64,000 nucleotides of DNA, taken from positions 1,888,001 through 1,952,000 of the forward strand of contig CBDBLO010000002.1 of assembly GCA_965207075.1 (NCBI GenBank), read 5' to 3'. Origin of the DNA: Nitrosopumilus sp. Its GTDB lineage: Archaea; Thermoproteota; Nitrososphaeria; Nitrososphaerales; Nitrosopumilaceae. This document shows positions 1-64,000 of this stretch, one piece after another (positions within the stretch are counted from its first letter, which is position 1; every line of letters starts with the position of its first letter). The position numbers and the translations under genes are program-made. The notes under the pieces were generated by a model. The model worked only from the letters and a program-made list of their open reading frames with translations. It made no database searches and had not been told where the DNA came from.

Positions 1-1870
1 CGTTGAGGTACCACCTGTTGAGTATCACCTTGTGTATGGCGTAAAAGAAGATGTTGGAATTGACAAACTTGGCGGGATCCACGTGCCGGCCGATGTAGAA
101 GATATACCCCAGCCCTATCCCTACGGCAAAGGCGGCAAGCGACGAGCCGAGCGCCACCGGGTTGAGCCCCTGCAGGAACCCTGGCAGTATGGACGCCATC
201 TCAGTGCCCTTCTCGGCCCCGTGTATGCCAAACGAGTCGGCCAGATACACCTCGAATAGGTGGTGCAGCCCCTCCTCAGCAGACAGCCCGATGATGCCGA
301 TCCCGATCGTCAGCGCCGCGAGTATCCCGTACGGCACCCACATGGAGACCGAGGCCTCGTGCACTCGGTGCCCCTCCTCCTCCATCTTCTGCACGTGCTC
401 GGACTTTGGGCCAAAGAAGACCATGCCGATCATACGCGTCGTGTAGAACGCCGTGATAACAGCGGTCAGCACCGCGATCGCATACAGGGGGAGCGCCCAC
501 TCGGAGCCGGACTCGTATACGGCCGCGAATATGGCGTCCTTGCTCCAGAACCCCGTCGTGATGAACGGGGCGCCCATGAGGCCCAGGCCCGCGGCCCACA
601 TGAAGGCGTACGTCTTCTTCATGTGCTTTCGCAGGCCGCCCATGTCAGTCATGAACCTGGAGCCCACCACGTGCAGCAGGGAGCCTGCAGCCATGAACAG
701 GGAGGCCTTGAACATCGCGTGCGATATCAGGTGGAAGAACCCCGCAGTGTAGCCGTCCACGTACTGGTACGACAGTCCCGCCACGCCGAGGGCCATCATC
801 ATGTACCCGATCTGCGAGCCGGTCGAGTACGCAAGCACCTTTTTTATCTCGGGGTTGGTCATGCCCTGCGTCGCAAGCAGCAGGGCCGTGATGGCGCCCA
901 CCCACGCCACGATCTCAAAGAACTGGTCGGCCAGTATCCCCGCGGCGCCCAGGGCAAACACGATGGGCCCCAGTCGGGCCACCAGAAACACGCCGGCCTT
1001 TACCATCGTGGCCGCGTGTATCAGGGCGGAGACGGCGGTAGGTCCAGTCATGGCCTCCAGTAGCCACTCGTTGAGCGGGAACTGCGCCGACTTGCCGATT
1101 GCGCCGCCAAACAGTAACACGAATGCGGGCACCAGCAGACCCTGGGCCGACATCTCGACTGCCCACGCCATGTCGCCCACAAGCTCGCGAAAGCCGAACG
1201 TGCCGGCGTACAGGAATATCAGCAGCATGCCGGCGATCATCATCACGTCGCCGACCTTTGTCATGATGAACGCCTTCATGCCGGCGTGCGTCGGGGCGTA
1301 GTAGTCCATGAGTCCCAGGACGCGGCGGTCCTCCTGCCCCACGTGGTCCTTCTTCTTGTCGCGGTACCAAAAGCTGATCAGCGCGTACGACGCAAGCCCG
1401 ACGCCCTCCCACCCGAAGAAGACCTGCAGCAGGTTGTCGGACAGCACGATGAGCTGCATCGAGCCGATGAAGAACAGCATCCAGAACCAGAACCGCACGA
1501 CGTTGCGGTCGCCCTTCATGTAGCCCGTGCTGTATATCATTATGAGGAACGAGATCCACGCGACCACGTTTGCCATTATCACCGACAGCGGGTCGGCAAG
1601 CACGCCGGCCTTGAGCCCGATGGCCTCTATCCACATTATCTGGTCGTGTATCTCCCCGCCTGCAAGCGCCATCGGAAGCAGCGAGAACGCGGACAGCGCC
1701 GACATCAGCGCGAATCCGACTGCCGCGTACCCGGTTATCCGGTGCGACCCCTTGCCGATCGCCGGCATTATCAGGGCCGCGGCAAACGGTATGACCCAGA
1801 CCAGCCACGCGGCCTCGGGGACCGCGTCGATGGGAGGCAGGAAGGACGCGGGGGCGGACTCTGCTGCCAT
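1..1870 (-). CDS. nuoL: NADH-quinone oxidoreductase subunit L (3' end runs off the window)
   Basis: Not in the ORF track because it is open-ended. ATG at 1870 abuts the nuoM stop. Translation includes FFGWEGVGLASYALISFWY, KAFIMTKVGD, GKSAQFPLNEWLLEAMTGPTAVSALIHAATMV and AYSTGSQIGYM. Confidence 0.95.
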   Translation of the reverse strand, partial: MAAESAPASFLPPIDAVPEAAWLVWVIPFAAALIMPAIGKGSHRITGYAAVGFALMSALSAFSLLPMALAGGEIHDQIMWIEAIGLKAGVLADPLSVIMANVVAWISFLIMIYSTGYMKGDRNVVRFWFWMLFFIGSMQLIVLSDNLLQVFFGWEGVGLASYALISFWYRDKKKDHVGQEDRRVLGLMDYYAPTHAGMKAFIMTKVGDVMMIAGMLLIFLYAGTFGFRELVGDMAWAVEMSAQGLLVPAFVLLFGGAIGKSAQFPLNEWLLEAMTGPTAVSALIHAATMVKAGVFLVARLGPIVFALGAAGILADQFFEIVAWVGAITALLLATQGMTNPEIKKVLAYSTGSQIGYMMMALGVAGLSYQYVDGYTAGFFHLISHAMFKASLFMAAGSLLHVVGSRFMTDMGGLRKHMKKTYAFMWAAGLGLMGAPFITTGFWSKDAIFAAVYESGSEWALPLYAIAVLTAVITAFYTTRMIGMVFFGPKSEHVQKMEEEGHRVHEASVSMWVPYGILAALTIGIGIIGLSAEEGLHHLFEVYLADSFGIHGAEKGTEMASILPGFLQGLNPVALGSSLAAFAVGIGLGYIFYIGRHVDPAKFVNSNIFFYAIHKVILNRWYLN

Positions 1871-3568
1871 CTACGTACCGCCTCCTCCTCCGGCAGTCGC
1901 CGTTGCCATTGCGGCCATGCCATCACCGCCGCCTGTAGCGGGAAGCACCCACTCCATGTACGGCACGATGGTCTCCAAGAATATGTCCGGGTATATCCCC
2001 AGTACGATCGTAAAGCCTGCCAGCACCATCATGGGCGCCGTCATGTACCAGCTGCCCTCCTTGACCTTTGAGAGGTGCTCGGGTAGCTTGCCAAAGAAGA
2101 CGCGCTTTAGCATCCACAGCATGTAGGACATCGTAAGCGCGGTCGCAAGCAGTCCCAGCGCAAACGTCACGGTACGCAGCATCGAGTCCTCCTCGATCGC
2201 CGTCTCAAGGGCCCCGTAAAAGAGGATCCATTCGCCCATGAACCCGCTTGTGGGCGGAACGCCCATTATGGTCAGCGCGCCTATGACGGCGCAGACAGCG
2301 GTGATGGGCATCTTGCCGGCAAGGCCGCCCAGCTTCGAGATGCTTCGGGTGCCCACCCTCACTATGATGATCCCGGCAGTCATGAAGAGCAGCCCCTTGC
2401 CGAGCCCGTGCGTTACATACATCATCTCGGCGCCCGACAGCCCCAGTACAGACACGGAGCCTATCCCAAACAGCAGGTATCCCATCTGGCTTATGCTAGA
2501 GTACGCCAGCAGCCGCTTGAGGTCGTCTTGCATGAGCGCCATGGCGCCCCCGTATATCATCGTGACAAGCCCCCACACGTGGAGCCATATGGAGAGCTCC
2601 GAGTACGTGGCAGGCAGCAGCTCCACCACGAGCCGGAAGATGCCGTACGCGCCGATCCCGATCATCGCAGGCGAGAGCAGCGCGCTGATGGGGGTGGGGG
2701 CCGAGCCGTGCACGTAGGGCAGCCATATGTGGAACATGAACACGGCCAGCTTTACGCCGAGCCCTATCGTGATTGCCACGCCGGACAGCAGCGCGATGTC
2801 AGACGGCAGTACGGACTCGTCGATGTCCGCAAAGTCAAAGCTTCCCACCGTGAGCCCGATCATAAGAAAGCCAAGCAGGAGCACGACTGCGCCTGCATGG
2901 GTCCAGAACAGGAACATGAGGCCTATCTTTCTGCGGGGCCCGTCGCCCCAGAGCGCCACCAGGAAGAAACCGGGTATGAGCATCACCTCGAAGAATATGT
3001 AAAACTCGATGAGGTTGGTCGCAAGGACGGTCCCGAGCATCCCCATGGCAAACACCAGGTATAGCGCAAAGTAGAGGCCCGACTTTGCGTTGACGTACGA
3101 GGTGAGCGCGGCCGACGTCTCGTGGGACTCGGCGGTCGCTGTCGCGGCGGCGGTGGCCGGAGTGGAGGAAGACGAGGAGACAGAGGCTTCTCCGCTGCTG
3201 CTGCTGCTGCTGCCCTGCGCCGACCGGCCCTCCTCGGCAAACTGCTCCCTGAACTTGTGGATCATGTACGGCTTGGAGTACAGCGCCAGAATGGTCGACA
3301 GCACGTATATCACGATGGCAAACGGCGACGCCAGCCCGTCCATCAGGAACCCGAACTCCCCGAACGTCTCGGTCCACGGGTAGTGCTCCTCCGTGACGCC
3401 CCCGTCAAGGGCCGCGGACACCACGAGCACGGTAGAGTACAGGAGCACGGCAAACGTAAACCACATTGCGGCCGTGGGCCCCGCCTTGCGCCCCAGGACG
3501 TATGCCACGGGGGAGAGCAGCAGCGGCAGGAACACAGCCTGCATCAGGGCGTAGTCGGGGGTAATCAA
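1871..3568 (-). CDS. nuoM: NADH-quinone oxidoreductase subunit M
   Basis: Antiporter-like membrane protein with FYIFFEVMLIP, FHIWLPYVHGSAP and DLKRLLAYSSISQMG; carries a Ser/Ala-rich insertion. Exact start uncertain. Confidence 0.93.
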   Translation of the reverse strand: MITPDYALMQAVFLPLLLSPVAYVLGRKAGPTAAMWFTFAVLLYSTVLVVSAALDGGVTEEHYPWTETFGEFGFLMDGLASPFAIVIYVLSTILALYSKPYMIHKFREQFAEEGRSAQGSSSSSSGEASVSSSSSTPATAAATATAESHETSAALTSYVNAKSGLYFALYLVFAMGMLGTVLATNLIEFYIFFEVMLIPGFFLVALWGDGPRRKIGLMFLFWTHAGAVVLLLGFLMIGLTVGSFDFADIDESVLPSDIALLSGVAITIGLGVKLAVFMFHIWLPYVHGSAPTPISALLSPAMIGIGAYGIFRLVVELLPATYSELSIWLHVWGLVTMIYGGAMALMQDDLKRLLAYSSISQMGYLLFGIGSVSVLGLSGAEMMYVTHGLGKGLLFMTAGIIIVRVGTRSISKLGGLAGKMPITAVCAVIGALTIMGVPPTSGFMGEWILFYGALETAIEEDSMLRTVTFALGLLATALTMSYMLWMLKRVFFGKLPEHLSKVKEGSWYMTAPMMVLAGFTIVLGIYPDIFLETIVPYMEWVLPATGGGDGMAAMATATAGGGGGT

Positions 3569-3610
3569 TTCTCTCTGCTCATCCTCCTCTTCCTACTCTT
3601 CTCGCTCTTC

Positions 3611-3916
3611 CTAGCCCCTCAAGCTCCTAAAGTCCGCAACGTCCACGTTCTGGTACATCCTGTACGCCACGATAATCAGCGACAGTCCGACTGCCACCTC
3701 GGCTGCCGCAATCGCAATCGAGAAGAGCGCCAGCGTCTGCCCGCCGCTCTCGGGGATGAACCTTCCAAAGGCCACCAGGTTCAGGTTGGCCGCGTTTATG
3801 ATAATCTCGATTGCAAAGAGCATTCTGATAAAGTTGCGCTTTACTGCAAGTCCGTAGATCCCGATCCCCAAAAGGGCGATTGAGACCAGCGTAAAGTCAA
3901 CTAGTTCGTTGACCAT
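3611..3916 (-). CDS. nuoK: NADH-quinone oxidoreductase subunit K
   Basis: RNFIRMLFAIEII and AAAEVAVGL motifs; operon position. Confidence 0.95.
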   Translation of the reverse strand: MVNELVDFTLVSIALLGIGIYGLAVKRNFIRMLFAIEIIINAANLNLVAFGRFIPESGGQTLALFSIAIAAAEVAVGLSLIIVAYRMYQNVDVADFRSLRG

Positions 3917-4412
3917 TCTCCTCTATATCCTCCCTCCGAGCCAGCACGAGCGCGCCAGTCACCGAGCCGGCAAGGATGAGCCCCATAAGTATGAGCGCGG
4001 GCCAGTAATACGTGACAAAGTCCGAGCCTATCTCCCTAAAGTCGACCGGGGGCTCGTCTGTCGTGATGTCCTTTATCCCCGAGTCGATGAATATGGCTCC
4101 CAGGGCCACCATCGTCACAAGCATCAGCGCCACGCCGGCAAACTTGCGCCTCTTGTCCTCTATCTTCTTGAATATCAGCTCGCGCTTTACAAGCATCACG
4201 GTAAACAGTATCAGCACGGCGATGGAACCCACGTATACCGCAAGCTGGAAGAGCGCCACGAACGTCGCGTCAAGCAGCAGGAAGAACCCCGCGATCCCGC
4301 CGAGCGTCCCCATTAGCGCGATGGAGCCGTACACGAGCGAGCGCAGCTCGAGGGCCGCTATTGCAGAGCCCACCGTAACCACGGCGAGCACCACGAACAC
4401 CGGGTCAGCCAT
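3897..4412 (-). CDS. nuoJ: NADH-quinone oxidoreductase subunit J
   Basis: FQLAVYVGSIAVLILF motif; start taken at the ATG overlapping the nuoI stop. Confidence 0.93.
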   Translation of the reverse strand: MADPVFVVLAVVTVGSAIAALELRSLVYGSIALMGTLGGIAGFFLLLDATFVALFQLAVYVGSIAVLILFTVMLVKRELIFKKIEDKRRKFAGVALMLVTMVALGAIFIDSGIKDITTDEPPVDFREIGSDFVTYYWPALILMGLILAGSVTGALVLARREDIEENGQRTS

Positions 4413-4902
4413 GGGTCGCACCCCGCTCAGTTATCTGGATGCTCGAGTCCTGCCTCACGTACGGCTTGACTGCCAGCTGGGCAGGCGTGTATATGAGGCC
4501 CTCCTTTGAGAAGGACGAGAGCTCGTAGTCGTTTGTCATGTACAGGGCATAAAACGGGCAGGCGTCCACGCACAGCCCGCAGAAGACGCACTTGCCGTAG
4601 TCTATCTGCGGCATTATCGACTTTTTGTTCTGCTTTTGCTCCTCGGGCACCTTTACCATTCCGATCGCCTCTGCCACCCCCTCGCACGCTATGGAGCAGA
4701 GCTGGCACCCCGTGCAGTGGTCGTGGAACAGCATGTGCCTCCCCTTGAGGCCCGCGATCCCCACGCCGGTGGACGGGTCAAACTGGTACCCGTCGCCTAC
4801 AAACTCCAGCTTCTCCTCAGGATACCTCAGCGTAAAGCGCTTTACCGCAAGGTGCTTTACCCCCGAGTTCAGGGCGCGTATGATTCCCGTGGCAGTCTTC
4901 AT
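4405..4902 (-). CDS. nuoI: NADH-quinone oxidoreductase subunit I (2x[4Fe-4S])
   Basis: CTGCQLCSIAC and CVFCGLCVDACP motifs. Confidence 0.96.
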   Translation of the reverse strand: MKTATGIIRALNSGVKHLAVKRFTLRYPEEKLEFVGDGYQFDPSTGVGIAGLKGRHMLFHDHCTGCQLCSIACEGVAEAIGMVKVPEEQKQNKKSIMPQIDYGKCVFCGLCVDACPFYALYMTNDYELSSFSKEGLIYTPAQLAVKPYVRQDSSIQITERGATHG

Positions 4903-6203
4903 TGCAGCAGCATACCTCCAGGTCCCAGGACTCCAGCGTAAACCAGCCCGAGTGCAATAAAGATGTTAACAAAGGCCAGCCCTATCAGCTTGGACCAGCC
5001 CAGGTTCAGCAGCATGTCTATCCTGATGCGCGGGAACACGCCCCTCGGCAGCAGGATGAAGAATATGACGCCTACGGTCTTGAGCACGAACCACAGCGTG
5101 CCGTTGAGCATCTCCTGCGTGAACAGCGGGAGCCCCGGGATCTTTGCCGTCACGGGCCCCATTACTATGCCCTCGGTCAGTATCTCCTCTGGAAACGGCG
5201 GCACCACCATCGGCCCGTGCCACCCGCCCAGGAAGAGCACCACAAACAAAGCCGCAAAGGCGTACAGCTTGAGGTACGTCCCCAGCTGCACGAGCCCGTA
5301 CATCATGCCGGAGAACTCCGTGAGCCATCCCGCCACAATTTCAGACTCGGCCTCCGGCAGGTCGAAGGGTATCCTCTCCAGCTCCGCAAGCATGGTGGTG
5401 AAGAACACGACCGCGCCGATGGGCAGGAATATTATCCACGGGAACATCGACTGGCTTGCCGCAATCTCAGACAGGTTCAGGGTGCCCGTCAGGATCACGA
5501 CGCCGAGCAGCGAGAGTATGAGCGGGATCTCGAAGGAGACCATCTGGAACAGGGCCCTGATGCCGCCGATGAACGGGAACTTTGAGTTCGCCGACCACGC
5601 GGACAGTATGGTGATAATGGGGAAGAACCCGATCACGGCAAACACCGCAATCAGCCCCAGGTCGACGTCGGCCACCACCCAGCCCGGGGCTACAGGAATC
5701 AGCGCCACGAACGCGGCCGCGGTCGCGACGAATATGACCGGCGCGACCCAGAATATCGGCTTGTCGGCCTTTGCCGGTATGATTATCTCCTTTGATATCA
5801 GCTTGAGCCCGTCGCCCATCAGCTGCAGTATCCCCTCGATCTTGCCACAGTAGAACGGCCCGACCCGCAGCTGGAGCTTTGCAAGCAGCTTGCGCTCGAC
5901 GAATATGGTGCCCGCCGCGATCAGCGCGGCGAACCCGAACCCGGGAAACGCCATCACCCGGAACATGTCAGTCGCCATGAACGCGTGCACTATCGGCAGG
6001 GTCCTGGAGGGGTCGGCAAGCCAGGTGAACGCGAGGAACGGCGTGAGCAGCTCGCCGTTTATCACGGGCATCTCGATGTAGAACAGCACCATCATTATGG
6101 CCGGTATCCCCACCAGGTTTGCCAGCAGCAGGGCCCAGAACGCGTTGTCAAATATCGAGCGGATAAAGCCGCTCAGCCTAAAGTCGGGCGCGATAACGGA
6201 CAT
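4899..6203 (-). CDS. nuoH: NADH-quinone oxidoreductase subunit H
   Basis: ERKLLAKLQLRVGP, RIPFDLPEAESEIVAG and PRIRID motifs. Confidence 0.96.
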   Translation of the reverse strand: MSVIAPDFRLSGFIRSIFDNAFWALLLANLVGIPAIMMVLFYIEMPVINGELLTPFLAFTWLADPSRTLPIVHAFMATDMFRVMAFPGFGFAALIAAGTIFVERKLLAKLQLRVGPFYCGKIEGILQLMGDGLKLISKEIIIPAKADKPIFWVAPVIFVATAAAFVALIPVAPGWVVADVDLGLIAVFAVIGFFPIITILSAWSANSKFPFIGGIRALFQMVSFEIPLILSLLGVVILTGTLNLSEIAASQSMFPWIIFLPIGAVVFFTTMLAELERIPFDLPEAESEIVAGWLTEFSGMMYGLVQLGTYLKLYAFAALFVVLFLGGWHGPMVVPPFPEEILTEGIVMGPVTAKIPGLPLFTQEMLNGTLWFVLKTVGVIFFILLPRGVFPRIRIDMLLNLGWSKLIGLAFVNIFIALGLVYAGVLGPGGMLLQ

Positions 6204-7420
6204 TACCTGTCAGCCTCCACGGGCCAGTAATTCAGGCTCCAGTATACGGCGGGCATGTTGCCCAGCTTCTCGCCCTTGAGCAGGTACGGCAGGGCGATGA
6301 GGTTGCGGAACGAGCCGACGCTCATCTTTACGCGGTAGGGCTCCGGCTTGCCGTCAGATACTATATAGCAGCCGAGCGCGCCCCGGCCTGACTCGACGCG
6401 TTTGTATACCGTGTCGTGTCCGCCCTTGGGGTTCGGCTTTAGCTTGACGCGCACGGAGCCGGACTTTGGAATCTTCTCGAGCGCGCTGCGTATGATGTTG
6501 CAGCTCTCCATCATGTCAAGCCACGGGACGCGCGACCGGGCGTACGAGTCTCCGGCCTTCATCACGTTCGTGTTGACATCGAGCTCGTCGTACACGTCGT
6601 ACGGCTCCTTTTTGCGCACGTCGTAGTCGACGCCGCTTGCCCTCAGGACGGAGCCCGTGGTGCCGAGGCGTATGGCGTCCTGCCTTGAGAGCACGCCCGT
6701 CTCCCGGGTGCGCGATATCAGTATGGGGTTGTCGTAGAATATGTCGGCGTACTCCTTGATGCGCTTTTCAAAATAGTTCACCTGCCTCAGGCAGACGTCC
6801 TCGAAGTTCGGGGGAAGGTCGTTGCGCACGCCGCCCGGGACAAAGTGCGCGTGGGTGACGCGGGCGCCGGTCATCTTCTCCATCAGGTCTATCAGCAGCT
6901 CGCGGTCCCCGGCTGGCCACATGAACATGGTGGAGTGCCCCAGGAATATCCCGTATATGGCAAGCCAGTACATCGTGTATATGCAGCGGTTCAGCTCCGC
7001 CGCTATCACCCTCACGTACTTTGCGCGCTCCGGCGTCTCGATGCCCAGCAGCTCCTCGACGCCCAGCACGTACGGGTACAGGATGTTGCACGAGTCGTGT
7101 ATGACGGGCCTCTCCAGGTGCGGGATGTTCGTGATGTAGTTGCGGTACTCGGCCATCTTCTCCTCGCCGCGGTGCACGTATCCCGGGTCCGGGTCGCAGG
7201 CCACTATGTGGTCACCGTCTATCTGGACTATGATCCGCATGTGTCCGGAGCCCGGATGCTGCGGCCCCACGTTGAGCGTCATTATGCGCTCGTCGACCTT
7301 TTGCAGCGCGAGTCCGGGCGGAAGCTCCGGGGCTGCGGATGCGGCGGCGGCAGTAGTAGGCGCAGGGGGCGCTGCAGCCGTTGTCGCGGTTGGTGTGTCG
7401 GTAGTCGCCGTCGTAATCAT
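6203..7420 (-). CDS. nuoD: NADH-quinone oxidoreductase subunit D
   Basis: LNVGPQHP and GYVHRGEEK motifs, C-terminal EADR; Thr/Ala-rich N-terminal extension. Confidence 0.96.
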   Translation of the reverse strand: MITTATTDTPTATTAAAPPAPTTAAAASAAPELPPGLALQKVDERIMTLNVGPQHPGSGHMRIIVQIDGDHIVACDPDPGYVHRGEEKMAEYRNYITNIPHLERPVIHDSCNILYPYVLGVEELLGIETPERAKYVRVIAAELNRCIYTMYWLAIYGIFLGHSTMFMWPAGDRELLIDLMEKMTGARVTHAHFVPGGVRNDLPPNFEDVCLRQVNYFEKRIKEYADIFYDNPILISRTRETGVLSRQDAIRLGTTGSVLRASGVDYDVRKKEPYDVYDELDVNTNVMKAGDSYARSRVPWLDMMESCNIIRSALEKIPKSGSVRVKLKPNPKGGHDTVYKRVESGRGALGCYIVSDGKPEPYRVKMSVGSFRNLIALPYLLKGEKLGNMPAVYWSLNYWPVEADR

Positions 7421-8223
7421 CTCCCCTTTATCGCAAAGTCCTTCCTGAGGGGCGGCAGGTCGGCCCAGTCCTCTGGCAGCAGCAGCCGGCGGTTGTCCGG
7501 ATGCCCCTCAAAATAGACCCCGAACATCTCAAATATCTCGCGCTCGTGGAACTCGACGCTGTAAAAGACGTCGCGCAAGGTGGGCAGCCTGGTGGCGTCC
7601 CCGCCCGGTATCGGGTCGTCCTCGCGCTGCGCCCTCGTGGACAGGGCGATTATCTGGTTCTCCAGCGAGTCGTCCGTGTATGATCCAATGTGGTACACCA
7701 CCTCGATCTCCCCGTCTGCCGCATAGTCCACGCCTGACACGGACTCCACGTGGTCATAGTTCAGCTCGTCCCTGATGAATTCCGCCACGCTATGCACGTC
7801 ATCACGCCCCGCTTTTATCCCTATTCGACCAGGCTTTATGAACGTGGATTCGACCTTGTCGCCGAACCTTTCAAGGATCTTGTCGGATACGCCCTTTTCA
7901 AACTCTGGCGCCGCCGGGGGTGGTGGAGGGGCTTTCTTGGCCGCGGGGGTGGGTTTGGCGGCAGCAGCTGGCTTGGCGGGGGTGGGTTTGGCGGCAGCAG
8001 CTGGCTTTGCGGCTGCAGCTGGCTTTTCATCCTTCAAAGTATCGGGCTTGTCCGGTGCGGCGTCGTTCTTGGCGTCTGACGCCCCTTCCGGAGCCTTCTT
8101 GGACTCGCCGGCGACAGTCTTGGCGGATGCGCCTGTGGGAGCATCTGCATCCAGAGGCTTGGTCTCGGGCTTTGCGTCTTCTGAGGCCGGCTTTTCTGCA
8201 GCGGCCTGTGGATCTTTGCTCAT
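7417..8223 (-). CDS. nuoC: NADH-quinone oxidoreductase subunit C
   Basis: HEREIFEMFGVYFEGHP and PLRKDF motifs; start at the ATG overlapping the nuoB stop; Pro/Ala/Lys-rich N-terminal tail. Confidence 0.93.
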   Translation of the reverse strand: MSKDPQAAAEKPASEDAKPETKPLDADAPTGASAKTVAGESKKAPEGASDAKNDAAPDKPDTLKDEKPAAAAKPAAAAKPTPAKPAAAAKPTPAAKKAPPPPPAAPEFEKGVSDKILERFGDKVESTFIKPGRIGIKAGRDDVHSVAEFIRDELNYDHVESVSGVDYAADGEIEVVYHIGSYTDDSLENQIIALSTRAQREDDPIPGGDATRLPTLRDVFYSVEFHEREIFEMFGVYFEGHPDNRRLLLPEDWADLPPLRKDFAIKGR

Positions 8224-8747
8224 TATACGATCTTCCTGGCTTTCATCCTCTTGATCTTCTCTTGCAGCAGGATGCAGCCTTGGATAAGCGTCTCGGGCCT
8301 CGGCGGGCACCCTGGCACGTATACGTCAACTGGAATCACACCGTCGATTCCAGGCAGCACATTGTATGAATCAAAGTAGAGCCCGCCCGTAATGGCGCAC
8401 GCCCCCATCGCAATGACGTACTTGGGCTCCGGCATCTGGTCGTAGACCAGCCTCAGCCGCGGGGCCATCTTGCGGGTTATGGTCCCCTGGACCACGACCA
8501 GGTCGCACTGGCGCAGCGAGCCGAACGCCTCTATAATTCCGAACCGCTCAACGTCATACCTCGGACCGGACGCGGCCCCGAACTCCACGCTGCAGCAGGC
8601 AGTCTCTATGTGCACGGGCCACAGGGACCATATGCGCCCCCAGTTGATTGCATAGCCCAGAGGCTTGTCGATCGCACGCTCCAGTATGTCGCCAAGCTTG
8701 CCCACGAACACGTTGGCATTCTCCGGGGTCATGACGTCCTTTAGCAT
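8223..8747 (-). CDS. nuoB: NADH-quinone oxidoreductase subunit B
   Basis: TACCSVE, MPEPKYVIAMGAC and VYVPGCPPRPE motifs. Confidence 0.97.
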   Translation of the reverse strand: MLKDVMTPENANVFVGKLGDILERAIDKPLGYAINWGRIWSLWPVHIETACCSVEFGAASGPRYDVERFGIIEAFGSLRQCDLVVVQGTITRKMAPRLRLVYDQMPEPKYVIAMGACAITGGLYFDSYNVLPGIDGVIPVDVYVPGCPPRPETLIQGCILLQEKIKRMKARKIV

Positions 8748-8841
8748 CTAACCGATCACCGCCGCCATGCCCTGTATGTCATTACAGATACCGCCAAATC
8801 CCGCTCGCCTTGAATGCAGTATGAGCCGCGCATATAAGAAA

Positions 8842-9216
8842 CTACCATATCCGCCGCCTCCCCGACTGGTACAGCGCAAACGCCATTGCGCCAAACATTA
8901 TCCCGAGAAACCCTATCATCGGCAGGGTCGCGCTCTTTGGGAGCTCGAAGAGCGAGCTGCCCCACGCGTACAGAAATATGGCCATCACGTCAAACACCAC
9001 GAACATCAGGATGTACGGATAGTACTGCATCATAAAGTGCGTGCGGCCCTCCCCCGACGGCACCTGGCCGCACTCCATGGGCAGGAACTTTACCGGGTTG
9101 CTGCGCTTCCGGGGCGACACCATGCGGGACACGAATAGGGCGGGGGCCATTGCGGCCGCGGCGAAGCCGAACATCAGTACTACAGTGCTGTAATTTCCCG
9201 CCAACTCCCCGACCAT
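8842..9216 (-). CDS. nuoA: NADH-quinone oxidoreductase subunit A
   Basis: KFLPMECG and MFVVFDV motifs; ATG at 9216 with a TATA-like CTTTTTATAC about 25-35 nt upstream. Confidence 0.93.
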   Translation of the reverse strand: MVGELAGNYSTVVLMFGFAAAAMAPALFVSRMVSPRKRSNPVKFLPMECGQVPSGEGRTHFMMQYYPYILMFVVFDVMAIFLYAWGSSLFELPKSATLPMIGFLGIMFGAMAFALYQSGRRRIW

Positions 9217-9240
9217 AATTAGATTGTGGCTCTGATTTTT

Positions 9241-9250
9241 GTATAAAAAG
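9241..9250 (-). promoter_or_regulatory. Probable TATA box of the nuo operon
   Basis: CTTTTTATAC on the minus strand in an AT-rich patch upstream of nuoA; typical archaeal leaderless spacing. Confidence 0.55.
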
Positions 9251-9614
9251 CTATCCTTTAAATTTGAAATATAGGCATAAAAAATGTACTCATAATTTTC
9301 CACCGATCAACGGGCGGGGCGCCGGTATTTCCACCGGGACGGGTCCGGCCCGCGTATCGCGCCCGGAGCCGTCTTGGTTGTAGCCGTTACCTCAGGGCCA
9401 GCCTGTACCAAGCAGGGCACACTATCCATGCCAAGCGCTGGGCATCACAAGGCCGACGGGCATCGGGCGTCGTGCGACGTAACTGACCGTCGCGTGGCAG
9501 CAACATCGGTGGCATTGGCAGCGCCTGCACGGCGGGATCAGGCATGGGCAAAGAACAGGCAAAAAGTACGCCTTGGCACATGTGATAAAAACCACGAAAT
9601 GAGACGGCAGGGTC

Positions 9615-10085
9615 CTAGCCCTTTATGTAGTTCTTGATCTCGGCATAGTCCGGCTCCTCCAAGGGGTTGTCGGTCACCCACTTGTATCCGATTCGGCCGT
9701 CCTCGTTTATCACAAAGACCGAGCGCTTTGCGGCGTTATAGTCCTTGATGTGCAAGAGATCCTTCATCAGCACGTCGTAGTCCCTTATCGTCTTGCTGTT
9801 GTAGTCGGACAGGAACGGGAATGTGTAGTTGTTTGCGGCCGCGAACGCCTTGTTTGCAAACGGCCCGTCGTTGCTGACCGCCACGACCTGCGCGCCCGCA
9901 TCGGAGATCTCCTGCCACGAGTCCCTCAGGGTGCACAGCTCCGTCTCGCACACGGGGGAGCTTGCCGCGACAATAAACGTCAAAACAACCTTTTTCTCGC
10001 CGGTGAACTCGCCTAGGCTCCGCATCTTCAGATCCGTGTCCGGAAGCTCAAAGTCCGGGGCGGCGTCGCCAACGTTCAGGGTCAT
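9615..10085 (-). CDS. Peroxiredoxin (AhpC/TSA, BCP-like)
   Basis: GDAAPDFEL, SPVCETELC and AKRSVFVI motifs. Confidence 0.9.
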   Translation of the reverse strand: MTLNVGDAAPDFELPDTDLKMRSLGEFTGEKKVVLTFIVAASSPVCETELCTLRDSWQEISDAGAQVVAVSNDGPFANKAFAAANNYTFPFLSDYNSKTIRDYDVLMKDLLHIKDYNAAKRSVFVINEDGRIGYKWVTDNPLEEPDYAEIKNYIKG

Positions 10086-10211
10086 TGCATGCATGCCTTT
10101 TCACGCTCTATAAAGGTCTTAAAAGACGCCGCACTGTAAGAGGGCGGCGGCGGTGGCGAAAGCCGCACGGACCGGTGAGTGGCGCCGTCCTGCCGGCGCA
10201 AGTATGAATGA

Positions 10212-10288
10212 TGGTGGGGACGGTGGGACTTGAACCCACGATCTCCAGCGCCCGAGGCTGGCAGTCTACCAAGCTAACCTACGTCCCC
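10212..10288 (-). tRNA. tRNA-Pro(CGG) with encoded CCA
   Basis: Reverse complement GGGGACGTAGGTTAGCTTGGTAGACTGCCAGCCT-CGG-GCGCTGGAGATCGTGGGTTCAAGTCCCACCGTCCCCA-CCA folds as a cloverleaf. Confidence 0.95.
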
Positions 10289-10392
10289 AAGCAGGTTTGC
10301 AGGCATTACAATATGAACCAACTAGGATCGGCGGAGTGCACCGATAAAGGCAGACAGCCAGATGCAATGCCGCACGGAAGGTCGGCAGCTTC

Positions 10393-10920
10393 TTAATTGA
10401 TCTCGGCTATCGTGTCGCCCTTTGCGACCGTGGCAGACTCCCTTATCTTGATGGATCCCACGGTGCCGTCCTTGTGCGCCTTTACTGCCACCTGCATCTT
10501 CATCGACTCCAGGGTGCATACCACGTCGCCCTTTGCGACCGTGTCGCCCTCGGACACGGCGACCGATACGACCTTGCCGGGAATCTGGCTCTTCAGGGAG
10601 GACTGGGCTCCGCCGCCTGCACCGTCCGCGCCCGCGCCGCCGGAGTTCTTGTATACTATATCATCAAAGCCCGCGTGCATGCCAAGCGACATCTCCACAC
10701 CGTCGACGATCATGGATATCTCGCGGGTGGCGCGGGAGACGTACCTTGCCTTGTGGTACACATCATCAAGCATGAACTCGATGCCAGTCGACGTGACGCG
10801 AAGGACGCGAAGCTTGCGGTCGGCCCCGTTTATCCGGACCGTGTACTCGCCGCCTCCAAGCGGCTCGCCCATGCCGGCGTCCATCCCCTTGGCGTCGACC
10901 CCGTCTATTGAGAATTTCAT
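10393..10920 (-). CDS. accB: Biotin carboxyl carrier protein of acetyl/propionyl-CoA carboxylase
   Basis: LESMKMQ biotinylation motif; follows accC. Confidence 0.93.
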   Translation of the reverse strand: MKFSIDGVDAKGMDAGMGEPLGGGEYTVRINGADRKLRVLRVTSTGIEFMLDDVYHKARYVSRATREISMIVDGVEMSLGMHAGFDDIVYKNSGGAGADGAGGGAQSSLKSQIPGKVVSVAVSEGDTVAKGDVVCTLESMKMQVAVKAHKDGTVGSIKIRESATVAKGDTIAEIN

Positions 10921-12443
10921 TGCTGCATCCTCCACTGCTCGTGGCGGTGGCCCGCGTCCGCGTCGACTGCGCTGCCGCTGCCGCCGTCGTTGTCGTCCCC
11001 GCTGGCCCTGCTCTTGAGAAACTCCGAGTGCATCACAGCCGCGGCCATGGCCGCGTCCGCCCTTGACTTTTTGTCCTCGGCTATGTCATTTTCAAGCCTC
11101 TCGATCATGTTATACCGCTTCAGGAAGTCAGTAGAGAGCTGCCCCCCCTTGTACTCGTCGGAGCGCAGTATGGTCTTGTAGAGCGGTATGGACGTCTCCA
11201 CCCCGCGTATGTAAAAGTCGTCGAGCGCGACCAGCATCCTGCTGCGGGACTCCTCAAACGTCTGCCCCCACGTCACAAGCTTTGCCATCAGCGAGTCGTA
11301 AAACGGCGAGACCGTGCACCCCGGATACAGGTAGGTGTCGCACCTCACGCCGGGGCCCGCCGGCAGCTCCACGCCCGGGACGGGGCCCGTGGAGGGCGCA
11401 AAGTCCAGAAACGTGTCCTCCGCGTTTATGCGGCACTCGATGGCATACCCGTTCATCACGAGGTCCTTCTGCTTGAACGGCAGGGGCTCCCCGTTTGCGA
11501 TGTCGATCTGCAGCTTCACCAAGTCCAGACCCGACACGTACTCCGTGATGGGGTGCTCCACCTGGAGCCTCGCGTTTATCTCGATAAAGTAGAACTCGCC
11601 CGTATCAGCGCGCAGGAATTCCGCCGTGCCCAGGTTCGTGTAATCGACTGCCTCGGCCGCGTCGCAGACTATGGAGCCCACGCGCTCGCGGGTCTCGGCG
11701 TCGACGACAGGCGACGGGGTCTGCTCTATCAGCTTTTGGTTGCGGCGCTGTATCGAGCATTCGCGCTCAAACAGGTGCACGGTGTTGCCGTGCTTGTCGC
11801 GCGCCATCTGGTACTCGATGTGGCGCGTCTTTTCAAGGAACTTTTCGACCAGTATGGCCGACTTGCCGACTGCGGCAATCGACTCGCCGGTTACAGATTC
11901 GTACCCGGCGCGCAGCTCCTCGTCGTTTGAGGCCAGCCTGATCCCGCGGCCGCCGCCGCCGTACACGGACTTTAGCAGCACCGGATACCCGATGTCGTTT
12001 GCGGTGGACACGGCCTCCTCCACGTCCTTTACCAGGTCCGGGCTGCCCGGCACCGTCGGCACGTCGGCCTTTAGCATCGCGGCCTTGCAGCGCATCTTGT
12101 CGCCGCACAGGTTCATGGAGTCGGCGCTGGGCCCGATAAAGTTGACAGAGTTCTTTTCGCACAGGCGCGCAAAGTCGTCGTTCTCTGAGAGGAACCCGTA
12201 CCCCGGGTGGACCGCGTCGGCGCCCGACTTTTTGATCACGTCGAGCATCTTTTCCTGGTTGAGGTACGACTCGGCGGGGGCCGCCCGGCCTATATGGTAC
12301 GCCTCGCCTGCCTGCTTTACGTGCAGCGAGTTGGTGTCCTCGTCGGAGTATACCGCGACAGTCCCGATCCCGAGCGCGCGGCAGGTGCGTATCACCCGCA
12401 GCGCGATCTCGCCCCTGTTTGCGATCAGTACCTTTTCGATCAT
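10917..12443 (-). CDS. accC: Biotin carboxylase subunit of acetyl/propionyl-CoA carboxylase (3HP/4HB cycle)
   Basis: VLIANRGEIA, HPGYGFLSE, GGGGRGI, RECSIQRRNQK and RLQVEH motifs. Confidence 0.97.
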   Translation of the reverse strand: MIEKVLIANRGEIALRVIRTCRALGIGTVAVYSDEDTNSLHVKQAGEAYHIGRAAPAESYLNQEKMLDVIKKSGADAVHPGYGFLSENDDFARLCEKNSVNFIGPSADSMNLCGDKMRCKAAMLKADVPTVPGSPDLVKDVEEAVSTANDIGYPVLLKSVYGGGGRGIRLASNDEELRAGYESVTGESIAAVGKSAILVEKFLEKTRHIEYQMARDKHGNTVHLFERECSIQRRNQKLIEQTPSPVVDAETRERVGSIVCDAAEAVDYTNLGTAEFLRADTGEFYFIEINARLQVEHPITEYVSGLDLVKLQIDIANGEPLPFKQKDLVMNGYAIECRINAEDTFLDFAPSTGPVPGVELPAGPGVRCDTYLYPGCTVSPFYDSLMAKLVTWGQTFEESRSRMLVALDDFYIRGVETSIPLYKTILRSDEYKGGQLSTDFLKRYNMIERLENDIAEDKKSRADAAMAAAVMHSEFLKSRASGDDNDGGSGSAVDADAGHRHEQWRMQQ

Positions 12444-12510
12444 GCGAGGCTAGCCTCCATTCCACTCCCGCTGTAGCAACCGGAACTCACCATACAACCA
12501 CCACATCATA

Positions 12511-14058
12511 TTACAGGTTTATGTTCCCGTGCTTGCGCGACAGCTGCTTTTCGCGCTTGCCTGCAAGCATGTGCAGCGCCTTTATGAGCATGGGCCGGGT
12601 CTCGGCCGGATCGATCACGTTGTCCACGGTGCCGTGCGAGGCTGCCACGTACGGGTTCTCGAACTTTTCTACAAACTCGTCCACCAGTCCCTTGCTGAGC
12701 GACTCGGCGTCGTCTGCCGCCTGCAGCTCCTTGCGGTACATTATCTTGACTGCGGCCTCCCCGCCCAAAACGGCGCACCTGGCCGTGGGCCACGCATAGT
12801 TGATGTCCGTGCGCAGGTTCTTGCTTGCCATCGCGATGTACGCGCCGCCGTACGCCTTGCCCACCACCAGCGCGATCTTCGGGACGGTGGCCTCGCAGTA
12901 CGCGTACAGCAGCTTGGAGCCGTGCCGGATTATCCCGTTGTGCTCCTGGTTCGAGCCGGGCATGTACCCCGGAGTGTCCACCAGCGTTATGATCGGTATG
13001 GAGAACGCGTCGCAGAACCTGACGAACCGGGCGGCCTTGTTTGAGGAGTCGATGTCGAGCGCGCCGGCCAGGTGCATCGGGTTATTTGCCACTATCCCGA
13101 CCACCTTGCCGTCCATCCTCGCGTACCCCACTATGATGTTGGGCGCAAAGAGCTCGTGGACCTCGAAGAACTCGTTGTTGTCGACGATCTTGGTTATTAT
13201 CTCCTTCATGTCGTACGGCTCAAGCGGGTTTTCCGGGAGTATGTTTATGAGGTTGTGGTCGAGCCTGTTGGGATCGTCGTCGGACTTTACGGGCTCGGGG
13301 CCGCGCGAGTTGTTCTGCGGCAGGTACGACAAAAGGCGGCGTATGTAGTCCATGCAGTCGTACTCGTTGCTCGCGACAAAGTGGGCCACCCCGCTCTTGG
13401 TGCCGTGGGTCACCGCCCCGCCCAGGTCGTCAAATGATATCTCCTCGCCCAGCACGGTCTTCACCACGTCGGGGCCGGTCACGAACATGGTGCCGGCCTT
13501 TTGGACCATGATGACAAAGTCGGTCATGGCCGGCGAGTACACCGAGCCGCCCGCCGACGGGCCTATGCTGGCAGTTATCTGGGGGACGACGCCGGACGCG
13601 AGCTGGTTGTGGTAGAATATGTCCGCGAACCCGTCCAGGCTCATTATGCCCTCCTGTATGCGGGCCCCCCCGGAGTCCATTATCCCCACGACCGGGCACC
13701 CGGTGCGGACCGCGTGGTCCATAAGTTTCGTAATCTTCTTTGCCCCCATGTTGCTGAGCGTCCCGCCCAGCACGGTAAAGTCGTACGCGAATACGAACGT
13801 CTGCCGGCCCGCTATCTTGCCGTACCCCCCGACGACCCCGTCTGTAAAGTATTTCTTCTTCTGCATGTCGTACTCGTGGTAGTGGTGCGTGGCAAGCGGA
13901 TCCACCTCGACGAACGTCCCCTCGTCAAGCAGCAGGTCTATGCGCTCGCGGGCTGTCAGCTTGCCCTTTTCATGCTGGGCCTTTGTCCGGTCGGGCCCTC
14001 CGCCCTGCAGCGCCGTCTCGCGGTGCTGCCTAAACTTGTTGATTTTTTCAGAATGCAC
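12511..14058 (-). CDS. pccB: Carboxyltransferase subunit of acetyl/propionyl-CoA carboxylase
   Basis: GKLTARERI, DSGGARIQEG and KAYGGAY motifs, ends KHGNINL. Confidence 0.95.
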   Translation of the reverse strand: MHSEKINKFRQHRETALQGGGPDRTKAQHEKGKLTARERIDLLLDEGTFVEVDPLATHHYHEYDMQKKKYFTDGVVGGYGKIAGRQTFVFAYDFTVLGGTLSNMGAKKITKLMDHAVRTGCPVVGIMDSGGARIQEGIMSLDGFADIFYHNQLASGVVPQITASIGPSAGGSVYSPAMTDFVIMVQKAGTMFVTGPDVVKTVLGEEISFDDLGGAVTHGTKSGVAHFVASNEYDCMDYIRRLLSYLPQNNSRGPEPVKSDDDPNRLDHNLINILPENPLEPYDMKEIITKIVDNNEFFEVHELFAPNIIVGYARMDGKVVGIVANNPMHLAGALDIDSSNKAARFVRFCDAFSIPIITLVDTPGYMPGSNQEHNGIIRHGSKLLYAYCEATVPKIALVVGKAYGGAYIAMASKNLRTDINYAWPTARCAVLGGEAAVKIMYRKELQAADDAESLSKGLVDEFVEKFENPYVAASHGTVDNVIDPAETRPMLIKALHMLAGKREKQLSRKHGNINL

Positions 14059-14208
14059 TATGAGACGGGTTTAGTGCAGGTTTATATATCAAACTAGATT
14101 TTCGGGCTTTTTCTTTGTGGTGTGCCGTTTGCAGACGAGTCCGGCCGCGTCATGCCAGGCCGCCGTGCCAGGCCGCCGTGGGCCGGGGCCGCGCGGCATG
14201 CAGGTAGG

Positions 14209-14583
14209 TCAGCCCTGCAGGAGCGGGGGAAACCTGCTGCCCGTCGACTTTTGGTAAAGGCTCATCACGTCACCCTTCTGGCTGCAGTCATGGCACAGGC
14301 AGTTGGGCGAGACGTTGGGTATGTCGCAGCTGTCCTGGAACTCGCACTCTTGGCATCCGGCAGGCTTGCCGCACACCGCGCACGATATCCTGCCCGCGGG
14401 CCCCTCCTTGCTGCCGTCGTCGCCGTCGACTCCGGCGCAGCCAAGGTGCTTGACCCCGGCCCCCTTGGACCACATCCCTTGTTGGCCGGCGAGGATCGGC
14501 TTCGAGCACTCTGTGCACTTGCCCGTAAACTTCATCGTGATCTTTCTCCATTTTTGATCATCCGTGTAATCCGTAAGGCTCAT
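14209..14583 (-). CDS. Cys-rich (zinc-binding) hypothetical protein
   Basis: CTEC, CAVC, CQEC and CLCHDC motifs; lies in a same-strand gene run. Confidence 0.75.
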   Translation of the reverse strand: MSLTDYTDDQKWRKITMKFTGKCTECSKPILAGQQGMWSKGAGVKHLGCAGVDGDDGSKEGPAGRISCAVCGKPAGCQECEFQDSCDIPNVSPNCLCHDCSQKGDVMSLYQKSTGSRFPPLLQG

Positions 14584-14643
14584 CCGAGATGCCTCCCCTC
14601 CAAATACAATGGCCCGCGCGCGGTGCGGTGGCGGCGGCGCATA

Positions 14644-15921
14644 CTATCCCCTTGACGCCCCAAGCCTCGCGGCCTCCTTTGCGATAATCTCCCCGCTCTC
14701 ATCCTCCTTCGGGTCCGGCGTCACAATGGCGCCCGACTTCATGCAGTGCAGCATGTATGGCAGAAACATAGAGCCAAACGTGCTTGCAGACACGTGCAGC
14801 GCCGGCCTCACTGCGGCCGCAAGCGCCCTTATCTTGGCGCCGTCAAACCGGATGCGCGTCAGGAGAGGCCATGGCAGGTTGTACTTGGCGTACTTTATCG
14901 CCGCGGCCGCGCCGCCGGATCCAGAGGCGCCCGACGGTCCCGCTCCCTTGGTTGCTGCTGCTGCTGCCGCTGCTGTAACGCCGTACATGCCCAGCAGCAA
15001 ACCGTCCAGATACCGGAGCAGCCTCCAGTTCTGCGTGCGCATGATACGGCCGTACAGCACGTCGGCATCCGATATGATACGGAGCAGCTCGGCCATCACG
15101 GCGGGATCAAGCCCCCTGCTTGTCACCACGCTGGAGTAGAACGCGGCAATCTTCTCACGCGGGTCGGACTGCATGCGCCGCAGCACGCCGGCCGCTTCCT
15201 CCGCGGACTCGGCCCCGAAGAACGCCGGCACCGCCTGTTCCGCTGCAAGCACGTCATCCGGCGTCTCCGTCTGCGGGTTGAACCCGGTCGCGTACGACTG
15301 CGCTAGGTTCATCATGGAGCGTATGTCGCCCCTCGACCTGTTGACGATCTTGATGAGCATCCCGTACCCGACCCTCTTGGAGGGGCCGTCAGGCGAGCCG
15401 GCATCCTCGGACTTCAGCACGCCCTCCAGGTACGCCCGCAGCAGGCGGGGCGGGACGCGGCGGAACCTCACCGTGGTGGCCGCCTTTGTCACGGGCTTCA
15501 TCTTGTCGTGGGTGTCGTCGTTTGCGGCAAGTATTATCGGCACCGACGTGCGCTTCATTATGTCGACCAGCGCGGCCGAGCCGCCGTAGTCGCTGCGCCC
15601 GTGTATCCCGTCCACCTCGTCGATGAATATCATCGCGGGCCTGCCCGTTACGGCGGCGTTTCCCAGGACGGGTTCGAGAATCTCGCTTATCTTTGACTTG
15701 CTGCGCACGTCGCTTGCGTTGAGGCCTATCATGTCGTACCCGAACTGTTCGGCAAGCAGGAACGCCATCGTGGTCTTGCCCACGCCGGGGGGGCCCACGA
15801 GCAGCAGGGGCTTTGTGCCCGCCTTCCACTTTGCAAGCCACGTGACGATGGCCGCGCGGGGCTCCTCGTTTCCGACCATGTCGCGCACGGAGGAGGGGCG
15901 GTGCTTTTCGGACCACATCAT
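14644..15921 (-). CDS. rfcL: Replication factor C large subunit
   Basis: WSEKHRP, GPPGVGKTT, LNASDVRS, IDEVDG and GDIRS motifs. Confidence 0.92.
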   Translation of the reverse strand: MMWSEKHRPSSVRDMVGNEEPRAAIVTWLAKWKAGTKPLLLVGPPGVGKTTMAFLLAEQFGYDMIGLNASDVRSKSKISEILEPVLGNAAVTGRPAMIFIDEVDGIHGRSDYGGSAALVDIMKRTSVPIILAANDDTHDKMKPVTKAATTVRFRRVPPRLLRAYLEGVLKSEDAGSPDGPSKRVGYGMLIKIVNRSRGDIRSMMNLAQSYATGFNPQTETPDDVLAAEQAVPAFFGAESAEEAAGVLRRMQSDPREKIAAFYSSVVTSRGLDPAVMAELLRIISDADVLYGRIMRTQNWRLLRYLDGLLLGMYGVTAAAAAAATKGAGPSGASGSGGAAAAIKYAKYNLPWPLLTRIRFDGAKIRALAAAVRPALHVSASTFGSMFLPYMLHCMKSGAIVTPDPKEDESGEIIAKEAARLGASRG

Positions 15922-15957
15922 GGTTCGGGTGCGCCCTCCCGTCCTTCCCCCTTCATG

Positions 15958-17115
15958 TTACTCTGCCTTCCCTGTACCGTCCGCGCCGCCGCTACCGCGC
16001 GCCGGCAGGCTGGAGTCAAACTCGTCCCACGCGCCAAGCTGCAGCAGCCTGTCGTACCAGTACCTGTTGTAGTGCTCCATCGTAACAAACAGGAACTCCA
16101 AGAGCTCCGTGGCCTCGAACTCCTCGGGCAGCAGCGATATCGCAAGGCGCGCGTCCTGCAGGTACAGGTCACCCTTCCGGGCAGCTGCCTCAAAGCCGGC
16201 CTGCGAGCTGCCCGACAGCACCGAATAATACAGAGGCCAGGACGGGACCTTTACCGCGCGGTCCCTTATCGAGTCCTCGATCTCGTTTCCGCACCCCACG
16301 CCCTCGGCGGCCTTTGCCATGCCCAGATAGAATATGTCGCCAAGCGGCCTCTCGGCAAGGGCCATGTTGCGGCCCGCCGTGCCCATCACGGCCCTGTACT
16401 TTTTGTACGAGGTGGTCATGTCGTCCTCGGTTATCTCGCCGGGCGCGGACTTTAGCTGCTCGTCGAGGTCCTGGCCCAGCCGCGCGTCGGCAAAGCCGGC
16501 CTCAAACGATCCGAGTATGGCGTCGCCGCCCCTTGATATGCGGCTCCTTGCAAGGCCCAGTATGTACGGGTTCATGAGGCGGTAGTCGTCCAAGTACTTT
16601 AGGTCCTCGTCCTTGTCGACGATGCGGTCCATCGGTTCGCTGAGGTCGATGGCCATTATGTGGCCCTCCACTATGTCGCGGCGCAGGCCGTCGCCTTGGT
16701 CGTCCCCGCGAAGCGCGGCCGCCCCGTCATATAGCGCGTTGAACACGGGAAACGTCATCTTTACAAAGTTGGAGTCAAGTATGCGGTTCACCCTGACCTG
16801 CAGCTCGTCCATGCTCTGCAAGCGATCCCTGGCCGCGTCCGCGCCGGAGGGGGACAACCCCATCTCAGGCGAGCCCACCTCGTCGGCGAACCTCCTTACG
16901 GTGTCGTGCGGCGAGCCGTCGGAGGATATCGCGCCGTGCAGGTCGGCCGCAAACCGCCGCGCAAAGTCCGCAAAGTTTTCCTCGGCCTCGGTCTTGTACC
17001 TGTCAAACAGCCTGTATCCCTTTGACTTGAAGAGTTTCTGGCGTATCAGCTGCTTGCCGGGCTTTGTGCTTGCTAGCGCCCCCTTGTCAAAGACCGACTG
17101 GTTTTTGCCTAGCAC
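15958..17115 (-). CDS. Conserved hypothetical protein
   Basis: Long ORF with host-like codon bias; GTG at 17115 chosen because a TATA-like patch lies about 25 nt upstream (track start 17232). Confidence 0.75.
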   Translation of the reverse strand: MLGKNQSVFDKGALASTKPGKQLIRQKLFKSKGYRLFDRYKTEAEENFADFARRFAADLHGAISSDGSPHDTVRRFADEVGSPEMGLSPSGADAARDRLQSMDELQVRVNRILDSNFVKMTFPVFNALYDGAAALRGDDQGDGLRRDIVEGHIMAIDLSEPMDRIVDKDEDLKYLDDYRLMNPYILGLARSRISRGGDAILGSFEAGFADARLGQDLDEQLKSAPGEITEDDMTTSYKKYRAVMGTAGRNMALAERPLGDIFYLGMAKAAEGVGCGNEIEDSIRDRAVKVPSWPLYYSVLSGSSQAGFEAAARKGDLYLQDARLAISLLPEEFEATELLEFLFVTMEHYNRYWYDRLLQLGAWDEFDSSLPARGSGGADGTGKAE

Positions 17116-17277
17116 AGTATGCGCGGCGCCGCGTTCGTATTTATGTATTGAAAGAAAAGGCACCGCGCCGGCCGCCCCCTTCCGCTGCTGCGTCCACGCT
17201 GCTGCATCTACCCCGTTGCTGCATCCCTCCATGCTGTCCCTTCTTTCTTTAAATTACGACGTGCCGGACACGTCCTT

Positions 17278-18105
17278 GTGTCGCACGACGTCATAGGGAT
17301 ACTAAAGGAGGCCTCTCGCCTCATATACCAGAATACAAAGGGCATGGCCGGCACGCCGGACGCGGCCGGGAACTACGGCGTGGGGGCCGGCGGCGACGTG
17401 TCGAGGAGAATAGACATCGTGGCAGAAAAGACCGTGCTCGACTTTCTGGAGCGCTCTGGCCTGCCGTGCGTGGTGCTGGGCGAGGAGTGCGGCAGGGTAG
17501 AGCTGTCAGAGGATCCGATCGGCTATGTCATAATGGACGCGATAGACGGCTCTGCAAACGCAGTCAGGGGCGTCCCGTTCTTTTGCAGCTCGCTTGCGTT
17601 TGCCACGGGAGACAGGCTCAGCACCGTGTCTGCCGGCGTCGTGACGGACCTGAGCAACGGCGACATGTACTGGGCCACGGCCGGGGGCGGGGCCTACATG
17701 AACGGCAAGCCCATACACGTCCGCGATACGGATCCCATATACCGTATAGTCGGGGTCAACTTATCCTGGGCGACGCCAGACATGACGGCCAGGATGCAGC
17801 CGCTCTTTGAGGGCAACAACCACATCAGGCACTTTGGCGCAAACGCGCTGGAGATGGCCTTCTTTGCGCGCGGGCTGCTTGACGCCTTTGTGGACATAAG
17901 GGGCATGATACGCATACAGGACATTGCGGCCGGATACATCATAGCAAGGGAGGCCGGCGGCATACTGCTAGACGAGCAGATGAGTCCGCTTGACGCCGGC
18001 CTCGATTATGAAACGCGCATCTCGTTTGTGATGGCGTCAAACAAGGACGCGCTGGACTCCATAGTGACAGGAATGGGCTGGGGAGCCACTGACCGCACCC
18101 CCTAA
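17278..18105 (+). CDS. Inositol monophosphatase / fructose-1,6-bisphosphatase
   Basis: LGEE, DAIDGSAN and DIAAG motifs of the FIG superfamily. Confidence 0.9.
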   Translation: MSHDVIGILKEASRLIYQNTKGMAGTPDAAGNYGVGAGGDVSRRIDIVAEKTVLDFLERSGLPCVVLGEECGRVELSEDPIGYVIMDAIDGSANAVRGVPFFCSSLAFATGDRLSTVSAGVVTDLSNGDMYWATAGGGAYMNGKPIHVRDTDPIYRIVGVNLSWATPDMTARMQPLFEGNNHIRHFGANALEMAFFARGLLDAFVDIRGMIRIQDIAAGYIIAREAGGILLDEQMSPLDAGLDYETRISFVMASNKDALDSIVTGMGWGATDRTP

Positions 18106-18162
18106 CGGGGCGCCCCGCCGGCGGCAGATGCATTTAAGCGGCCGTGCCGGGTACGCTCCTCG

Positions 18163-19218
18163 TTGAGGGCGGTATACTTTGACGGTGTAGGCGCGCGCAC
18201 GACAAACGACTATCCGGATCCCGGCGCAGGCGGCAATGCCGCTGCAGGAGGCGAATCCACGGTGAGCGTCACGCTTGCCGGCATATGCGGCACCGACCTG
18301 GAGATACTCGACGGGTACATGTCGTACCGCGGGGTGCCCGGACACGAGTTTGTCGGCGTGGTCGAGAGGTCAGGAACGCATGATACGGCGCTGGTGGGAA
18401 AAAGGGTGGCAGGCGAGATCAACGTCGGGTGCGGCCGGTGTGGCAGATGCCAGAGCGGCATGGAGCGCCACTGCCCCGCCCGCACCGTGCTCGGGATACA
18501 GGGCCGCGACGGCGCGTTTGCCGAACGGCTGTCACTGCCTGCAAGAAACCTGCACTACGTGCCCGACTCGGTCTCCGACGAGCAGGCCGTGTTCATCGAG
18601 CCGCTGGCGGCTGCATTTGAGATAAGCGAGCAGGTGCAGGCGGCGGCAGGCGACAGGGCCGCCGTGGTGGGCGACGGGAGGCTTGCCCAGCTGGTATGCC
18701 AGGTGCTCAGGATGTCGCACGGCGACGTTACATGCTTTGGCAGGCATGCAGAAAAGCTGAAGATGCTTGAGAGGTTCGGCATCAGCACGCGCCTGAGGGC
18801 AGGGCCTGCGGGGGAGGGGAATGAGGATGAGAGGGAGAGGAATGGAAACGGGAGCGGCAGCCAAGGCGGCGACGGGACCGCAGACGGCGACAGGCAGGCC
18901 TTTGACATCGTGGTGGACGCAAGCGGCAGCGTGTCCGGCTTCGCAGACGCGATGTATCTGACGAGGCCACGCGGCACGCTGGTCCTAAAGTCCACCACCG
19001 CGTCGGGGAGCGGGGCGGACCTGACGCCGGCCGTGGTACACGAGGTGACGCTGGTCGGCTCCAGATGCGGGGTCTTTGGGCCCGCCATAGAGGCGCTCGC
19101 GACGGGAACGGTGCAGGTCGACCACATGGTGGACTCGACGTTTCCGCTAGACGGGTTTGGGGCCGCCGTCAGGCGCTCAAGGGAAGGCGACGCCCTAAAG
19201 GTCATGCTGAAACCCTAG
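18163..19218 (+). CDS. Zn-dependent alcohol dehydrogenase (MDR family)
   Basis: GICGTD, GHEFVG, CxxCxxC...C structural Zn site and EPLAAA; Gly-rich insertion. Confidence 0.9.
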   Translation: MRAVYFDGVGARTTNDYPDPGAGGNAAAGGESTVSVTLAGICGTDLEILDGYMSYRGVPGHEFVGVVERSGTHDTALVGKRVAGEINVGCGRCGRCQSGMERHCPARTVLGIQGRDGAFAERLSLPARNLHYVPDSVSDEQAVFIEPLAAAFEISEQVQAAAGDRAAVVGDGRLAQLVCQVLRMSHGDVTCFGRHAEKLKMLERFGISTRLRAGPAGEGNEDERERNGNGSGSQGGDGTADGDRQAFDIVVDASGSVSGFADAMYLTRPRGTLVLKSTTASGSGADLTPAVVHEVTLVGSRCGVFGPAIEALATGTVQVDHMVDSTFPLDGFGAAVRRSREGDALKVMLKP

Positions 19219-19244
19219 CCGCGCGGCGCGGTGCTTTTAGCGCG

Positions 19245-19535
19245 CTAGCCCGTGCCGTCGCGCGGCGTGACGCTCCCAGATTCGACGTCCACGTCTAGTA
19301 CAGATACCGATATGTTGTCGCGCTTTCTTATCTCCTCGAGCTCCTCCATCGTAAGGTCGATTTCGCCGGGGTTTGAGATCTTGTCGGGAAGAAAGTCGGG
19401 CTTGGGTCCCCCCTTAAAGTTCCACATCACCATCTTGTCTGAGACGTCGATGTCCTTGAAGATGACCATGTCGGCATCCTCGCGCCGCGTGGCGTGCTCC
19501 CCGCCCGCTGCATGGTACGTGAACTCAAGCGTCAT
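19245..19535 (-). CDS. Hypothetical protein
   Basis: 96-aa ORF with host-like codon usage and a TATA-like patch upstream. Confidence 0.65.
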   Translation of the reverse strand: MTLEFTYHAAGGEHATRREDADMVIFKDIDVSDKMVMWNFKGGPKPDFLPDKISNPGEIDLTMEELEEIRKRDNISVSVLDVDVESGSVTPRDGTG

Positions 19536-19889
19536 GCCGCGCGCGCGGCAAATTGCAATAAATAGCTATATTTCGGATCAGGGCACGCGGCGGACGCCAC
19601 ACCAGAGTGATCACACGGGCATGATCACTTGTTTCGATCACGTGAATGAGGGGGAGTAAAAATGACGACGGAGAACACGGGCCGTACACACGGCACGCGC
19701 GCACGGAAAAAATACCAGGCGGATGCCGCGGCCGGCCGCGGAACGGCAGCCTTCCCGGCGGGGCCCACCAGGTCGCGCCTGCGGCGCCGGCCCGAACCGC
19801 TGCCGGGCATCACGGCCGCTACAGACAGCGGCGCGGAGCCGCGCCGCCAAAAGCAATATTTTTTAACCGACGCGTCCGAGCTTGTCTGA

Positions 19890-20732
19890 ATGGTAAGCGA
19901 GGTCAAGGCAAAGATAACGTACATGGAGCTGCTAAAGGAGGACCTCATAGTCATAAGGCTGGTCCCGAACAGCGGCATGCCGGACTACAGGACGGGGCAG
20001 TTCCTGACCATAGGCGTCCCCATACCGACTGAGAAGAAGATAGTCAGGCGCGCCTACTCCATAGCGTCGCACCCGGAGAACCGCGAGTATTTCGAGTTTG
20101 TAATAAGGTGGGTCAGGAAGCCGCTGCCGGGCAGGGTGACCACGGAGCTGTTCTATGCAAACGTGGGCGACGAGGTCTGGCTCGGCGATCCGACGGGCGC
20201 GGCGCTCCAGATAAGCGAGACGCTCCCCGACGGCCAAGAGGACAACAGGCGCATCATATGCGTCGGAGGGGGCACCGGAATAGCCCCGTTCATAGCGTTT
20301 GCAAAGCACTTCCACGACACCAACGACCGCCGCGAGGTCGTGGTGCTGCACGGGGCAAGCTATGTGGACGAGCTGAGCTACAAGCGGCTGCTGACGGGCC
20401 TCGAGGAGGAGAGCGAGAAGAGGGGCAGGGACAAGTGGAACTTTAGGTACAAGGCCGCCATATCAAGGCCGAAGGAGTTCTTCAACAGGTCGTGGAACGG
20501 CCACACGGGAAGGGTCGAGTCCTTTTTCGTGCCGAACAAAAAGACGGGCCTCTCGCCTGTAGAGGAGATGGTCGGCGAGCAGATCACGCCGGAGAACACC
20601 ATAATCTACATCTGCGGCTACCAGGGAACCATAGACGGCGTGATCGACGCCATCGGCGGCAGGGGCTTTGTGACGGAGCACGACAAGAACCCCGACGGCA
20701 GCTACAGCATAAAGTACGAGTCGTACGGGTGA
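19890..20732 (+). CDS. Ferredoxin--NADP+ reductase (FNR-like)
   Basis: RRAYSIAS, GGTGIAPF and YICG motifs, C-terminal ESYG. Confidence 0.9.
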   Translation: MVSEVKAKITYMELLKEDLIVIRLVPNSGMPDYRTGQFLTIGVPIPTEKKIVRRAYSIASHPENREYFEFVIRWVRKPLPGRVTTELFYANVGDEVWLGDPTGAALQISETLPDGQEDNRRIICVGGGTGIAPFIAFAKHFHDTNDRREVVVLHGASYVDELSYKRLLTGLEEESEKRGRDKWNFRYKAAISRPKEFFNRSWNGHTGRVESFFVPNKKTGLSPVEEMVGEQITPENTIIYICGYQGTIDGVIDAIGGRGFVTEHDKNPDGSYSIKYESYG

Positions 20733-20798
20733 CCCCGGCGCCGCGGGAGGGGCGGCACGGAATACAGGATTTTTATAATCAGTATAGTCAGGGCGGGC

Positions 20799-20966
20799 AT
20801 GGTAAAGCTGGCCTGCAGGGACTACGGCTTTGAGTGCGACTACGTAGCGGAGGGCGAGGAAGGCGAGGTGGTCGACAGCTTTAGGGACCACATGGAGACT
20901 GAACACGGCATAGAATACTCCAGAGAGGCCATACTGCAGTTTGTCATGCGCAAGCAGGGGCTCTGA
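20799..20966 (+). CDS. Small metal-binding protein (DUF1059-like)
   Basis: Below the track cut-off: MVKLACRDYGFECDYVAEGEEGEVVDSFRDHMETEHGIEYSREAILQFVMRKQGL; TTTATAA upstream. Confidence 0.85.
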   Translation: MVKLACRDYGFECDYVAEGEEGEVVDSFRDHMETEHGIEYSREAILQFVMRKQGL

Positions 20967-20971
20967 CCGCA

Positions 20972-22057
20972 TCAGTCCAGGTGGCTCATCTGGACAGACA
21001 TGATGGGCAGCTCCTTTGCAATGATCTTCTCGACTGCCGGAACCAGGCTCTCGTGGGCCCTTGCGTTCTCCAGGTACATCTCGTATACCTGGTCCCTGAA
21101 CATCAGCTTGACGCCGGGAAACGCCGTCACCCCCTCGTCGACCGTGCGCGGGTCGGACAGATCCATTATCAGGGTCCCCTTCTTCTTGTCCTCCATCACC
21201 AGCCTGACGCGCTCGTGCGTGATCAGGAAATAGTCAGAAGTGGTGGCCACCAGGACTATGTCGTACTTGCCAAACCCGGACAGGGCGGCCTCAAACTCCA
21301 CCGGCGTCCCGCCGCCCAGCGCCTTTGCAAACCCGGCCCCCCTCTCAAGGGTGCGGCTCGTCACGTCAAAGCCCACCCCGGCCTTTATGAGCGCCTTTGC
21401 AAGCATGGCCGCGGGCTCCCCGGTCCCGATGAGCAGCACCTTCTTCTTGGGGTCCACGCCGACCTTTTCCTCGACCATCTTGACTGCCACGTCCCCAAGC
21501 GAGGTTACGTCGTCGCCTATCTCGGTGGTCTCCCGTATGCGGGTGGCTATCCTGATGACGGACGCGAACAGCGTGTCAAGCAGGCGGCCCGACAGTCCCT
21601 CGTCCTTGGCCCTTGACGCTGCCTGCACTATCTCGTCGTATATCTCCGGCTTGCCCACCACGATGGAGTCAAGCCCGGTGGCAAGCCTCAGCAGGTTCCG
21701 GTAGACGTCCTCGCCCTTGTACACCTCGAGGGTCTGGTCTATGTGGTCTATGTCGATCTGATCCAGGGTCGAGAGCGATATCCAGACCTCCTTTATGCGG
21801 TTGAGGATGAGCCCCTTGCTGTCCGCGCGCCGCAGGTCCAGCTGGTCGGAGCGCTCCATGTGGCTGACCAGGAACACCTCCACGCGGCTTGCAGTCTGCA
21901 CTATGACGCACTCCCCGACGCCGGGGATCTTTTTGAACTCCTCTGCGGCCGCGTCCACGTCGTCAAACATGAACTTTGCAAGCGTGTACATGGGAACGTT
22001 TCTGAACGTGACCCTGGCGTTTACAATGTCAGAGTCAACGCTGCATTTGTCAGACAT
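20972..22057 (-). CDS. Glutamyl-tRNA reductase (HemA)-like protein lacking the catalytic Cys
   Basis: HemA layout (GLDSIVVG, Rossmann IGTGE, DLSDPRTVD), but TASRVE replaces TCNRxE and the protein is short at the C-terminus. Confidence 0.8.
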   Translation of the reverse strand: MSDKCSVDSDIVNARVTFRNVPMYTLAKFMFDDVDAAAEEFKKIPGVGECVIVQTASRVEVFLVSHMERSDQLDLRRADSKGLILNRIKEVWISLSTLDQIDIDHIDQTLEVYKGEDVYRNLLRLATGLDSIVVGKPEIYDEIVQAASRAKDEGLSGRLLDTLFASVIRIATRIRETTEIGDDVTSLGDVAVKMVEEKVGVDPKKKVLLIGTGEPAAMLAKALIKAGVGFDVTSRTLERGAGFAKALGGGTPVEFEAALSGFGKYDIVLVATTSDYFLITHERVRLVMEDKKKGTLIMDLSDPRTVDEGVTAFPGVKLMFRDQVYEMYLENARAHESLVPAVEKIIAKELPIMSVQMSHLD

Positions 22058-22063
22058 ATCCAG

Positions 22064-22879
22064 TCACGCCACCTTTGAGCGGCCGCCCCTTGCGGTCCTA
22101 AATACGTTCATTCCAAGGTAAAAGTTCTCATGAAGCGACTCGAGGTATTTTATGTTGGCCTTTACGCGTTCCATTTCCCCGGCTACGGATTCCGCGTCCT
22201 TGACCTGCTTTAGCTTCCTGAGCTTTGAGCGCAGCTCCTCCAGGTAGGACGAGACCCCACGCTCGTAGTTTGAGACCCCCTCGAACTCGGGGCTCAGGAC
22301 GTGCTCCGGCACGTACTCGGGGGTCTGGTCCTGCGGGGTCTCGGCGTGCCGCGTCAGCGACTCCTGCTGCTGCGGGGTCAGGATGGGGCGCGGGAACCTG
22401 TCCTTCTTGTCAAGGAAGAACTCCGGCTCGCCCATGTCGCGGCGGAAGATCTCCTCGGACTCCCTCTTGAAGGTGTGGGCGGCCTTTTTGGCGACGTCGG
22501 CCTTTACCTGCTCGGCGATGGCCTTGTACTCTGCCTCCGCGGCCTCCTCGGCGGCCTTTTTTGCCGCGGCCGCCCTCTCTACGGCCTGTTTTGCGTCCAG
22601 CTCGGCCTGCTCGGCCGCCTTTATGGCGGCCCTGGCCTTTTCCATGGCCGCGTGCGCGTTTGCATCCTTGTCCTCGGGAGGCTCCTCTTCCTTTTTGTCG
22701 TCTGCCTTTTTTGCAGGTGTGGGCTTGGCTGCTGCAGCAGGCTTGGCGCTGCTCTTAGCTGCTGGTTTGGCGGCGTCGGCAGCGGCGGGCGCGGCAGTGC
22801 CGGTGGCGTCAGCCTCCTTTTTTGAGTCGGGCGCTGCGGTATCAGGTGAATCCTTTGCCTCGGACAATAAGAGGGGCAT
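22064..22879 (-). CDS. Hypothetical protein with Ala/Lys-rich coiled N-terminus
   Basis: 271-aa ORF immediately upstream of the HemA-like gene on the same strand. Confidence 0.7.
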   Translation of the reverse strand: MPLLLSEAKDSPDTAAPDSKKEADATGTAAPAAADAAKPAAKSSAKPAAAAKPTPAKKADDKKEEEPPEDKDANAHAAMEKARAAIKAAEQAELDAKQAVERAAAAKKAAEEAAEAEYKAIAEQVKADVAKKAAHTFKRESEEIFRRDMGEPEFFLDKKDRFPRPILTPQQQESLTRHAETPQDQTPEYVPEHVLSPEFEGVSNYERGVSSYLEELRSKLRKLKQVKDAESVAGEMERVKANIKYLESLHENFYLGMNVFRTARGGRSKVA

Positions 22880-23357
22880 CCAACTGCCAGAATTTTAAGA
22901 TTAGCTCAGGCGGGAGGAGGTAGGGTGTCCCACCGGCGTGACGCCGGACTTGCGTGCTGTCAGATGGCGTTTGCCGGATTGTCGTTGTCATCCGCCCGAT
23001 CTGGCGGCGGCGCCGCTTCTTTGGCAGGATCCGACTCGTGAATCGCACCGCAGTAAGCCGCGCCCACTCCGCCGAGGCCGTCAGGTATCCTGTATCCGGT
23101 GCACCAGCGGTCCAGACGGCGCAGTCAATCCGCCTTGCACGCACGGGCTCTTCTACGACGTGTATCCGGTGCACCCGTGCAGCGTCATGAACAGGTGGGC
23201 ATGCCGCGTTCGACTGCATTTCCCCTCTGGCGCGTGAAGGGCATCTGTTTTACCAAGGCCTCGCTCCACGCCTCTTGGCAGTCGGAGTCACGCGTCGGGT
23301 TCGAGCCGTGTAAGAATGAATGGCAGGTCAGAATCACGTCGGCAGAGCTATAGTCAA

Positions 23358-23801
23358 TTATGAAACCAGAAACTCAAACGACAGCGCCTGCTGGCCGAAT
23401 CCCAGATGCCGGTAAAAATCATGCGAGTCCTTGCGCTGGTTCCCCGACTCCAGTCTGATGCGGTGGCATCCTCGCGTGGCGGCAATCCTCATGCACTCCC
23501 CGGCTAGGGCCCTGCCGATGCCCCTGCCGCGGCAATCAGCACGGACAACTAATTCTGGAATGTACATCTCCGGCCCTGCGTGGTTGCATCTGACAAGAAA
23601 CATGATGGATGCCAGCCCCACGACCGCATGGTCGGACTCGGCCACGAGCAGCCCCTTGTCGGCATCTTCGATGTATCCAGATATGACTCTCTTGAACGTG
23701 TCCTCCTCCTGTTTGTCGGCAGGCCTGGGCCGTCCAAGCTCGTACAGCAGGTCGAGTACGAATGGCACGTCGCCGTGGACGGCATCCCGGATTGAGGCCA
23801 T
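23358..23801 (-). CDS. GNAT-family N-acetyltransferase
   Basis: LVV...RGRGIGRAL acetyl-CoA motif and FYRHLGF. Confidence 0.88.
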   Translation of the reverse strand: MASIRDAVHGDVPFVLDLLYELGRPRPADKQEEDTFKRVISGYIEDADKGLLVAESDHAVVGLASIMFLVRCNHAGPEMYIPELVVRADCRGRGIGRALAGECMRIAATRGCHRIRLESGNQRKDSHDFYRHLGFGQQALSFEFLVS

Positions 23802-23904
23802 GTATCCATGACACAGTCGTCTTTTTTAAGACTTGAAAGGGCGGAAGCATCCGGGGATGATCAGTGTCGCATGCCAAGCGCAGCAGACGCTATGCAGAGT
23901 AAGA

Positions 23905-23982
23905 TGGCGCCCTCGGCGGGATTTGAACACGCGTCTCAGCCGTGACAGGGCCGAATTCTAGACCTGGCTATACTACAAGGGC
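23905..23982 (-). tRNA. tRNA-Asp(GTC) with encoded CCA
   Basis: Reverse complement GCCCTTGTAGTATAGCCAGGTCTAGAATTCGGCCCT-GTC-ACGGCTGAGACGCGTGTTCAAATCCCGCCGAGGGCG-CCA; one T-stem mismatch. Confidence 0.9.
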
Positions 23983-24213
23983 ACGGATCTGACTACAAGA
24001 CGGGCTAGATTAAAAGTTTGCTCAGGTATGACTAACTGCCCAGTTCCCATGGCACCACCGTCCCCGCTCCGCCCCCGCGGCGACTGGGCGGGGAGAGAGT
24101 ACATGGTTTACTCGGCGGCCGCACACCAGACAGTTGATGAGAGGAGGAAGGTTGAACCGTCACACCTGCATCCTGAAAGGACTAAATTGTACGCACGAAG
24201 CGCAGTACGCTGT

Positions 24214-24287
24214 GGGTCTATGGCGCAGCCAGGTAGCGCTCCGGACTTTTAATCCGGCTGTCAAGGGTTCGAATCCCTTTAGACCCG
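24214..24287 (+). tRNA. tRNA-Lys(TTT); integration target
   Basis: GGGTCTA...CCGGACT-TTT-AATCCGG...GGGTTCGAATCCCTTTAGACCCG cloverleaf. Confidence 0.95.
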
Positions 24288-24457
24288 CTCCCATACTGGT
24301 ACTCTTTTGGGTTCCGGTAAGTGGAAAAAATGATCACAAGTAGGAAGGAAAGTCAGAAAGGCAAAAACCGGGGGAGGGGTGTCACGGCGGCGCGCAGGGG
24401 CGCGGGACTCGCACCTCCACAGGGGCTTTTATGGGATCGGGGGTGTGCGTCCGGATC

Positions 24458-25741
24458 ATGATTAAGATTACAAAAGAGGAGTTAATGGACGAGAGGCCTG
24501 CCACAACGCGTACAAAGCCGTTTGACCTATTCCAGCAGGGCATCAGGGCCGAGGAGACCCGTAAGACGTACACGCGCACGCTCAGGCGCCTGCTGTGCGG
24601 CGCGCTGGAGGAGGTGCTGGAGGGCACGTTTGAGGAGCGCGCAGCGCAGCTCGTGCGGCTGGGCAAGGACGACCCGGACCGCACGCTGGACCTCGTACTG
24701 CGCATATCAGGCAAGATCCGGGCAAGGAGCTCGCTGCCACACGACCACCCGGACTACTTTAACCCGTCGGGCGTCCCCAATTACTTCAAACCGCTCAAAA
24801 AGCTGTTCGACATGAACGGCGTTTCAATGCCGTGGAAGCGCATCTACTCGACGTTCCCCGAGTCCGACAACATTACAGAATCGCGGGGATGGACCCGGGG
24901 GGAGATACAGTCCATGCTCCGGTTTGCCAAGGGGTCGGCCGACAGGGCCGTCATACTGGTTGCCGCCAGCTCAGGCATAAGGGCCGGGGGGTTTGAGCTG
25001 CTGCGGTGGTCGGATCTCAGGCCTATATACCGCGTCGCTGCCAGCGGCGGGGGCGGCAGTGACGATGGCGGCAGCAGCAGCGACGTCCTCAGCTTTGAGC
25101 ATGGCGGCGGCACTGCGGCGGATCCGGTCTGCGCCATGCTTACCATATACGCCCGCACAAACGCAAGCTACCCGGCGTTCATCACGCCGGAGGCGTACGC
25201 GGCGGTAACGGACTACCGGAGCGTGTGGGCTGCGGAGGTCGGCAGGCCCGCGGAGTCTGGCGATCCCATCTTCAAGAGGGCCGGAAGCCTGCCCGCAAAG
25301 GCCACTACCCCGCTGATAAAGAGGAGGATCGAGAAGGTGGCCGGCGCTGCAGGCCTGCGCGCCTCCGGCAGAAAGTCCCGCAACCTGTTTGACGTGCCCA
25401 TAATGAACGGCTTCCGCCGGTTCTGGAACAAGGCGTGCAAGGAGTCCTCCTCGCGGGAGTCGCCCCTGTCGTCCTTGATAAGAAAGGAGTACATGATGGG
25501 GCATGTCGGCTTGGTGAGTCTGGACCGCAACTACTTCAAGACGCACGTGATGGAGCTTGCAGAGGAGTACCTGCAGTCGGTGCCGCACCTGACCATAGAC
25601 GACGCGGCCAGGCTGCGGCTGGCAAACGCGAGGCAGTCGGAGAGGATAGGGCTGCTAGAGGACGAAAAGGACCGGGAGATTGCAAAGCTGCGCCTCATGG
25701 TCGAGCAGCTTGCGGGCAGGATCGAGTCCTACTCCTCCTAG
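24458..25741 (+). CDS. Tyrosine recombinase/integrase of element 1
   Basis: ASSGIRAG (R), NGFRRFW (R), YMMGH and DRNYF (Y); start at ATG 24458 with CTTTTATG about 30 nt upstream. Confidence 0.9.
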   Translation: MIKITKEELMDERPATTRTKPFDLFQQGIRAEETRKTYTRTLRRLLCGALEEVLEGTFEERAAQLVRLGKDDPDRTLDLVLRISGKIRARSSLPHDHPDYFNPSGVPNYFKPLKKLFDMNGVSMPWKRIYSTFPESDNITESRGWTRGEIQSMLRFAKGSADRAVILVAASSGIRAGGFELLRWSDLRPIYRVAASGGGGSDDGGSSSDVLSFEHGGGTAADPVCAMLTIYARTNASYPAFITPEAYAAVTDYRSVWAAEVGRPAESGDPIFKRAGSLPAKATTPLIKRRIEKVAGAAGLRASGRKSRNLFDVPIMNGFRRFWNKACKESSSRESPLSSLIRKEYMMGHVGLVSLDRNYFKTHVMELAEEYLQSVPHLTIDDAARLRLANARQSERIGLLEDEKDREIAKLRLMVEQLAGRIESYSS

Positions 25742-25780
25742 GGGATCTGAGGCTTTTATGCGCCCCGCGGGACTGGCCGC

Positions 25781-25918
25781 ATGGACAGGAAGACGTGCCC
25801 CGTATGTCTGGGCGCCCTGGACCTGCACTCTGACGCGGAGGTCATCGCCTGCGCACGCGCCCTAGCGTCCCGCACGCGCGCGGAAAAGCCGGACCGGGTC
25901 ACGGAGTTCACGCGCTGA
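25781..25918 (+). CDS. Small putative zinc-binding protein (45 aa)
   Basis: MDRKTCPVCLGALDLHSDAEVIACARALASRTRAEKPDRVTEFTR; CTTTTATG box at 25753. Confidence 0.65.
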   Translation: MDRKTCPVCLGALDLHSDAEVIACARALASRTRAEKPDRVTEFTR

Positions 25919-26089
25919 TCGGCGTAGGCGCCACGTCTGGGATGGCTACTTGGTGTGTGGCGTGCCCGCAGGCGGGCCGCCGGAATGTACTGTCGCCTGC
26001 TGCATCTCACCCGCAGCTTGACGCGCGACAGGCGTACGCCTTCGGATCTTCATGGAGGCGCCAGCCCCCGGGTTTGCGGCAAACTGGGG

Positions 26090-27937
26090 CAGCAGGGCAG
26101 GGACGGGACGGCGGGACCGGGGCGCAGCACGTGCCAAGAGACGGTGGCTGCCGCCTATGGTCAAGCTGGAAACTGGCGTTCCGATGCAGACGCGCCCGTC
26201 GTCGCCAGAGTTACCCGCAAACTTTCATAGAACTTTATGAAAGTTTGCGGGTAACCTCCGCGGCCCGCGGCACCCCACGCACACTGGAAGTTCGGCGACA
26301 GGCGCATAGATACTCCCGGCCTTGGCCGGCGCACGGACGGCAGGCCTGCCACATGCCCGCAGGAGGCAGGGCGGGCCGGCGGGACCGAGGGCGCAGCACG
26401 TGCCGAGAGACGGTGGCTGCCGCCGCCATACCCGCAAACAATCATAGAGCTCTATGACAGTTTGCGGGTATCTGCCGCATGCCCGCGGGCGCCTGCTCAG
26501 GCCGCCGCGGGGCGGGGCAGGACTCTCCCGTGACGGGCGTATCTGTTAGGTGACAAAGAAATCGAATATTCTGCATGTTTGCCACCATCCGTCCAAGCCT
26601 GCTCGGAGTCAGGCCCCGCAACCTGTCCCGCATGCCTGCGACATCAGACGCCAGGTTCACCGTGGCACACTAACAGCGGGAGACAAGGCGAGCCGGCGGG
26701 ACCGGGGGCGCAGCACGTGCCAGGAGGCAGCTGCTGTTGCTGTCGCCGCCGCCACCACCGGTGGCCAAGGAAGCGGGTGTTCTGATGCAGACGCGCCCGC
26801 CGCCACCGCCAGAGTTACCCGCAAACTGTCATAGAACTTTATGACAGTTTGCGGGTAACCGCCGCATGCCCGCGGCACCACACGCACACGGGCAGGAAGT
26901 CCGGCGGCGGGCGCCTAGACGCCCCCTGTCCTGGCCGGCGCACGGACGGCGGGCCTGCCGCATGCCCGCGGGCGCCTGCGCAGGCCGCCGGGGCTCCCGC
27001 CAAACACTGCAAAAATGGGCAGGCTGCCGTGGCACAGTCGCGGCCCCGCCACGCATCTAGTCCGGAATCAGGCCCCGCAACCTGTCCCGTATGCTTGCAG
27101 CGTCAGACGCCAAGTCCGTCGTGGCACACTTTGACGGCGGGGGGCAGGGGGAACCGGCAGAATCGGGTGACGCGGCACGTGTCGGAAGGGTGGCTGCCGC
27201 CTGCTGTGCAGGCCGGAAGCGGGCGTTCCGATGCAGGTACGCCCAGCCACCGGCAGTTACCCGGAAACTATCATAGAGCTCTATGATACTTTCCGGGTAA
27301 CTATCGCGGCCCGCGGCACCGCACGCACGGGCAGGAAGTCCGGCGGTGGGTGCCCCCGCACACCTCCGGCCCTGGCCGGCACACGGATGGTGGGCCTGTA
27401 CCGTATGCTTGCGGCATCAGACGCTAGATCCACCGTGACTCACTTTAACGGCGGGAGGCAGGGCAAACCGGCGGGACTGGGGACGCAGCACGTGTTGGGA
27501 AGGGACTCCCGCAGGCAACGATCAAGCCGGAAACGAATGTTCCGATGTAGGTACGCTCCCCCGTCGACGACATACCCGCAAACAATCATAGAGCTCTATG
27601 ACAGTTTGCGGGCATCTGCAACGGCCTGCAGCACCGCACGCACGGGCAGGAAGTCTGGTAGTGGGCGCCTGCGCAGGCCGTCGTGGGGGCGGGACCGGCC
27701 CCTCCCGTGGCGGGTGTATCTGTCAGAAGGTGACAAAGAAATCTTTGTTACCTTTGCGCGTTTGCCATCGTCCGCTCCGGCCTGCCCGCAGTCTGGCTGC
27801 CGGGACCCCCGCCAAACACTGCAAAAATGGGCAGGCTGCCGTGGCACAGTCGCGGCCCCGCCACGCATCTAGTCCGGAATCAGGCCCCGCAACCTGTCCC
27901 GTATGCTTGCAGCGTCAGACGCCAGATCCACCGTGGC
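26090..27937. repeat. Mosaic non-coding repeat region with five 44-48 bp palindromes
   Basis: Palindromes TACCCGCAAAC..TCATA-N6-TATGA..GTTTGCGGGTA at 26210, 26428, 26814, 27255 and 27572, separated by reshuffled GC-rich blocks. Confidence 0.92.
27727..27754. repeat. Second-type palindrome (GGTRACAAAGA-N2-TCTTTGTTACC)
   Basis: AAGGTGACAAAGA-AA-TCTTTGTTACCTT; related copy at 58169 and a half copy at about 26549. Confidence 0.8.
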
Positions 27938-28957
27938 AAAGCGGAGCTTGTGTCCCTGTATTGTAGCCGATTCATCATAATCGGTTCCCACTGATGGGTA
28001 CAGAAGCATTCCGGTGGAAGTCATCGACAGATTGTTGCCCTCGCGTTCCTGGGATCTCAGATACGAGTATATCTGGTATATGTTCGAGCTTTTCAATATT
28101 TCGCGGTGCCACCGAGTCGTGATTTCCGTGAATTTGGTATCGATTACTATTCGATGCGATCTGTCCGATTTTTCAACAATGATGTCGGTCTTCATTTCAG
28201 GCAGAATTTTGTCTATTCCTGGAGTGTGCGGTTCGGCGTGCCACTCAATCCACTCGCCCAGACGTACTTGCCACTTGTCAAGCACTATGCTGTAAAAACC
28301 ACCCACGGCCCTTTCAAATAGATTTCTTATCAGGCTCTCCTTGCTCCTGTCAGGCAAAACCACGTCCAGACGCCCGGACTCCTCCGTAGGTATCGTGAGA
28401 TCCCATGCCAGCTGTGCGGCGGCAATCATTCTCGCATCGTCCTGGCCGTGCCTTGCGTTCCTAATGCTGGCCGTATGCTGCCTTGCGTCAAACGAATTAG
28501 AGACTCCGTACCTTGCAAATGCGGCGGCGTCGATGCGGCAGCGCCGCTTGAGATTCTTGTCCTCGACGATCGCACCCAGTCGATCCAATGCCGCCATGAC
28601 GAACCTGTTTCTTGGGACGTCCACGGTAAACTCGTCAAAGCTGCACGCTATCTTGCCCCGCTGGAGCAGGTGCCGGCGTTTTGTACGGATGTGGTTGATG
28701 CGCCCCCTGACACGGGTCAGGTCGGCCTGTCTGCGCTGCAGCTCGTGGGTGAGCATGCGCCGCAGGCGCCGCTCCACCTCTGCCGTTAGGATCTCTGCAA
28801 CCAGATCCGGGATTTTGTCGGGATTCTGCTCCGCGGCAACCCTTTTTTCGGGCGTGTCCCGCAGCTTTTTGTAGAGATCCGACGCATACAGCATCAGCAG
28901 CCACAGGTTTCTGACCGGTATCTTGCCGATGGCTTCCGCGCCTGACTGTTCACTCAA
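27869..28957 (-). CDS. mcrC: McrC-family nuclease subunit
   Basis: IPVRNLWLLMLYA, RGRI, TDI...IDTKF PD-(D/E)xK core, YQIYSY and GMLLYP. Confidence 0.92.
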   Translation of the reverse strand: MSEQSGAEAIGKIPVRNLWLLMLYASDLYKKLRDTPEKRVAAEQNPDKIPDLVAEILTAEVERRLRRMLTHELQRRQADLTRVRGRINHIRTKRRHLLQRGKIACSFDEFTVDVPRNRFVMAALDRLGAIVEDKNLKRRCRIDAAAFARYGVSNSFDARQHTASIRNARHGQDDARMIAAAQLAWDLTIPTEESGRLDVVLPDRSKESLIRNLFERAVGGFYSIVLDKWQVRLGEWIEWHAEPHTPGIDKILPEMKTDIIVEKSDRSHRIVIDTKFTEITTRWHREILKSSNIYQIYSYLRSQEREGNNLSMTSTGMLLYPSVGTDYDESATIQGHKLRFATVDLASDAASIRDRLRGLIPD

Positions 28958-30684
28958 GTCCCTAATACCGAAAGCAGCCTTTTCTTTTCGGCCAGTGCAG
29001 TCTCCGGATCCTCAAACCAGTACTCCAACAAAAGCGGGCCGATCTTGTACTCTACCACCCGTCTCCACCACGTCCCTGTGTCTGGAACCTCGTCATTGGT
29101 TTTGGGCATCGCGTAGCTGTGCCCCACCCTAAAGTTGGGGCCCAGCATCCCGTTCTTGGCTATTCTTTCGTTGAGGGACGTCATGGCATCCCCGATTCTA
29201 CTCAGAATGTCGGGGTCTATTGCTCCGAAATTCTCGCGCACCCACCCACGCCAAGTCTCACCAAAGACAGGATCCAAGCGGACAAAGTCAAAGCGGCGCC
29301 TCAGGGCCATGTCTACCAAGGCGATGGAGCGGTCTGCCGCGTTCATGGTGCCTATGATGTAGAGGTTTGGTGGCACGTGTACCTGTTCGGACCCGTCACG
29401 CGGATAGCTTAGCGATATGGCATGATCATCACTGCGCTTGTCCGCCTCGATCAGCGTGAGCATCTCGCCAAATATGCTTGCGGGGTTGCCGCGGTTTATC
29501 TCCTCTATGATTATGACAAACTTGCGGCCCTCTTGCTCTTTGGCGTCATTTATCGCGTCAAGAAACGGCCCGTCCCGCAAAGCAAGCCCGCTCCCATCCG
29601 GCCGCCAGCCCCTCACAAAGTCCTCGTACGAGAGGTTTGGGTGGAACTGGACCGTCCTCACCCCTGGATCTGGCTTGTGGCCTATGAGTGCAAATGCCAG
29701 CCTCTTTGCCAAGTATGTCTTGCCAGTACCCGGAGGGCCCTCGAGGATCAGGTTTTTTGTATTCTCCAGCATGCTCATGATGGATTGCAGTTCGGATTTC
29801 TCTACAAAGCATCCGTCCTTGACTATGTCCTCGATGGAATATGATAGACCGTCAGAGTCAGAAGTTCTAGTATCCTTGGATTCGGCTTTCTCTTTCTTCT
29901 TGGATTCGGCTTTCTCTTTCTTCTTGGATTCGGCTTTCTCTTTCTTCTTGGATTCGGCTTTCTCTTCTTTCTTCTTGACACGCGAATATTTGTATGCTTC
30001 AGCTGACAGTTCTGGAAATGAGCTCATGTCAGTATTTGTTTTGAGTACCGCCAGTATTCTTTCAGTTAGATCTAGATATTCCTCGCAGTTATTTGGATTT
30101 ATATCAGATGTTTTGGTGTAATCAAGGTATTGTCTTGTGCTAGAGTCCAATGGGAGGAACTCGTATGGCCTGATCCAGAATAATCCGATGGTAAGCGTGT
30201 TAAACGGGGTGCCGAGCCTGATTACAGTGTCAAATGATTCTACGAGCTTGGAGCGGTTGGACTTGTTGTTTGCATATGCCAGCGCGTGTGCAAGGACATT
30301 CCAGAGTTCATTAATGTGGTCGGGGTCGCGCTTCTGGGCGTATTGGAAAAACCAACGCCGTCGGCTGTCCAGTACCGGGACGCCCGGCCAGTCGTCGGGC
30401 GGGGGTGTGCTGACACCCAAGAGGTTTGCAAGCTGGCCCTGCGTATGGATGCGGTTCTGATAATTCACGTTGCGGTTAAACTCACTCATGGTCGTGAACG
30501 GGCATATGTCCTGTATCGGTTCTGAAGAGCCGTCCTTAAACTTGTCTGTCATTATGTTAAAGCCCAGCTCCCTGTGAATTCCATGAATGGCATCGATCAG
30601 CGGCCTGCGGTCGTTTCTGTATCTGAGCAGCCTGTCTGCAAACTCGCTGTAGAACTCAATCCAGCCCGGACTGTCGTCGGCCAT
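28954..30684 (-). CDS. mcrB: McrB-family AAA+ GTPase
   Basis: GPPGTGKT, QFHPNLSYEDF, EEINRG, GTMNAAD and ALRRRF; overlaps the mcrC start. Confidence 0.93.
   Translation of the reverse strand: MADDSPGWIEFYSEFADRLLRYRNDRRPLIDAIHGIHRELGFNIMTDKFKDGSSEPIQDICPFTTMSEFNRNVNYQNRIHTQGQLANLLGVSTPPPDDWPGVPVLDSRRRWFFQYAQKRDPDHINELWNVLAHALAYANNKSNRSKLVESFDTVIRLGTPFNTLTIGLFWIRPYEFLPLDSSTRQYLDYTKTSDINPNNCEEYLDLTERILAVLKTNTDMSSFPELSAEAYKYSRVKKKEEKAESKKKEKAESKKKEKAESKKKEKAESKDTRTSDSDGLSYSIEDIVKDGCFVEKSELQSIMSMLENTKNLILEGPPGTGKTYLAKRLAFALIGHKPDPGVRTVQFHPNLSYEDFVRGWRPDGSGLALRDGPFLDAINDAKEQEGRKFVIIIEEINRGNPASIFGEMLTLIEADKRSDDHAISLSYPRDGSEQVHVPPNLYIIGTMNAADRSIALVDMALRRRFDFVRLDPVFGETWRGWVRENFGAIDPDILSRIGDAMTSLNERIAKNGMLGPNFRVGHSYAMPKTNDEVPDTGTWWRRVVEYKIGPLLLEYWFEDPETALAEKKRLLSVLGT
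29875..29965. repeat. 24-bp in-frame tandem repeat (about 4 copies) in mcrB
   Basis: CTTGGATTCGGCTTTCTCTTTCTT repeated, encoding KKKEKAES. Confidence 0.92.
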
Positions 30685-30803
30685 GACTGTCCGTATAATG
30701 CGTGCTTTTTATTGTTTGATCCGTACATCACGGATCCCGTTGATGCCAGTCGGCCTGTCAGTTCTTGCAAGTCCATGAAAAATCCGCCTTATATGCATCC
30801 CGT

Positions 30804-31652
30804 ATGTCTGACGGCGTGCTGAGGATAGGGCTTGACATCGGGACCGGCTTTGTAAAGTGCGTCTCGGATCATGGGGCAGTTCGGTTTCCATCGTTGTACG
30901 TCAAAAGAACACACGGGGATTGGGCCGATGCGGATTACGAGGCCGTGGGGGAGAGGGCAGCCGGGATGTTGCATACCTCCGGGGCGTCCACCGTGCGGCC
31001 CGTTGTGCGCGGGAGGCCCGATCCCAGGTACCAGAAACAGGTGGAGATGCTGATCCGGGAGGCCGTATCCCGGGTCCGCGTCGCGGCCGGCCGCGCCGCG
31101 GACTGCGGTGAGAAGACCGGGATGGCCGTGGGCCTGCCGTACGAGGCTTCCGACTGCCGGGAGGCCGTATCCAAGATGGTCAGAAGATGCGTCCCCGCTG
31201 ACCGGTGCGACGTGGTGGCCCAGGCCGTCGGGACGTTGGTTGACATGGATAAGAGTACCGGGATGGTGGTCTCCATAGGCCAGGGAACCAGCGAGATCGT
31301 GGTGATAGAGGACAACCAAGTGATAGACGGGGAGAGCTCCCGGTGGGCGTCTGAGTTCATAACTCGCAAGATAGGCAAGTTTGCGCACCTAGACAAGGAT
31401 CTGCTACACCGGCGCAGGGAGACGTGCAAAAAGTACGCAAGGGTGCTTGCAGGCAACCTAGCAGACGAGATAACGGACATGTCCGCGGAGTACGGCCACG
31501 CGCACGACGTGGTGCTTTCCGGCGGCGGGCTACTTATCCCGGGGGTGCGCGACGAGCTGGAGTCGAGGCTCAAAAAGAGGTTCAGGATCAGCGTGCCGGC
31601 CGATCCGGTCATGAGCAATGCGTCAGGCCTCTACAAGCTGCTGGTGGAGTGA
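30804..31652 (+). CDS. ParM/StbA-like actin-fold ATPase (copy 1)
   Basis: GLDIGTGFVK (phosphate 1), GLP, SIGQGTSE (phosphate 2), LSGGG (adenosine) and DPVMSNASG (connect 2). Confidence 0.85.
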   Translation: MSDGVLRIGLDIGTGFVKCVSDHGAVRFPSLYVKRTHGDWADADYEAVGERAAGMLHTSGASTVRPVVRGRPDPRYQKQVEMLIREAVSRVRVAAGRAADCGEKTGMAVGLPYEASDCREAVSKMVRRCVPADRCDVVAQAVGTLVDMDKSTGMVVSIGQGTSEIVVIEDNQVIDGESSRWASEFITRKIGKFAHLDKDLLHRRRETCKKYARVLAGNLADEITDMSAEYGHAHDVVLSGGGLLIPGVRDELESRLKKRFRISVPADPVMSNASGLYKLLVE

Positions 31653-31689
31653 CTGAGATGCATCTGAAATACAGGCAGGTGACCGGCTG

Positions 31690-34600
31690 ATGGGATCGAG
31701 GCGCTGGCGCTTGGCCAACCGCAAAAAGCCCGAAGGGCAGCTGGGCTGCACAAAGCACTTCCTTGCGGCCGGAACCGGCAGGCTGGCCGCCTACTCGGTC
31801 AGGATACCGATCGAGATGGACGTGAAAAAGGCCGTGCTGGCGGCAGGCGACCTTGCCGGCGCCCGCACCCGCAGTTTTGAGGTGTGGTGGGACGCGGCGG
31901 ACAAGAGGATGGAGTTCGTCCTAGTGGCAGAAGAGGACGACTTGGACGCCTACAAACAGTCGTTTTTGAACATGTACCCGAACGCGGCGTTCTCCGCAAT
32001 GGGACAGACCGAGCCGGGCTGGTTCGGGCCGCCGGGGCCTGACTGCCAGATATTCGACGTGGGCACGCGCCACGGACACTATTCGACGGTCTTTGACAGG
32101 GCCAGGGCGCACCACCTCATGAGCAGGGTGGCAAGGCTGGTTCAGCTGTCCAGAAGCGCCTGGATACAGTTCGTGTTCAGGCGCCACTCATTCGACTCCT
32201 TCCTACGCGGGCACGTGAGCCGCCTCGACGCTAGGGCGCTCGAGATCAAGCAGGGTAACTATCTCAGCACGGCCGAGCTCATCACGCTTTCGGACAAAAA
32301 GCCGCACGACCACCCGGAGCTGGGGTACGACTTTGCCAACAATTATGCGGGCCTCCAAAAGCACGCCACGCTCAAGACGCAGTCCGCCCAGGTCATCATG
32401 AGCGTCCGCGGCATGATCAGGGGCGACCGCGAGATCAACCTCAACTTTGACGAGATCGAGTCCCTCCCGGTGGAGAACATATTCTCGGGGCACGAGCACC
32501 TGACCAAGTTTCCATACAGAAACCAAGATTTCTGGGACGAGAAAAAGCCCAAGAAGGTGGAGATCCGCATAACCGACAGCAGGGAGCGGTTCCCCCGCAT
32601 GGACGTCTTTGCGCGCAGGCTGCTGCCAGATCCCGACAAGCTGCTGGGTGCCGCCCGGGGGAGGTACTTTGACAAGGGGCTGCTGGGCGGGTACCGCGAC
32701 CGCCCCCCGCTGCCGTTCCTCATACTGAACCTCTCGGAGATCCCGCTGCTCGTGCACCTGCCGGATCCCGTGGACACCCCGAACATAGAGGCCACCCGGG
32801 GTGTTACGATCCCCTCGAGGTCATCTGCAAAGGCGGGCGCGCCGCTGGGGTTCTTCAGGCCCAAGCCAAGAGACTTTGACTGGGGCAAGACATGGGGCGT
32901 CGTGGTGCCCTCCAAGGACGAGGACGCCGCGGTGATATCACCCGCGGATTTCGCCACCCACGTGTATGCGGTCGGCGCGTCAGGCTCGGGCAAGACCTCG
33001 CTTGTCAGGGTTATCGCAAAGCACTTGGAGGTGTGGAACGAGAACGGAACCATGCGCAACGCGTTCATTTACGTGGATCCCAAGGGGGACGACTCCCACA
33101 AGTTCGTCAGGCAGTGCGGTCCGGGCCCCATATCGGACGGGCGGATCCACTTTCTGGACCCCCAGAAGACAAAGTTCTCGATAAACCCGCTGGAGCTGCC
33201 GGACCACTCGCCGTGGGAGCGCGAGGAGGTCGTGTCTAGGCACGTCGGATATTTCATGAAGACCATAGAGGAGTGGTACCAGCAGTCTGCCAGCTACGTG
33301 CAGATGGAGCGCATCTTCCGCGCGCTTTTGTTCTACATGTACATGAAGCACGACGCGCCCACCTTCCTTGACATCCACCACGTCATACTCCGGCTCCAGG
33401 ACAGCGGACAGCAGGCCATGCCGGAAATCATACAGACGTACGGCACCCCCGAACCCGAGATGAGGCAGGCGCTCGACAGTATCGCCACCCTCAAGGGCGA
33501 CGCGTTCACACCCCTGCTCAACCGCGTCGAGCAGTTTGCGACAGACCCGGTGCTCAGGCGCATGTTCTCGGTCAGGAACGGCACCGTCGACTTTGGCGAG
33601 CTCATACAACCGGGCCACCAGACCATAGTCCGCATATCGCCGCTGAACATGCCCCACCACGTGCAGCCCCTGGCGATGCAGGCGTTCATACTGAAGCTGT
33701 GGTTTACGATACAAGAGCGGGCCAACCGCACGCCCGACGAGTCGGAGCGCACGCAGGTAGTACTCGCGTTAGACGAGTTCCAGATTGTAAAGGACCTGCA
33801 GGTGCTGCAGCTTATGCTGGAGCAGGCAAGGTCGCTGGGGCTCGGACTCGTACTGTCACACCAGACCACCGAGCAGATAAGCGACAAACAACTGGGACTC
33901 ATCACAGGCAACTCGGGCACGCAGCTGGTCGGCAAGGTGAACGGCAAGGACGCCTCCCGCATCGCCCAGATCTGGGATCCTCAGTTCCTGAAAGAGCTGC
34001 AGCAACAGCTCTCAAGCCAAGAGTACTTTCACTGGACGATCCGCGAAAAGGCGCCGCCGGGACTCGAGCAGCCTCCCCCTGTCCAGTTCTGGCTCTCCAG
34101 ACCGCCGGACATGATGACGGGTGACGCCGAGTATGACGCGTTCGTCAGCAAGCAGCTGGCCAAATACGGCGCAGGCGTAATCGGCCCCGACGCAATCGCG
34201 CAGGCGGCCAGGGAGAAGAGCATGTGGCTTGGGAACATCACGGTAGAGCTGCCCCCAAAGCTGGAGTGGGGGATAATGCGCCTCCTGCACGAGAACTCTG
34301 AAATGCAGCAGGGGGAGCTTGCCAAGGGACTCAGGGTCCAGAACCGCGACGAGGTGGCCGCGGCGCTCCGAGACATGGAAGGCAGGGGGATAGTGGAGCG
34401 TACAGGTACGGTGCGCACCTCGCCGTACAGGCTTTCCAAAGAGATAGAGCGGACGTATTTTGAGCTCGACCATGCGGAGGTGGGCACCGCGCCCGACGTT
34501 GCCGAGGTGGCAGATAAGGCGGTCTCGGCATACCTCAAGGAGGGACTGTTCGTGGCCGCCGCCTCCCAGCGGATCAAAAAAGGCAGAGACCGAACCGACC

Positions 34601-34827
34601 TGGTGGCCTATGACTATGCCCGGGAGGTTCCGATAAGCGTCGAGATAGAGTCGGTCAGCGAGGTGGACAGCCACCCGGAGCACGTCATGTACAACATGAC
34701 AAAGTGGGCCAAGATGGGCTTTGTCGAGTGCCACGTCTGGTCCAAGAGCCCCAAGATAAAGGGCATCAGGGAGCAGCTTGACGGAGAGCAGAAAAAGAGG
34801 GTCTCCGTGATTGTCATTTCATCCTGA
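31690..34827 (+). CDS. VirD4/TrwB/HerA-like P-loop ATPase with C-terminal wHTH and PD-(D/E)xK-like domain (copy 1)
   Basis: GASGSGKT, YVDPKGD, LALDEFQ and QARSLGLGLVLSHQ; then QQGELAKGL...LRDMEGRGIVER and TDLVAY...VEIES. Confidence 0.82.
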   Translation: MGSRRWRLANRKKPEGQLGCTKHFLAAGTGRLAAYSVRIPIEMDVKKAVLAAGDLAGARTRSFEVWWDAADKRMEFVLVAEEDDLDAYKQSFLNMYPNAAFSAMGQTEPGWFGPPGPDCQIFDVGTRHGHYSTVFDRARAHHLMSRVARLVQLSRSAWIQFVFRRHSFDSFLRGHVSRLDARALEIKQGNYLSTAELITLSDKKPHDHPELGYDFANNYAGLQKHATLKTQSAQVIMSVRGMIRGDREINLNFDEIESLPVENIFSGHEHLTKFPYRNQDFWDEKKPKKVEIRITDSRERFPRMDVFARRLLPDPDKLLGAARGRYFDKGLLGGYRDRPPLPFLILNLSEIPLLVHLPDPVDTPNIEATRGVTIPSRSSAKAGAPLGFFRPKPRDFDWGKTWGVVVPSKDEDAAVISPADFATHVYAVGASGSGKTSLVRVIAKHLEVWNENGTMRNAFIYVDPKGDDSHKFVRQCGPGPISDGRIHFLDPQKTKFSINPLELPDHSPWEREEVVSRHVGYFMKTIEEWYQQSASYVQMERIFRALLFYMYMKHDAPTFLDIHHVILRLQDSGQQAMPEIIQTYGTPEPEMRQALDSIATLKGDAFTPLLNRVEQFATDPVLRRMFSVRNGTVDFGELIQPGHQTIVRISPLNMPHHVQPLAMQAFILKLWFTIQERANRTPDESERTQVVLALDEFQIVKDLQVLQLMLEQARSLGLGLVLSHQTTEQISDKQLGLITGNSGTQLVGKVNGKDASRIAQIWDPQFLKELQQQLSSQEYFHWTIREKAPPGLEQPPPVQFWLSRPPDMMTGDAEYDAFVSKQLAKYGAGVIGPDAIAQAAREKSMWLGNITVELPPKLEWGIMRLLHENSEMQQGELAKGLRVQNRDEVAAALRDMEGRGIVERTGTVRTSPYRLSKEIERTYFELDHAEVGTAPDVAEVADKAVSAYLKEGLFVAAASQRIKKGRDRTDLVAYDYAREVPISVEIESVSEVDSHPEHVMYNMTKWAKMGFVECHVWSKSPKIKGIREQLDGEQKKRVSVIVISS

Positions 34828-35152
34828 GCTTTTCCATCCGGCTGGGCCCCCGGTCCGGCTTGCGCTCTAGAGCCTCGGCGAGATCCACCATGTAGCCGCC
34901 GTCACCTCCGCCCGCGTCTTCCGGCGGCCCGTCATACTTGTCAAGCGCGGCGGAGTCCTTGTCGGCTTCCGCGATGTCCTTCTTGGTGATGTCGGACTCG
35001 ACGGGCTTCATGATGACCTTGTTCTTTGATACGGCGAATCTGACGTACTGGTTTCTGCGTATACCGAGCGCGTGGACTATCTGGAGCGGTATTGTCACGG
35101 TATAGGAGCCCTGCCGGAACTGGACCTTTCTCTGCACATCTTTGAGTTCCAT
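34814..35152 (-). CDS. AbrB/MazE/SpoVT-fold DNA-binding protein (copy 1)
   Basis: RKVQFRQGSYTVTIPLQIVHALGIRRNQYVRF; 3' end overlaps the ATPase 3' end by 14 bp. Confidence 0.88.
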   Translation of the reverse strand: MELKDVQRKVQFRQGSYTVTIPLQIVHALGIRRNQYVRFAVSKNKVIMKPVESDITKKDIAEADKDSAALDKYDGPPEDAGGGDGGYMVDLAEALERKPDRGPSRMEKLRMK

Positions 35153-35192
35153 GCAGCATGTGCCCTCGTATGCATAAAAGGCAAGAAGAAAG

Positions 35193-35342
35193 TGCACAAT
35201 ATGCCCAGACGCCTCATTTCACATGCATTTTATGCAGCCAGAGGATGCATGATATGCACTTTTCGGGTTTTGGGGCATGCAGAATATGCATGTAGGCAAT
35301 ACAGAATATGCATGTAGGCAATACAGAATATGCATGTAGGCA
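35193..35342. promoter_or_regulatory. Phased TGCA-N5-TGCA box array, including a 22-bp tandem repeat (copy 1)
   Basis: Boxes, some degenerate, at 35193, 35224, 35246, 35278, 35300 and 35322; AGAATATGCATGTAGGCAATAC occurs about 2.8 times from 35281. Confidence 0.75.
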
Positions 35343-35383
35343 TGGTTCGGGCCGCCACCCACACCCGTCTACGAAGGGAATCT

Positions 35384-35477
35384 GATTCGCATTTACTCAT
35401 AGACTAACAAAACGAACCAACTCGCACACACAATCCTGAAGATCACGGGGGCCGCCTGGCGGCGGCCCCCTCCCACC
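35384..35477. other. Conserved non-coding segment with 10-bp GC hairpin (candidate origin; copy 1)
   Basis: GGGGGCCGCC-TGGC-GGCGGCCCCC at 35447-35470; segment is near-identical in reverse complement to 52756-52847. Confidence 0.6.
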
Positions 35478-35687
35478 TCTTGTCAGGCCTGACGGCCTGA
35501 CCACCCACAAAAAACATGGCCGGCCAACAGAGTCGGCGGCTTTCATATACGTACTAGTCACACGATCGGCCTTGATTTCTGAAATTATTAAGAAGACGTT
35601 CTTAGAACATAGCATCAGAAGCCTCTGGATCCTTTTGAATAGCCGTAGTGTTCAAAACAAATTATCATTATCAGTATGTTTTGAAGT

Positions 35688-36299
35688 CTAGGAGAATCTG
35701 GTCTGGATAGGTTTTTTCTTTGCTGGTCTGTATTTCTGGCGTAGCTCTTTAGCATCGCACACCGCCTGCGCAAGCATCTTCCTGTAGTTGTTATATCCCG
35801 GAAGATTCCCATCAATGCCCATCTTGTTTAGCTTTTCTAGCTCCTGTTCAAAGATCCCATAACGCTTCAACGTTTTGTGTTTTCTAAGAAGTCTTCCATA
35901 ATAATAGTACGGAACTTTATCGATTACTTGTTTCTCTTCTAGATATTTACCAAAAGCCATTACCTCATTAGGATAGCTTATTCCTGTATCTCTCTTTATC
36001 GCAGTTGAATAGTTGGTTACAAAGAAGTCATCCTCAGTCGTGTTATTGAATACATACAATACTCTTCCTATCTTCCACCACATAGTTGAAGTCATCCTAG
36101 AGTATTGCTTTGGAGTATTTTGAGCCTTTACGCGCTTGATCTTCTTAATTGTCTGGATGTACTGTCCGTTAAATTCTAATAGCTTTTCATGAGTATCTTC
36201 TCGGACCTTGAAATAATACATACTGTTTAGGCCCATCGTGATGTTTTCGAATCCTTCGCTGTCCTTTATCAGCGCTATTTTGACAGGTATCTTGTTCAT
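35688..36299 (-). CDS. Hypothetical basic protein coupled to the MORC-like ATPase
   Basis: 203-aa ORF overlapping the upstream stop (ATGA). Confidence 0.7.
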   Translation of the reverse strand: MNKIPVKIALIKDSEGFENITMGLNSMYYFKVREDTHEKLLEFNGQYIQTIKKIKRVKAQNTPKQYSRMTSTMWWKIGRVLYVFNNTTEDDFFVTNYSTAIKRDTGISYPNEVMAFGKYLEEKQVIDKVPYYYYGRLLRKHKTLKRYGIFEQELEKLNKMGIDGNLPGYNNYRKMLAQAVCDAKELRQKYRPAKKKPIQTRFS

Positions 36300-37852
36300 T
36301 CCAACATCTGATTTAGTATGGCTCTGGAGAAATTCAGGGCTTTTTCAGCGGTTATAGTTTCATCATTTTTAGCGCCGTATGATACAACAGCACTTGCAAT
36401 AACTCTAGCCTTGTGGTAATTGTAAACGGGGCTTGCCTCCTTGTATTTCTGATTAAGTGGATGAGCAGTGTTATAGACAATCGCCATTTCCGGAGTTTCT
36501 TGCACCCAGCATTCCTCGGCACTGTGAGGATCATTCAAATCGAAAATATCAATACCGCCGCTTCGTCTTCTCTTAATTTTGGCCTTCAACGGCGCATCGT
36601 TATCGTCGTCTTTTAAGACACCTTCCTCGTGTTTTGCATCTTTGGAATTTTCATCATTAACACTCCAATCATCGACATCAACGCTCGTCCTGTCTATTGG
36701 GGGAGGATCTATAGTTGGAGATGATGGTGGATCAGCATCGGGATCCAAATCAGCATCTACATCTCCATCGGAGTTCAGCATGGGGATTCTCTGCTGGGCA
36801 ATCTTCATAAGCGGACCCAAAAATTTGTATTCTTTGTGCTTCAAAATCTCGTTTAGTCTTTCAGTGAGTCTAGAATCAATCGCCTGTTTTCTACGAGTGT
36901 TGTGTATATCACCTGATATCAGGTTCCGTTCTTTCAGAAAGTCATAAAAACACTGTTTGACTGTTTTAAGAACTTCATTTACCTTTGGCAATTTCTTAAA
37001 ATCTTCTTTGTTACTTGTAAGTTCGGCCGCCAAAACATTAACTTCGACGATTCCAAACACTTTGTTGTTCATACCATCCTTAATGTTGTCGGAAAAGCTG
37101 ACGACTTCATTTTTTATTCTCTTTCCAAATACCGAATATGTAAGATGAAGATACCCGTCGGGAGCAGGATCATCAGAAATGTAAAAGTAGCAGTAAATTT
37201 TGTGTGACTTGTACTTTACAGTTCTTTTAAATTTCTGCCCTTTTGGCTCCCATGCGTCTATTTTCCTGCCGTCTACGAATATCGACATTTGGTTTGTCAA
37301 GATTCTCTGACTGAACCAGAACTGGATTATGCTTATTATATACTCATATAAATTGTTTAGGATTAGTACCGGAAGCTTAACCCTGTATATGGTTCCTTTC
37401 GGTTGGTAGTAATGCGCAGGCAGTAGTTTTTTGACTTTCGGAGTTTTTAGACTTGTCTCATATTTGATGAGATGGCCTTTTTTATACATTCTCGAAACAA
37501 AGAAATTTTTTCCCTCACCTGTGATGGTAACTATCTCTTTGCCATAATCTGAACCCAAGAATATCTTTGCACCAACACCAGCAAAACCGATTGATCCTCC
37601 TTTCGACTTGCTTGACAACGATATTGTATGATAATTTTTAAAATCTCTCGGACTCATAGGAGCGCCATTGTTATGGATTTCTATAAAATTATTGTTTTCT
37701 TCCTTGTGAAAATTGATTTTTATTTTTGTAGCTCCTGCATCGATTCCATTAGCCACAGCCTCAAGTATCAGAACCTCTTCCTCATCAGAAGTATACATTC
37801 CTAAAAGATTTACAAGAGTCTGTTCAATGCGAATTGGCAAATCATCATCCAT
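36296..37852 (-). CDS. GHKL/MORC-like ATPase
   Basis: EAVANGIDAGA, HNNGAPM, SSK...IGFAGVGAK and PKGT motifs; S5-like LTSNKEDF. Confidence 0.82.
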   Translation of the reverse strand: MDDDLPIRIEQTLVNLLGMYTSDEEEVLILEAVANGIDAGATKIKINFHKEENNNFIEIHNNGAPMSPRDFKNYHTISLSSKSKGGSIGFAGVGAKIFLGSDYGKEIVTITGEGKNFFVSRMYKKGHLIKYETSLKTPKVKKLLPAHYYQPKGTIYRVKLPVLILNNLYEYIISIIQFWFSQRILTNQMSIFVDGRKIDAWEPKGQKFKRTVKYKSHKIYCYFYISDDPAPDGYLHLTYSVFGKRIKNEVVSFSDNIKDGMNNKVFGIVEVNVLAAELTSNKEDFKKLPKVNEVLKTVKQCFYDFLKERNLISGDIHNTRRKQAIDSRLTERLNEILKHKEYKFLGPLMKIAQQRIPMLNSDGDVDADLDPDADPPSSPTIDPPPIDRTSVDVDDWSVNDENSKDAKHEEGVLKDDDNDAPLKAKIKRRRSGGIDIFDLNDPHSAEECWVQETPEMAIVYNTAHPLNQKYKEASPVYNYHKARVIASAVVSYGAKNDETITAEKALNFSRAILNQMLE

Positions 37853-38207
37853 GTCGTAATTTCGGAGATGCGAGATTTAAGTATAGCTCATAACGTAATC
37901 TGGTACATAATTCTCCAATCTGACCCGATTGAAAGGCATTGTTTTGCAATGTATCACAAGCCACTCTACTGCCACACAAATTGGACAGGATGCGCTACAG
38001 TGCTTCCAAATCATCGTGTTAATGAATGTACAATTCACCTACAGCAAGCCGGCCGCGCTTCCAAGTCTACGGATAACGGTAAGACTCGATACCTTGCATG
38101 TTTTGACACCTTGCAGACATCAATACGCATTCCACAGTGATGGGAGTGACTTTTAGAAAGTTCTGCTTTTTGAAAAGAATAAAAACACTATATTCGATAG
38201 GTATGCA

Positions 38208-40553
38208 ATGAACCACATCAATACTGCCTTCCCAGAGGAAAAAAGACCCATGATGTACAAGATGATGAAGTGGTGGGGCGGGAAACCTCACAACATCTGG
38301 TCTGCATACATAGATCGCTATTCAGACCAAGGAGATATAATTCTTGATCCATTCTGCGGTCGTGGAGTAGGCATAATCGAATCCGTGAGGCTCGGAAGAA
38401 AAGCCATAGGAGTAGATCTAAACCCAATCGCAATTTTTCAAACACAGATGATTTCCATGGACATAGACACAAGAAAAATCAAAGACATGTGGCAATCCAT
38501 CAAGAAGGATCTGAGAGATCTTGAAGAGTCATCCGGCCTGTTCAAAACCAAATGCATTCAGTGTCATAAATACGCACGGCTTGGCACTATGAACCGAGAG
38601 AACGGCATTCCATACAAGATATTCTATCAATGTACATGCAATAAAAAACCATTGGGCAAAGAACCCACATCCAATGATCTTGAACTTTGTACAAAATCTG
38701 ACGATATTGACATAAAATGGCCCTATCCTAATAACAAATTTCCACAATCAGAATCCTTCAGCATGGCAGTGAATAATTTTGGCGAATCGTATGACAAGTT
38801 GTATACTCGGAGAAACCTATATGCACTGGCAGGTATCTTTGACAGGATCAACCGTATAGAACCAAAAGAGATGAGGTTTATGTTCCAATTCGCATTTGTC
38901 TCAATGGTGCATCTGGCAACAAAGATCCCAAGTGTTAGGGAGAATTCAGACCGAGTGATGTCTGGAAGCTGGGGGAGACCAGGTTTCCTCAAGGTGAGAA
39001 AGAACATGGAAATGAACCCGTTTATTCTGTTTGAAAGAGCAGTGGAAAAAAACCAAGGCATACTAAAGGGAAAGGCAAGTTCTGCAGAGCGACTACAGCG
39101 CAAGATAAAACCCGCGAGAGACGTCCAAGAATTGTTAGATGGCGAGAAAAATATGCTCCTTTTAAAACACAACACTGCTGAACTGTGCGATGTCATACCT
39201 GAAAACAGTGTGGATTATGTAATCACGGATCCGCCCTATGGGGGCTTGATACAGTACTTTGACCTCAGCTCTATATGGAGTGTGTGGCTAAGGCTCACGG
39301 ATCCTTCTTTTGAGATGATGTTTGAGGACGAGATTACAATAGATGCCAAAAAGGCCAAACCATTTACTGAATATCACAGGATGCTGTCACTGGCATTTGG
39401 GCAGATCTATAAAATTCTCAAACCCGAGAAATACATGACTGTCACGTTCCACAATGATAAACCCATTATATTCAACTCGATCTTGAGAGCATGTCAAGAT
39501 CAGGGTTTTGTTCTTGAAAAGATACTCTTTCAGATGAACCGTAGAGCCGGAGAGACCGGGGCGTCCTCACCCTGGGGCACGTCGGTCAGTGATTTCTACA
39601 TCCGTTTCTTCAAGCCTAAAGAAAGACCCAGTGTACTGTCTCAATACATTTCCACCAAATTTGAAAATATCGTGAAAAATGAAGCCAAGAAAGTAATTGC
39701 TGAAAGAGGAGAGCCGACAGAAATTTCAGCCATGATTCCTCACATATACACCGAGATGGGCAAATCTGGAATGCAAATTGACTTTACGGGTGATGACCAA
39801 ATCTCCACCATCTTGCATGGAGACGGGGATTTTGTTGAGATGGTGAAAAACCAGTGGTGGTTGTCCGACGGTGCTCAGACGCAGCACAAGTTGCAAACTC
39901 CCCTATCCGAAAGGGTTGAAACATCCGTAATATCTATTCTACAGTCGCGGTACAAAGTATCTTATGATGAGGTTCTGCAGTCTCTGTTTGAGAAATTCCC
40001 GAATTCTCTTACGCCAAACACCGAAAATATAAAAGAATATCTGCAACAATACGCAGGCAAGACTTCAGATGGTAAATGGAAGATAAACCCCAACATGGGC
40101 AAGGAGGAGGTTACCCGTGAGCACACCGAGCTGGAGAAAATCCTATGTAAACTAGGAGTACAATTTGGCTATAAGGTGTGGTCACCGGACCATGCAAAAG
40201 ATCAGGAAATGAAAGAGATATGCGAGGATTTTGACCTAGACGTTCCAAATGCGGACCGGGTCAAGAACATAGATGTGTTGTGGATAAAAGATGGTATTGT
40301 AAAGTATGCATTCGAAGTTGAGAATTCCACGAGTATAACTTCTGCTCTTGAAAGGTGTTCAAACATCAAAGATGTGACGGTGAAGAGAATAATGGTCGTA
40401 CCGCAGGAACGGAAGAATTTCCTTGAGAGGAAGAAGAAAGAGCCAATGTTCATAGACTACTTTACAAAGGACAACTGGAAAGTTATCTGGTATGACAAAC
40501 TTAAAAGCCACAGGTATGGAACAGAACAGGCGTTTTTGCAGCTTGTGCGTTAG
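38208..40553 (+). CDS. Amino-DNA methyltransferase with C-terminal restriction-endonuclease-like domain
   Basis: ILDPFCGRG, Zn-ribbon cysteines and VITDPPY; C-terminal IDVLW...AFEVENST. Confidence 0.85.
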   Translation: MNHINTAFPEEKRPMMYKMMKWWGGKPHNIWSAYIDRYSDQGDIILDPFCGRGVGIIESVRLGRKAIGVDLNPIAIFQTQMISMDIDTRKIKDMWQSIKKDLRDLEESSGLFKTKCIQCHKYARLGTMNRENGIPYKIFYQCTCNKKPLGKEPTSNDLELCTKSDDIDIKWPYPNNKFPQSESFSMAVNNFGESYDKLYTRRNLYALAGIFDRINRIEPKEMRFMFQFAFVSMVHLATKIPSVRENSDRVMSGSWGRPGFLKVRKNMEMNPFILFERAVEKNQGILKGKASSAERLQRKIKPARDVQELLDGEKNMLLLKHNTAELCDVIPENSVDYVITDPPYGGLIQYFDLSSIWSVWLRLTDPSFEMMFEDEITIDAKKAKPFTEYHRMLSLAFGQIYKILKPEKYMTVTFHNDKPIIFNSILRACQDQGFVLEKILFQMNRRAGETGASSPWGTSVSDFYIRFFKPKERPSVLSQYISTKFENIVKNEAKKVIAERGEPTEISAMIPHIYTEMGKSGMQIDFTGDDQISTILHGDGDFVEMVKNQWWLSDGAQTQHKLQTPLSERVETSVISILQSRYKVSYDEVLQSLFEKFPNSLTPNTENIKEYLQQYAGKTSDGKWKINPNMGKEEVTREHTELEKILCKLGVQFGYKVWSPDHAKDQEMKEICEDFDLDVPNADRVKNIDVLWIKDGIVKYAFEVENSTSITSALERCSNIKDVTVKRIMVVPQERKNFLERKKKEPMFIDYFTKDNWKVIWYDKLKSHRYGTEQAFLQLVR

Positions 40554-41386
40554 ATCTTTCTAAAATTCAGTAAATATTGATGCACGTGGTTTATCTTGAA
40601 TGCGTATGGATACCCAAACGGATACAGCGGCTTGCTGTCCTGTACTAGAATAATGTTTCCTACGAACTCAAAACCTGTTTTTTGCATAAGGGTTATCATA
40701 TCACCGTGGGCATTGGTCTCTTTCTTGGCTACCGTAAAGTCGCTGATCACCACTGTACAATATTTCTTTTCATTAAGTTTTTTGTATAGCTCTGCCATTA
40801 TTTTCTCAATAGATTTTAAGTATGCCATGTATGTCTTCTTGTTGCCCACATCATTTGATTCATCCGAGTAGTATTCCACACCTTGTCTTCTCTGGCTTCC
40901 ATCGTGACGGATTCCACGACCTTTGTTTTTCAATATGTTGTGGTATGGAGGGGATGTAACGCAATAGTCAATGGCATCCAGCTTTCTAATCTCCTTTAAT
41001 GAATCTCCAGGGATTACAGAATACATGCGTCTTGGAATCTTGAGCTTACGAAGTCTTTTTCTAGCGAGAGTACAATATTGCTTGTTAAGTTCTATACCTG
41101 TACTGTGCCGGCCCGTCATAGCAGCAGCGATCATGCTTGTGCCACTACCCATGAAAATATCTAATACGTTGTCATTCTTTTTGGTAAACAGAAGGATTAG
41201 CCTCTTGATGTCTTCGACCAAAAATGGAGCGGGGTGTTCAAATGCATCCTTGTCTATGGCGTTTCTCTTGCTCATCCACACACTCTTGGACATTTGGAGC
41301 CATTCCTTACCCGTGAGATCGTTCAACGTGTTGCGTCCGTCGTAGATTCCTTTCTCACCCATGTCTGTTTTCAATACTGTTGCCAT
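40550..41386 (-). CDS. N4-C/N6-A DNA methyltransferase
   Basis: HPAPF, VLDIFMGSGT and VTSPPY motifs. Confidence 0.9.
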   Translation of the reverse strand: MATVLKTDMGEKGIYDGRNTLNDLTGKEWLQMSKSVWMSKRNAIDKDAFEHPAPFLVEDIKRLILLFTKKNDNVLDIFMGSGTSMIAAAMTGRHSTGIELNKQYCTLARKRLRKLKIPRRMYSVIPGDSLKEIRKLDAIDYCVTSPPYHNILKNKGRGIRHDGSQRRQGVEYYSDESNDVGNKKTYMAYLKSIEKIMAELYKKLNEKKYCTVVISDFTVAKKETNAHGDMITLMQKTGFEFVGNIILVQDSKPLYPFGYPYAFKINHVHQYLLNFRKI

Positions 41387-41757
41387 GATACAATCACTTT
41401 GTTCGATTTCTTCATTATCAGAATGTCGGTTTTGGTTCTTTTTACGTTTTTCTTAAATCTGGCTTATATACCGTATCTGAGAATCATGTCACTTCGGATT
41501 CTATACACAACATGTACATGCTGTACCTGTTCGTATTGTCAGACATGCTAAAGGTACCAAATGGCATCTTACCGAGAAGGAACCTCTACACGTAAGCTCT
41601 GATATATGATGTCAATCAGTACAATGACCACAACGTCTTTCCAGCGAGAGCCATCGGTTTGAACAAGTAGTTTACAAACAAGATCTATGAAAGCAGTTTC
41701 TGAAATCAAAAAATTGGTAATAGATAGAAATACTCCTCACACTAGAGCAAAAGCACT

Positions 41758-41844
41758 TTAGTTGTTGTCTCTGCTGCCACCGGATGGCTTGCCGGGTTTC
41801 TTGCTAGGCCAGCCGCCGCCCCCACCTTTTTTAGCTTGTATCAT
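41758..41844 (-). CDS. 28-aa Gly/Pro-rich micro-peptide
   Basis: MIQAKKGGGGGWPSKKPGKPSGGSRDNN; a GC-rich patch within an AT-rich intergenic region. Confidence 0.45.
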   Translation of the reverse strand: MIQAKKGGGGGWPSKKPGKPSGGSRDNN

Positions 41845-41988
41845 ATCATTACATCAACGTGCTTCTTATTATGTTGTGCCTATCCCGTATCTGAAGGTGC
41901 CACAAAATCCTTTTGAACAAGCATGTGATACAACCGAACATGTTGCAAAGTCATTGTGCAAAACAAGAACCACGGGAGTAACAACACT

Positions 41989-43686
41989 ATGTTTTTGGAA
42001 CGGATTGACATAGCTTGGTTCAGGGGGATTCGGCAATTGAGCATAAGGCTAGATCAGACTACCGTCTTGATCGGCGAGAACAACACCGGAAAGTCAACAA
42101 TCTTGGATGCCGTACAGCTAGCTTTGGGCGGTACTGCTACCAACGAAAGGATCAGGTTTACAAAATACGATCACTACCTTGCTGCAAGCGACAGTCACGC
42201 ATCAGATAGTGACCCAATTGAGATAGTCCTACATTTTTCTGAACAAATCGATAAAGAATGGCCGGATAACGTAATTCAGAAACTAGGTGACGTAATTCAA
42301 CAGGATGATATCACTGATCGGCATAGTGTGACACTGCGCGTGCGAAGCAAATACGATGCTACCACGGATGACTCCGTTCCAGAGTGGGATTTTCTGAACT
42401 TAAACAAAGAATCACTAGGTAAACACACGTTTCGCTACAAAAAAACATTACAGTCACTGGTTCCAGTCTTTTCCCTAAAGTCAAAACGCGATTCTGATCG
42501 TGCGTTCAAGCCAAACTCCACATTCTGGGGCCCATTTGTACGCGCAGTGTCGATGGATCCAGGCTTGCTGCAGAGTTTGGAGCACGAACTGGCCAGTCTT
42601 AACCAGAGAATCATCAAGGCCCACAAGTCTTTTTCCGCGGTCAAGGAATCTCTTCAAGATATTACCAAGCTGGTTCCACTTGCAAGTTCTGATCCTGTAA
42701 GCATAGCAGCGCTTCCAAGTAAAGTACTCGACATCTTGTCCCAAACGAGGGTGTCTCTTTCGTCGATTACCGGCGCGAAGATTCCGGTTGAAAAACATGG
42801 TGAGGGGACGCAAAGCTTAGCGACAATTTGCCTGTTTGTGGCGTTTCTCAAAAACAAGATTGATGGGCAAGACTCTGATCTTGTATCTGCTATTCTTACC
42901 CTTGAAGAACCAGAGGCGCATCTTCATCCTTCTGCAATCCACTCTGTCACCAACTTGCTTGAAAGCCAGTATGGGCAGAACATAATCGCTACTCACTCTG
43001 GTGATCTTGTCTCAAGTGTTGAAATATCTGCTCTGCGGTGCCTTCGCCGCAAGGACGGAGAGGTTGCTGTCTATCCGGTTGATAGGAATACCTTTAGTCC
43101 CAAAGACAGGAGCACAATTGACCACCACATCCGGATGGCTCGTGGAAATATGCTCTTCGCACGGTGCTGGTTGCTAGTGGAGGGAAAAACCGAGAGTCTA
43201 GTTTTTGAACGATGCGCTGCCATTTGTGGAATAGACCTAGCTCGTGAAGGAGTATACTGTGTCGAATATCCTCACATAAGCAGCCCTCGGACACTGATCA
43301 AGTTTGCCAAACAAATTGGGATCGAATGGTTCGTTGTTGCAGATGGTGATGATGCAGGCAACGGATACGTCCAAAGCGCAGAAGGTGAGCTCCACGGTGA
43401 GGACAAAGAGAAGCGCATATGCCAGCTGAAATACACTTTTGATGTCATGCTTTGCATGGAAGGCTACGGTCACCATTATGAGCGACACGTCTCCAGTGAC
43501 ACCGACAACCAAACATTCACAAAAGACGCGGCATACTGGAAGGCTGTAGTTGGCAAGAAAAGTCAGTTAAAAACTGCGGCGGCGTCCTCGGCTGTTGAAG
43601 AGATGTGTGAAACGGGCAAAGACAGTGTTCCAGAGATCATATCACGAATCATCACCACGTCGATTCAGCTTGCTAGAGGGGCGTAA
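41989..43686 (+). CDS. OLD-family ATP-dependent nuclease (ABC ATPase plus TOPRIM; GajA-like)
   Basis: GENNTGKS, HGEGTQS, EEPEAHLHP and THS; TOPRIM LVEGKTE and DGD. Confidence 0.9.
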   Translation: MFLERIDIAWFRGIRQLSIRLDQTTVLIGENNTGKSTILDAVQLALGGTATNERIRFTKYDHYLAASDSHASDSDPIEIVLHFSEQIDKEWPDNVIQKLGDVIQQDDITDRHSVTLRVRSKYDATTDDSVPEWDFLNLNKESLGKHTFRYKKTLQSLVPVFSLKSKRDSDRAFKPNSTFWGPFVRAVSMDPGLLQSLEHELASLNQRIIKAHKSFSAVKESLQDITKLVPLASSDPVSIAALPSKVLDILSQTRVSLSSITGAKIPVEKHGEGTQSLATICLFVAFLKNKIDGQDSDLVSAILTLEEPEAHLHPSAIHSVTNLLESQYGQNIIATHSGDLVSSVEISALRCLRRKDGEVAVYPVDRNTFSPKDRSTIDHHIRMARGNMLFARCWLLVEGKTESLVFERCAAICGIDLAREGVYCVEYPHISSPRTLIKFAKQIGIEWFVVADGDDAGNGYVQSAEGELHGEDKEKRICQLKYTFDVMLCMEGYGHHYERHVSSDTDNQTFTKDAAYWKAVVGKKSQLKTAAASSAVEEMCETGKDSVPEIISRIITTSIQLARGA

Positions 43687-43689
43687 GTC

Positions 43690-45588
43690 ATGGTGGACGT
43701 GTCATCACTGAATGCCAACCAGCTCAGGGCGGTCAATTGGGAGGAAGGACCCCTCTTGGTTCTTGCTGGACCTGGTTCGGGCAAGACCCGCGTTCTCGCC
43801 TACCGCATAGCGCGCCTTATGGAAGAATCTGTGGGACAGAGTTTTCGCATTCTGGGACTAACGTTTGCCAACAAAGCTGCCATGGCAATGCAAGAACGCG
43901 TCAGAGGCTTGGTTCCAAACTCGGATGAGCGGGTTCATCTTACTACATTTCACGCGTTCAGTACCGCCGTCCTGCGCCAACACGGCCACCACTTGGGTAT
44001 TCGTCCCGACTTTGCCATACTGTCACAGAAGGCAGACCGCCTAGCCGTCTTGAATAATGCCATGTCAAGAGCTGGAATGGAGCACTCGGTGAATCATGCC
44101 GACGAACACATGCTGTCTCTTGTAGCAAGAATGACAAAGAAAAACATTCCAATCGATACGAACGTTGAGTTTTTTCAAGGAGATTCCCACTACAGCGCGC
44201 AGCAGATTAAAGATGTTTACGTGCATTATCGGCAACTGATGATTGAAAACAGCGAGCTAGATTTTGATGCGCTGATAGCCGAAGCTCTGAGACTGCTCTC
44301 GAAGCCGGGCAAGGCAAACTTGATCAGGCGCATATACCCGTATATATGCGTGGATGAATTCCAAGACACCACCTTGGCGCAGTATGGTATATTGTGTAAA
44401 ATAGTTAATCCAGCCACAAAAAATCTGTTTGTTGTGGCCGACAATAACCAGACAATCTATGAGTGGCAAGGCGCCAGCTTAATGGGAATTAAATCCCTTC
44501 AGGAGGACTTTGATACAAAAATTCTCGAACTTCCAGAGAACTATCGATGCCCATCAGGAGTGGTCGAGATGGCCAACATGCTCATCGCGCACAATTCCCA
44601 CCGCATGGTGAATTCAGTTTCAAGCAAATCAGATGGCCCAGATCACATCATCCGAGTCAGAGCGTTTGATACGGCCGAAGAGGAGGCAGATTGGATTGCA
44701 AAAGATATAGCGGAGAGGCACACAGGTTCCAAGGATGGCCACGCCGTCCTTGCTAGAACGCACAAGGCTCTGGAACAAGTTGCCGTCGCGTTGAACAAGT
44801 ACGGCCTACATGGGCATTTATCCACAAACAAAAAAGAATTTACAAATGAGCGAATGGTGTGGCTGCATTCCATTCTGAGACTGGCAAACTCGAGACAGAG
44901 TGGCATCCAGCTACACAGAGTCTGCAAGTGGTTTTATACACTTGAAGGCGTAAATTTGATCATGAGTGATGTACTATCTGAAGCTGTAATAATTAAAGGG
45001 GACTATCTTCGTGCATGGGTGCGAGTGGCGCTACAAAAGGATCTAGATTCGACCACAAGAATGTTTTTGCAGACATCGATGCCCAAACTGGCTGACAATC
45101 TAGATGTTCAAAATTTTGTACAAGATTGCTTCGAATGGTTTGAGCGTAGACAGGAAGCTAATCCAGATCCTGACTATGAGACCGATTACAAAGAAGAGAG
45201 AGACATCTGGGATGCACTAGTACATGAAGCCGTAGGTAATATTGGACGCGAGCAGGTGACATTAAGCGCATTGTTGCAACATATTGATCTCTGTCCTAAA
45301 GCGCCACCGATGCCGGCGGGAGCTATACCCTGTTACACAATACATGCTTCTAAGGGTATGGAATTTAATCATGTATACCTGATCCGATTGGCCGAAGACG
45401 AACTACCCAGCTGGCAGGCTGTTAAAGAAGGAGACGAAAGCAATCAAATGCAAGAGGAGAGGAGAGTTTGTTTTGTTGCTATCACTCGTACACACAAGAG
45501 TCTGACGCTTACTTACCCGCTTAGTATATCCGATCGTGAAAGAAAACCATCTCGGTTTCTATCGGAGATGGGCATAGGACAATCTTAA
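43690..45588 (+). CDS. UvrD/Rep-family helicase (GajB-like partner)
   Basis: AGPGSGKT, VDEFQD, ENYRC, TIHASKGMEF and EERRVCFVAITR. Confidence 0.92.
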   Translation: MVDVSSLNANQLRAVNWEEGPLLVLAGPGSGKTRVLAYRIARLMEESVGQSFRILGLTFANKAAMAMQERVRGLVPNSDERVHLTTFHAFSTAVLRQHGHHLGIRPDFAILSQKADRLAVLNNAMSRAGMEHSVNHADEHMLSLVARMTKKNIPIDTNVEFFQGDSHYSAQQIKDVYVHYRQLMIENSELDFDALIAEALRLLSKPGKANLIRRIYPYICVDEFQDTTLAQYGILCKIVNPATKNLFVVADNNQTIYEWQGASLMGIKSLQEDFDTKILELPENYRCPSGVVEMANMLIAHNSHRMVNSVSSKSDGPDHIIRVRAFDTAEEEADWIAKDIAERHTGSKDGHAVLARTHKALEQVAVALNKYGLHGHLSTNKKEFTNERMVWLHSILRLANSRQSGIQLHRVCKWFYTLEGVNLIMSDVLSEAVIIKGDYLRAWVRVALQKDLDSTTRMFLQTSMPKLADNLDVQNFVQDCFEWFERRQEANPDPDYETDYKEERDIWDALVHEAVGNIGREQVTLSALLQHIDLCPKAPPMPAGAIPCYTIHASKGMEFNHVYLIRLAEDELPSWQAVKEGDESNQMQEERRVCFVAITRTHKSLTLTYPLSISDRERKPSRFLSEMGIGQS

Positions 45589-45839
45589 GTGCCATTCTCC
45601 CTCATGCCACAATTCTCCGAATAGGAAAGCCATTCAAAGTTGGTAGTACTACCTTATGAATCAGGTGTCGTGTCTGGAAAGGAATGGATTTGACGCGATT
45701 ATGTAGAACGAACCATCTTCACATGTGGTATCGTGCCTGACTATAAGTATTGGGCATCGGGAGGAGGAGAGGGACAGGCACGCATCCAGTACATCGGAAG
45801 CTGCAAGAGATCGCTGTCCACGAGCCGCTTGCAAGAAAC

Positions 45840-45925
45840 AGCACGGTGGCCTGCGGGCCGAACGTTTGAATGACCATACGAATCTTCTCGTCCGTACTCC
45901 ATCGGGTTTTCCTGCCTGTCATGCC
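45840..45925 (-). pseudogene. Possible transposase N-terminal HTH remnant
   Basis: MTGRKTRWSTDEKIRMVIQTFGPQATV resembles IS3-type OrfA starts; the similarity stops abruptly. Confidence 0.4.
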
Positions 45926-46123
45926 CCCATGTGCTAAAGTGTGCATCGCTGATCAGTCCTATTCTAGCGGGGCCCCCACCAAGTGGTCTGCAAGCGCGGC
46001 CCTTGCCTGCCGCTCAAACTCTGCATAGGCCGTCATGCCTTGCCTGACGGGTATAGAGTTATCAGCGTTGTGGTTTCGGAACCGTCCAGTTCGTACATAT
46101 TTCACGAATTTACAACGGATCAT

Positions 46124-46489
46124 TCAACACACGCCCAAAATGGGGTCCAGTACCGAGTAAAGCCATCCAAGTGCAAGCAATCCAATCAATGCAGCGGTAA
46201 GAAGCCAACCGACATTCCGTACATACGTTGCAGGCCCTGGCGACTTGTTGCGATATATACCGTAGACTACTAGTCCTACAATCATAGGCATCAGCATAAG
46301 TATCCAGAGGCCAAAGTTTGCCCAGTTAGTGCTTAGGTATATTATGACAGTGAAGGGAAACTCCGTACAATCGAACATAACATCACCTATCTTCAGTTCC
46401 AAGTATAAAATGCATAGCTTTACTCGATTCCCTCCCAAGAGTTCGAAATACATCTTGCAAACCCGATCATGCACAAAGTGAATGTTCAA
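46124..46489 (-). CDS. Small membrane protein (start uncertain)
   Basis: Two hydrophobic segments in the C-terminal half. Confidence 0.45.
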   Translation of the reverse strand: MNIHFVHDRVCKMYFELLGGNRVKLCILYLELKIGDVMFDCTEFPFTVIIYLSTNWANFGLWILMLMPMIVGLVVYGIYRNKSPGPATYVRNVGWLLTAALIGLLALGWLYSVLDPILGVC

Positions 46490-47023
46490 GTAGTTACAGC
46501 TTAATGCTCCTGTTGTATACCTTGCAGAAATATCCCTTCAACACAGTGAACTCAAGTATTACCCCGGAATTACGGATCGAAGCATTAATTAATAGTACTA
46601 CCGTACTATAACTAAGAGCTTAAAATTAGTACCGTATTGGGACGGTTCCCTTTAGACCCGCAATCATCCTTTGCGAGTCGATTTCAGCTCGAATTTTGCC
46701 CTCCGGATTCGTGCCTGTCAACATGCAGATTCGGGGCAAAGTGAGATTTAACCCTGCTGGTTGAGTTCGAGTTACTTCCAACTCAAACTCTCCAAAGCAC
46801 AGATTACCAGCGATACGAGCACCAAGCGTACGGAGCCACAATGCAGAACTCAGGGCCGTCGTAGGACCCGCAATCATAACAGGTAACCGTTTGACCCCCC
46901 ACCCACCCACTCCCCGAATCTAGATACAAGTTATGCCATACGTATCCGGATACAAGCAGAGCGATAAACGGTTACACCACATTCAACAGAGTATTTTTAA
47001 CAGTAGTGCAGATCTCGTGATCA

Positions 47024-50000
47024 TTGGATATACGACACGTTGTGTTGATGCCCATTGCCTGCGCCTTGGTCTTCTCCCTAGCCAATTATGCAGAGGCACA
47101 AACATACACCGGGGTCTTGGTGCTTGATCCAATTGCCTCCAAGATCAATACGGGAAGCACCGTGATCTTTTCCGGACAGCTAAGTACCACTTCGGGGCAC
47201 GCCATACAGGACGCAACGATCTACATCAAAGACGACGTGAGCTTTGGACGGGATGATGTTATTGGGACGCTTACGACCGACGACAACGGCGAATTCTATG
47301 GTACGTGGACCGCACAGCCACGCAGTAGCGGAGCATGGGACTTTTACGCCGAATACGAGGGCAGCTCACAAGTCACAGAGGCTCGTAGCGCAACCTACAG
47401 CGTCCAAATCTCCTCTTCCGGCTCCACGCATGTGACTCTTGACAGAATTCCCTCGTCAGTTTACGCAGGAGACTCCGTCACTTTCACCGGCACGCTTACG
47501 AGCGGCGGCTCCCCGCTATCCGGAAGGACCGTCTGGATATACGAGGACGACTTCGGGCCGGACGACCCCTTGGCGAGCGGGACGACCGACAACGCGGGAA
47601 GGTTCTCCATAAAATGGACGGCCAATGCCGGCACCGTGAATACCGGCTCTGAAGAAATCTACGCCAAATTCTTCGGAGACGGACAACACTCGGGCGACGA
47701 AAGCCCTAGGCAGACTACGAGCGTCTACGACAAGCGCGGCAGCTCCCTGACGTTGGATCCGATACCGAACCGGGTATACGCCGGCGATACGGTCACCTTC
47801 ACCGGCACGCTTACGGGCGGCGGCTCCCCGTTATCCGGAAGGACCGTCGCGATATACGACGACGACACGCTCAGACCCGACGATTACTTGGCGCGCGGGA
47901 CGACCGACAATGCCGGAAGGTTCTCCATAGACTGGAAGGTCGAGGCGGGTACCGTGGAGATCGAATTTGACATCTACGCCGAATTCGACGGGGACGGGAA
48001 ATACTCCGACGACCAGAGCCGCAGGCAACCCATGAATGTCTACAAGCGCGGCGGCTCCCTGACGTTGGATCCGATACAGACCTCGGCCGCGCTCGGCGAG
48101 GCGATTCCGCTCTCCGGCACGCTGATGCTGGACGGCCGCAGTCCGGAAGGGTCCATCGTCTACATCAAGGACGACGACACGCTGGGATTTGACGACCTGC
48201 TCGCCACCGCATACGTAGATTCGTCAGGACGCTTTGCGACATACTGGATAGTGGAGGATGTGGATACTTTTGACTATACGATCGAGATACAAGCCGTCTT
48301 TGAGGGAGACGACCTGTACCGCAGGCTGGCAACCCCCATTGAGGAGCTGGACATCGACCCGCTGGCACCGGCCCCAGGCCCCACCGACCCGCTGGCACCG
48401 GCCCCAGGCCCCACCGAAGGCGAAGGTTACATGGAACTCTACTACTCGCTGGACTTTGAACGGGCCCCTCGCATGCTGATAGTGCCCAGCCCATACTCGT
48501 ATGATGAAGTAAGGGAGTACATCTACCCTGTCCGAGAGGGCATACAGCTGCTCACCAGTATGTTGGAGCAGGAGTACGGCGACGGGAACTGGAACGTAGG
48601 GGTCGAGGTGGTAGCGCCGGGGGAACGTACGACCCACAAGCCCGATATCATAGTCAATGTGGTTACAAGTGACGACGACTATGAGTGCCGTGACACTGTG
48701 TTGGGTTACGCTCTCCTCACTGGCCATAAACCTGTGCAGGCCGCCGTCTGCTACAAAGACGGCCGGACCAACAAGGACGTTGAGGCAACGGCCGTACACG
48801 AGTTCATACACGCCGTCGGTGTGGGGCACACGTTCAACATAAGAGGGGACAGGATGTGTAGCGTGGAGGATGGTGTTCCCACCTGCCCCGACTTGAGATC
48901 TAGATCCAAAACGCCCTCGGGCCTCAACCTTGCCGCCATCGTGGCCATATATGGGACGGACGGATTTCAAAACCCGAACAATAACCACGTCAGTTGGGGA
49001 GAAAAGCTAACCGTGGCCGACTACCGAAGCAACAAGCACCTAAGCTCATTGCAGAACCAAAACTCTCCGGCAGCCGTTACCGGGTTTGATGCTACCCCCA
49101 CCGCGCCGATCGGCGCACCGATGCCTCCGCTTGAGAGGGTTTTTGTCCCGGACCTGTGGATAATGGACGTCTCCGGAAACGCCCTTGACACCATATCCAC
49201 GAACCAACAGGTACAGATCGCGTCTGGCCTGACCAATCGTCAGGACCGCACGCAGACGTTCGTCTACCTTGTCCAGATCTCGGACTCCGACGGAATCACC
49301 ATGGCCCTAGCAGGGATCTCTGGCACGCTAGAAGCTGGGCAGACGCTCCGTCCCTCGGTATCATGGGTACCTACCGAAGCAGGCACGTATAGCGCCACGG
49401 CGTTCGTGTGGGAGTCGGCCGACAATCCGGCCGCGCTGTCACCGCCTGTAACATCCACCGTCATTGTAACTTTCCCTCCGCTGACGACTGAACCGCCTGT
49501 AACATCAGATCCGCCAGCTCCACGAGGACCAGAACCAAATCAAGACGTGCCACGGACACCAACAGATACAATAGAGCCAATGCCGGGCTCATCAACTGTG
49601 GGATGCGAGGCAACCATTGAGGGTTGCTCAATACCCGGGATATTGACCGTGGATCCTGGAACCGCCATAACATTCATGAACACCGACGATGCGGCCCACA
49701 CGCTTACTGCCGGTACAGCGATAGACGGACTCAGCGGTACGTTTGACAGTGGGCTTGTTATGCCGGGCGGGTCATACACATTCAGCCTTGACTCCTCAGG
49801 TACATACGATTGGTACTGTCTAGTGCATCCTTGGCGCACGGGACAGATCATAGTAGGAGATCCGCCAGCTCCACGAGGACCAGAACCAAATCAAGACGTG
49901 CCACGGACACCAACAGATACAATAGAGCCAATGCCGGGCTCATCAACTGTGGGATGCGAGGCAACCATTGAGGGTTGCTCAATACCCGGGATATTGACCG

Positions 50001-50563
50001 TGGATCCTGGAACCGCCATAACATTCATGAACACCGACGATGCGGCCCACACGCTTACTGCCGGTACAGCGATAGACGGACTCAGCGGTACGTTTGACAG
50101 TGGGCTTGTTATGCCGGGCGGGTCATACACATTCAGCCTTGACTCCTCAGGTACATACGATTGGTACTGTCTAGTGCATCCTTGGCGCACGGGACAGATC
50201 ATAGTAGGAGATCCGCCAGCTCCACGAGGACCAGAACCAAATCAAGACGTGCCACGGACACCAACAGATACAATAGAGCCAATGCCGGGCTCATCAACTG
50301 TGGGATGCGAGGCAACCATTGAGGGTTGCTCAATACCCGGGATATTGACCGTGGATCCTGGAACCGCCATAACATTCATGAACACCGACGATGCGGCCCA
50401 CACGCTTACTGCCGGTACAGCGATAGACGGACTCAGCGGTACGTTTGACAGTGGGCTTGTTATGCCGGGCGGGTCATACACATTCAGCCTTGACTCCTCA
50501 GGTACATACGATTGGTACTGTCTAGTGCATCCTTGGCGCACGGGACAGATCATAGTGGAATAG
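47024..50563 (+). CDS. Secreted multidomain protein: Ig-like repeats, metzincin protease domain, three cupredoxin domains
   Basis: Signal peptide ending AEA; four Asp-rich beta repeats; HEFIHAVGVGH followed by a Met-turn; three AHT...YCLVHPW domains. Confidence 0.85.
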   Translation: MDIRHVVLMPIACALVFSLANYAEAQTYTGVLVLDPIASKINTGSTVIFSGQLSTTSGHAIQDATIYIKDDVSFGRDDVIGTLTTDDNGEFYGTWTAQPRSSGAWDFYAEYEGSSQVTEARSATYSVQISSSGSTHVTLDRIPSSVYAGDSVTFTGTLTSGGSPLSGRTVWIYEDDFGPDDPLASGTTDNAGRFSIKWTANAGTVNTGSEEIYAKFFGDGQHSGDESPRQTTSVYDKRGSSLTLDPIPNRVYAGDTVTFTGTLTGGGSPLSGRTVAIYDDDTLRPDDYLARGTTDNAGRFSIDWKVEAGTVEIEFDIYAEFDGDGKYSDDQSRRQPMNVYKRGGSLTLDPIQTSAALGEAIPLSGTLMLDGRSPEGSIVYIKDDDTLGFDDLLATAYVDSSGRFATYWIVEDVDTFDYTIEIQAVFEGDDLYRRLATPIEELDIDPLAPAPGPTDPLAPAPGPTEGEGYMELYYSLDFERAPRMLIVPSPYSYDEVREYIYPVREGIQLLTSMLEQEYGDGNWNVGVEVVAPGERTTHKPDIIVNVVTSDDDYECRDTVLGYALLTGHKPVQAAVCYKDGRTNKDVEATAVHEFIHAVGVGHTFNIRGDRMCSVEDGVPTCPDLRSRSKTPSGLNLAAIVAIYGTDGFQNPNNNHVSWGEKLTVADYRSNKHLSSLQNQNSPAAVTGFDATPTAPIGAPMPPLERVFVPDLWIMDVSGNALDTISTNQQVQIASGLTNRQDRTQTFVYLVQISDSDGITMALAGISGTLEAGQTLRPSVSWVPTEAGTYSATAFVWESADNPAALSPPVTSTVIVTFPPLTTEPPVTSDPPAPRGPEPNQDVPRTPTDTIEPMPGSSTVGCEATIEGCSIPGILTVDPGTAITFMNTDDAAHTLTAGTAIDGLSGTFDSGLVMPGGSYTFSLDSSGTYDWYCLVHPWRTGQIIVGDPPAPRGPEPNQDVPRTPTDTIEPMPGSSTVGCEATIEGCSIPGILTVDPGTAITFMNTDDAAHTLTAGTAIDGLSGTFDSGLVMPGGSYTFSLDSSGTYDWYCLVHPWRTGQIIVGDPPAPRGPEPNQDVPRTPTDTIEPMPGSSTVGCEATIEGCSIPGILTVDPGTAITFMNTDDAAHTLTAGTAIDGLSGTFDSGLVMPGGSYTFSLDSSGTYDWYCLVHPWRTGQIIVE
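49508..50556. repeat. Three apparently identical 351-bp tandem repeats (cupredoxin domains)
   Basis: Units start at 49508, 49859 and 50210. Confidence 0.95.
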
Positions 50564-50709
50564 TTTTGACTCGAACTTTAGCGTCCAAACTCGTGCCTGC
50601 CAACATGCAGGTTCAAGAGCAAATGGAGTTTAATCCTGCTGGTTGGGATCGAGATACTTCCGATTCGAACTCTGCAAGAAGTGGATTGAGACGTCAGATA
50701 CGCTAGCTA

Positions 50710-51803
50710 TAGTGACGATCAAAAGTTTTTGCTGGGCAGAGACGTTCTATTGATGAATTTCATTGCATCGAGTTTGGGGCGCGCCGTCCTAAAATACTCT
50801 GACAAGGCACGGCGCATATGCACCACCGTCGAGTAATATTCGCTGACCAGCAGATCACGCTTTGACTGGTGCCAGTACTCCTCGACCACGCTGAGTTCCG
50901 GCGTCGCCTTGGGAAGCCATATGATCCTCGCGTTTGGCTCCCCCTCCAGGTATTCCCGTACGATTCTGGCCTTGTGCTGCGGCGCATTGTCCATGATTAC
51001 CGCGGTCCTGCCAAAGTGGCCGACCAGCGCCTTCAGGTACTTCAGGAACGTCTCCTTGTCGAATCCCTTGTACGTCCTGACAAACTGCCTGCCGTCCGTC
51101 GTGAGCGCGCCGTACGCCACTACCCTGTCGTGGCTTCCATTGTATGCGGTTATGACGGGGACGCCCCTCGGCGACCAGTATTTCACGCCGCTTCCCGGGT
51201 CGTTGATGAATATGGACTCGTCAACGACCGCGGTGACAAATCCCCGCGATTTCAGGTACGCGATCCGCCTTTTTGTGTCCCGCTGCCACTCCCTGATCTC
51301 CTCCATCTCCGCCCGGTTGACGTGCACCGCCTGGGACGTCTTGGCCGACATGCCGAGCCTGTGCATTATCTTCCTGACGTTTGTTATGTGGTACTCCACC
51401 CCGTGCCTTTCGCGTATGGCATTCTTGAGCACCCTTGGCGTCGTGATGCCGCCTCCTCCCGCAACGATCTTCCTGATCCTCTTCATCGCCACCTTTGGAG
51501 GCCTGCCCGAACGGGGCCTGTCCTTCAGGCCTGCAAGGCCGTCCTTGTCAAAGCGCCGAACCCAGCTGGAGACGGTGCGCGCGTCGCAGTAGCACAGCGA
51601 GGCGACCTCGGATGCCTTCAATCCGTTGATCTTGACCATGCAGACTGCGTGGATCCTATTTCCTATGAGGTGGTCTTTTTCTGCCTTGTAGGCCCGAATG
51701 AGCAGGTCCCTGTCTTTCTCATCCATGCCGGGCGATGTGTTCGGTGATCAAAAAAGGTTGCGCACACAGTTCTGACAGCCGCGAAGACTTTTGCGTCACA
51801 CTA
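50710..51803. mobile_element. IS630-family insertion sequence
   Basis: Imperfect TIRs TAGTG-N5-CAAAAGT; TA duplication at 50708-50709 and 51804-51805 within a CTAG target. Confidence 0.9.
50719..51726 (-). CDS. IS630-family transposase
   Basis: HTH plus RSGRP; DES, MDNAPQH and LPKATPELSVVE (DDE triad). Confidence 0.93.
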   Translation of the reverse strand: MDEKDRDLLIRAYKAEKDHLIGNRIHAVCMVKINGLKASEVASLCYCDARTVSSWVRRFDKDGLAGLKDRPRSGRPPKVAMKRIRKIVAGGGGITTPRVLKNAIRERHGVEYHITNVRKIMHRLGMSAKTSQAVHVNRAEMEEIREWQRDTKRRIAYLKSRGFVTAVVDESIFINDPGSGVKYWSPRGVPVITAYNGSHDRVVAYGALTTDGRQFVRTYKGFDKETFLKYLKALVGHFGRTAVIMDNAPQHKARIVREYLEGEPNARIIWLPKATPELSVVEEYWHQSKRDLLVSEYYSTVVHMRRALSEYFRTARPKLDAMKFINRTSLPSKNF

Positions 51804-52755
51804 TAGACTACGACAGGATGAGGCTTGTGGGTGCCATGTTCATCACCCCGCCGTAAAATAGCAGGTCAAGTGACGGCCTTGACAGTCATACGTAACGTGT
51901 TGACGTCATCTCCCACACGCCGACACCTGAGACCCGTCCATGTCTCATGAGCAATGAAAAAGCTGGCGCGAAGAGCCCCAAGAACAGTTTCCATGTCCAG
52001 CGAACAATCGGCAATCCAGCCGTCCCGGGGCGAGGAAGCACAGGGCCAGGAACCGACAGATGACCGGTTCACACCAAAGAGATGCTTCGGATCATCCATA
52101 AAGCGTGAACTAAGAGAAGAAAGGATGGTGCCCGAGCGTATTCTCGATTTGCCCTTCTGAAGGGTACCGCGACTATGATGGGAAATTAGCCCGTCAAAGC
52201 ACTGCTGGGTTCTCTTCGCTTGGCGGGGGTGCTCTCCTGTGGGAAGGGCGTATTCGTGTACTCGCGGTTCAAATCCTACCCTCGGCGCCGCGTTCCACCA
52301 CCGGCTCTGATATTTTCCGAACCAGATCTGTCGTCACTCGATACATGACAGCCAAACCTCCTTGCCGATCCCATCATGACCCGGCCGGCCGTACGGTCTG
52401 GATCCTTGGGAGCGCACGGGTTGGCTCCGGACGAGACCCAAGGGAGCGCGGGTCGCTAGACTGAACACGCCGGATCGGACAATGCCCGCGTGAATGTCGT
52501 TGTTGCGCCCGTGAGTGGCCGGGGGGAGTGGGGAGAACGGGAGGCCGAAAAATCAGAGCCTCGTAGTTTTTCGCGCATGATCATGTGGATGTTGCCTATG
52601 CTGCCGGTTCCGATACCGTGGCCCCCAAAGGTCTTTCTGGATGCCGTCGCCAAGGCCAAGGCTCGTCGCGGAGGCCGATGCGGGATGAAGCCTGTTGACC
52701 CCGTTGGCTTGGTGTGGTTTTTCGCGGGCAGTCGGGACGATAGCCCCGACTGTAT

Positions 52756-52847
52756 GGTGGGAGGGGGCCGCCGCTAGGCGGCCCCCGTGATCTTCTGGGT
52801 TGTGTGTGAGTTGGTTCGTTTTGTTAGTCTATGAGCAAATGCGAGTC
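52756..52847. other. Conserved non-coding segment with GC hairpin (copy 2)
   Basis: GGGGGCCGCC-GCTA-GGCGGCCCCC at 52763-52786. Confidence 0.6.
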
Positions 52848-52918
52848 CGGTTGACAGCATAGATGGACATGAAGTGTCGATCTAGGATAACCAAAGTGAA
52901 TAATATGCATATGCCATA

Positions 52919-53038
52919 TGCATATCATGCATTATAGACATGCATGTTATGCATGCCCGAAGACCTTGAAAGTGCATATCATGCATGCCACAGATGCATA
53001 TCATGCACGTAAGATTGGCGGGACATGCATATCATGCA
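52919..53038. promoter_or_regulatory. Phased TGCATATCATGCA box array (copy 2)
   Basis: Boxes at 52919, 52941 (variant), 52973, 52995 and 53026. Confidence 0.8.
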
Positions 53039-53078
53039 CTTTTTTCTTGCCTTTTATGCATACGCGGGCCCATACTGC

Positions 53079-53426
53079 ATGGAACTGGAGGACATGCAGA
53101 GAAAGGTGCAGTTCCGGCAGGGCTCCTATATGGTGACCATCCCGCTCCAGATAGTCCACGCGCTTGGGATACGCAGGAACCAATACGTCCGGTTTGCCGT
53201 ATCAAAGAACAAGGTCATCATAAAGCCCGTCGAGGCGAGCATCACTAAGAAAGACGTGACGGAGGCAGACAGGGATTCTGCCGCGCTTGACAAGTACGAC
53301 GGGCCTCGGGCGGCGGATAACGAGGATGCCGGCTACATGGACGCTCTTGAAGAAGCCCTGTCTAAAAACAGGCCAGATGGCAACGGCGGCGCCAGCAGCC
53401 GCATGGAAAAGCTCAGGATGAGATGA
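53079..53426 (+). CDS. AbrB/MazE/SpoVT-fold DNA-binding protein (copy 2)
   Basis: N-terminal domain near-identical to 34814-35152; CTTTTATG box at 53051. Confidence 0.88.
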   Translation: MELEDMQRKVQFRQGSYMVTIPLQIVHALGIRRNQYVRFAVSKNKVIIKPVEASITKKDVTEADRDSAALDKYDGPRAADNEDAGYMDALEEALSKNRPDGNGGASSRMEKLRMR

Positions 53427-56400
53427 CTATCACAAAGACTCTCTTTTTTTGCTCCTCGTCTAGCCGGGCCCTGATGTCCTTTATCCGGGGGCTCTTGGAC
53501 CAGACGTGGCACTCGGCAAAGCCCATCTTGGCCCACTTTGTCATGTTGTACCTGACGTGCTCCGGGTGGCTCTGGACCTCGCTTACGGACTCGATCTCCA
53601 CCGATATCGGGGCCTCCTTGTCGTAATCGTACGCGACCAGGTCGGTCCGGTCGGTGCCCTTTTTGATGCGCTGCGACGCCATGGCCACGAACAGGCCCTG
53701 CTTGAGGTACGCCGCAACCGCCTTTTGCGCCACCTCCTCAACGTCTGATGCCGTGCCCACCTCCGTGTGGTCAAACTCAAAGTATGCCTTCACCGCTTTT
53801 TTTGACAGGATATATGGCGACGTGCGCACCGTGCCTGCGCGCTCGACCAGTCCCCTGCCTTCCATGTCCCGGAGGGCGGAGGCCACCTCGTCGCGGTTCT
53901 GTACCTGCAGATGGTCTGCAAGCTGTCCCTGCTGCATGTCCTCGTTTTTTAGTAGGCGCATGATTCCCCACTCCAGCCTGGAGGGCAGCTCAACTGTTAT
54001 GCTCTCAAGCCACCTGCTCTTCTCGCGGGCCGCCTGCGCCATGGCGTTTGGGCCCACGACACCGGCGCCGTACTTGGCCAGCTGCGCCTTGACATACCTG
54101 TCGTATTCCGCGTCCGTGACTATCATGTCTGGGGGCCTGGCAAGCCAGAACTGGACGGGCGGGGGCTGCTCCTGCCCCGGTGGCGCTTTCTCGCGCATGG
54201 TCCAGTGGAAGTACTCCTGGCTTGAGAGCTGCTGCTGCAGCGCCTTTTGGAACTGTGGATCCCAGATCTGCGCGATGCGGGAGGCATCCTTGCCGTTGAC
54301 CCTGCCCACCATCTGCGTGCCCGAGTTGCCCGTGATGAGCCCCAGCTGCTTGTCGCTGATCTGCTCGGTGGTCTGGTGTGACAGCACGAGCCCCAGCCCC
54401 AGAGACCTTGCCTGCTCGAGCATCAGCTGCAGCACCTGCAGATCCTTTACAATCTGGAACTCGTCGAGCGCGAGCACCACCTGCGTGCGCTCCGACTCGT
54501 CGGGCGTGCGGTTGGCGCGCTCCTGTATGGTGAACCACAGCTTCAGTATGAACGCCTGCATCGCCAGCGGCTGCACGTGGTGGGGAAGGTTCAGCGGCGA
54601 TATCCTGACAACGGTCTGGCGCCCCGGCTTGATCAGCTCGGCAAAATCCACCGTGCCCTGTCTTACCGAGAACATGCGCCGGAGTACGGGATCGGTTGCA
54701 AACTGCTCTATGCGGTTGAGCAGCGGCATGAACGCGTCGCCCTTGAGGGTGGCGATGCTGTCGAGCGCCTGCCTCATCTCGGGCTCTGGGGTGCCGTACG
54801 CCTGTATGATCTCGGGCATGGCCTGCTGCCCGCTGTCCTGGAGCCTGAGTATGATGTGGTGTATGTCAAGGAACGTGGGCGCGTCGTGCCTTACGTATAT
54901 GTAAAACAAGAGGGCGCGGAAGATGCGCTCCATCTGCACGTAGCTTGCAGACTGCTGGTACCACTCCTCTATCGTCTTCATGAAGTATCCGACGTGCCTG
55001 GACACGACCTCCTCGCGCTCCCACGGCGAGTGCGCGGGCAGCTCCAGCGGGTTTATCGAAAACTTGGTCTGCTGCGGGTCCAGAAAGTGGACGCGCCCCC
55101 CGGACACGGAGCCGGCGCCGCACTGCCTGACGAACTTGTGGGAGTCGTCCCCCTTCGGATCCACGTATATGAACGCGTTGCACGCGGTCCCGTTCTCATT
55201 CCACGCCTCCAGGTGCTTTGCGATGACCCTGATCAGCGAGGTCTTGCCGGAGCCGGACGCGCCGACCGCATACACGTGGGTGGCGAAGTCCGCGGGCGAT
55301 ATCACCGCGGCGTCCGCGTCCTTGGAGGGAACCGCGGCGCCCCATGTCTCGCTCCAGTCAAATCCTGCCGGCTTGGGCCTGAAGAACCCCAGCGGCGCGC
55401 CCGCCTTTGCAGACGATTTCGAGGGGATTGTAACGCCTCTCGTGGCCTCTAGGTTCGGGATGTCCACCGGATCCGGCAGGTGCACGAGCAGCGGGATCTC
55501 CGGCAGGTTCAGTATGAGGAACGGCAGCGGCGGGCGGTCGCGGTACCCACCCAGCAGCCCCTTGTCAAAGTACCGTTTTAGCGCGGCGCCCAGCAATTTG
55601 TCGGGGTCCGGCAGCAGCCTGCGCCCGAACACGTCCATGCGCGGGCACCGCTCCTCGCTGTCAGTTATGCGGACCTCCACCCTCCTTGGCTTTTTCTCGT
55701 CCCAGAAATCCCGGTTCCTGTATGGAAACTTGGTCAGGTGCTCGTGCCCCGAGAACACGTTCTCCACCGGGAGGGACTCGATCTCGTCAAAGTTGAGGTT
55801 GATCTCGCGGTCTCCCCTTATGATGCCCCGGACGCTCATTATTACCTGGGCGGACTGCGTCTTGAGCGTGGCGTGCTTTTGGAGACCCGCGTAGTTGTTG
55901 GCAAAGTCGTACCCCAGCTCCGGGTGGTCGTGCGGCTTTTTGTCCGAAAGCGTGATGAGCTCGGCCGTGCTGAGGTAGTTGCCCCGCTTGATCTCAAGCG
56001 ATCTGGCGTCGAGGCGGCCCACGTGCCCGCGCAGAAAGGAGTCAAAGGAGTGGCGCCTGAACACGAACTGTATCCAGGCGCTCCTGGACAGCTGGGTCAG
56101 CCTTGCCACCCTGCTCATGAGGTGGTGCGCCCTGGCCCTGTCAAAGACGGTCGAGTAGTGCCCGTGGCGCGTGCCCACGTCGAATATCTGGCAGTCCGGC
56201 CCCGGCGGCCCGAACCAGTCCGGCTCGGTCTTCCCCATTGCGGAGAATGACGCGTTCGGGTACATGTTCAAGAACGCCTGCTTGTAGGCGTCCAGGTCGC
56301 CCTCCTCCGCCACCAGGACGAACTCCATCCTCTTCTCCACAGCATCCCACCACACCTCAAAGCTGCGGGTGCGGGTGCCGGCAAGGTCGCCTGCGGCCAG

Positions 56401-56547
56401 CACGGCCTTTTTTGCGTCCATCTCGATCGGTATCATGACCGAGCAGGCGGCCAGCCTGCCGGTCCCGGCCGCAAGGAAGTGTTTCGTGCGGTCCAGCTGC
56501 CCCTCGGGCTTTTTGCGGTTGGCCAGGCGCCAGCGTCTTGATCCCAT
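53413..56547 (-). CDS. VirD4/TrwB/HerA-like ATPase with wHTH and PD-(D/E)xK-like domain (copy 2)
   Basis: Full-length close paralogue of 31690-34827. Confidence 0.82.
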   Translation of the reverse strand: MGSRRWRLANRKKPEGQLDRTKHFLAAGTGRLAACSVMIPIEMDAKKAVLAAGDLAGTRTRSFEVWWDAVEKRMEFVLVAEEGDLDAYKQAFLNMYPNASFSAMGKTEPDWFGPPGPDCQIFDVGTRHGHYSTVFDRARAHHLMSRVARLTQLSRSAWIQFVFRRHSFDSFLRGHVGRLDARSLEIKRGNYLSTAELITLSDKKPHDHPELGYDFANNYAGLQKHATLKTQSAQVIMSVRGIIRGDREINLNFDEIESLPVENVFSGHEHLTKFPYRNRDFWDEKKPRRVEVRITDSEERCPRMDVFGRRLLPDPDKLLGAALKRYFDKGLLGGYRDRPPLPFLILNLPEIPLLVHLPDPVDIPNLEATRGVTIPSKSSAKAGAPLGFFRPKPAGFDWSETWGAAVPSKDADAAVISPADFATHVYAVGASGSGKTSLIRVIAKHLEAWNENGTACNAFIYVDPKGDDSHKFVRQCGAGSVSGGRVHFLDPQQTKFSINPLELPAHSPWEREEVVSRHVGYFMKTIEEWYQQSASYVQMERIFRALLFYIYVRHDAPTFLDIHHIILRLQDSGQQAMPEIIQAYGTPEPEMRQALDSIATLKGDAFMPLLNRIEQFATDPVLRRMFSVRQGTVDFAELIKPGRQTVVRISPLNLPHHVQPLAMQAFILKLWFTIQERANRTPDESERTQVVLALDEFQIVKDLQVLQLMLEQARSLGLGLVLSHQTTEQISDKQLGLITGNSGTQMVGRVNGKDASRIAQIWDPQFQKALQQQLSSQEYFHWTMREKAPPGQEQPPPVQFWLARPPDMIVTDAEYDRYVKAQLAKYGAGVVGPNAMAQAAREKSRWLESITVELPSRLEWGIMRLLKNEDMQQGQLADHLQVQNRDEVASALRDMEGRGLVERAGTVRTSPYILSKKAVKAYFEFDHTEVGTASDVEEVAQKAVAAYLKQGLFVAMASQRIKKGTDRTDLVAYDYDKEAPISVEIESVSEVQSHPEHVRYNMTKWAKMGFAECHVWSKSPRIKDIRARLDEEQKKRVFVIVISS

Positions 56548-56584
56548 CAGCCGGTCACCTGTCCGTATTTCAGATGCATCGCAG

Positions 56585-57433
56585 TCACTCCACCAGCAGC
56601 TTGTAGAGGCCCGCTGCGTTGCTCATGACCGGGTCGGCCGGCACGCTGATCTTGAACCTCTTTTTGAGCCTCGACTCCAGCTCGTCGCGCACCCCCGGGA
56701 TGAGCAGCCCGCCGCCTGAAAGCACGACATCGTACGCGTGGCCGTACCCGGAGGACATGTCCGCTATCTCGTCTGCCAGGTTGCCTGCAAGCACCCTTGC
56801 GTATTTTTTGCACGTCTCCCTGCGCCGGTGCAGCAAGTCCTTGTCCAGATGCGCAAACTTGCCTATCTTGCGAGTTATGAATTCCGAGGCCCACCGGGAG
56901 CTCTCCCCGTCGATCACCTGGTTGTCCTCTATAACCACGATCTCGCTGGTTCCCTGCCCTATGGAGACCACCATGCCGGTGCTCCGGTCCATCTCGACCA
57001 GCGTCCCCACGGCCTGGGCCACCACGTCACACCGGTCCGCCGGGACGCACCTTTTGACCGTCTTGGATATGGCCTCGCGGCAGTCTGAGGCCTCGTACGG
57101 CAGGCCCACGGCCATCCTGGCCTTTTCATTGCAGTCCGCGGCGCGGCCTGCCGCGACGCGGATCCGGGACACTGCCTCCCGGATCAGCATCTCCACCTGC
57201 TTCTGGTACCTGGGATCGGGCCTCCCGCGTACGATGGGCCGCACGGTGGCCGCCCCTGCAGTATGCAGCATCTTGGTTGCCCTCTCGCCTATGGCCTCGG
57301 AATCCGCGTCGGCCCAGTCCCCGTGCGTCCTCTTGACGTACAGCGACGGGAACACAACGGAGCCGTGGTCTGAGACGCACTTTACAAAGCCGGTCCCGAT
57401 GTCAAGCCCTATCCTTAGCACGCCGTCAGACAC
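56585..57433 (-). CDS. ParM/StbA-like actin-fold ATPase (copy 2)
   Basis: Close paralogue of 30804-31652 with the same length from the equivalent start. Confidence 0.85.
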   Translation of the reverse strand: MSDGVLRIGLDIGTGFVKCVSDHGSVVFPSLYVKRTHGDWADADSEAIGERATKMLHTAGAATVRPIVRGRPDPRYQKQVEMLIREAVSRIRVAAGRAADCNEKARMAVGLPYEASDCREAISKTVKRCVPADRCDVVAQAVGTLVEMDRSTGMVVSIGQGTSEIVVIEDNQVIDGESSRWASEFITRKIGKFAHLDKDLLHRRRETCKKYARVLAGNLADEIADMSSGYGHAYDVVLSGGGLLIPGVRDELESRLKKRFKISVPADPVMSNAAGLYKLLVE

Positions 57434-57699
57434 GCGGGATGCATAAAAGGCGGATTTTTCGCAGAATGGCAACCGCCTGAGAAGCCGCGCAGAACACAAG
57501 ACGCTTCCAGCGCACACAGTTGCTTGGGCGGTACGGCATGCCAGGGTCCGTCAGACCAACTGCCAGCCAGTGATGCTCCAAGAGAACCACTCGCAACCGG
57601 GCCAAGCGAGGCCAGCTCTGGATAGTTGCTACAGGCGCCTGTCAAGACGCCGGATATACAACGATCCAAGCGTGCACGCACGACGCACAAGAGAGGTCA

Positions 57700-57975
57700 G
57701 GACCGCAGAATTCCACATGCATAGCCATCCCTCGAGCATAGCCACGCCGGGCGTCTACTACAGTTACCCGCAAACTGTCATAAAGATCTATGACAGTTTG
57801 CGGGTAACCGCCACCGCGTGCGCTAGTCATGCCGCCGCGAAAGAGATCAAGACTGCCGAATGCCCCGCGCATGGTCATCTCGCGAGCATAGCCACGCCAG
57901 ACGTCGACTATACTTACCCGCAAACTTTCATAGAGCTCTATGAAAGTTTGCGGGTAACCGCCACCGCGTGCGCCA
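57700..57975. repeat. 150-bp direct repeat (2 copies), each carrying the long palindrome
   Basis: Palindromes at 57763-57808 and 57914-57957; the latter is a perfect 44-bp palindrome. Confidence 0.92.
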
Positions 57976-58168
57976 GCCAACCACCACACTGGCGTCCTTG
58001 CCGCATGCCGGTATAAGCACGCATGGAGGCATGCGCCAAACGTAGCCCATATCGTAACATGCCGGATTTCTGAGGCCCGTCCGCAACCCTTGCCCAAGAG
58101 GAGGTTGTTCGTGTCAGTAGTACCAAAGACCAAGCATGCAGTCGTACGCGCCGTTTGGCGCCGGTAAG

Positions 58169-58208
58169 TGTGAGATGGTAACAAAGATTTCTTTGTTACC
58201 ATCTCACA
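58169..58208. repeat. Second-type palindrome (19+2+19)
   Basis: TGTGAGATGGTAACAAAGA-TT-TCTTTGTTACCATCTCACA. Confidence 0.88.
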
Positions 58209-58741
58209 GTTATGGGGACGTAGGTGCGGGACTCGGGGCGATCCGTTCCGTCCAAGGCTGGGGCCCTGCCATTCCATGCCATGACGTCCTGCCATGACGT
58301 GTGGTCATACGGGACTGGTAACTTAGCGGGAGCTGGCTTCTCGTGGAAAGCGTTGGGAGCTGGCAAGGTACCGCTACAAGTTCGTGAGCTACACACAGCA
58401 GGCACAGCAGGCACAGGCACTACAGACAGGGGAAAAGGACGAGAAAGTGGGCTCCCGCTTTCATCAGAGTCAAATCCGTGGATTCGCAACGGAACACGAA
58501 TTGAGCTATATATACTCTTTCATTTAGCACTTAACTTAAATTGTTATTTCGATTAATTAATTTAGAATGGGAACAACCCGTATTAAGATTGGATCACTGG
58601 TGCTCTCGTCTGCAGAATTGGAGGCGCTTAGGACATTCCGAGACTACAAGCGCTTGCGCGACAATGCGGGCTGGCACGCCGAGAAAGTTACTTCATTGAA
58701 AGGTTTATTGGACAAGGATACTCCACTACAGAAGAAGAAGA

Positions 58742-59668
58742 ATGTCCGAATCAGAGGGAGACAATCCCAACCAAGGCGACGCCATGCCCGACATAGTTAC
58801 TACCATACAAGCACACATTGACAACATTCAAGCGACGCGCAACTCAAAGGTGTTGGTGCTGTTTTCATTTAGTCCTCTTGACGAATCAGTAGCCTTGTCC
58901 TTAAACAACGTATTGAGGAGAATGGGAAATATGGAAAAATTAGACGTCGTTCTGGAGTCTATGGGCGGAGACCTTGATTCTGCCTACAAGATGCTTCTAT
59001 TGCTCAAGTCATACGCCAAGACTGTCACAGTAATCGTTCCATTCTATGCCAAGAGTGCCGCCGCATTGATTGCATTGGGCGCTGATCAACTGCAACTGTG
59101 TCGGGCGGGTGAATTGGGACCGCTTGATCCTCAAATATTAGATACTACCTCCGATCAAATGGTTCCATCTTTTTCGATCAAGAAGATGGTTGACTTCATC
59201 ATAGATGTTGGCAACCCACTTGTACAAGTAAGTTTGGTTGACAAGCTCTCTCCCCTCCTGATTGGGGCCTACAGAGTTTCTGAAGAAACTTCAAAACAGT
59301 ATCTTCGTGAAATTTTTATGTCTAAGGAACTCAATAATGAAAAGATAGATGCACTAATCCCCGTATTTACCGAAAAACTGCTATCACATGGATACCCTAT
59401 AACTGAAAAATTTTTAGAGATGCATGGTGTACCCATAGTCAAGTTAGACGAATCAGAAGAGGCCGCATTTGCTGACATACACGCTAATCTAATCACATAC
59501 TACCGGAATGCGATGAAGAGTCGCAAGGATATGCACCTAGTACTACTAACGAATGACATGGTGTCTATAGACATAGACGGTACCAACATAACGTTTCCTT
59601 CGTATGATGTACCGCTGATCATGCAGGACAGTTCTTCCACGCAACAAGAACAAGCGCCCGAATCATAA
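58742..59668 (+). CDS. ClpP-class serine protease (SDH family)
   Basis: LESMGG, VPFYAKSAAALIALGAD, LGPLDPQ and SHGYPI motifs. Confidence 0.85.
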   Translation: MSESEGDNPNQGDAMPDIVTTIQAHIDNIQATRNSKVLVLFSFSPLDESVALSLNNVLRRMGNMEKLDVVLESMGGDLDSAYKMLLLLKSYAKTVTVIVPFYAKSAAALIALGADQLQLCRAGELGPLDPQILDTTSDQMVPSFSIKKMVDFIIDVGNPLVQVSLVDKLSPLLIGAYRVSEETSKQYLREIFMSKELNNEKIDALIPVFTEKLLSHGYPITEKFLEMHGVPIVKLDESEEAAFADIHANLITYYRNAMKSRKDMHLVLLTNDMVSIDIDGTNITFPSYDVPLIMQDSSSTQQEQAPES

Positions 59669-60040
59669 GTACACATCAATACTAGGCTAACAAATGCCCG
59701 ATTCTTGTGAATCCGGTTGCTAGACACATACTACCTACTCAAGGAGGACGTAGAGTCACTTCATCTTGACGGACAGGATAAATCGGAGTCTGGTCGTGTC
59801 AGTCAAGTTAAGTACTATGTTCTGCCTTGTCGCAGGCAGCTCGCATATGCAGAGCCATATTCCGTATACGCGTGCCCTTCAGAGAAGCCGCGCACGAGAC
59901 GTCAAGCATAGTCTGTGCGGTGGTTGGGGTGGAGGATCATGTTGGGATTGATCATGTCCGCGGCTTAGTCTCCCGCGATTACAGGAGCCCGCTCTTTGGG
60001 AAGGACGAAGGGTTGTACCACAGGCGCGCTCGCAGCCACG

Positions 60041-60493
60041 TCACGAATATTTCCGTATAATGTCGGATATGTGCATGTGGCATTTTTCATGTATGAGCGC
60101 ACGGCCCTTTCCGTAGATCTCCACCTTAGTTACGGAAAGCATTATCCGAGTCTCGTCACTAATGGATTTGGTTAAGACGATCGGAAGCACGCTTGGCCTG
60201 AGTCCCCCCAGGCAGTCTGTGCACATCTGTTCTGCGAATTTTGCGCCTGCGTTCAGTTGTTTTTGCACCTGCGTCGGGTCGACGTGTCCACTCTTAAGCT
60301 CACAGACACCCACCACGAGTTTCCCGTAGTCTGCAAACACAATGCAGTCGCACATGCTCTCTTGCTCACCAGAGCGATGTTCTTCTGCTTTTATGGCGAC
60401 GCAATGCGATCTGTCTGTCTTCAGCCCGCAATTCTGTTCCTTGCAAGATGCCTGCCACCCCCCATACTTTTCGCGTACCTGCTCAAGCGACAT
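60041..60493 (-). CDS. Small PD-(D/E)xK-like protein
   Basis: CDCIVF...VCELKS...VQKQL; 12 bp downstream of the ATPase gene. Confidence 0.65.
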   Translation of the reverse strand: MSLEQVREKYGGWQASCKEQNCGLKTDRSHCVAIKAEEHRSGEQESMCDCIVFADYGKLVVGVCELKSGHVDPTQVQKQLNAGAKFAEQMCTDCLGGLRPSVLPIVLTKSISDETRIMLSVTKVEIYGKGRALIHEKCHMHISDIIRKYS

Positions 60494-60505
60494 TTCCGCG
60501 TCCCC

Positions 60506-61993
60506 TTACGATGCGTTCTGTTCTATGATTATACGCCTGCGGTGCATCTTTTCAATCACTTTTACGAACTCGTCCAGGGATATTCCGTTGTCGACGGAGA
60601 ATTTTGTGGGCTTTGCGATGCTGCCGCCCTTGTCTGAGACTGCAAAGGTGTAGGGGGCCACCTCGTCCTCCAGCAGGTAGTCGTCCCTGTCAAAGCCGAG
60701 TTTCTTGCTTGTGGCCGCGTTGTCCTTGCCGCTCATTAAGAATTGGCTCAGTAGGCTCTGTACGAAAAAACTGTGCGTCGTGATCAGCACGTTGAGTCCT
60801 TTCCGTATCATCTTTACTATGTGGCGGGCCAGAATCATCTGCGCCTCCGGGTGCAGGTGCGCCTCCGGTTCCTCGAGTATGACAAGGTCGCCCTCGCGGA
60901 CCACGTGCTTGAGGTACAGAACCAGGATTGCAAGCTCGGACACCGTGGAAGACGTCCGGTGCAACGATATCGCGCTGTCGTTGTGATCATACGTTATCGT
61001 AGGGAACCGGGTTCGGGCGTCTGCAGTGTGGCCGATCCTTCCGTCCAGTATGGTCTCTTCGAGGCTGCTTGCAATGTCGCTGAACGGGCCCGTGGAAGAT
61101 GGCATTTCAATGATTGACGATATAAAGTCAGATGCGGCCCCGGGCAGTGTGGGAATTGCCATTCCTTCCACTCCTGCGTACGTCGCATTGGTGACGATGC
61201 CCGAGGTAATCGCCCGGTGTCCTTGTAAAATGCCCGATCTTGCAGCGGGAAGATAGTACGAGGCTGACGGCAGCTCGTAATCCACGTACTTTGATATGGA
61301 AAGTCCGAGGCGATAAACCACTTCTAGTGCTTGCTCCTCCGGGGATTCGGTGGGATCAACCCTGATCATCGAGAGTTTGTCCGAGTTATCGTCCATGGAA
61401 ATAGTCCGCCTGCGCCCTGCGCCTTTGAACGTTATTCTTCGCTTTAACTGGATCTTGGGGCAGTTTACGGTTGCGCTCTTCTTGCTGTGTATGCGAATCT
61501 CAACTCCGTTACTGGCGGCGATCTTCACGGAGAACGATCTTTTTCCCGTTCTGACCAGTTTGTCGCTGGCGTCACCGAAATTGCGCTCAATTTCGAGTTT
61601 TAGATCTTTGGCGTCCATCTCAAAATGCCCCCGTACCATTTCCTCGATTGTGTCTCCCGGTATCTCCGTGTCTTTTCCGGCATTGATCAGGCTGGACATC
61701 TTGGCCATCATGCGCTCTACGTCGTATTGCACGCTATAGCGCCTCGCATAAGAGAAGAGGGGCATATTGCTCTTTCCAGGCGAGGCACATGTCGACACGA
61801 TGGAGTGCAGGAGTAACGCCGCATAGGATTTGCCCGAGTTGTTTGGGCCACAAAATATGGTAAGCGGTTTGAGGGAGATTGACGCTTTTGCTATGGGGCC
61901 AAAGTCGCGTATGTCCACGGTCAGGTTCAGACGCGAGGATTTCTGCCCCGTTTTACCGGACAATGCATTTGCCATACGTTGGCGCCGTGCCAT
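60506..61993 (-). CDS. ABC-type (AAA_15/AAA_21-like) ATPase
   Basis: DFGPI, GPNNSGKS, YLPAARSG, EEPEAHLHP and ITTHS motifs. Confidence 0.88.
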   Translation of the reverse strand: MARRQRMANALSGKTGQKSSRLNLTVDIRDFGPIAKASISLKPLTIFCGPNNSGKSYAALLLHSIVSTCASPGKSNMPLFSYARRYSVQYDVERMMAKMSSLINAGKDTEIPGDTIEEMVRGHFEMDAKDLKLEIERNFGDASDKLVRTGKRSFSVKIAASNGVEIRIHSKKSATVNCPKIQLKRRITFKGAGRRRTISMDDNSDKLSMIRVDPTESPEEQALEVVYRLGLSISKYVDYELPSASYYLPAARSGILQGHRAITSGIVTNATYAGVEGMAIPTLPGAASDFISSIIEMPSSTGPFSDIASSLEETILDGRIGHTADARTRFPTITYDHNDSAISLHRTSSTVSELAILVLYLKHVVREGDLVILEEPEAHLHPEAQMILARHIVKMIRKGLNVLITTHSFFVQSLLSQFLMSGKDNAATSKKLGFDRDDYLLEDEVAPYTFAVSDKGGSIAKPTKFSVDNGISLDEFVKVIEKMHRRRIIIEQNAS

Positions 61994-62053
61994 GGCGCGT
62001 ATGGATGCTGCTGTTATTTATCTTAGCGTGCGAGGCGGGACGATCCCACACCA

Positions 62054-63535
62054 TCACGACCTTGGAATCTTGCGCCTGATCAGGAACCTCTCGCCGGGCA
62101 GATCCCTTATCAGGTCCCACCCCTCCGCGGTGCCTGCCAGCAGCTCGGCCTCGTCACCCACTATTTTGCTCTCAAAAGGGGACTGTCTAGGGATCTTGTT
62201 ATTGGCATCGACAACCGGGACGGCACCTGCCGCCTGCACTGCCGCCGCCCTTCTCCGCGCGCCAGAGGCGTTCTGATCCGTCTCCAGGGTAGCCGCGGAT
62301 GCCGCCGCATCACCATTGCGTCCCGCTCCGCCGTCCCGCGCGGATGCAGCCATAGCCTGCCGCAACGGCGGCACGTCTCGCGCTCCGTCCAGAGTCCCGC
62401 CTGCAATCATGGCGTCCGGATCCAGCCCGTACATCTTGGCCTGCTGCCTCCACATCCCGATTAGCATCTTGTGCTTGTCCTCTTCTGAATCGCGCATCTC
62501 ATCAGTGGACAGGAACGACTGGCTCTGCTCAAACGCGCGCCTCATATCCTCGGTCATCTGCTCCGTTAGCTTGCCCTTGTTTGTGGTGTATCGCGCCTCC
62601 ATGTCGCCCTTGTGCCCCATGAAGAACTGTCGGTACGCGTGCGTCATGCACCCGTGGCTCTCGGCAATCAGAAGCTGGCTATCAAAGTACGCCCTCAGGA
62701 CATAGGGCCGCGCCCGCATCACGCTCCTGATGACGGGCCGGATTGCGGCGCCCAGCGCGCCTGTTACCATGAACCTGCTGTCGTTCCTGCCCAGCTTGTC
62801 CCACCCCTTGAGGCGGTATCCGTGATCCAGCGTTACAAGCGGCGAGCCGGGCTTTAGGCGCTCGCCGTGCGCCATCCTCTCCCGCAGGTATCCCAGCACG
62901 TACTGGCAGCCCTCCTCTGCCAGAAACGTAAAGTACTTTTTTCGAATCTTGCTCAGCTTGGGCCTCACCACCACCATCGCAGGGGTCTTGGAAAAACGCG
63001 TGTCCGGCCCGTCTAGCACCAAATCGGGCAGATCCGAGAGTATCAGTCCGTCGCTCTTGTCTGCCAGCCCCATGACCTGCGGCCTCACCCCTGCAAAGGC
63101 CATCATGCTTATGATCACGCGGCATCGCGGGTCTGCTGCGTCAAGCATTTTCTTGAGCTGCTCCTTGTCCGGCACCTTCTCGTCCTGTATGCTCACCGGC
63201 ACGTCAGAGTCCGCTATCTTGATCTTGCGCCTGATCTCGATGTGGTTGTACTCCAGCCAAGACTTTACAGCTCCTATCACCCCTGCAGTGTACCCGGGGG
63301 CGTACTTTTTCTCCTCCATCCACGACACGTGGTCCAGCAGCACGTTTTCGACCTTCATCGGATCATCCCTCCCGGTCTGCGACAGCTCGTGCGGCGTCAT
63401 CCCGACCCTAGAGCAGAACAGGTTCAGGCGCCTGAGCCTGACGCTGCACGTGATGGCGCTGGACCTGCGCATGTTGTCGTACCACCGCCTTACGTCGGGA
63501 TCGTTCAGCAGTGCCTTTGGGGGATCGTCTGTCAT
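62054..63535 (-). CDS. Tyrosine recombinase/integrase of element 2 (frame stays open upstream across the att site to 63856)
   Basis: AFAGVRPQ (R), LSK, PYVLRAYF, FFMGH and EARYT (Y). Conservative start MTDDPP at 63535 has a TATA-like CTTAAA about 30 nt upstream. Confidence 0.9.
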   Translation of the reverse strand: MTDDPPKALLNDPDVRRWYDNMRRSSAITCSVRLRRLNLFCSRVGMTPHELSQTGRDDPMKVENVLLDHVSWMEEKKYAPGYTAGVIGAVKSWLEYNHIEIRRKIKIADSDVPVSIQDEKVPDKEQLKKMLDAADPRCRVIISMMAFAGVRPQVMGLADKSDGLILSDLPDLVLDGPDTRFSKTPAMVVVRPKLSKIRKKYFTFLAEEGCQYVLGYLRERMAHGERLKPGSPLVTLDHGYRLKGWDKLGRNDSRFMVTGALGAAIRPVIRSVMRARPYVLRAYFDSQLLIAESHGCMTHAYRQFFMGHKGDMEARYTTNKGKLTEQMTEDMRRAFEQSQSFLSTDEMRDSEEDKHKMLIGMWRQQAKMYGLDPDAMIAGGTLDGARDVPPLRQAMAASARDGGAGRNGDAAASAATLETDQNASGARRRAAAVQAAGAVPVVDANNKIPRQSPFESKIVGDEAELLAGTAEGWDLIRDLPGERFLIRRKIPRS

Positions 63536-63764
63536 TCTGTTCCAGCTGCGTAGCTCCGAATCCGATTTAAGGGCCGAATTGTCATCTGGGCTTCCGCCTG
63601 TCGACGGATGGGTTCTTTTTGACTTGGGGTCTGGTGTGCGGGGTTTAGCCGCCGGATCTACGGGGCGCGTCGCGCCGGGCCCCCTGCCCCGTCCTTTGTG
63701 GCGCGGGTTTGTTTTTGGCCCTGTGCTGTTGCGCTTGTCATGATTGCGCGCGTTCGCGCCAAGC

Positions 63765-63784
63765 CCCTTTAGACCCGCTACCAT
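63765..63784 (+). repeat. att copy of the tRNA-Lys 3' end
   Basis: CCCTTTAGACCCGCTACCAT matches 24275-24294 at 19 of 20 positions. Confidence 0.88.
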
Positions 63785-64000
63785 CGTTTTCGAGTCAATT
63801 TCAACGCGAACTCTGCTGTCTGGATCCGTACCTGTCAACGTGCAGATTCGGGGCAAAGTGAGATTTAACCTGCTGGTTGAGTTCGAGTTACTTTCGATTC
63901 GAACTCTCTGGGGCGTAGGTTCCGGGATTACACGCCGGACACGGCATCCGCCAATGCTTGCGATGTTCTAGATACGTTGGGAAGTCTGCATGTTACATGC

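What the first reader, a model, noticed from the sequence alone, without database searches (positions are those of the whole stretch)
26210..27615. Array of long palindromes with matched arm changes beside the integrase, recurring in the second element
Seen: seven copies (26210, 26428, 26814, 27255, 27572, 57763, 57914) of TTACCCGCAAACTTTCATA-N6-TATGAAAGTTTGCGGGTAA. Several copies differ by paired changes that keep the symmetry (TTTCATA/TATGAAA, TGTCATA/TATGACA, TATCATA/TATGATA; CCGCAAA/TTTGCGG versus CCGGAAA/TTTCCGG). The 6-bp centre varies (GAACTT, GAGCTC, AAGATC). None occurs in the first 24 kb of core genome. Known: tyrosine recombinase sites have inverted arms around a 6-8 bp spacer, integron attC and REP elements act as hairpins, and protelomerase targets are long palindromes. 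Inference: these are hairpin-selected recombination or processing sites at a cargo junction, possibly a cassette-capture hotspot. The palindrome cluster keeps the same absolute orientation in both elements even though the cores are inverted, so it may move independently.
Basis: partly seen in the sequence, partly recalled or inferred. Interest (0 to 1): 0.8.

Follow-up and report, generated by a model that had tools for sequence, protein, structure and literature searches.

The report
Paired-arm palindrome arrays in archaeal mobile elements
A family of 44-base palindromes that keep their two arms complementary sits in arrays inside the integrated mobile elements of a sponge-associated ammonia-oxidising archaeon, and most likely marks the element's DNA for its own handling proteins, though its function is not yet shown.

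Summary
All seven palindromes are at the stated places, where shuffles give none. The host is an archaeon of the Nitrosopumilaceae with about 60% G+C. Its genome holds exactly 14 copies at 6 loci, all inside integrated elements. Another 29 copies lie in four related assemblies.

Arm complementarity is kept by double changes: 12 of 19 pairs, with 0 of 500 shuffles as high. One hinge position is the exception. A second palindrome family with the same geometry accompanies the first.

The palindromes are cores of conserved non-coding units. These units lie between a tyrosine recombinase, confirmed by fold, and an operon for an actin-like ATPase, a 1045-aa VirD4/HerA-like ATPase and an AbrB-like protein. 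Distant relatives carry unrelated hairpin arrays at the same place.

I found no support for cassette capture:
- No ORFs lie between sites.
- One neighbouring insertion is an ordinary transposon.
- Two integrase families share the same palindrome types.

My best reading, at 0.35, is structure-selected cis sites for the element's DNA-handling module. RNA hairpins, recombinase sites, plain operators and selfish repeats remain open.

The parts
26211..26254 (.). pal1 copy 1 (perfect 19+6+19, centre GAACTT)
26428..26471 (.). pal1 copy 2 (AT-type, 2 arm mismatches at positions 13-14)
26815..26858 (.). pal1 copy 3 (perfect)
27257..27300 (.). pal1 copy 4 (CCGG/CCGG variant, mismatch at hinge position 12)
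27572..27615 (.). pal1 copy 5 (AT-type, 3 mismatches)
57764..57807 (.). pal1 copy 6 (second element, centre AAGATC)
57914..57957 (.). pal1 copy 7 (second element, fully palindromic, centre GAGCTC)
27729..27752 (.). pal2, second palindrome family (GGTGACAAA-GAAATC-TTTGTTACC), at the end of the first array
26549..26563 (.). degenerate pal2: left arm and centre kept, right arm replaced, downstream flank still homologous
58169..58208 (.). pal2 in the second element (17-bp arms, centre GATTTC, the inverse of the first element's centre)
25939..27868 (.). non-coding array region: about 2.5 copies of a 600-750-bp super-unit (TT-type pal1, conserved GC-rich flank, AT-type pal1, pal2)
24214..24288 (+). 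tRNA-Lys(UUU), presumed integration target of the first element
24431..25741 (+). 436-aa divergent tyrosine recombinase (integrase)
27869..30684 (-). McrBC-type restriction cargo lying between the array and the actin-like gene
30765..31652 (+). actin-like ATPase (ALP); the conserved module with its promoter starts at 30778
31690..34827 (+). 1045-aa VirD4/TraG/HerA-like P-loop ATPase with a C-terminal winged helix
34814..35197 (-). AbrB/SpoVT-like small protein with a conserved C-terminal SRMEKLRMK tail (likely start 35152)
53025..53426 (+). AbrB-like protein of the second element
53413..56547 (-). VirD4/HerA-like ATPase of the second element (88% identical to the first)
56585..57517 (-). actin-like ATPase of the second element (90% identical)
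62054..63856 (-). 600-aa integrase-like protein of the second element. The assignment rests on motifs read by eye and on paralogues next to other palindrome loci. No fold test was done.

Best explanation
The palindromes (pal1, with pal2) are cis-acting DNA sites belonging to the backbone of a family of Nitrosopumilaceae integrative elements. They sit in a conserved non-coding region between the integrase and a three-gene DNA-handling module: an actin-like ATPase, a VirD4/HerA-like ATPase with a winged-helix tail, and an AbrB-like protein.

Proposed mechanism: each site can fold back as a two-part hairpin or cruciform. It has an outer stem of about 11 bp, a tolerated hinge mismatch, an inner stem of 5-7 bp and a 6-nt loop. 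An element protein reads the conserved blocks ACCCG / AAAC / TCATA. Several sites in a row build a nucleoprotein complex that marks the excised element for segregation or transfer. The array would then be a centromere-like or origin-of-transfer-like locus.

Shown here: the sites, their restriction to the elements, arm covariation, the conserved position, the protein folds and families, and analogous hairpin arrays in distant relatives.

Inferred: that the folded form is the one used, which protein binds, and what the complex does.
For: (1) Restriction to elements. There are 14 sites in 2.23 Mb, all at 6 loci with element genes. The covariance model adds none at E<=0.1. Of 24 long palindromes on the 2.19-Mb contig (arms >=15, <=1 mismatch), 14 are pal1 or pal2.

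(2) Selection on pairing. Twelve of 19 pairs changed on both sides and 0 of 500 shuffles were as high. Seven variable positions are symmetric (p<=0.004), whereas position 12 is not (26 matched against 24.1 expected, p=0.28). A fixed unsymmetrised hinge argues against purely mutational symmetrisation.

(3) Three sequence-unrelated palindrome families share one geometry.

(4) Conserved synteny. The order integrase, palindromes, ALP, ATPase, AbrB holds in window elements A and B, genomic element C, and relatives L070, L079 and L080.

(5) Hairpins upstream of ALP in relatives. Eight of 20 relatives' loci have at least one long hairpin within 3 kb upstream of ALP, against 0-0.2 in shuffles. L079 and L080 carry arrays of 6 and 3 hairpins with a conserved inner stem and wholly different, complementary outer stems. 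Eight of these 9 are interrupted between the two stems.

(6) Elements that lost ALP and the ATPase still keep integrase, array and AbrB gene (E, F, L023, L024, L027, L031). A cis site usable in trans would be expected to persist in this way.

(7) The ATPase belongs to an archaeal VirD4/TraG/HerA-like family. Its tail is a MarR-type winged helix (Z about 11).
Against: No binding, cleavage, transfer or segregation datum exists.

Template-switch correction of quasi-palindromes could produce part of the symmetry without selection.

The palindromes also occur upstream of an operon for secreted or membrane proteins with no ALP or ATPase nearby (G, L029, L034, C2x). They are therefore not tied to that module alone.

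Twelve of 20 relatives' loci show no long hairpin within 3 kb of ALP.

The AbrB-like genes carry their own upstream repeats of a different sequence. These may be that protein's true operators.

No relaxase or replication initiator was recognised in the backbone.
Confidence: 0.35

Rival explanations
1. RNA-level element. The palindromes act as hairpins in transcripts: as 3' stabilisers, terminators or insulators between operons, or as the core of small RNAs encoded by the repeated units.
For: Pairing is conserved and the loop is free to vary. Each palindrome lies downstream of a gene's 3' end and upstream of the next promoter in most loci. It is 83-530 bp from an AbrB-like gene's 3' end in 10 loci and about 45-150 bp upstream of a GAAAA..CTTTTAT promoter. 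In L079 and L080 each hairpin is flanked by A-rich and T-rich runs and followed by a conserved TGTAAAAAT motif. One flank of pal1 is conserved at 80-87% with indels not in threes.
Against: No Rfam family matches. There is little covariation in the flanks. G.U states are rare: 4 G.T against 16 A.C cells on the strand as stored. My hand count of transition-type mismatches relative to the incoming gene's strand is 6 for and 1 against, after dropping variants found in both orientations. That is not significant. pal1 has no T-run after it. Established knowledge, not tested here: archaeal termination relies on oligo-T, not hairpins.
Confidence: 0.2
2. Targets of the elements' tyrosine recombinases. 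These would be Xer/Cre-type core sites (inverted arms around a 6-bp centre), or folded sites like attC, that mediate inversion, deletion, resolution or module exchange.
For: The geometry fits: conserved inner 11 bp, then 6 bp, then 11 bp. A review passage gives dif as two 11-nt inverted repeats with a 6-nt spacer and says XerA also binds stem-loops (PMC8371274, passages). The neighbouring protein's best fold matches are XerA, Cre, XerH and lambda Int. Sites with unlike left and right arm types exist, for example CAA/CTG and CTT/GAA. The palindrome block is inverted relative to the ALP module in the second element. In L024 palindromes flank the segment carrying the integrase.
Against: No gene cassettes lie between sites. 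The same palindrome variants occur with two integrase families. Centres differ within one array, which would block exchange between neighbours. Twenty-two of 43 centres are themselves palindromic, so they give no direction. The neighbouring insertion that could be dated is a TIR/TSD transposon. The half pal2 sites are not junctions. The joints seen in contigs of public runs are explained by paralogous arrays.
Confidence: 0.15
3. Plain double-stranded operator or centromere sites for a dimeric element protein, such as the AbrB-like protein. Arm symmetry at uncontacted positions would be produced by hairpin-templated correction, not by use of a folded form.
For: Three blocks per arm are conserved in sequence: C4, C6, A10, A11 and T15-C16-A17 are invariant. 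An AbrB-like gene is present in nearly every element and lies next to the palindromes in 10 loci. In F, L022, L021 and L030 pal1 sits 12-13 bp from a TTTATAAA box. The triplets in L023, L025 and L031 are spaced 63-66 bp apart, about six helical turns.
Against: Distances to promoters vary from about 45 to 150 bp. The hinge position is left unsymmetrised. In relatives the outer stems differ completely between neighbouring copies yet stay complementary. The AbrB genes have their own different upstream repeats.
Confidence: 0.15
4. A selfish REP- or MITE-like repeat that spreads within these elements and does nothing for them.
For: The palindrome plus one conserved flank behaves as a movable unit found in both orientations and in different contexts. 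Identical copies lie at two unrelated places, C2 710224 and 751777.
Against: There are only 14 copies, and none in core genome. No Y1/RAYT transposase is found in the 95%-complete genome. I saw no target duplications. The position is conserved in elements whose ALP is only 40% identical.
Confidence: 0.1

Closest known systems
Plasmid centromeres made of repeated palindromic units (F sopC, R1 parC upstream of parM, the palindromic AspA site of Sulfolobus pNOB8). Recalled, not fetched.
   Same: An array of repeated sites lies beside an operon for a cytomotive NTPase (here actin-like) and a small DNA-binding protein with a conserved tail. There is one cluster per element.
   Different: The arms are far longer (19-20 bp). 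Spacers are long and conserved (63-442 bp). Arm changes are compensatory, with a hinge. The sites also occur away from the ALP operon. A large VirD4/HerA-like ATPase lies between the motor and the small protein. No archaeal actin-type partition system has been described, to my knowledge.
Inverted repeats of conjugative transfer origins and single-strand initiation hairpins (such as RSF1010 ssiA/ssiB, F leading-region hairpins). Recalled.
   Same: Hairpins of about 40 nt that act in single-stranded or extruded DNA, with a conserved stem part. They are kept by mobilisable elements that lack the transfer genes. A VirD4-type ATPase is encoded nearby.
   Different: No relaxase or primase was recognised. 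There are up to five copies in a row. The host is an archaeon, where the DNA-processing step of conjugation is unknown.
Integron attC arrays
   Same: Structure-recognised imperfect palindromes in a row beside a tyrosine recombinase. Unpaired positions are part of the design.
   Different: No ORF cassettes lie between sites. The ends read GTTACCC...GGGTAAC and not the RYYYAAC/GTTRRRY consensus (recalled). The integrase sits at a tRNA gene like an ordinary element integrase.
Xer/dif core sites, plasmid cer/psi sites and Acinetobacter pdif modules
   Same: An inner arm of about 11 bp, a 6-bp centre and a second arm. One conserved accessory flank resembles cer/psi. The nearest fold of the neighbouring recombinase is XerA.
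   Different: The palindrome is extended to 44 bp. There are many copies per element with unlike centres. No modules of genes are bounded by pairs of sites.
REP/BIME elements with RAYT transposases
   Same: Extragenic palindromes of 35-45 bp, clustered, with compensatory arm changes.
   Different: They are not dispersed in the chromosome and are limited to mobile elements. No Y1 transposase was found in the genome.

Membership tests
REP/BIME | Imperfect extragenic palindromes with compensatory arm changes, often clustered | tested here: met
REP/BIME | Many copies dispersed through intergenic regions of the host chromosome | tested here: not met
   14 copies at 6 loci, all with element genes. 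The covariance model finds no others at E<=0.1.
REP/BIME | A RAYT (Y1 transposase) gene in the genome | tested here: not met
   PF01797 gave 0 matches at E<=0.01 in the 95%-complete genome. The control found it in 6 of 14 reference genomes.
Integron attC array | Sites separated by promoterless gene cassettes | tested here: not met
   Spacers are 63-442 bp, conserved, with indels not in threes and no shared ORF family.
Integron attC array | Conserved R''/R' ends (RYYYAAC ... GTTRRRY; consensus recalled) | tested here: not met
   The ends read GTTACCC ... GGGTAAC.
Integron attC array | IntI-type integrase with its extra domain | tested here: inconclusive
   The fold search lists an integron integrase only at rank 39, behind XerA and Cre. 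The IntI-specific insertion was not examined.
Xer/dif-type recombination site | Two inverted arms of about 11 bp around a 6-bp centre | tested here: met
   The conserved inner arm is AAAS-NN-TCATA, the centre is 6 bp, and the mirror arm follows. The definition comes from PMC8371274 passages.
Xer/dif-type recombination site | One site per replicon, recombined by a Xer recombinase | tested here: not met
   There are 1-5 sites per element and 14 per genome. Recombination itself is not testable with these tools.
Tyrosine recombinase (the 436-aa neighbour) | Two-domain fold and catalytic R..R..H..Y residues | tested here: met
   The model has pLDDT 79 and its best matches are XerA (E 1.4e-5), Cre, XerH and lambda Int. 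R175, R320, H349 and Y359 are invariant in 32 homologues. Pfam PF00589 is only sub-threshold, and no hit in the whole genome passes the cut-off.
Type II (actin-type) partition locus | Repeated centromere next to the actin-like ATPase gene | tested here: inconclusive
   Palindromes lie 100-1000 bp upstream of ALP in B, C, D, L032, L068, L079 and L080. They are separated from it by cargo in A, and they are also found without ALP.
Type II (actin-type) partition locus | Adaptor protein that binds both the centromere and the filament | not testable with these tools
   The AbrB-like protein has a fitting layout: a DNA-binding domain, a loose linker and a conserved C-terminal peptide. DNA binding and filament binding cannot be measured here.
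Conjugative oriT | Inverted repeat beside a nick site, with a relaxase and a coupling ATPase | tested here: inconclusive
   A VirD4/TraG-like ATPase is present. No relaxase family was found in the backbone. The last 115 residues of the ATPase have no family match, and their fold was not searched alone.

The most novel reading that the evidence does not exclude
The arrays are a new kind of archaeal cis element. They would be rows of two-part DNA hairpins serving as the loading or transfer origin of a relaxase-less, conjugation-like or actin-driven DNA-moving system in ammonia-oxidising archaea. That system would comprise the VirD4/HerA-like ATPase with its winged-helix tail, an actin-like ATPase and an AbrB-like adaptor. 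The sites would be read by shape plus a short conserved stem sequence.
Probability: 0.15. Interest if true: 0.8.

Novelty: new variant of a known kind. Interest (0 to 1): 0.55.

Why it matters
Mobile elements of ammonia-oxidising archaea are known almost only from gene lists, and no cis-acting site of theirs has been defined. This work yields a sharply defined, testable DNA feature: a 44-bp two-part hairpin site in arrays. It is conserved in position across elements whose proteins are only 40% identical. It lies next to an unstudied three-gene module (actin-like ATPase, VirD4/HerA-like ATPase, AbrB-like protein).

If the sites prove to be the centromere or transfer origin, they would open the mechanism of plasmid segregation or DNA transfer in this phylum. 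They would also provide parts for genetic tools in organisms that have none. If they prove to be RNA hairpins or recombinase sites, they still define how these elements are built and reshuffled in sponge symbionts.

Tried and rejected
No earlier notes were seen.
- Sequencing runs: 22 runs were listed and no RNA holder was among them. All four runs laid were contigs. Their joints start or end at palindrome edges with 27-57-letter sides, which fits cross-mapping from the paralogous arrays of the same genome. I draw nothing from them.
- Protein complex of ALP with the AbrB-like protein: weak support. The score was 0.32 and the best control 0.00. That mark was reached by 58 of 80 solved complexes and 2 of 110 mismatches, but at 0.60 or under by only 7 of those 80 solved complexes and by both mismatches that passed. 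The runs agreed in at least 51% of contacts and the partner's pLDDT was at least 55. I do not count this as evidence.
- Rfam: nothing at gathering score. Only sub-threshold microRNA and sRNA chance hits fall on the hairpins.
- Flank structure: RNAalifold on 11 units gave little covariation outside the palindrome.
- Strand test by wobble pairs: inconclusive, as described under the RNA rival.
- att search: no repeat of 16 bp or more of the tRNA region in the window, so element ends were not defined.
- Pattern scans: viral contigs 0, metagenome contigs 1 short contig, 0 of 200 other genomes sampled from the order, and 0 of 150 sampled from the family with the covariance model.
- CRISPR mimicry: my k-mer script found no CRISPR-like array in the genome, only 75-nt coding repeats.
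- Pfam, NCBIfam and PHROGs gave nothing for the integrase, the 600-aa integrase-like protein, or the secreted/membrane protein families next to some palindromes.
- The idea that the ATPase's last domain is a PD-(D/E)xK nuclease rests on motifs read by eye and on low-ranking Foldseek rows (BstEII, prob 0.94). The VIA search was filled by the winged helix. It is unverified.
- Literature: three searches and passages of PMC6563490 and PMC8371274 gave no description of these palindromes. In PMC6563490 'actin', 'AbrB' and 'MreB' do not occur, and 'palindrom' occurs only in a reference title. Supplements were closed and may list these elements.
Full report
**Observation.** The seven palindromes are real. 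They lie at window 26211, 26428, 26815, 27257, 27572, 57764 and 57914, each 44 bp long. A degenerate pattern finds 7 sites, each matching on both strands, and none in 100 dinucleotide shuffles. Two copies (26428, 27572) carry 2-3 arm mismatches. No copy lies in the first 26 kb.

**Host and distribution.**
- The genome has archaeal rRNA: SSU 1459 bits, the best model of its clan. It is 2.23 Mb with 60% G+C.
- The pattern occurs at exactly 14 sites in this genome, grouped at 6 loci. A covariance model built from 42 copies finds the same 14 sites and nothing else at E<=0.1.
- On the 2.19-Mb contig there are 24 palindromes with arms of at least 15 bp and at most 1 mismatch. Fourteen of them belong to this family (10) or to a second family, pal2 (4).
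- Outside this genome, an exact-pattern scan found 14 loci in four assemblies labelled Nitrosopumilaceae, Thaumarchaeota or Nitrosopumilus, with G+C 54-63%. These loci hold 29 further copies.
- The pattern was not found in the 200 other genomes sampled from the order. The model found no match in the 150 genomes sampled from the family. Viral contigs gave nothing, and the metagenome scan gave one short contig.
- Runs that hold the stretch are largely labelled sponge metagenomes.

**Anatomy.**
- pal1 has 19-20-bp arms around a 6-bp centre. C4, C6, A10, A11 and T15-C16-A17, with their mirror positions, are invariant. Positions 1, 5, 8, 13, 14, 18 and 19 vary.
- The centre is GAGCTC in 19 of 43 copies, and 22 of 43 centres are themselves palindromic.
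- A second family, pal2 (GGT[AG]ACAAA-GAAATC-TTTGT[TC]ACC, arms 12-17 bp), lies at window 27729 and 58169 and at four other genomic places. A third family occurs in L032. All have the same arm-centre-arm geometry.
- pal1 is always followed on one side by a conserved non-coding flank. One type is about 190 nt long and GC-rich, found in the window array and in E, F, L022, L027 and L032. It is 80-87% identical, and its indels are not multiples of three. A shorter second type occurs in other loci.
- The 2.1-kb window array is about 2.5 copies of a 600-750-bp super-unit holding a TT-type pal1, an AT-type pal1 and a pal2.
- No Rfam family matches, and the flanks show little covariation.

**Arm symmetry.**
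- Over 37 distinct rows, 93.7% of cells pair against 83.9% in shuffles. Twelve of 19 pairs changed on both sides, and the covariation score is 0.231 against 0.074. None of 500 shuffles reaches these values, and slid controls give 27-45% paired.
- Tested position by position, seven variable positions are symmetric (p<=0.004). Position 12 (C or G) is not: 26 matched against 24.1 expected, p=0.28. It is unpaired in 10 of 37 rows.
- The site is therefore a two-part stem with a tolerated hinge.
- Hairpin-templated correction of quasi-palindromes is a known mutational process (stated from general knowledge). It could create symmetry without selection, but it should not spare one position.

**Context.**
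- Each of the six genomic loci carries element genes.
- The common order is integrase, palindrome cluster (with or without cargo), a promoter of the form GAAAA-N5-6-CTTTTAT, an actin-like ATPase, a 1045-aa ATPase and a convergent AbrB-like gene.
- The 436-aa neighbour has no Pfam hit at the cut-off. Its relatives are named integrase by their sources. Its model (pLDDT 79) matches XerA, Cre, XerH and lambda Int.
- The large ATPase belongs to an archaeal VirD4/TraG/HerA-like family, and its tail holds a MarR-type winged helix.
- The small protein has an AbrB/SpoVT-like domain and a conserved C-terminal peptide.
- Elements E, F, L023, L024, L027 and L031 lack ALP and most or all of the ATPase, yet keep the palindromes and the AbrB-like gene.
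- In another class (G, C2x, L029, L030, L034), a 60-aa AbrB-like gene ends 173-265 bp from the palindrome. In G, L029 and L034 the palindrome lies upstream of an operon for secreted or membrane proteins. Over all 10 loci with an adjacent AbrB-like gene the distance is 83-530 bp.
- Between the window's two elements lies a defence island: McrBC, methylases, an OLD-like ATPase with a UvrD helicase, and a MORC-like ATPase.

**Distant relatives.**
- The actin-like gene occurs in 33 of 301 sampled genomes of the family. This tally includes two unpublished genomes, which I did not analyse further.
- In 20 loci fetched around it, the integrase-ALP-ATPase-AbrB order recurs.
- Eight of the 20 have at least one long hairpin within 3 kb upstream of ALP, against 0-0.2 in shuffles.
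- L079 and L080 have ALP only 40% identical and about 43% G+C. They carry 6 and 3 hairpins at a 105-120-bp period. The inner stem CGGGAA/TTCCCG is conserved, the outer stems are wholly different yet complementary, and 8 of the 9 have an interruption between the two stems.
- The same design therefore recurs with unrelated sequence at the same place.

- Selection for a fold-back form is supported.
- A cassette-capture role is not supported, for four reasons. There are no ORFs between sites. The 2.2-kb insertion next to the array in element F, judged against L022, has about 27-bp terminal inverted repeats and an 8-bp target duplication, and lies 33 bp from the palindrome. The half pal2 sites keep homologous flanks on both sides. 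The same palindrome variants accompany two integrase families.
- The palindrome units do keep their orientation between the two window elements while the ALP module is inverted. pal2 has the opposite centre in the second element. The block is thus modular, but how it was turned is unknown.

**Mechanism.**
- I rate as most likely (0.35) that these are cis-acting, fold-back-capable DNA sites of the element backbone. An element protein would read shape plus the three conserved blocks. The array would then act as a centromere-like or transfer-origin-like locus for the ALP / VirD4-HerA-like / AbrB module.
- Shown here: the sites, their restriction to elements, the covariation, the position and the protein folds.
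- Inferred: the binding protein and the role.
- The rivals are RNA hairpins (0.2), recombinase targets (0.15), plain duplex operators (0.15) and a selfish repeat (0.1).
- Against my reading: the sites also occur without the module, 12 of 20 relatives show no hairpin within 3 kb, and no relaxase or initiator was recognised.

**Comparison with known systems.**
- The sites fail two defining features of REP/BIME: dispersal, and a Y1 transposase in the genome.
- They fail two defining features of attC arrays: cassettes and end motifs.
- They share the arm-centre-arm geometry of Xer/dif sites (PMC8371274 passages) but not the single-copy rule.
- They resemble repeated plasmid centromeres and oriT or ssi hairpins in layout, but binding and function cannot be tested here.
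- I found no description of them in three literature searches or in passages of two papers. Supplements were closed.

**Limits.** No RNA data were available. The laid runs were contigs only. The predicted ALP-AbrB contact was only weak. Element ends were not defined.

Noticed in passing
window 27729-27752, 58169-58208, 26549-26563; G000 C2 573175, 1733325, 1733451, 1783939: A second palindrome family (pal2, centre GAAATC/GATTTC) has its own conserved flanks. Copies at window 26549 and at three other places have the right arm replaced while both flanks stay homologous.
   Followed up: partly
window 35688-45588 and 27869-30684: A low-GC defence island lies between two back-to-back elements. It holds McrBC, a MORC-like HATPase protein, two N6/N4 DNA methylases, and an OLD-like DUF2813 ATPase followed by a UvrD helicase (a Gabija-like pair).
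   Followed up: partly
G000 C2 about 2130836-2133063 (element F), compared with L022 7310-7317: A 2.2-kb low-GC insertion has about 27-bp terminal inverted repeats and an 8-bp target duplication (TCCCGCCG). It is an unannotated transposon-like element.
   Followed up: partly
window 52918-52954; upstream of AbrB-like genes in E, D, L024, L027, L032: Tandem or inverted short repeats lie directly upstream of the AbrB-like genes: ATGCAT-type in the window and about 33-bp tandem units elsewhere. They are read through as spurious N-terminal extensions. They are probably that protein's own operators.
   Followed up: no
window 30778-30800 and 57440-57461; also C, D, G, L029, L034: A shared promoter-like motif, GAAAA-N5-6-CTTTTAT(G/C)A or CTTTTAACA, precedes the element operons. 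The homology between elements A, B and L032 begins exactly at this motif.
   Followed up: partly
whole genome G000: No match to Pfam Phage_integrase passes the curated cut-off anywhere in the genome. All six integrase-like paralogues are sub-threshold, so standard annotation would miss every tyrosine recombinase here.
   Followed up: partly
window 50719-51726 and 47024-50563: An IS630-family transposase lies here, beside a 1179-aa surface protein with Ig-like, transthyretin-like and cupredoxin domains, between the two elements.
   Followed up: no
L022 7152-7292 and the 197 bp after the integrase stop in the window (25742-25938): A stretch downstream of the integrase is conserved at about 92% identity between elements. 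In L022 it holds a 46-aa ORF with a CxxC motif, which might be an excision helper.
   Followed up: no
L029 6293-7231, L033 6073-6978, G000 C2 2055155-2056108: A roughly 300-aa protein with an N-terminal CxxC zinc ribbon, resembling TFB/TFIIB by eye, is encoded in the palindrome-bearing elements that lack ALP. A published survey says thaumarchaeal conjugative elements encode TFIIB homologues (PMC6563490 passage).
   Followed up: no
G000 C2 445824 and 1777045: Two further long palindromes share the motif CAAAGTCGTC. One lies near an integrase paralogue and the other just upstream of the AbrB-like gene of element D. They may form a fourth family.
   Followed up: no

What the first reader, a model, noticed from the sequence alone, without database searches (positions are those of the whole stretch)
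52919..53426. Candidate ParMRC-like segregation system with an AbrB-fold adaptor and a helically phased TGCA-N5-TGCA centromere
Seen: upstream of each AbrB gene lie palindromic TGCA-N5-TGCA boxes. Spacing measured from the gene side is 31, 22, 32, 22 bp in copy 2 (53026, 52995, 52973, 52941, 52919) and 31, 22, 32, 22, 22 bp in copy 1 (35193 to 35322). These are 2 or 3 helical turns, preserved although the DNA between boxes has diverged. The AbrB proteins have a variable acidic linker and a conserved terminal SRMEKLRM(K/R). Known: in type II partition systems ParR binds phased iterons overlapping a promoter and contacts ParM through a C-terminal helix; the classical ParR proteins are ribbon-helix-helix. 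Inference: AbrB fills the ParR role and the array is parC, giving an archaeal actin-based partition system.
Basis: partly seen in the sequence, partly recalled or inferred. Interest (0 to 1): 0.85.

Follow-up and report, generated by a model that had tools for sequence, protein, structure and literature searches.

The report
Archaeal actin segregation module candidate
A mobile element integrated in a thaumarchaeal chromosome carries a phased DNA repeat array, a small AbrB-type DNA-binding protein and an actin-like protein that together resemble a plasmid-segregation machine built with a new kind of adaptor, but no part of it has been tested at the bench.

Summary
Both copies carry TGCA-N5-TGCA boxes with the same 22/22/32/22/31 bp ladder. 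Five modules in other genomes keep this ladder.

The window holds two inverted, diverged copies of one module: array, then AbrB gene, convergent with a 1044-aa FtsK/HerA/VirD4-like ATPase and an actin-like gene. All three genes are under purifying selection. Each copy lies in one of two elements integrated in tandem at tRNA-Lys.

All 16 ATPase-containing modules examined have their own iteron array abutting a leaderless promoter. These are 4 in this genome and 12 in Nitrosopumilaceae genomes. Array sequences are unrelated, but periods sit near multiples of 11 bp.

The AbrB C-terminal peptide is conserved family-wide. It is predicted to dock in the actin's IA/IIA cleft: score 0.76, best control 0.01.

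A ParMRC-like reading is therefore partly supported. Differences are an AbrB-fold adaptor rather than RHH, no shared operon, an extra ATPase, and only integrated copies seen. Polymerisation, DNA binding and segregation are untested. I rate it a new variant of a known kind, with moderately high interest.

The parts
52729..52785 (+). Two GC-rich hairpins: A at 52729-52752 and B at 52764-52785. A conserved GGTGGGAG lies between them. This marks the outer edge of module copy 2.
   Evidence: Read. Hairpin B keeps its pairing across 13 modules, and 7 of 9 pairs show compensatory changes. Its function is unknown.
52813..52845 (+). Conserved non-coding motif (GGTTCGTTTTGT...GAGCAAATGCGAG) between the hairpins and the array.
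   Evidence: It aligns in 13 of 13 modules placed in alignment A5. T113, A119, T121, G122, C123 and A125 are invariant. Variants are seen by eye in M3, M4 and XA. No Rfam family matches.
52897..53038 (+). Iteron array of copy 2. Six boxes lie at 52897 (one mismatch), 52919, 52941, 52973, 52995 and 53026, with spacings 22, 22, 32, 22, 31. Proposed AbrB-binding, centromere-like array and operator.
   Evidence: The same ladder occurs in copy 1 and in L011, L012, L013, L014 and L017a.
53048..53060 (+). Promoter-proximal pseudo-box that overlaps the TATA element (TTTTAT at 53052-53057), 27 nt before the ATG. This spacing implies a leaderless mRNA.
   Evidence: Sequence. The same CCTTTTATGCAT element lies 27 nt before the probable actin start. 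The promoter assignment is an inference.
53079..53426 (+). AbrB/MazE-fold protein of 115 aa. It has an N-terminal DNA-binding domain (about residues 1-50), an acidic linker, a short conserved helix (GYMDALEEAL) and the C-terminal SRMEKLRMR tail.
   Evidence: Pfam MazE_antitoxin E 4.6e-4, which is below the gathering cut-off. Profile against PDB: 7d2n_E, E 2.8e-5. Alignment A2. Tail motif in 45 of 69 database clusters by a strict pattern.
53413..56547 (-). 1044-aa P-loop ATPase of the FtsK/HerA/VirD4 kind. It has an unknown N-terminal region of about 400 aa, a MarR-like winged helix (about 850-925) and an unassigned C-terminal domain. Its 3' end overlaps the AbrB 3' end by 14 nt.
   Evidence: Pfam TrwB_AAD_bind 27.2 bits against a cut-off of 20.5. 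PADLOC mad8 E 7.5e-15. Winged-helix matches with Z about 11. The whole-protein model is poor, pLDDT 42.8.
56585..57433 (-). Actin-like ATPase of about 278-282 aa. The probable start is the GTG at 57421, 27 nt after its TATA. The longest ORF runs to 57517.
   Evidence: Pfam MreB_Mbl E 1.4e-12. AlphaFold2 (AF2) model pLDDT 93. Foldseek top hits are MreB, MamK and actin. VIA-align Z 20-26 to BeeR, MreB, ParMs, crenactin and Ta0583. PHROG 691 'partition protein' E 1.4e-11.
30804..31652 (+). Actin-like gene of copy 1.
   Evidence: 91% amino-acid identity to copy 2. dN/dS 0.12.
31690..34827 (+). ATPase gene of copy 1 (1045 aa).
   Evidence: 88% amino-acid identity to copy 2. dN/dS 0.15. Pfam hits as for copy 2.
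34814..35152 (-). AbrB gene of copy 1 (112 aa), ending in SRMEKLRMK.
   Evidence: dN/dS 0.17 against copy 2.
35171..35334 (-). Array of copy 1. Boxes lie at 35193, 35224, 35246, 35278, 35300 and 35322, plus the TATA pseudo-box at 35171. Three are exact and the rest carry one mismatch. The ladder mirrors copy 2.
   Evidence: A 22-bp tandem duplication lies at 35280-35342.
35387..35470 (-). Conserved motif (35387-35418) and hairpin B (35447-35470) of copy 1.
   Evidence: (arm I6, 94% complementary).
46647..46661 (+). Repeat of the last 15 nt of tRNA-Lys (tRNA at 24214-24288). Proposed att junction between two tandem integrated elements. A third copy (14 of 15 nt) lies at 63765-63779.
   Evidence: The sequences after the second and third repeats are homologous to each other. 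One contig of run X1 departs from the window exactly after 46661 (table 7), which is weak support.

Best explanation
The boxes are the binding array of the AbrB-fold protein encoded next to them. They would serve as its own promoter operator and also as a centromere-like platform.

Proposed mechanism. AbrB dimers bind half-sites 9 bp apart. The units are arranged at 2- or 3-turn intervals on one face of the DNA. The long acidic linkers present the conserved C-terminal helix (SRMEKLRMR). That helix docks in the hydrophobic cleft between subdomains IA and IIA of the element's own actin-like ATPase. This couples the DNA to an actin-type filament in the way ParR/parC couples a plasmid to ParM.

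Context. The module also contains a FtsK/HerA/VirD4-like ATPase with a winged helix. It belongs to a family of mobile elements in Nitrosopumilaceae and their relatives. In this window the elements sit at tRNA-Lys. The module would act on the excised, episomal form.

Shown here: the array, its conservation and phasing, the folds, and the element context. Predicted: the AbrB-actin contact. Inferred: DNA binding by AbrB, polymerisation, segregation, and the existence of an episomal form.
For: Array.
- 10 boxes against 1.5 expected, with 0 of 100 shuffles reaching 10.
- The ladder at -182/-160/-138/-106/-84/-53 is identical in both copies, although the array DNA is only 71% alike against 80-89% for the rest of the module.
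- The same 22/22/32/22 core is kept in L011, L012, L013, L014 and L017a; the last step to the promoter-proximal box is 30-32 bp in four of them and 43 bp in L017a.

Generality.
- 16 of 16 ATPase-containing modules have an array of 100-270 bp. It ends 28-40 nt before the ATG, against a TATA box. These are M1-M4 in this genome and 12 loci elsewhere.
- The arrays fall into 11 sequence types with unrelated sequence. For 10 of 11 the period is within 1 bp of a multiple of 11. My binomial estimate is P = 1.2e-5, or 5e-4 after merging related types.

Specificity.
- The variable residues of the AbrB N-terminal hairpin change along with the iteron sequence.
- Modules that share the FRQGS head share TGCA-type half-sites 9 bp apart, even the distant L027 and L030.

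Adaptor tail.
- The [LMI]-E-[KR]-L-R-[ML]-[KR] end is kept across AbrBs that are only 23-40% identical overall.
- It is present in 45 of 69 database clusters by a strict pattern. Most of the rest are near variants or fragments.
- A shortened version persists in 3 of the 4 modules that have actin but no ATPase; L025 ends in a more divergent ...SGYRL.

Complex.
- Score 0.76, best of 3 controls 0.01. That mark was reached by 58 of 80 solved complexes and 2 of 110 mismatched pairs. The runs agree in at least 96% of contacts, and the partner's pLDDT is at least 55.
- Contacts are AbrB 107-109 and 111-115 with actin 107-118, 135-150, 167-172 and 278-281.
- By the model's secondary structure, these actin residues form the IA / hinge helix / IIA cleft plus the C-terminal helix.

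Motor.
- Actin-fold model with pLDDT 93.
- The nearest structures are filament formers.
- PHROG 'partition protein' E 1.4e-11.

Selection and mobile context.
- dN/dS 0.12-0.17 between the two copies.
- att repeats at tRNA-Lys.
- A Phage_integrase-family gene and a Mini-A topoisomerase-like gene lie next to the actin in relatives.
Against: - No free replicon was seen. All own-genome copies are chromosomal, and several relatives lie in Mb-scale chromosomes.
- The actin operon has its own promoter without iterons and is convergent to AbrB. The autoregulated parC-parM-parR logic is therefore absent.
- Long arrays track the ATPase rather than the actin. Of the ATPase-less modules, L027 and L030 have only 2.7 copies of a 9-bp unit, and L015 and L025 have no TRF-detected array at the gene.
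- AbrB-plus-array copies survive without an actin (XA, L017a, L017b). One AbrB (XB) has no array.
- The last 4 codons of AbrB are also coding on the opposite strand for the ATPase C-terminus. Part of the tail's conservation may be a dual-coding effect.
- The Hsp70 nucleotide-binding domain scores nearly as high as the filament formers (Z 23.2). Fold alone does not show polymerisation.
- The phosphate-2 loop reads SIGQGT. From memory, most actin-fold ATPases have an Asp where this Ser stands.
- A ParM-ParR peptide complex has been solved (recalled). The pass may partly reflect likeness to it.
- Actins of the distant clade (L032-L044, 26-43% identity) have neither this AbrB nor arrays.
Confidence: 0.5

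Rival explanations
1. Regulator only. The AbrB protein is the autorepressor or master repressor of the mobile element, and the arrays are cooperative operators. The tail serves oligomerisation or binds some other partner. The actin has an unrelated role.
For: - The arrays end at the TATA box of the AbrB gene in every module.
- The ATPase-less variants L027 and L030 have only an operator-sized site.
- Orphan AbrB-plus-array copies persist without an actin.
- AbrB/MazE-family proteins are typically transcription regulators (molecule names).
Against: - Five to eight phased units spanning 100-270 bp exceed what autorepression needs.
- The tail is predicted with high confidence to dock on the co-encoded actin and not on the controls.
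- AbrB-actin linkage holds in 16 of 22 close loci. Of the 6 misses, 5 are cut by contig ends and 1 is a truncated actin.
Confidence: 0.2
2. Translocase loading site. The AbrB-array complex, with the adjacent hairpins and conserved motif, marks the DNA for the FtsK/HerA/VirD4-like ATPase. It would serve as a clt-, oriT- or pac-like site for DNA transfer, resolution or packaging of the element. The actin would be accessory.
For: - Long arrays co-occur with the ATPase in 16 of 16 modules. They are missing or short in the 4 modules without it.
- The ATPase has VirD4/TrwB-like and TraG-D_C-like similarity.
- It carries its own winged helix.
- The tails of ATPase-linked AbrBs end in K or R, and those of ATPase-less ones do not.
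- A structurally conserved hairpin and motif lie next to the array.
Against: - None of the window ORFs scanned matched a relaxase, VirB4 or other transfer protein.
- The tail persists and the actin stays linked where the ATPase is absent.
- The terminal K/R lies in the dual-coding overlap with the ATPase gene.
- An AbrB-ATPase contact could not be tested, because only one complex job was allowed.
Confidence: 0.2
3. Iteron replication origin. The arrays are origin iterons, and AbrB is a copy-number or initiation factor.
For: - These are tandem direct repeats of 22-33 bp on a mobile element.
- No replication protein has been identified in the elements. Mini-A or the ATPase could have a role.
Against: - No Rep-family hit was found among the ORFs scanned.
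- Several arrays are GC-rich with no AT-rich stretch beside them, for example M3.
- The arrays always abut the AbrB promoter.
- The tail-actin prediction is not explained by this reading.
Confidence: 0.07
4. Defence system. The ATPase, with actin and AbrB, is an anti-virus module of the defence island in which it sits.
For: - The ATPase matches PADLOC mad8 at E 7.5e-15.
- Its neighbours include McrBC, OLD-plus-UvrD, DNA methyltransferases and an AAA_15 ATPase.
Against: - The match covers only the P-loop region, 422-755.
- Actin and AbrB have no PADLOC hit.
- In relatives the module travels with an integrase and Mini-A rather than with defence genes.
- The iteron arrays are unexplained by this reading.
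Confidence: 0.03

Closest known systems
ParMRC (type II partition) of plasmid R1 and pSK41
   Same: Both have an actin-fold motor and a small dimeric DNA-binding adaptor. Both have phased direct repeats at a promoter. In both, a C-terminal adaptor peptide is placed in the motor's IA/IIA cleft; here that is a prediction, and for ParR-ParM I recall it from the literature.
   Different: - The adaptor fold is AbrB/MazE, not ribbon-helix-helix.
- The motor is not a ParM/StbA family member by Pfam.
- The genes are convergent and not in one autoregulated operon.
- There is an extra 1044-aa ATPase.
- The host is archaeal, and only integrated copies were seen.
AlfA/AlfB/parN (pLS32) and AlpC/AlpA/alpS (prophage CGP3)
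   Same: These are divergent actin-like motors on mobile elements, with unrelated adaptors and short repeat sites. The motor here is small (about 280 aa), as I recall AlfA being. AlfA matches the model at Z 18.2. AlpAC is prophage-encoded (abstracts listed).
   Different: There is no sequence relation to those adaptors. The arrays here are far longer in the ATPase-containing modules. No experimental data exist for this module.
AspA-ParB-ParA of pNOB8 and SegAB (archaeal segregation systems)
   Same: These are archaeal systems with a site-specific DNA-binding protein next to its own site, and a multi-protein segrosome idea. I saw only the search listing and abstracts and otherwise recall them.
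   Different: Those use Walker-type ParA/SegA motors, not an actin.
Salactin (haloarchaeal actin homologue)
   Same: An archaeal actin-like protein proposed to take part in DNA partitioning (passages read). There is a weak NCBIfam salactin hit, E 0.0044, 16 bits against a cut-off of 400.
   Different: No adaptor or centromere is known for salactin: 'ParR', 'adaptor' and 'adapter' occur 0 times in that paper. It is chromosomal and not on a mobile element. The hit here is far below the family cut-off.
TraB/clt of Streptomyces plasmids and TraM/TraD of F (recalled)
   Same: In these systems a FtsK- or VirD4-type ATPase is recruited to repeated DNA sites, either directly through a winged helix or through a small autoregulated DNA-binding protein whose partner is the ATPase tail. 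The ATPase here has TrwB/TraG-D_C similarity and a winged helix.
   Different: No other conjugation genes were found in the ORFs scanned. The presence of an actin is not part of those systems.

Membership tests
Type II (ParMRC) partition system | Motor has the actin fold | tested here: met
   The AF2 model has pLDDT 93 and pTM 0.89. Foldseek gives E 1e-16 to 1e-13 to MreB, MamK and actin. VIA-align gives Z 25.6 (BeeR), 25.5 (MreB), 24.3 (Dh-cParM1), 22.9 (pCBH ParM) and 20.5 (R1 ParM).
Type II (ParMRC) partition system | Motor belongs to the ParM/StbA sequence family | tested here: not met
   The Pfam hits at E <= 0.01 are MreB_Mbl (47.5 bits), ALP_N (20.2 bits, below the 26.3 cut-off), Actin and FtsA. 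No ParM/StbA model is listed. phmmer against PDB finds no ParM at E <= 1. Only the C-terminal 70 residues match PHROG 691 'partition protein'.
Type II (ParMRC) partition system | Motor polymerises in a nucleotide-dependent way | not testable with these tools
   The phosphate-1 (DIGTGFVK) and adenosine (SGGGLL) motifs are invariant. The phosphate-2 loop reads SIGQGT. Polymerisation needs a bench assay.
Type II (ParMRC) partition system | Centromere of phased direct repeats at or next to a promoter | tested here: met
   There are six boxes at 22/22/32/22/31 bp, ending at the AbrB TATA. The feature is general in 16 of 16 ATPase-containing modules, with periods near multiples of 11 bp.
Type II (ParMRC) partition system | Adaptor is a ribbon-helix-helix protein (ParR) | tested here: not met
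   The profile of 22 homologues hits AbrB/MazE/SpoVT chains (7d2n_E at 2.8e-5, MazE at 5.5e-4) and no RHH protein at E <= 1.
Type II (ParMRC) partition system | Adaptor C-terminal peptide is predicted to dock in the motor's IA/IIA cleft | tested here: met
   This is a prediction only. Score 0.76, best of 3 controls 0.01. The mark was reached by 58 of 80 solved complexes and 2 of 110 mismatched pairs. Runs agree in at least 96% of contacts, and partner pLDDT is at least 55. Binding itself is not shown.
Type II (ParMRC) partition system | Motor and adaptor are co-transcribed from the centromere-controlled promoter | tested here: not met
   AbrB (+) is convergent with ATPase-actin (-). The actin has its own TATA and no iterons upstream.
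Type II (ParMRC) partition system | Carried by an autonomously replicating low-copy replicon | tested here: inconclusive
   The copies are integrated, with att repeats of tRNA-Lys. The contig data showed no circular junction. An episomal stage is inferred only.
AbrB/MazE/SpoVT superfamily | N-terminal swapped-hairpin domain recognisable by sequence | tested here: met
   Profile against PDB: E 2.8e-5 over residues 9-56. The single sequence is below Pfam's cut-off (20.5 against 24.7 bits). PF04014 is precomputed on 16 of the 69 homologous clusters.
Type II toxin-antitoxin antitoxin (MazE/VapB type) | Toxin gene co-transcribed with the antitoxin | tested here: not met
   No ORF follows AbrB on its strand. 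Its 3' end overlaps the convergent ATPase gene.
FtsK/HerA/VirD4 P-loop ATPases (the 1044-aa protein) | P-loop domain of the family by profile | tested here: met
   TrwB_AAD_bind scores 27.2 bits against a cut-off of 20.5, over residues 423-732. A GASGSGKT Walker A is in the translation. PADLOC mad8 E 7.5e-15. NCBIfam VirD4-like scores only 23.6 bits against a cut-off of 250.
Conjugative type IV secretion system | VirB4-type ATPase and other transfer genes alongside the coupling protein | tested here: inconclusive
   There was no such hit among the window ORFs scanned with Pfam or NCBIfam. Not every ORF was scanned.
Iteron-type replication origin | Adjacent Rep gene and an AT-rich unwinding element | tested here: inconclusive
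   No Rep family was found among the scanned ORFs. The arrays of M3 and M4 are GC-rich with no AT-rich flank.

The most novel reading that the evidence does not exclude
The module is a three-protein archaeal segrosome. One AbrB-iteron nucleoprotein complex would hand the element's DNA both to a cytomotive actin filament and to a FtsK/HerA-type DNA translocase. This would be a hybrid of partition and DNA pumping or transfer with no described counterpart. It would be used by a family of thaumarchaeal mobile elements that also carry Mini-A topoisomerase-like genes.
Probability: 0.2. Interest if true: 0.88.

Novelty: new variant of a known kind. Interest (0 to 1): 0.7.

Why it matters
No actin-based DNA segregation machine with an identified adaptor and centromere has been described in Archaea, as far as my searches show.
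- The searches found none.
- The 2019 survey of thaumarchaeal integrated elements mentions neither actin nor AbrB in its main text.
- The salactin paper names no adaptor.

If the model holds, three things follow. It adds a fourth fold, the AbrB swapped hairpin, to the known centromere-binding proteins. It shows that the 'peptide in the barbed-end cleft' solution was reached independently with a different adaptor. It also gives a compact, testable three-part system: array DNA, a 115-aa protein and a 280-aa actin.

It could also supply maintenance functions for vectors in ammonia-oxidising archaea, which to my recollection lack genetic tools.

Tried and rejected
Leads that gave nothing usable.
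- Rfam on 52400-53200 gave only two sub-threshold miRNA matches (23 and 21 bits against gathering scores of 100 and 76). I take them as chance.
- RNA evidence: no RNA holder was listed.
- Reads were Logan contigs only. They gave no circular junction and no empty site. The 'opposite strands' joint 45000/52756 is simply a contig running on into copy 1's inverted repeat. The one loose end at 46661 and the short-sided joint 58200->63764 are only weak hints of variation at the att sites.
- The whole-ATPase model was poor (pLDDT 42.8). Only the winged helix could be assigned. The last domain (about 950-1044) and the N-terminal 400 aa remain unassigned. The Atlas lead to DUF8128 (score 0.91) is unconfirmed by Pfam.

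Readings considered and rejected.
- Toxin-antitoxin: rejected, because there is no toxin gene.
- Excisionase or recombination directionality factor binding phased sites: set aside, because the array lies 6 kb and 11 kb from the att repeats.
- Defence system: judged unlikely.

Limits of the family survey.
- Distant actin loci L032-L044 have no long-tailed AbrB. They have only 57-125-aa AbrB-like ORFs with E 1e-5 to 8e-4 in 6 of 12 loci. They have no comparable arrays. The pairing is therefore confined to the Nitrosopumilaceae-type clade.
- I dropped L039 and L044 from the actin alignment and L016 from the ATPase alignment, because their stretches contained stop codons.
- L026 and L031 (partial actins) and L020 (its AbrB is identical to that of L017c) were left out of alignments by choice.

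Papers.
- Krupovic 2019: term search of the main text only.
- Takahashi 2019 (Mini-A): passages.
- MADS papers: passages.
- B83 phage and cParM papers: passages.
- Salactin: passages.
- Makarova 2019 and the Nitrosocaldus paper: passages.
- Supplements were not opened. The supplementary gene tables of Krupovic 2019 and Table S2 of Takahashi 2019 (archaeal Mini-A contexts) could already list these genes.
Full report
**What is at the coordinates**

The stretch 52897-53060 holds a ladder of TGCA-N5-TGCA boxes directly upstream of a 115-aa ORF at 53079-53426.
- Exact boxes lie at 52919, 52941, 52973, 52995 and 53026.
- The window has 10 exact matches where 1.5 are expected, and none of 100 shuffles reaches 10.
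- Allowing one mismatch adds a box at 52897 and a pseudo-box at 53048.
- Copy 1 is on the other strand, and its AbrB gene lies at 35152-34814. It has three exact boxes (35224, 35246, 35278) and three with one mismatch (35193, 35300, 35322), plus the same pseudo-box at 35171.
- Measured from the ATG, both copies have boxes at -182, -160, -138, -106, -84, -53 and (-31). The steps are 22, 22, 32, 22, 31 and (22).
- Genome-wide there are 135 exact boxes, and only these two places hold three or more close together.

- Half of copy 1's boxes are imperfect.
- The boxes are directional rather than truly palindromic.
- The seventh 'box' is the TATA region.
- The actin gene is not adjacent to AbrB.

**The module**

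The window holds two inverted copies of a 4.7-kb module, at 30765-35477 and 52756-57472. They are 71-94% identical depending on the segment. Each copy consists of:
- an actin-like gene (Pfam MreB_Mbl, E 1e-12);
- on the same strand, a 1044/1045-aa P-loop ATPase (TrwB_AAD_bind above the Pfam cut-off, TraG-D_C and MarR_2 below it);
- convergent to these and overlapping the ATPase 3' end by 14 nt, the AbrB/MazE-like gene, preceded by the array.

The copies are not a recent duplication. dS is 0.39-0.90, and dN/dS is 0.12-0.17 for all three genes, so all three are kept by selection.

**Mobile-element context**

- The last 15 nt of tRNA-Lys (24214-24288) recur in the same orientation at 46647, and 14 of 15 recur at 63765. 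The sequences that follow the second and third repeats are homologous to each other.
- I read this as two related elements integrated in tandem, about 24.3-46.66 kb and 46.66-63.78 kb, each with one module. One contig of run X1 departs from the window exactly after 46661, which is a weak hint.
- A 600-aa ORF (62054-63856) spans the third repeat. It has only a faint XerA-type hit, E 0.0013. Homologues lie beside other modules.
- The cargo is largely defence genes: McrBC, an HATPase_c_3 protein, two DNA methyltransferases, an OLD/DUF2813 nuclease with a UvrD helicase, an AAA_15 ATPase and an IS630-type transposase.

**Other copies and relatives**

- The genome is 2.23 Mb with 60% G+C. It has four actin copies and six AbrB copies.
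- Modules M3 and M4 have the same gene order, with the ATPase in two ORFs. XA and XB are AbrB genes without an actin.
- A scan of one genome per species returned 34 loci, all from Thaumarchaeota and mostly Nitrosopumilaceae.
- Of the 22 loci whose actin is at least 53% identical, 16 have the long-tailed AbrB nearby. Five of the other six are cut by a contig end before the expected place, and one is a truncated actin.
- Twelve loci have the full actin-ATPase-AbrB order.
- Four loci (L015, L025, L027, L030) lack the ATPase but keep actin and AbrB. They also carry a Mini-A topoisomerase-like gene (PHROG 6247, E 7e-91). In L030 there is a Phage_integrase-family recombinase as well.
- L012, L013 and L014 have Mini-A directly upstream of the actin as well as the ATPase.
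- The actin family is small: 55 clusters at E <= 1e-30 among 1.84 billion representatives.
- The AbrB family has 69 clusters. Those that carry names are annotated as AbrB/MazE/SpoVT or as hypothetical proteins of Nitrosopumilaceae or Thaumarchaeota.

**The arrays are general, specific and phased**

- Every one of the 16 ATPase-containing modules has a repeat array that ends 28-40 nt before the AbrB ATG, against a TATA-like element.
- L011, L012, L013, L014 and L017a keep the TGCA boxes and the 22/22/32/22 core; the final step is 30-32 bp in four of them and 43 bp in L017a.
- The other modules have unrelated repeats. Examples are eight 33-bp units in M3, 4.7 in M4, 5.8 units of 32 bp in L040, and 22-bp units in L021 and L022.
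- Many units contain a 9-bp direct sub-repeat, which matches the 9-bp offset of the two TGCA half-sites.
- Of 11 sequence types, 10 have a period within 1 bp of a multiple of 11. By my estimate P = 1.2e-5, or 5e-4 after merging related types. This fits proteins stacked on one face of the helix.
- The variable residues in the first hairpin of the AbrB domain change with the repeat sequence. Proteins sharing the FRQGS head share TGCA-type half-sites, even in the distant L027 and L030.
- This is the pattern expected if each AbrB reads its own array. Binding itself is inferred.

**The proteins**

AbrB.
- A profile of 22 AbrB homologues matches solved AbrB/MazE/SpoVT chains at E 2.8e-5 to 6e-4.
- Behind the domain come a variable acidic linker, a short conserved helix, and the tail [S][KR][LMI]E[KR]LR[ML][KR].
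- The strict tail pattern is present in 45 of 69 clusters. Most others are near variants or fragments.

Actin.
- It models with pLDDT 93.
- Its best structural neighbours are filament formers: BeeR, MreB, ParMs, crenactin, actin and Ta0583, at Z 20-26. The Hsp70 nucleotide-binding domain is nearly as close, at Z 23.

ATPase.
- It could not be modelled as a whole, pLDDT 42.8.
- Residues 850-925 form a MarR-like winged helix with Z about 11.
- The P-loop part resembles mad8 of the MADS defence system, E 7.5e-15. MAD7/MAD8 is described as an ATPase-nuclease module in passages read.

**The key test**

I folded the actin with residues 76-115 of AbrB, each supplied with its alignment.
- The score was 0.76 (three runs: 0.69, 0.77, 0.76), against 0.01 for the best of three controls.
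- That mark was reached by 58 of 80 solved complexes and 2 of 110 mismatched pairs.
- The runs agree in at least 96% of contacts, and the partner's pLDDT is at least 55.
- Only the tail (residues 107-115, centred on M109 and L112) touches the actin.
- The actin residues involved are 107-118, 135-150, 167-172 and 278-281. By the model's secondary structure these are the cleft between subdomains IA and IIA plus the C-terminal helix.
- From memory, this is where ParR's C-terminal helix binds ParM and where many actin-binding proteins bind actin.
- The tool supports binding but does not show it, and likeness to the solved ParM-ParR peptide complex may contribute to the score.

**How it most likely works**

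AbrB dimers coat the phased array and repress their own leaderless promoter. This builds a nucleoprotein platform that displays many flexible tails. The tails capture the cleft (barbed-end side) of the element's actin-like protein, and so couple the excised element to a growing filament.

I give this ParMRC-like reading 0.5.

What speaks against it:
- The gene layout is not parC-parM-parR.
- The actin promoter shares the TATA element but has no iterons.
- Long arrays go with the ATPase rather than with the actin.
- Orphan AbrB-array copies exist.
- Only integrated copies were seen.
- Four tail codons are dual-coding with the ATPase gene.

Rivals and their weights:
- a pure regulator, 0.2;
- a loading site for the FtsK/HerA/VirD4-like ATPase, 0.2;
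- an iteron origin, 0.07;
- a defence system, 0.03.

**Comparison with what is known, and novelty**

The module works like a type II partition system. It fails three membership features: ParM sequence family, RHH adaptor and operon structure. It is therefore not a ParMRC member. I file it as a new variant of a known kind.

I found no description of it.
- The searches returned nothing on an AbrB-fold adaptor or a thaumarchaeal actin module.
- The main text of the 2019 survey of thaumarchaeal integrated elements has no occurrence of actin, AbrB, ParM or MreB.
- The Mini-A paper does not mention an actin protein; its 'actin' hits are Actinobacteria.
- The salactin paper names no adaptor.
- I did not open the supplementary tables of these papers, and they might list the genes.

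**Verdict**

The novelty class is a new variant of a known kind. I score interest at 0.7, because the system is compact, recurrent and directly testable, and would be the first archaeal actin, adaptor and centromere set.

Noticed in passing
window 52729-52845 and 35387-35511 (other strand); A5 alignment of 13 modules: Two hairpins and a conserved motif of about 33 nt lie upstream of every array. The stems of hairpin B differ completely between lineages but stay paired: 7 of 9 pairs show compensatory changes. The loops are mostly G-N-N-A when read on the AbrB-sense strand. This could be a small RNA, an insulator or terminator, or a DNA site. No Rfam family matches.
   Followed up: partly
window 24274-24288, 46647-46661, 63765-63779: The 3' end of tRNA-Lys is repeated twice downstream. 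This suggests two tandem integrated elements of about 22 kb and 17 kb. A 600-aa ORF (62054-63856) with a faint tyrosine-recombinase hit runs across the third repeat, as split integrase genes of archaeal elements do (recalled).
   Followed up: partly
window 27869-30684 and 35688-45588: A defence island lies around and between the modules. It holds McrC and McrB, an HATPase_c_3 protein, two N6/N4 DNA methyltransferases, an OLD-family DUF2813/TOPRIM nuclease followed by a UvrD helicase (a Gabija-like pair), and further on an AAA_15 ATPase (60506-61993).
   Followed up: partly
window 47024-50563: A 1179-aa secreted-looking protein has Ig-like and transthyretin-like repeats. It carries three 100%-identical 351-bp tandem repeats (49507-50556), each encoding a plastocyanin/cupredoxin-like domain. 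Contigs of three runs join 46687 to 50570, so some strains may lack this gene.
   Followed up: no
window 57763-57958: Palindromic units of about 45 bp are repeated at 57763-57807 and 57914-57958. Many contigs of four runs break or switch exactly at 57914 and 57959. This may be a small repeat element or a recombination hot spot just upstream of the copy-2 actin.
   Followed up: no
L012:2342-3253, L013:9093-9944, L014:8573-9433, L015:5666-6535, L025:10862-11734, L027:806-1684, L030:8744-9691: A Mini-A (Topo VI A-like, xWELDAL motif) gene sits next to the actin gene in seven related loci, often beside a tyrosine recombinase. Mini-A was described as virus-associated. Here it belongs to the backbone of a thaumarchaeal integrated element.
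   Followed up: partly
G000:C2 about 2063166-2063866 (XA), 2134208-2134908 (XB); L017:1743-2432 and 3315-3968: There are orphan AbrB genes with no actin nearby. XA, L017a and L017b keep their arrays, and XB has none. These are decayed modules, or AbrB-array pairs with a life of their own.
   Followed up: partly
window 53413-53426 (and the same place in all ATPase-containing modules): The AbrB and ATPase genes overlap tail to tail by 8-14 nt. The last AbrB codons and the last ATPase codons therefore constrain each other. ATPase-less modules lose the terminal K/R of the AbrB tail.
   Followed up: partly
L030:7553-8030: Two further tandem arrays (15 bp x 13 and 44 bp x 4.3) lie 350-880 bp upstream of the AbrB gene of an ATPase-less module. 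They are unrelated to its 9-bp operator.
   Followed up: no
L035:7448-9934: In the distant soil-type clade the actin is preceded by a 205-aa winged-helix-like protein, a 365-aa protein and a zinc-ribbon protein of TFIIB appearance (by eye). There is no long-tailed AbrB and no array, so a different adaptor may serve there.
   Followed up: no
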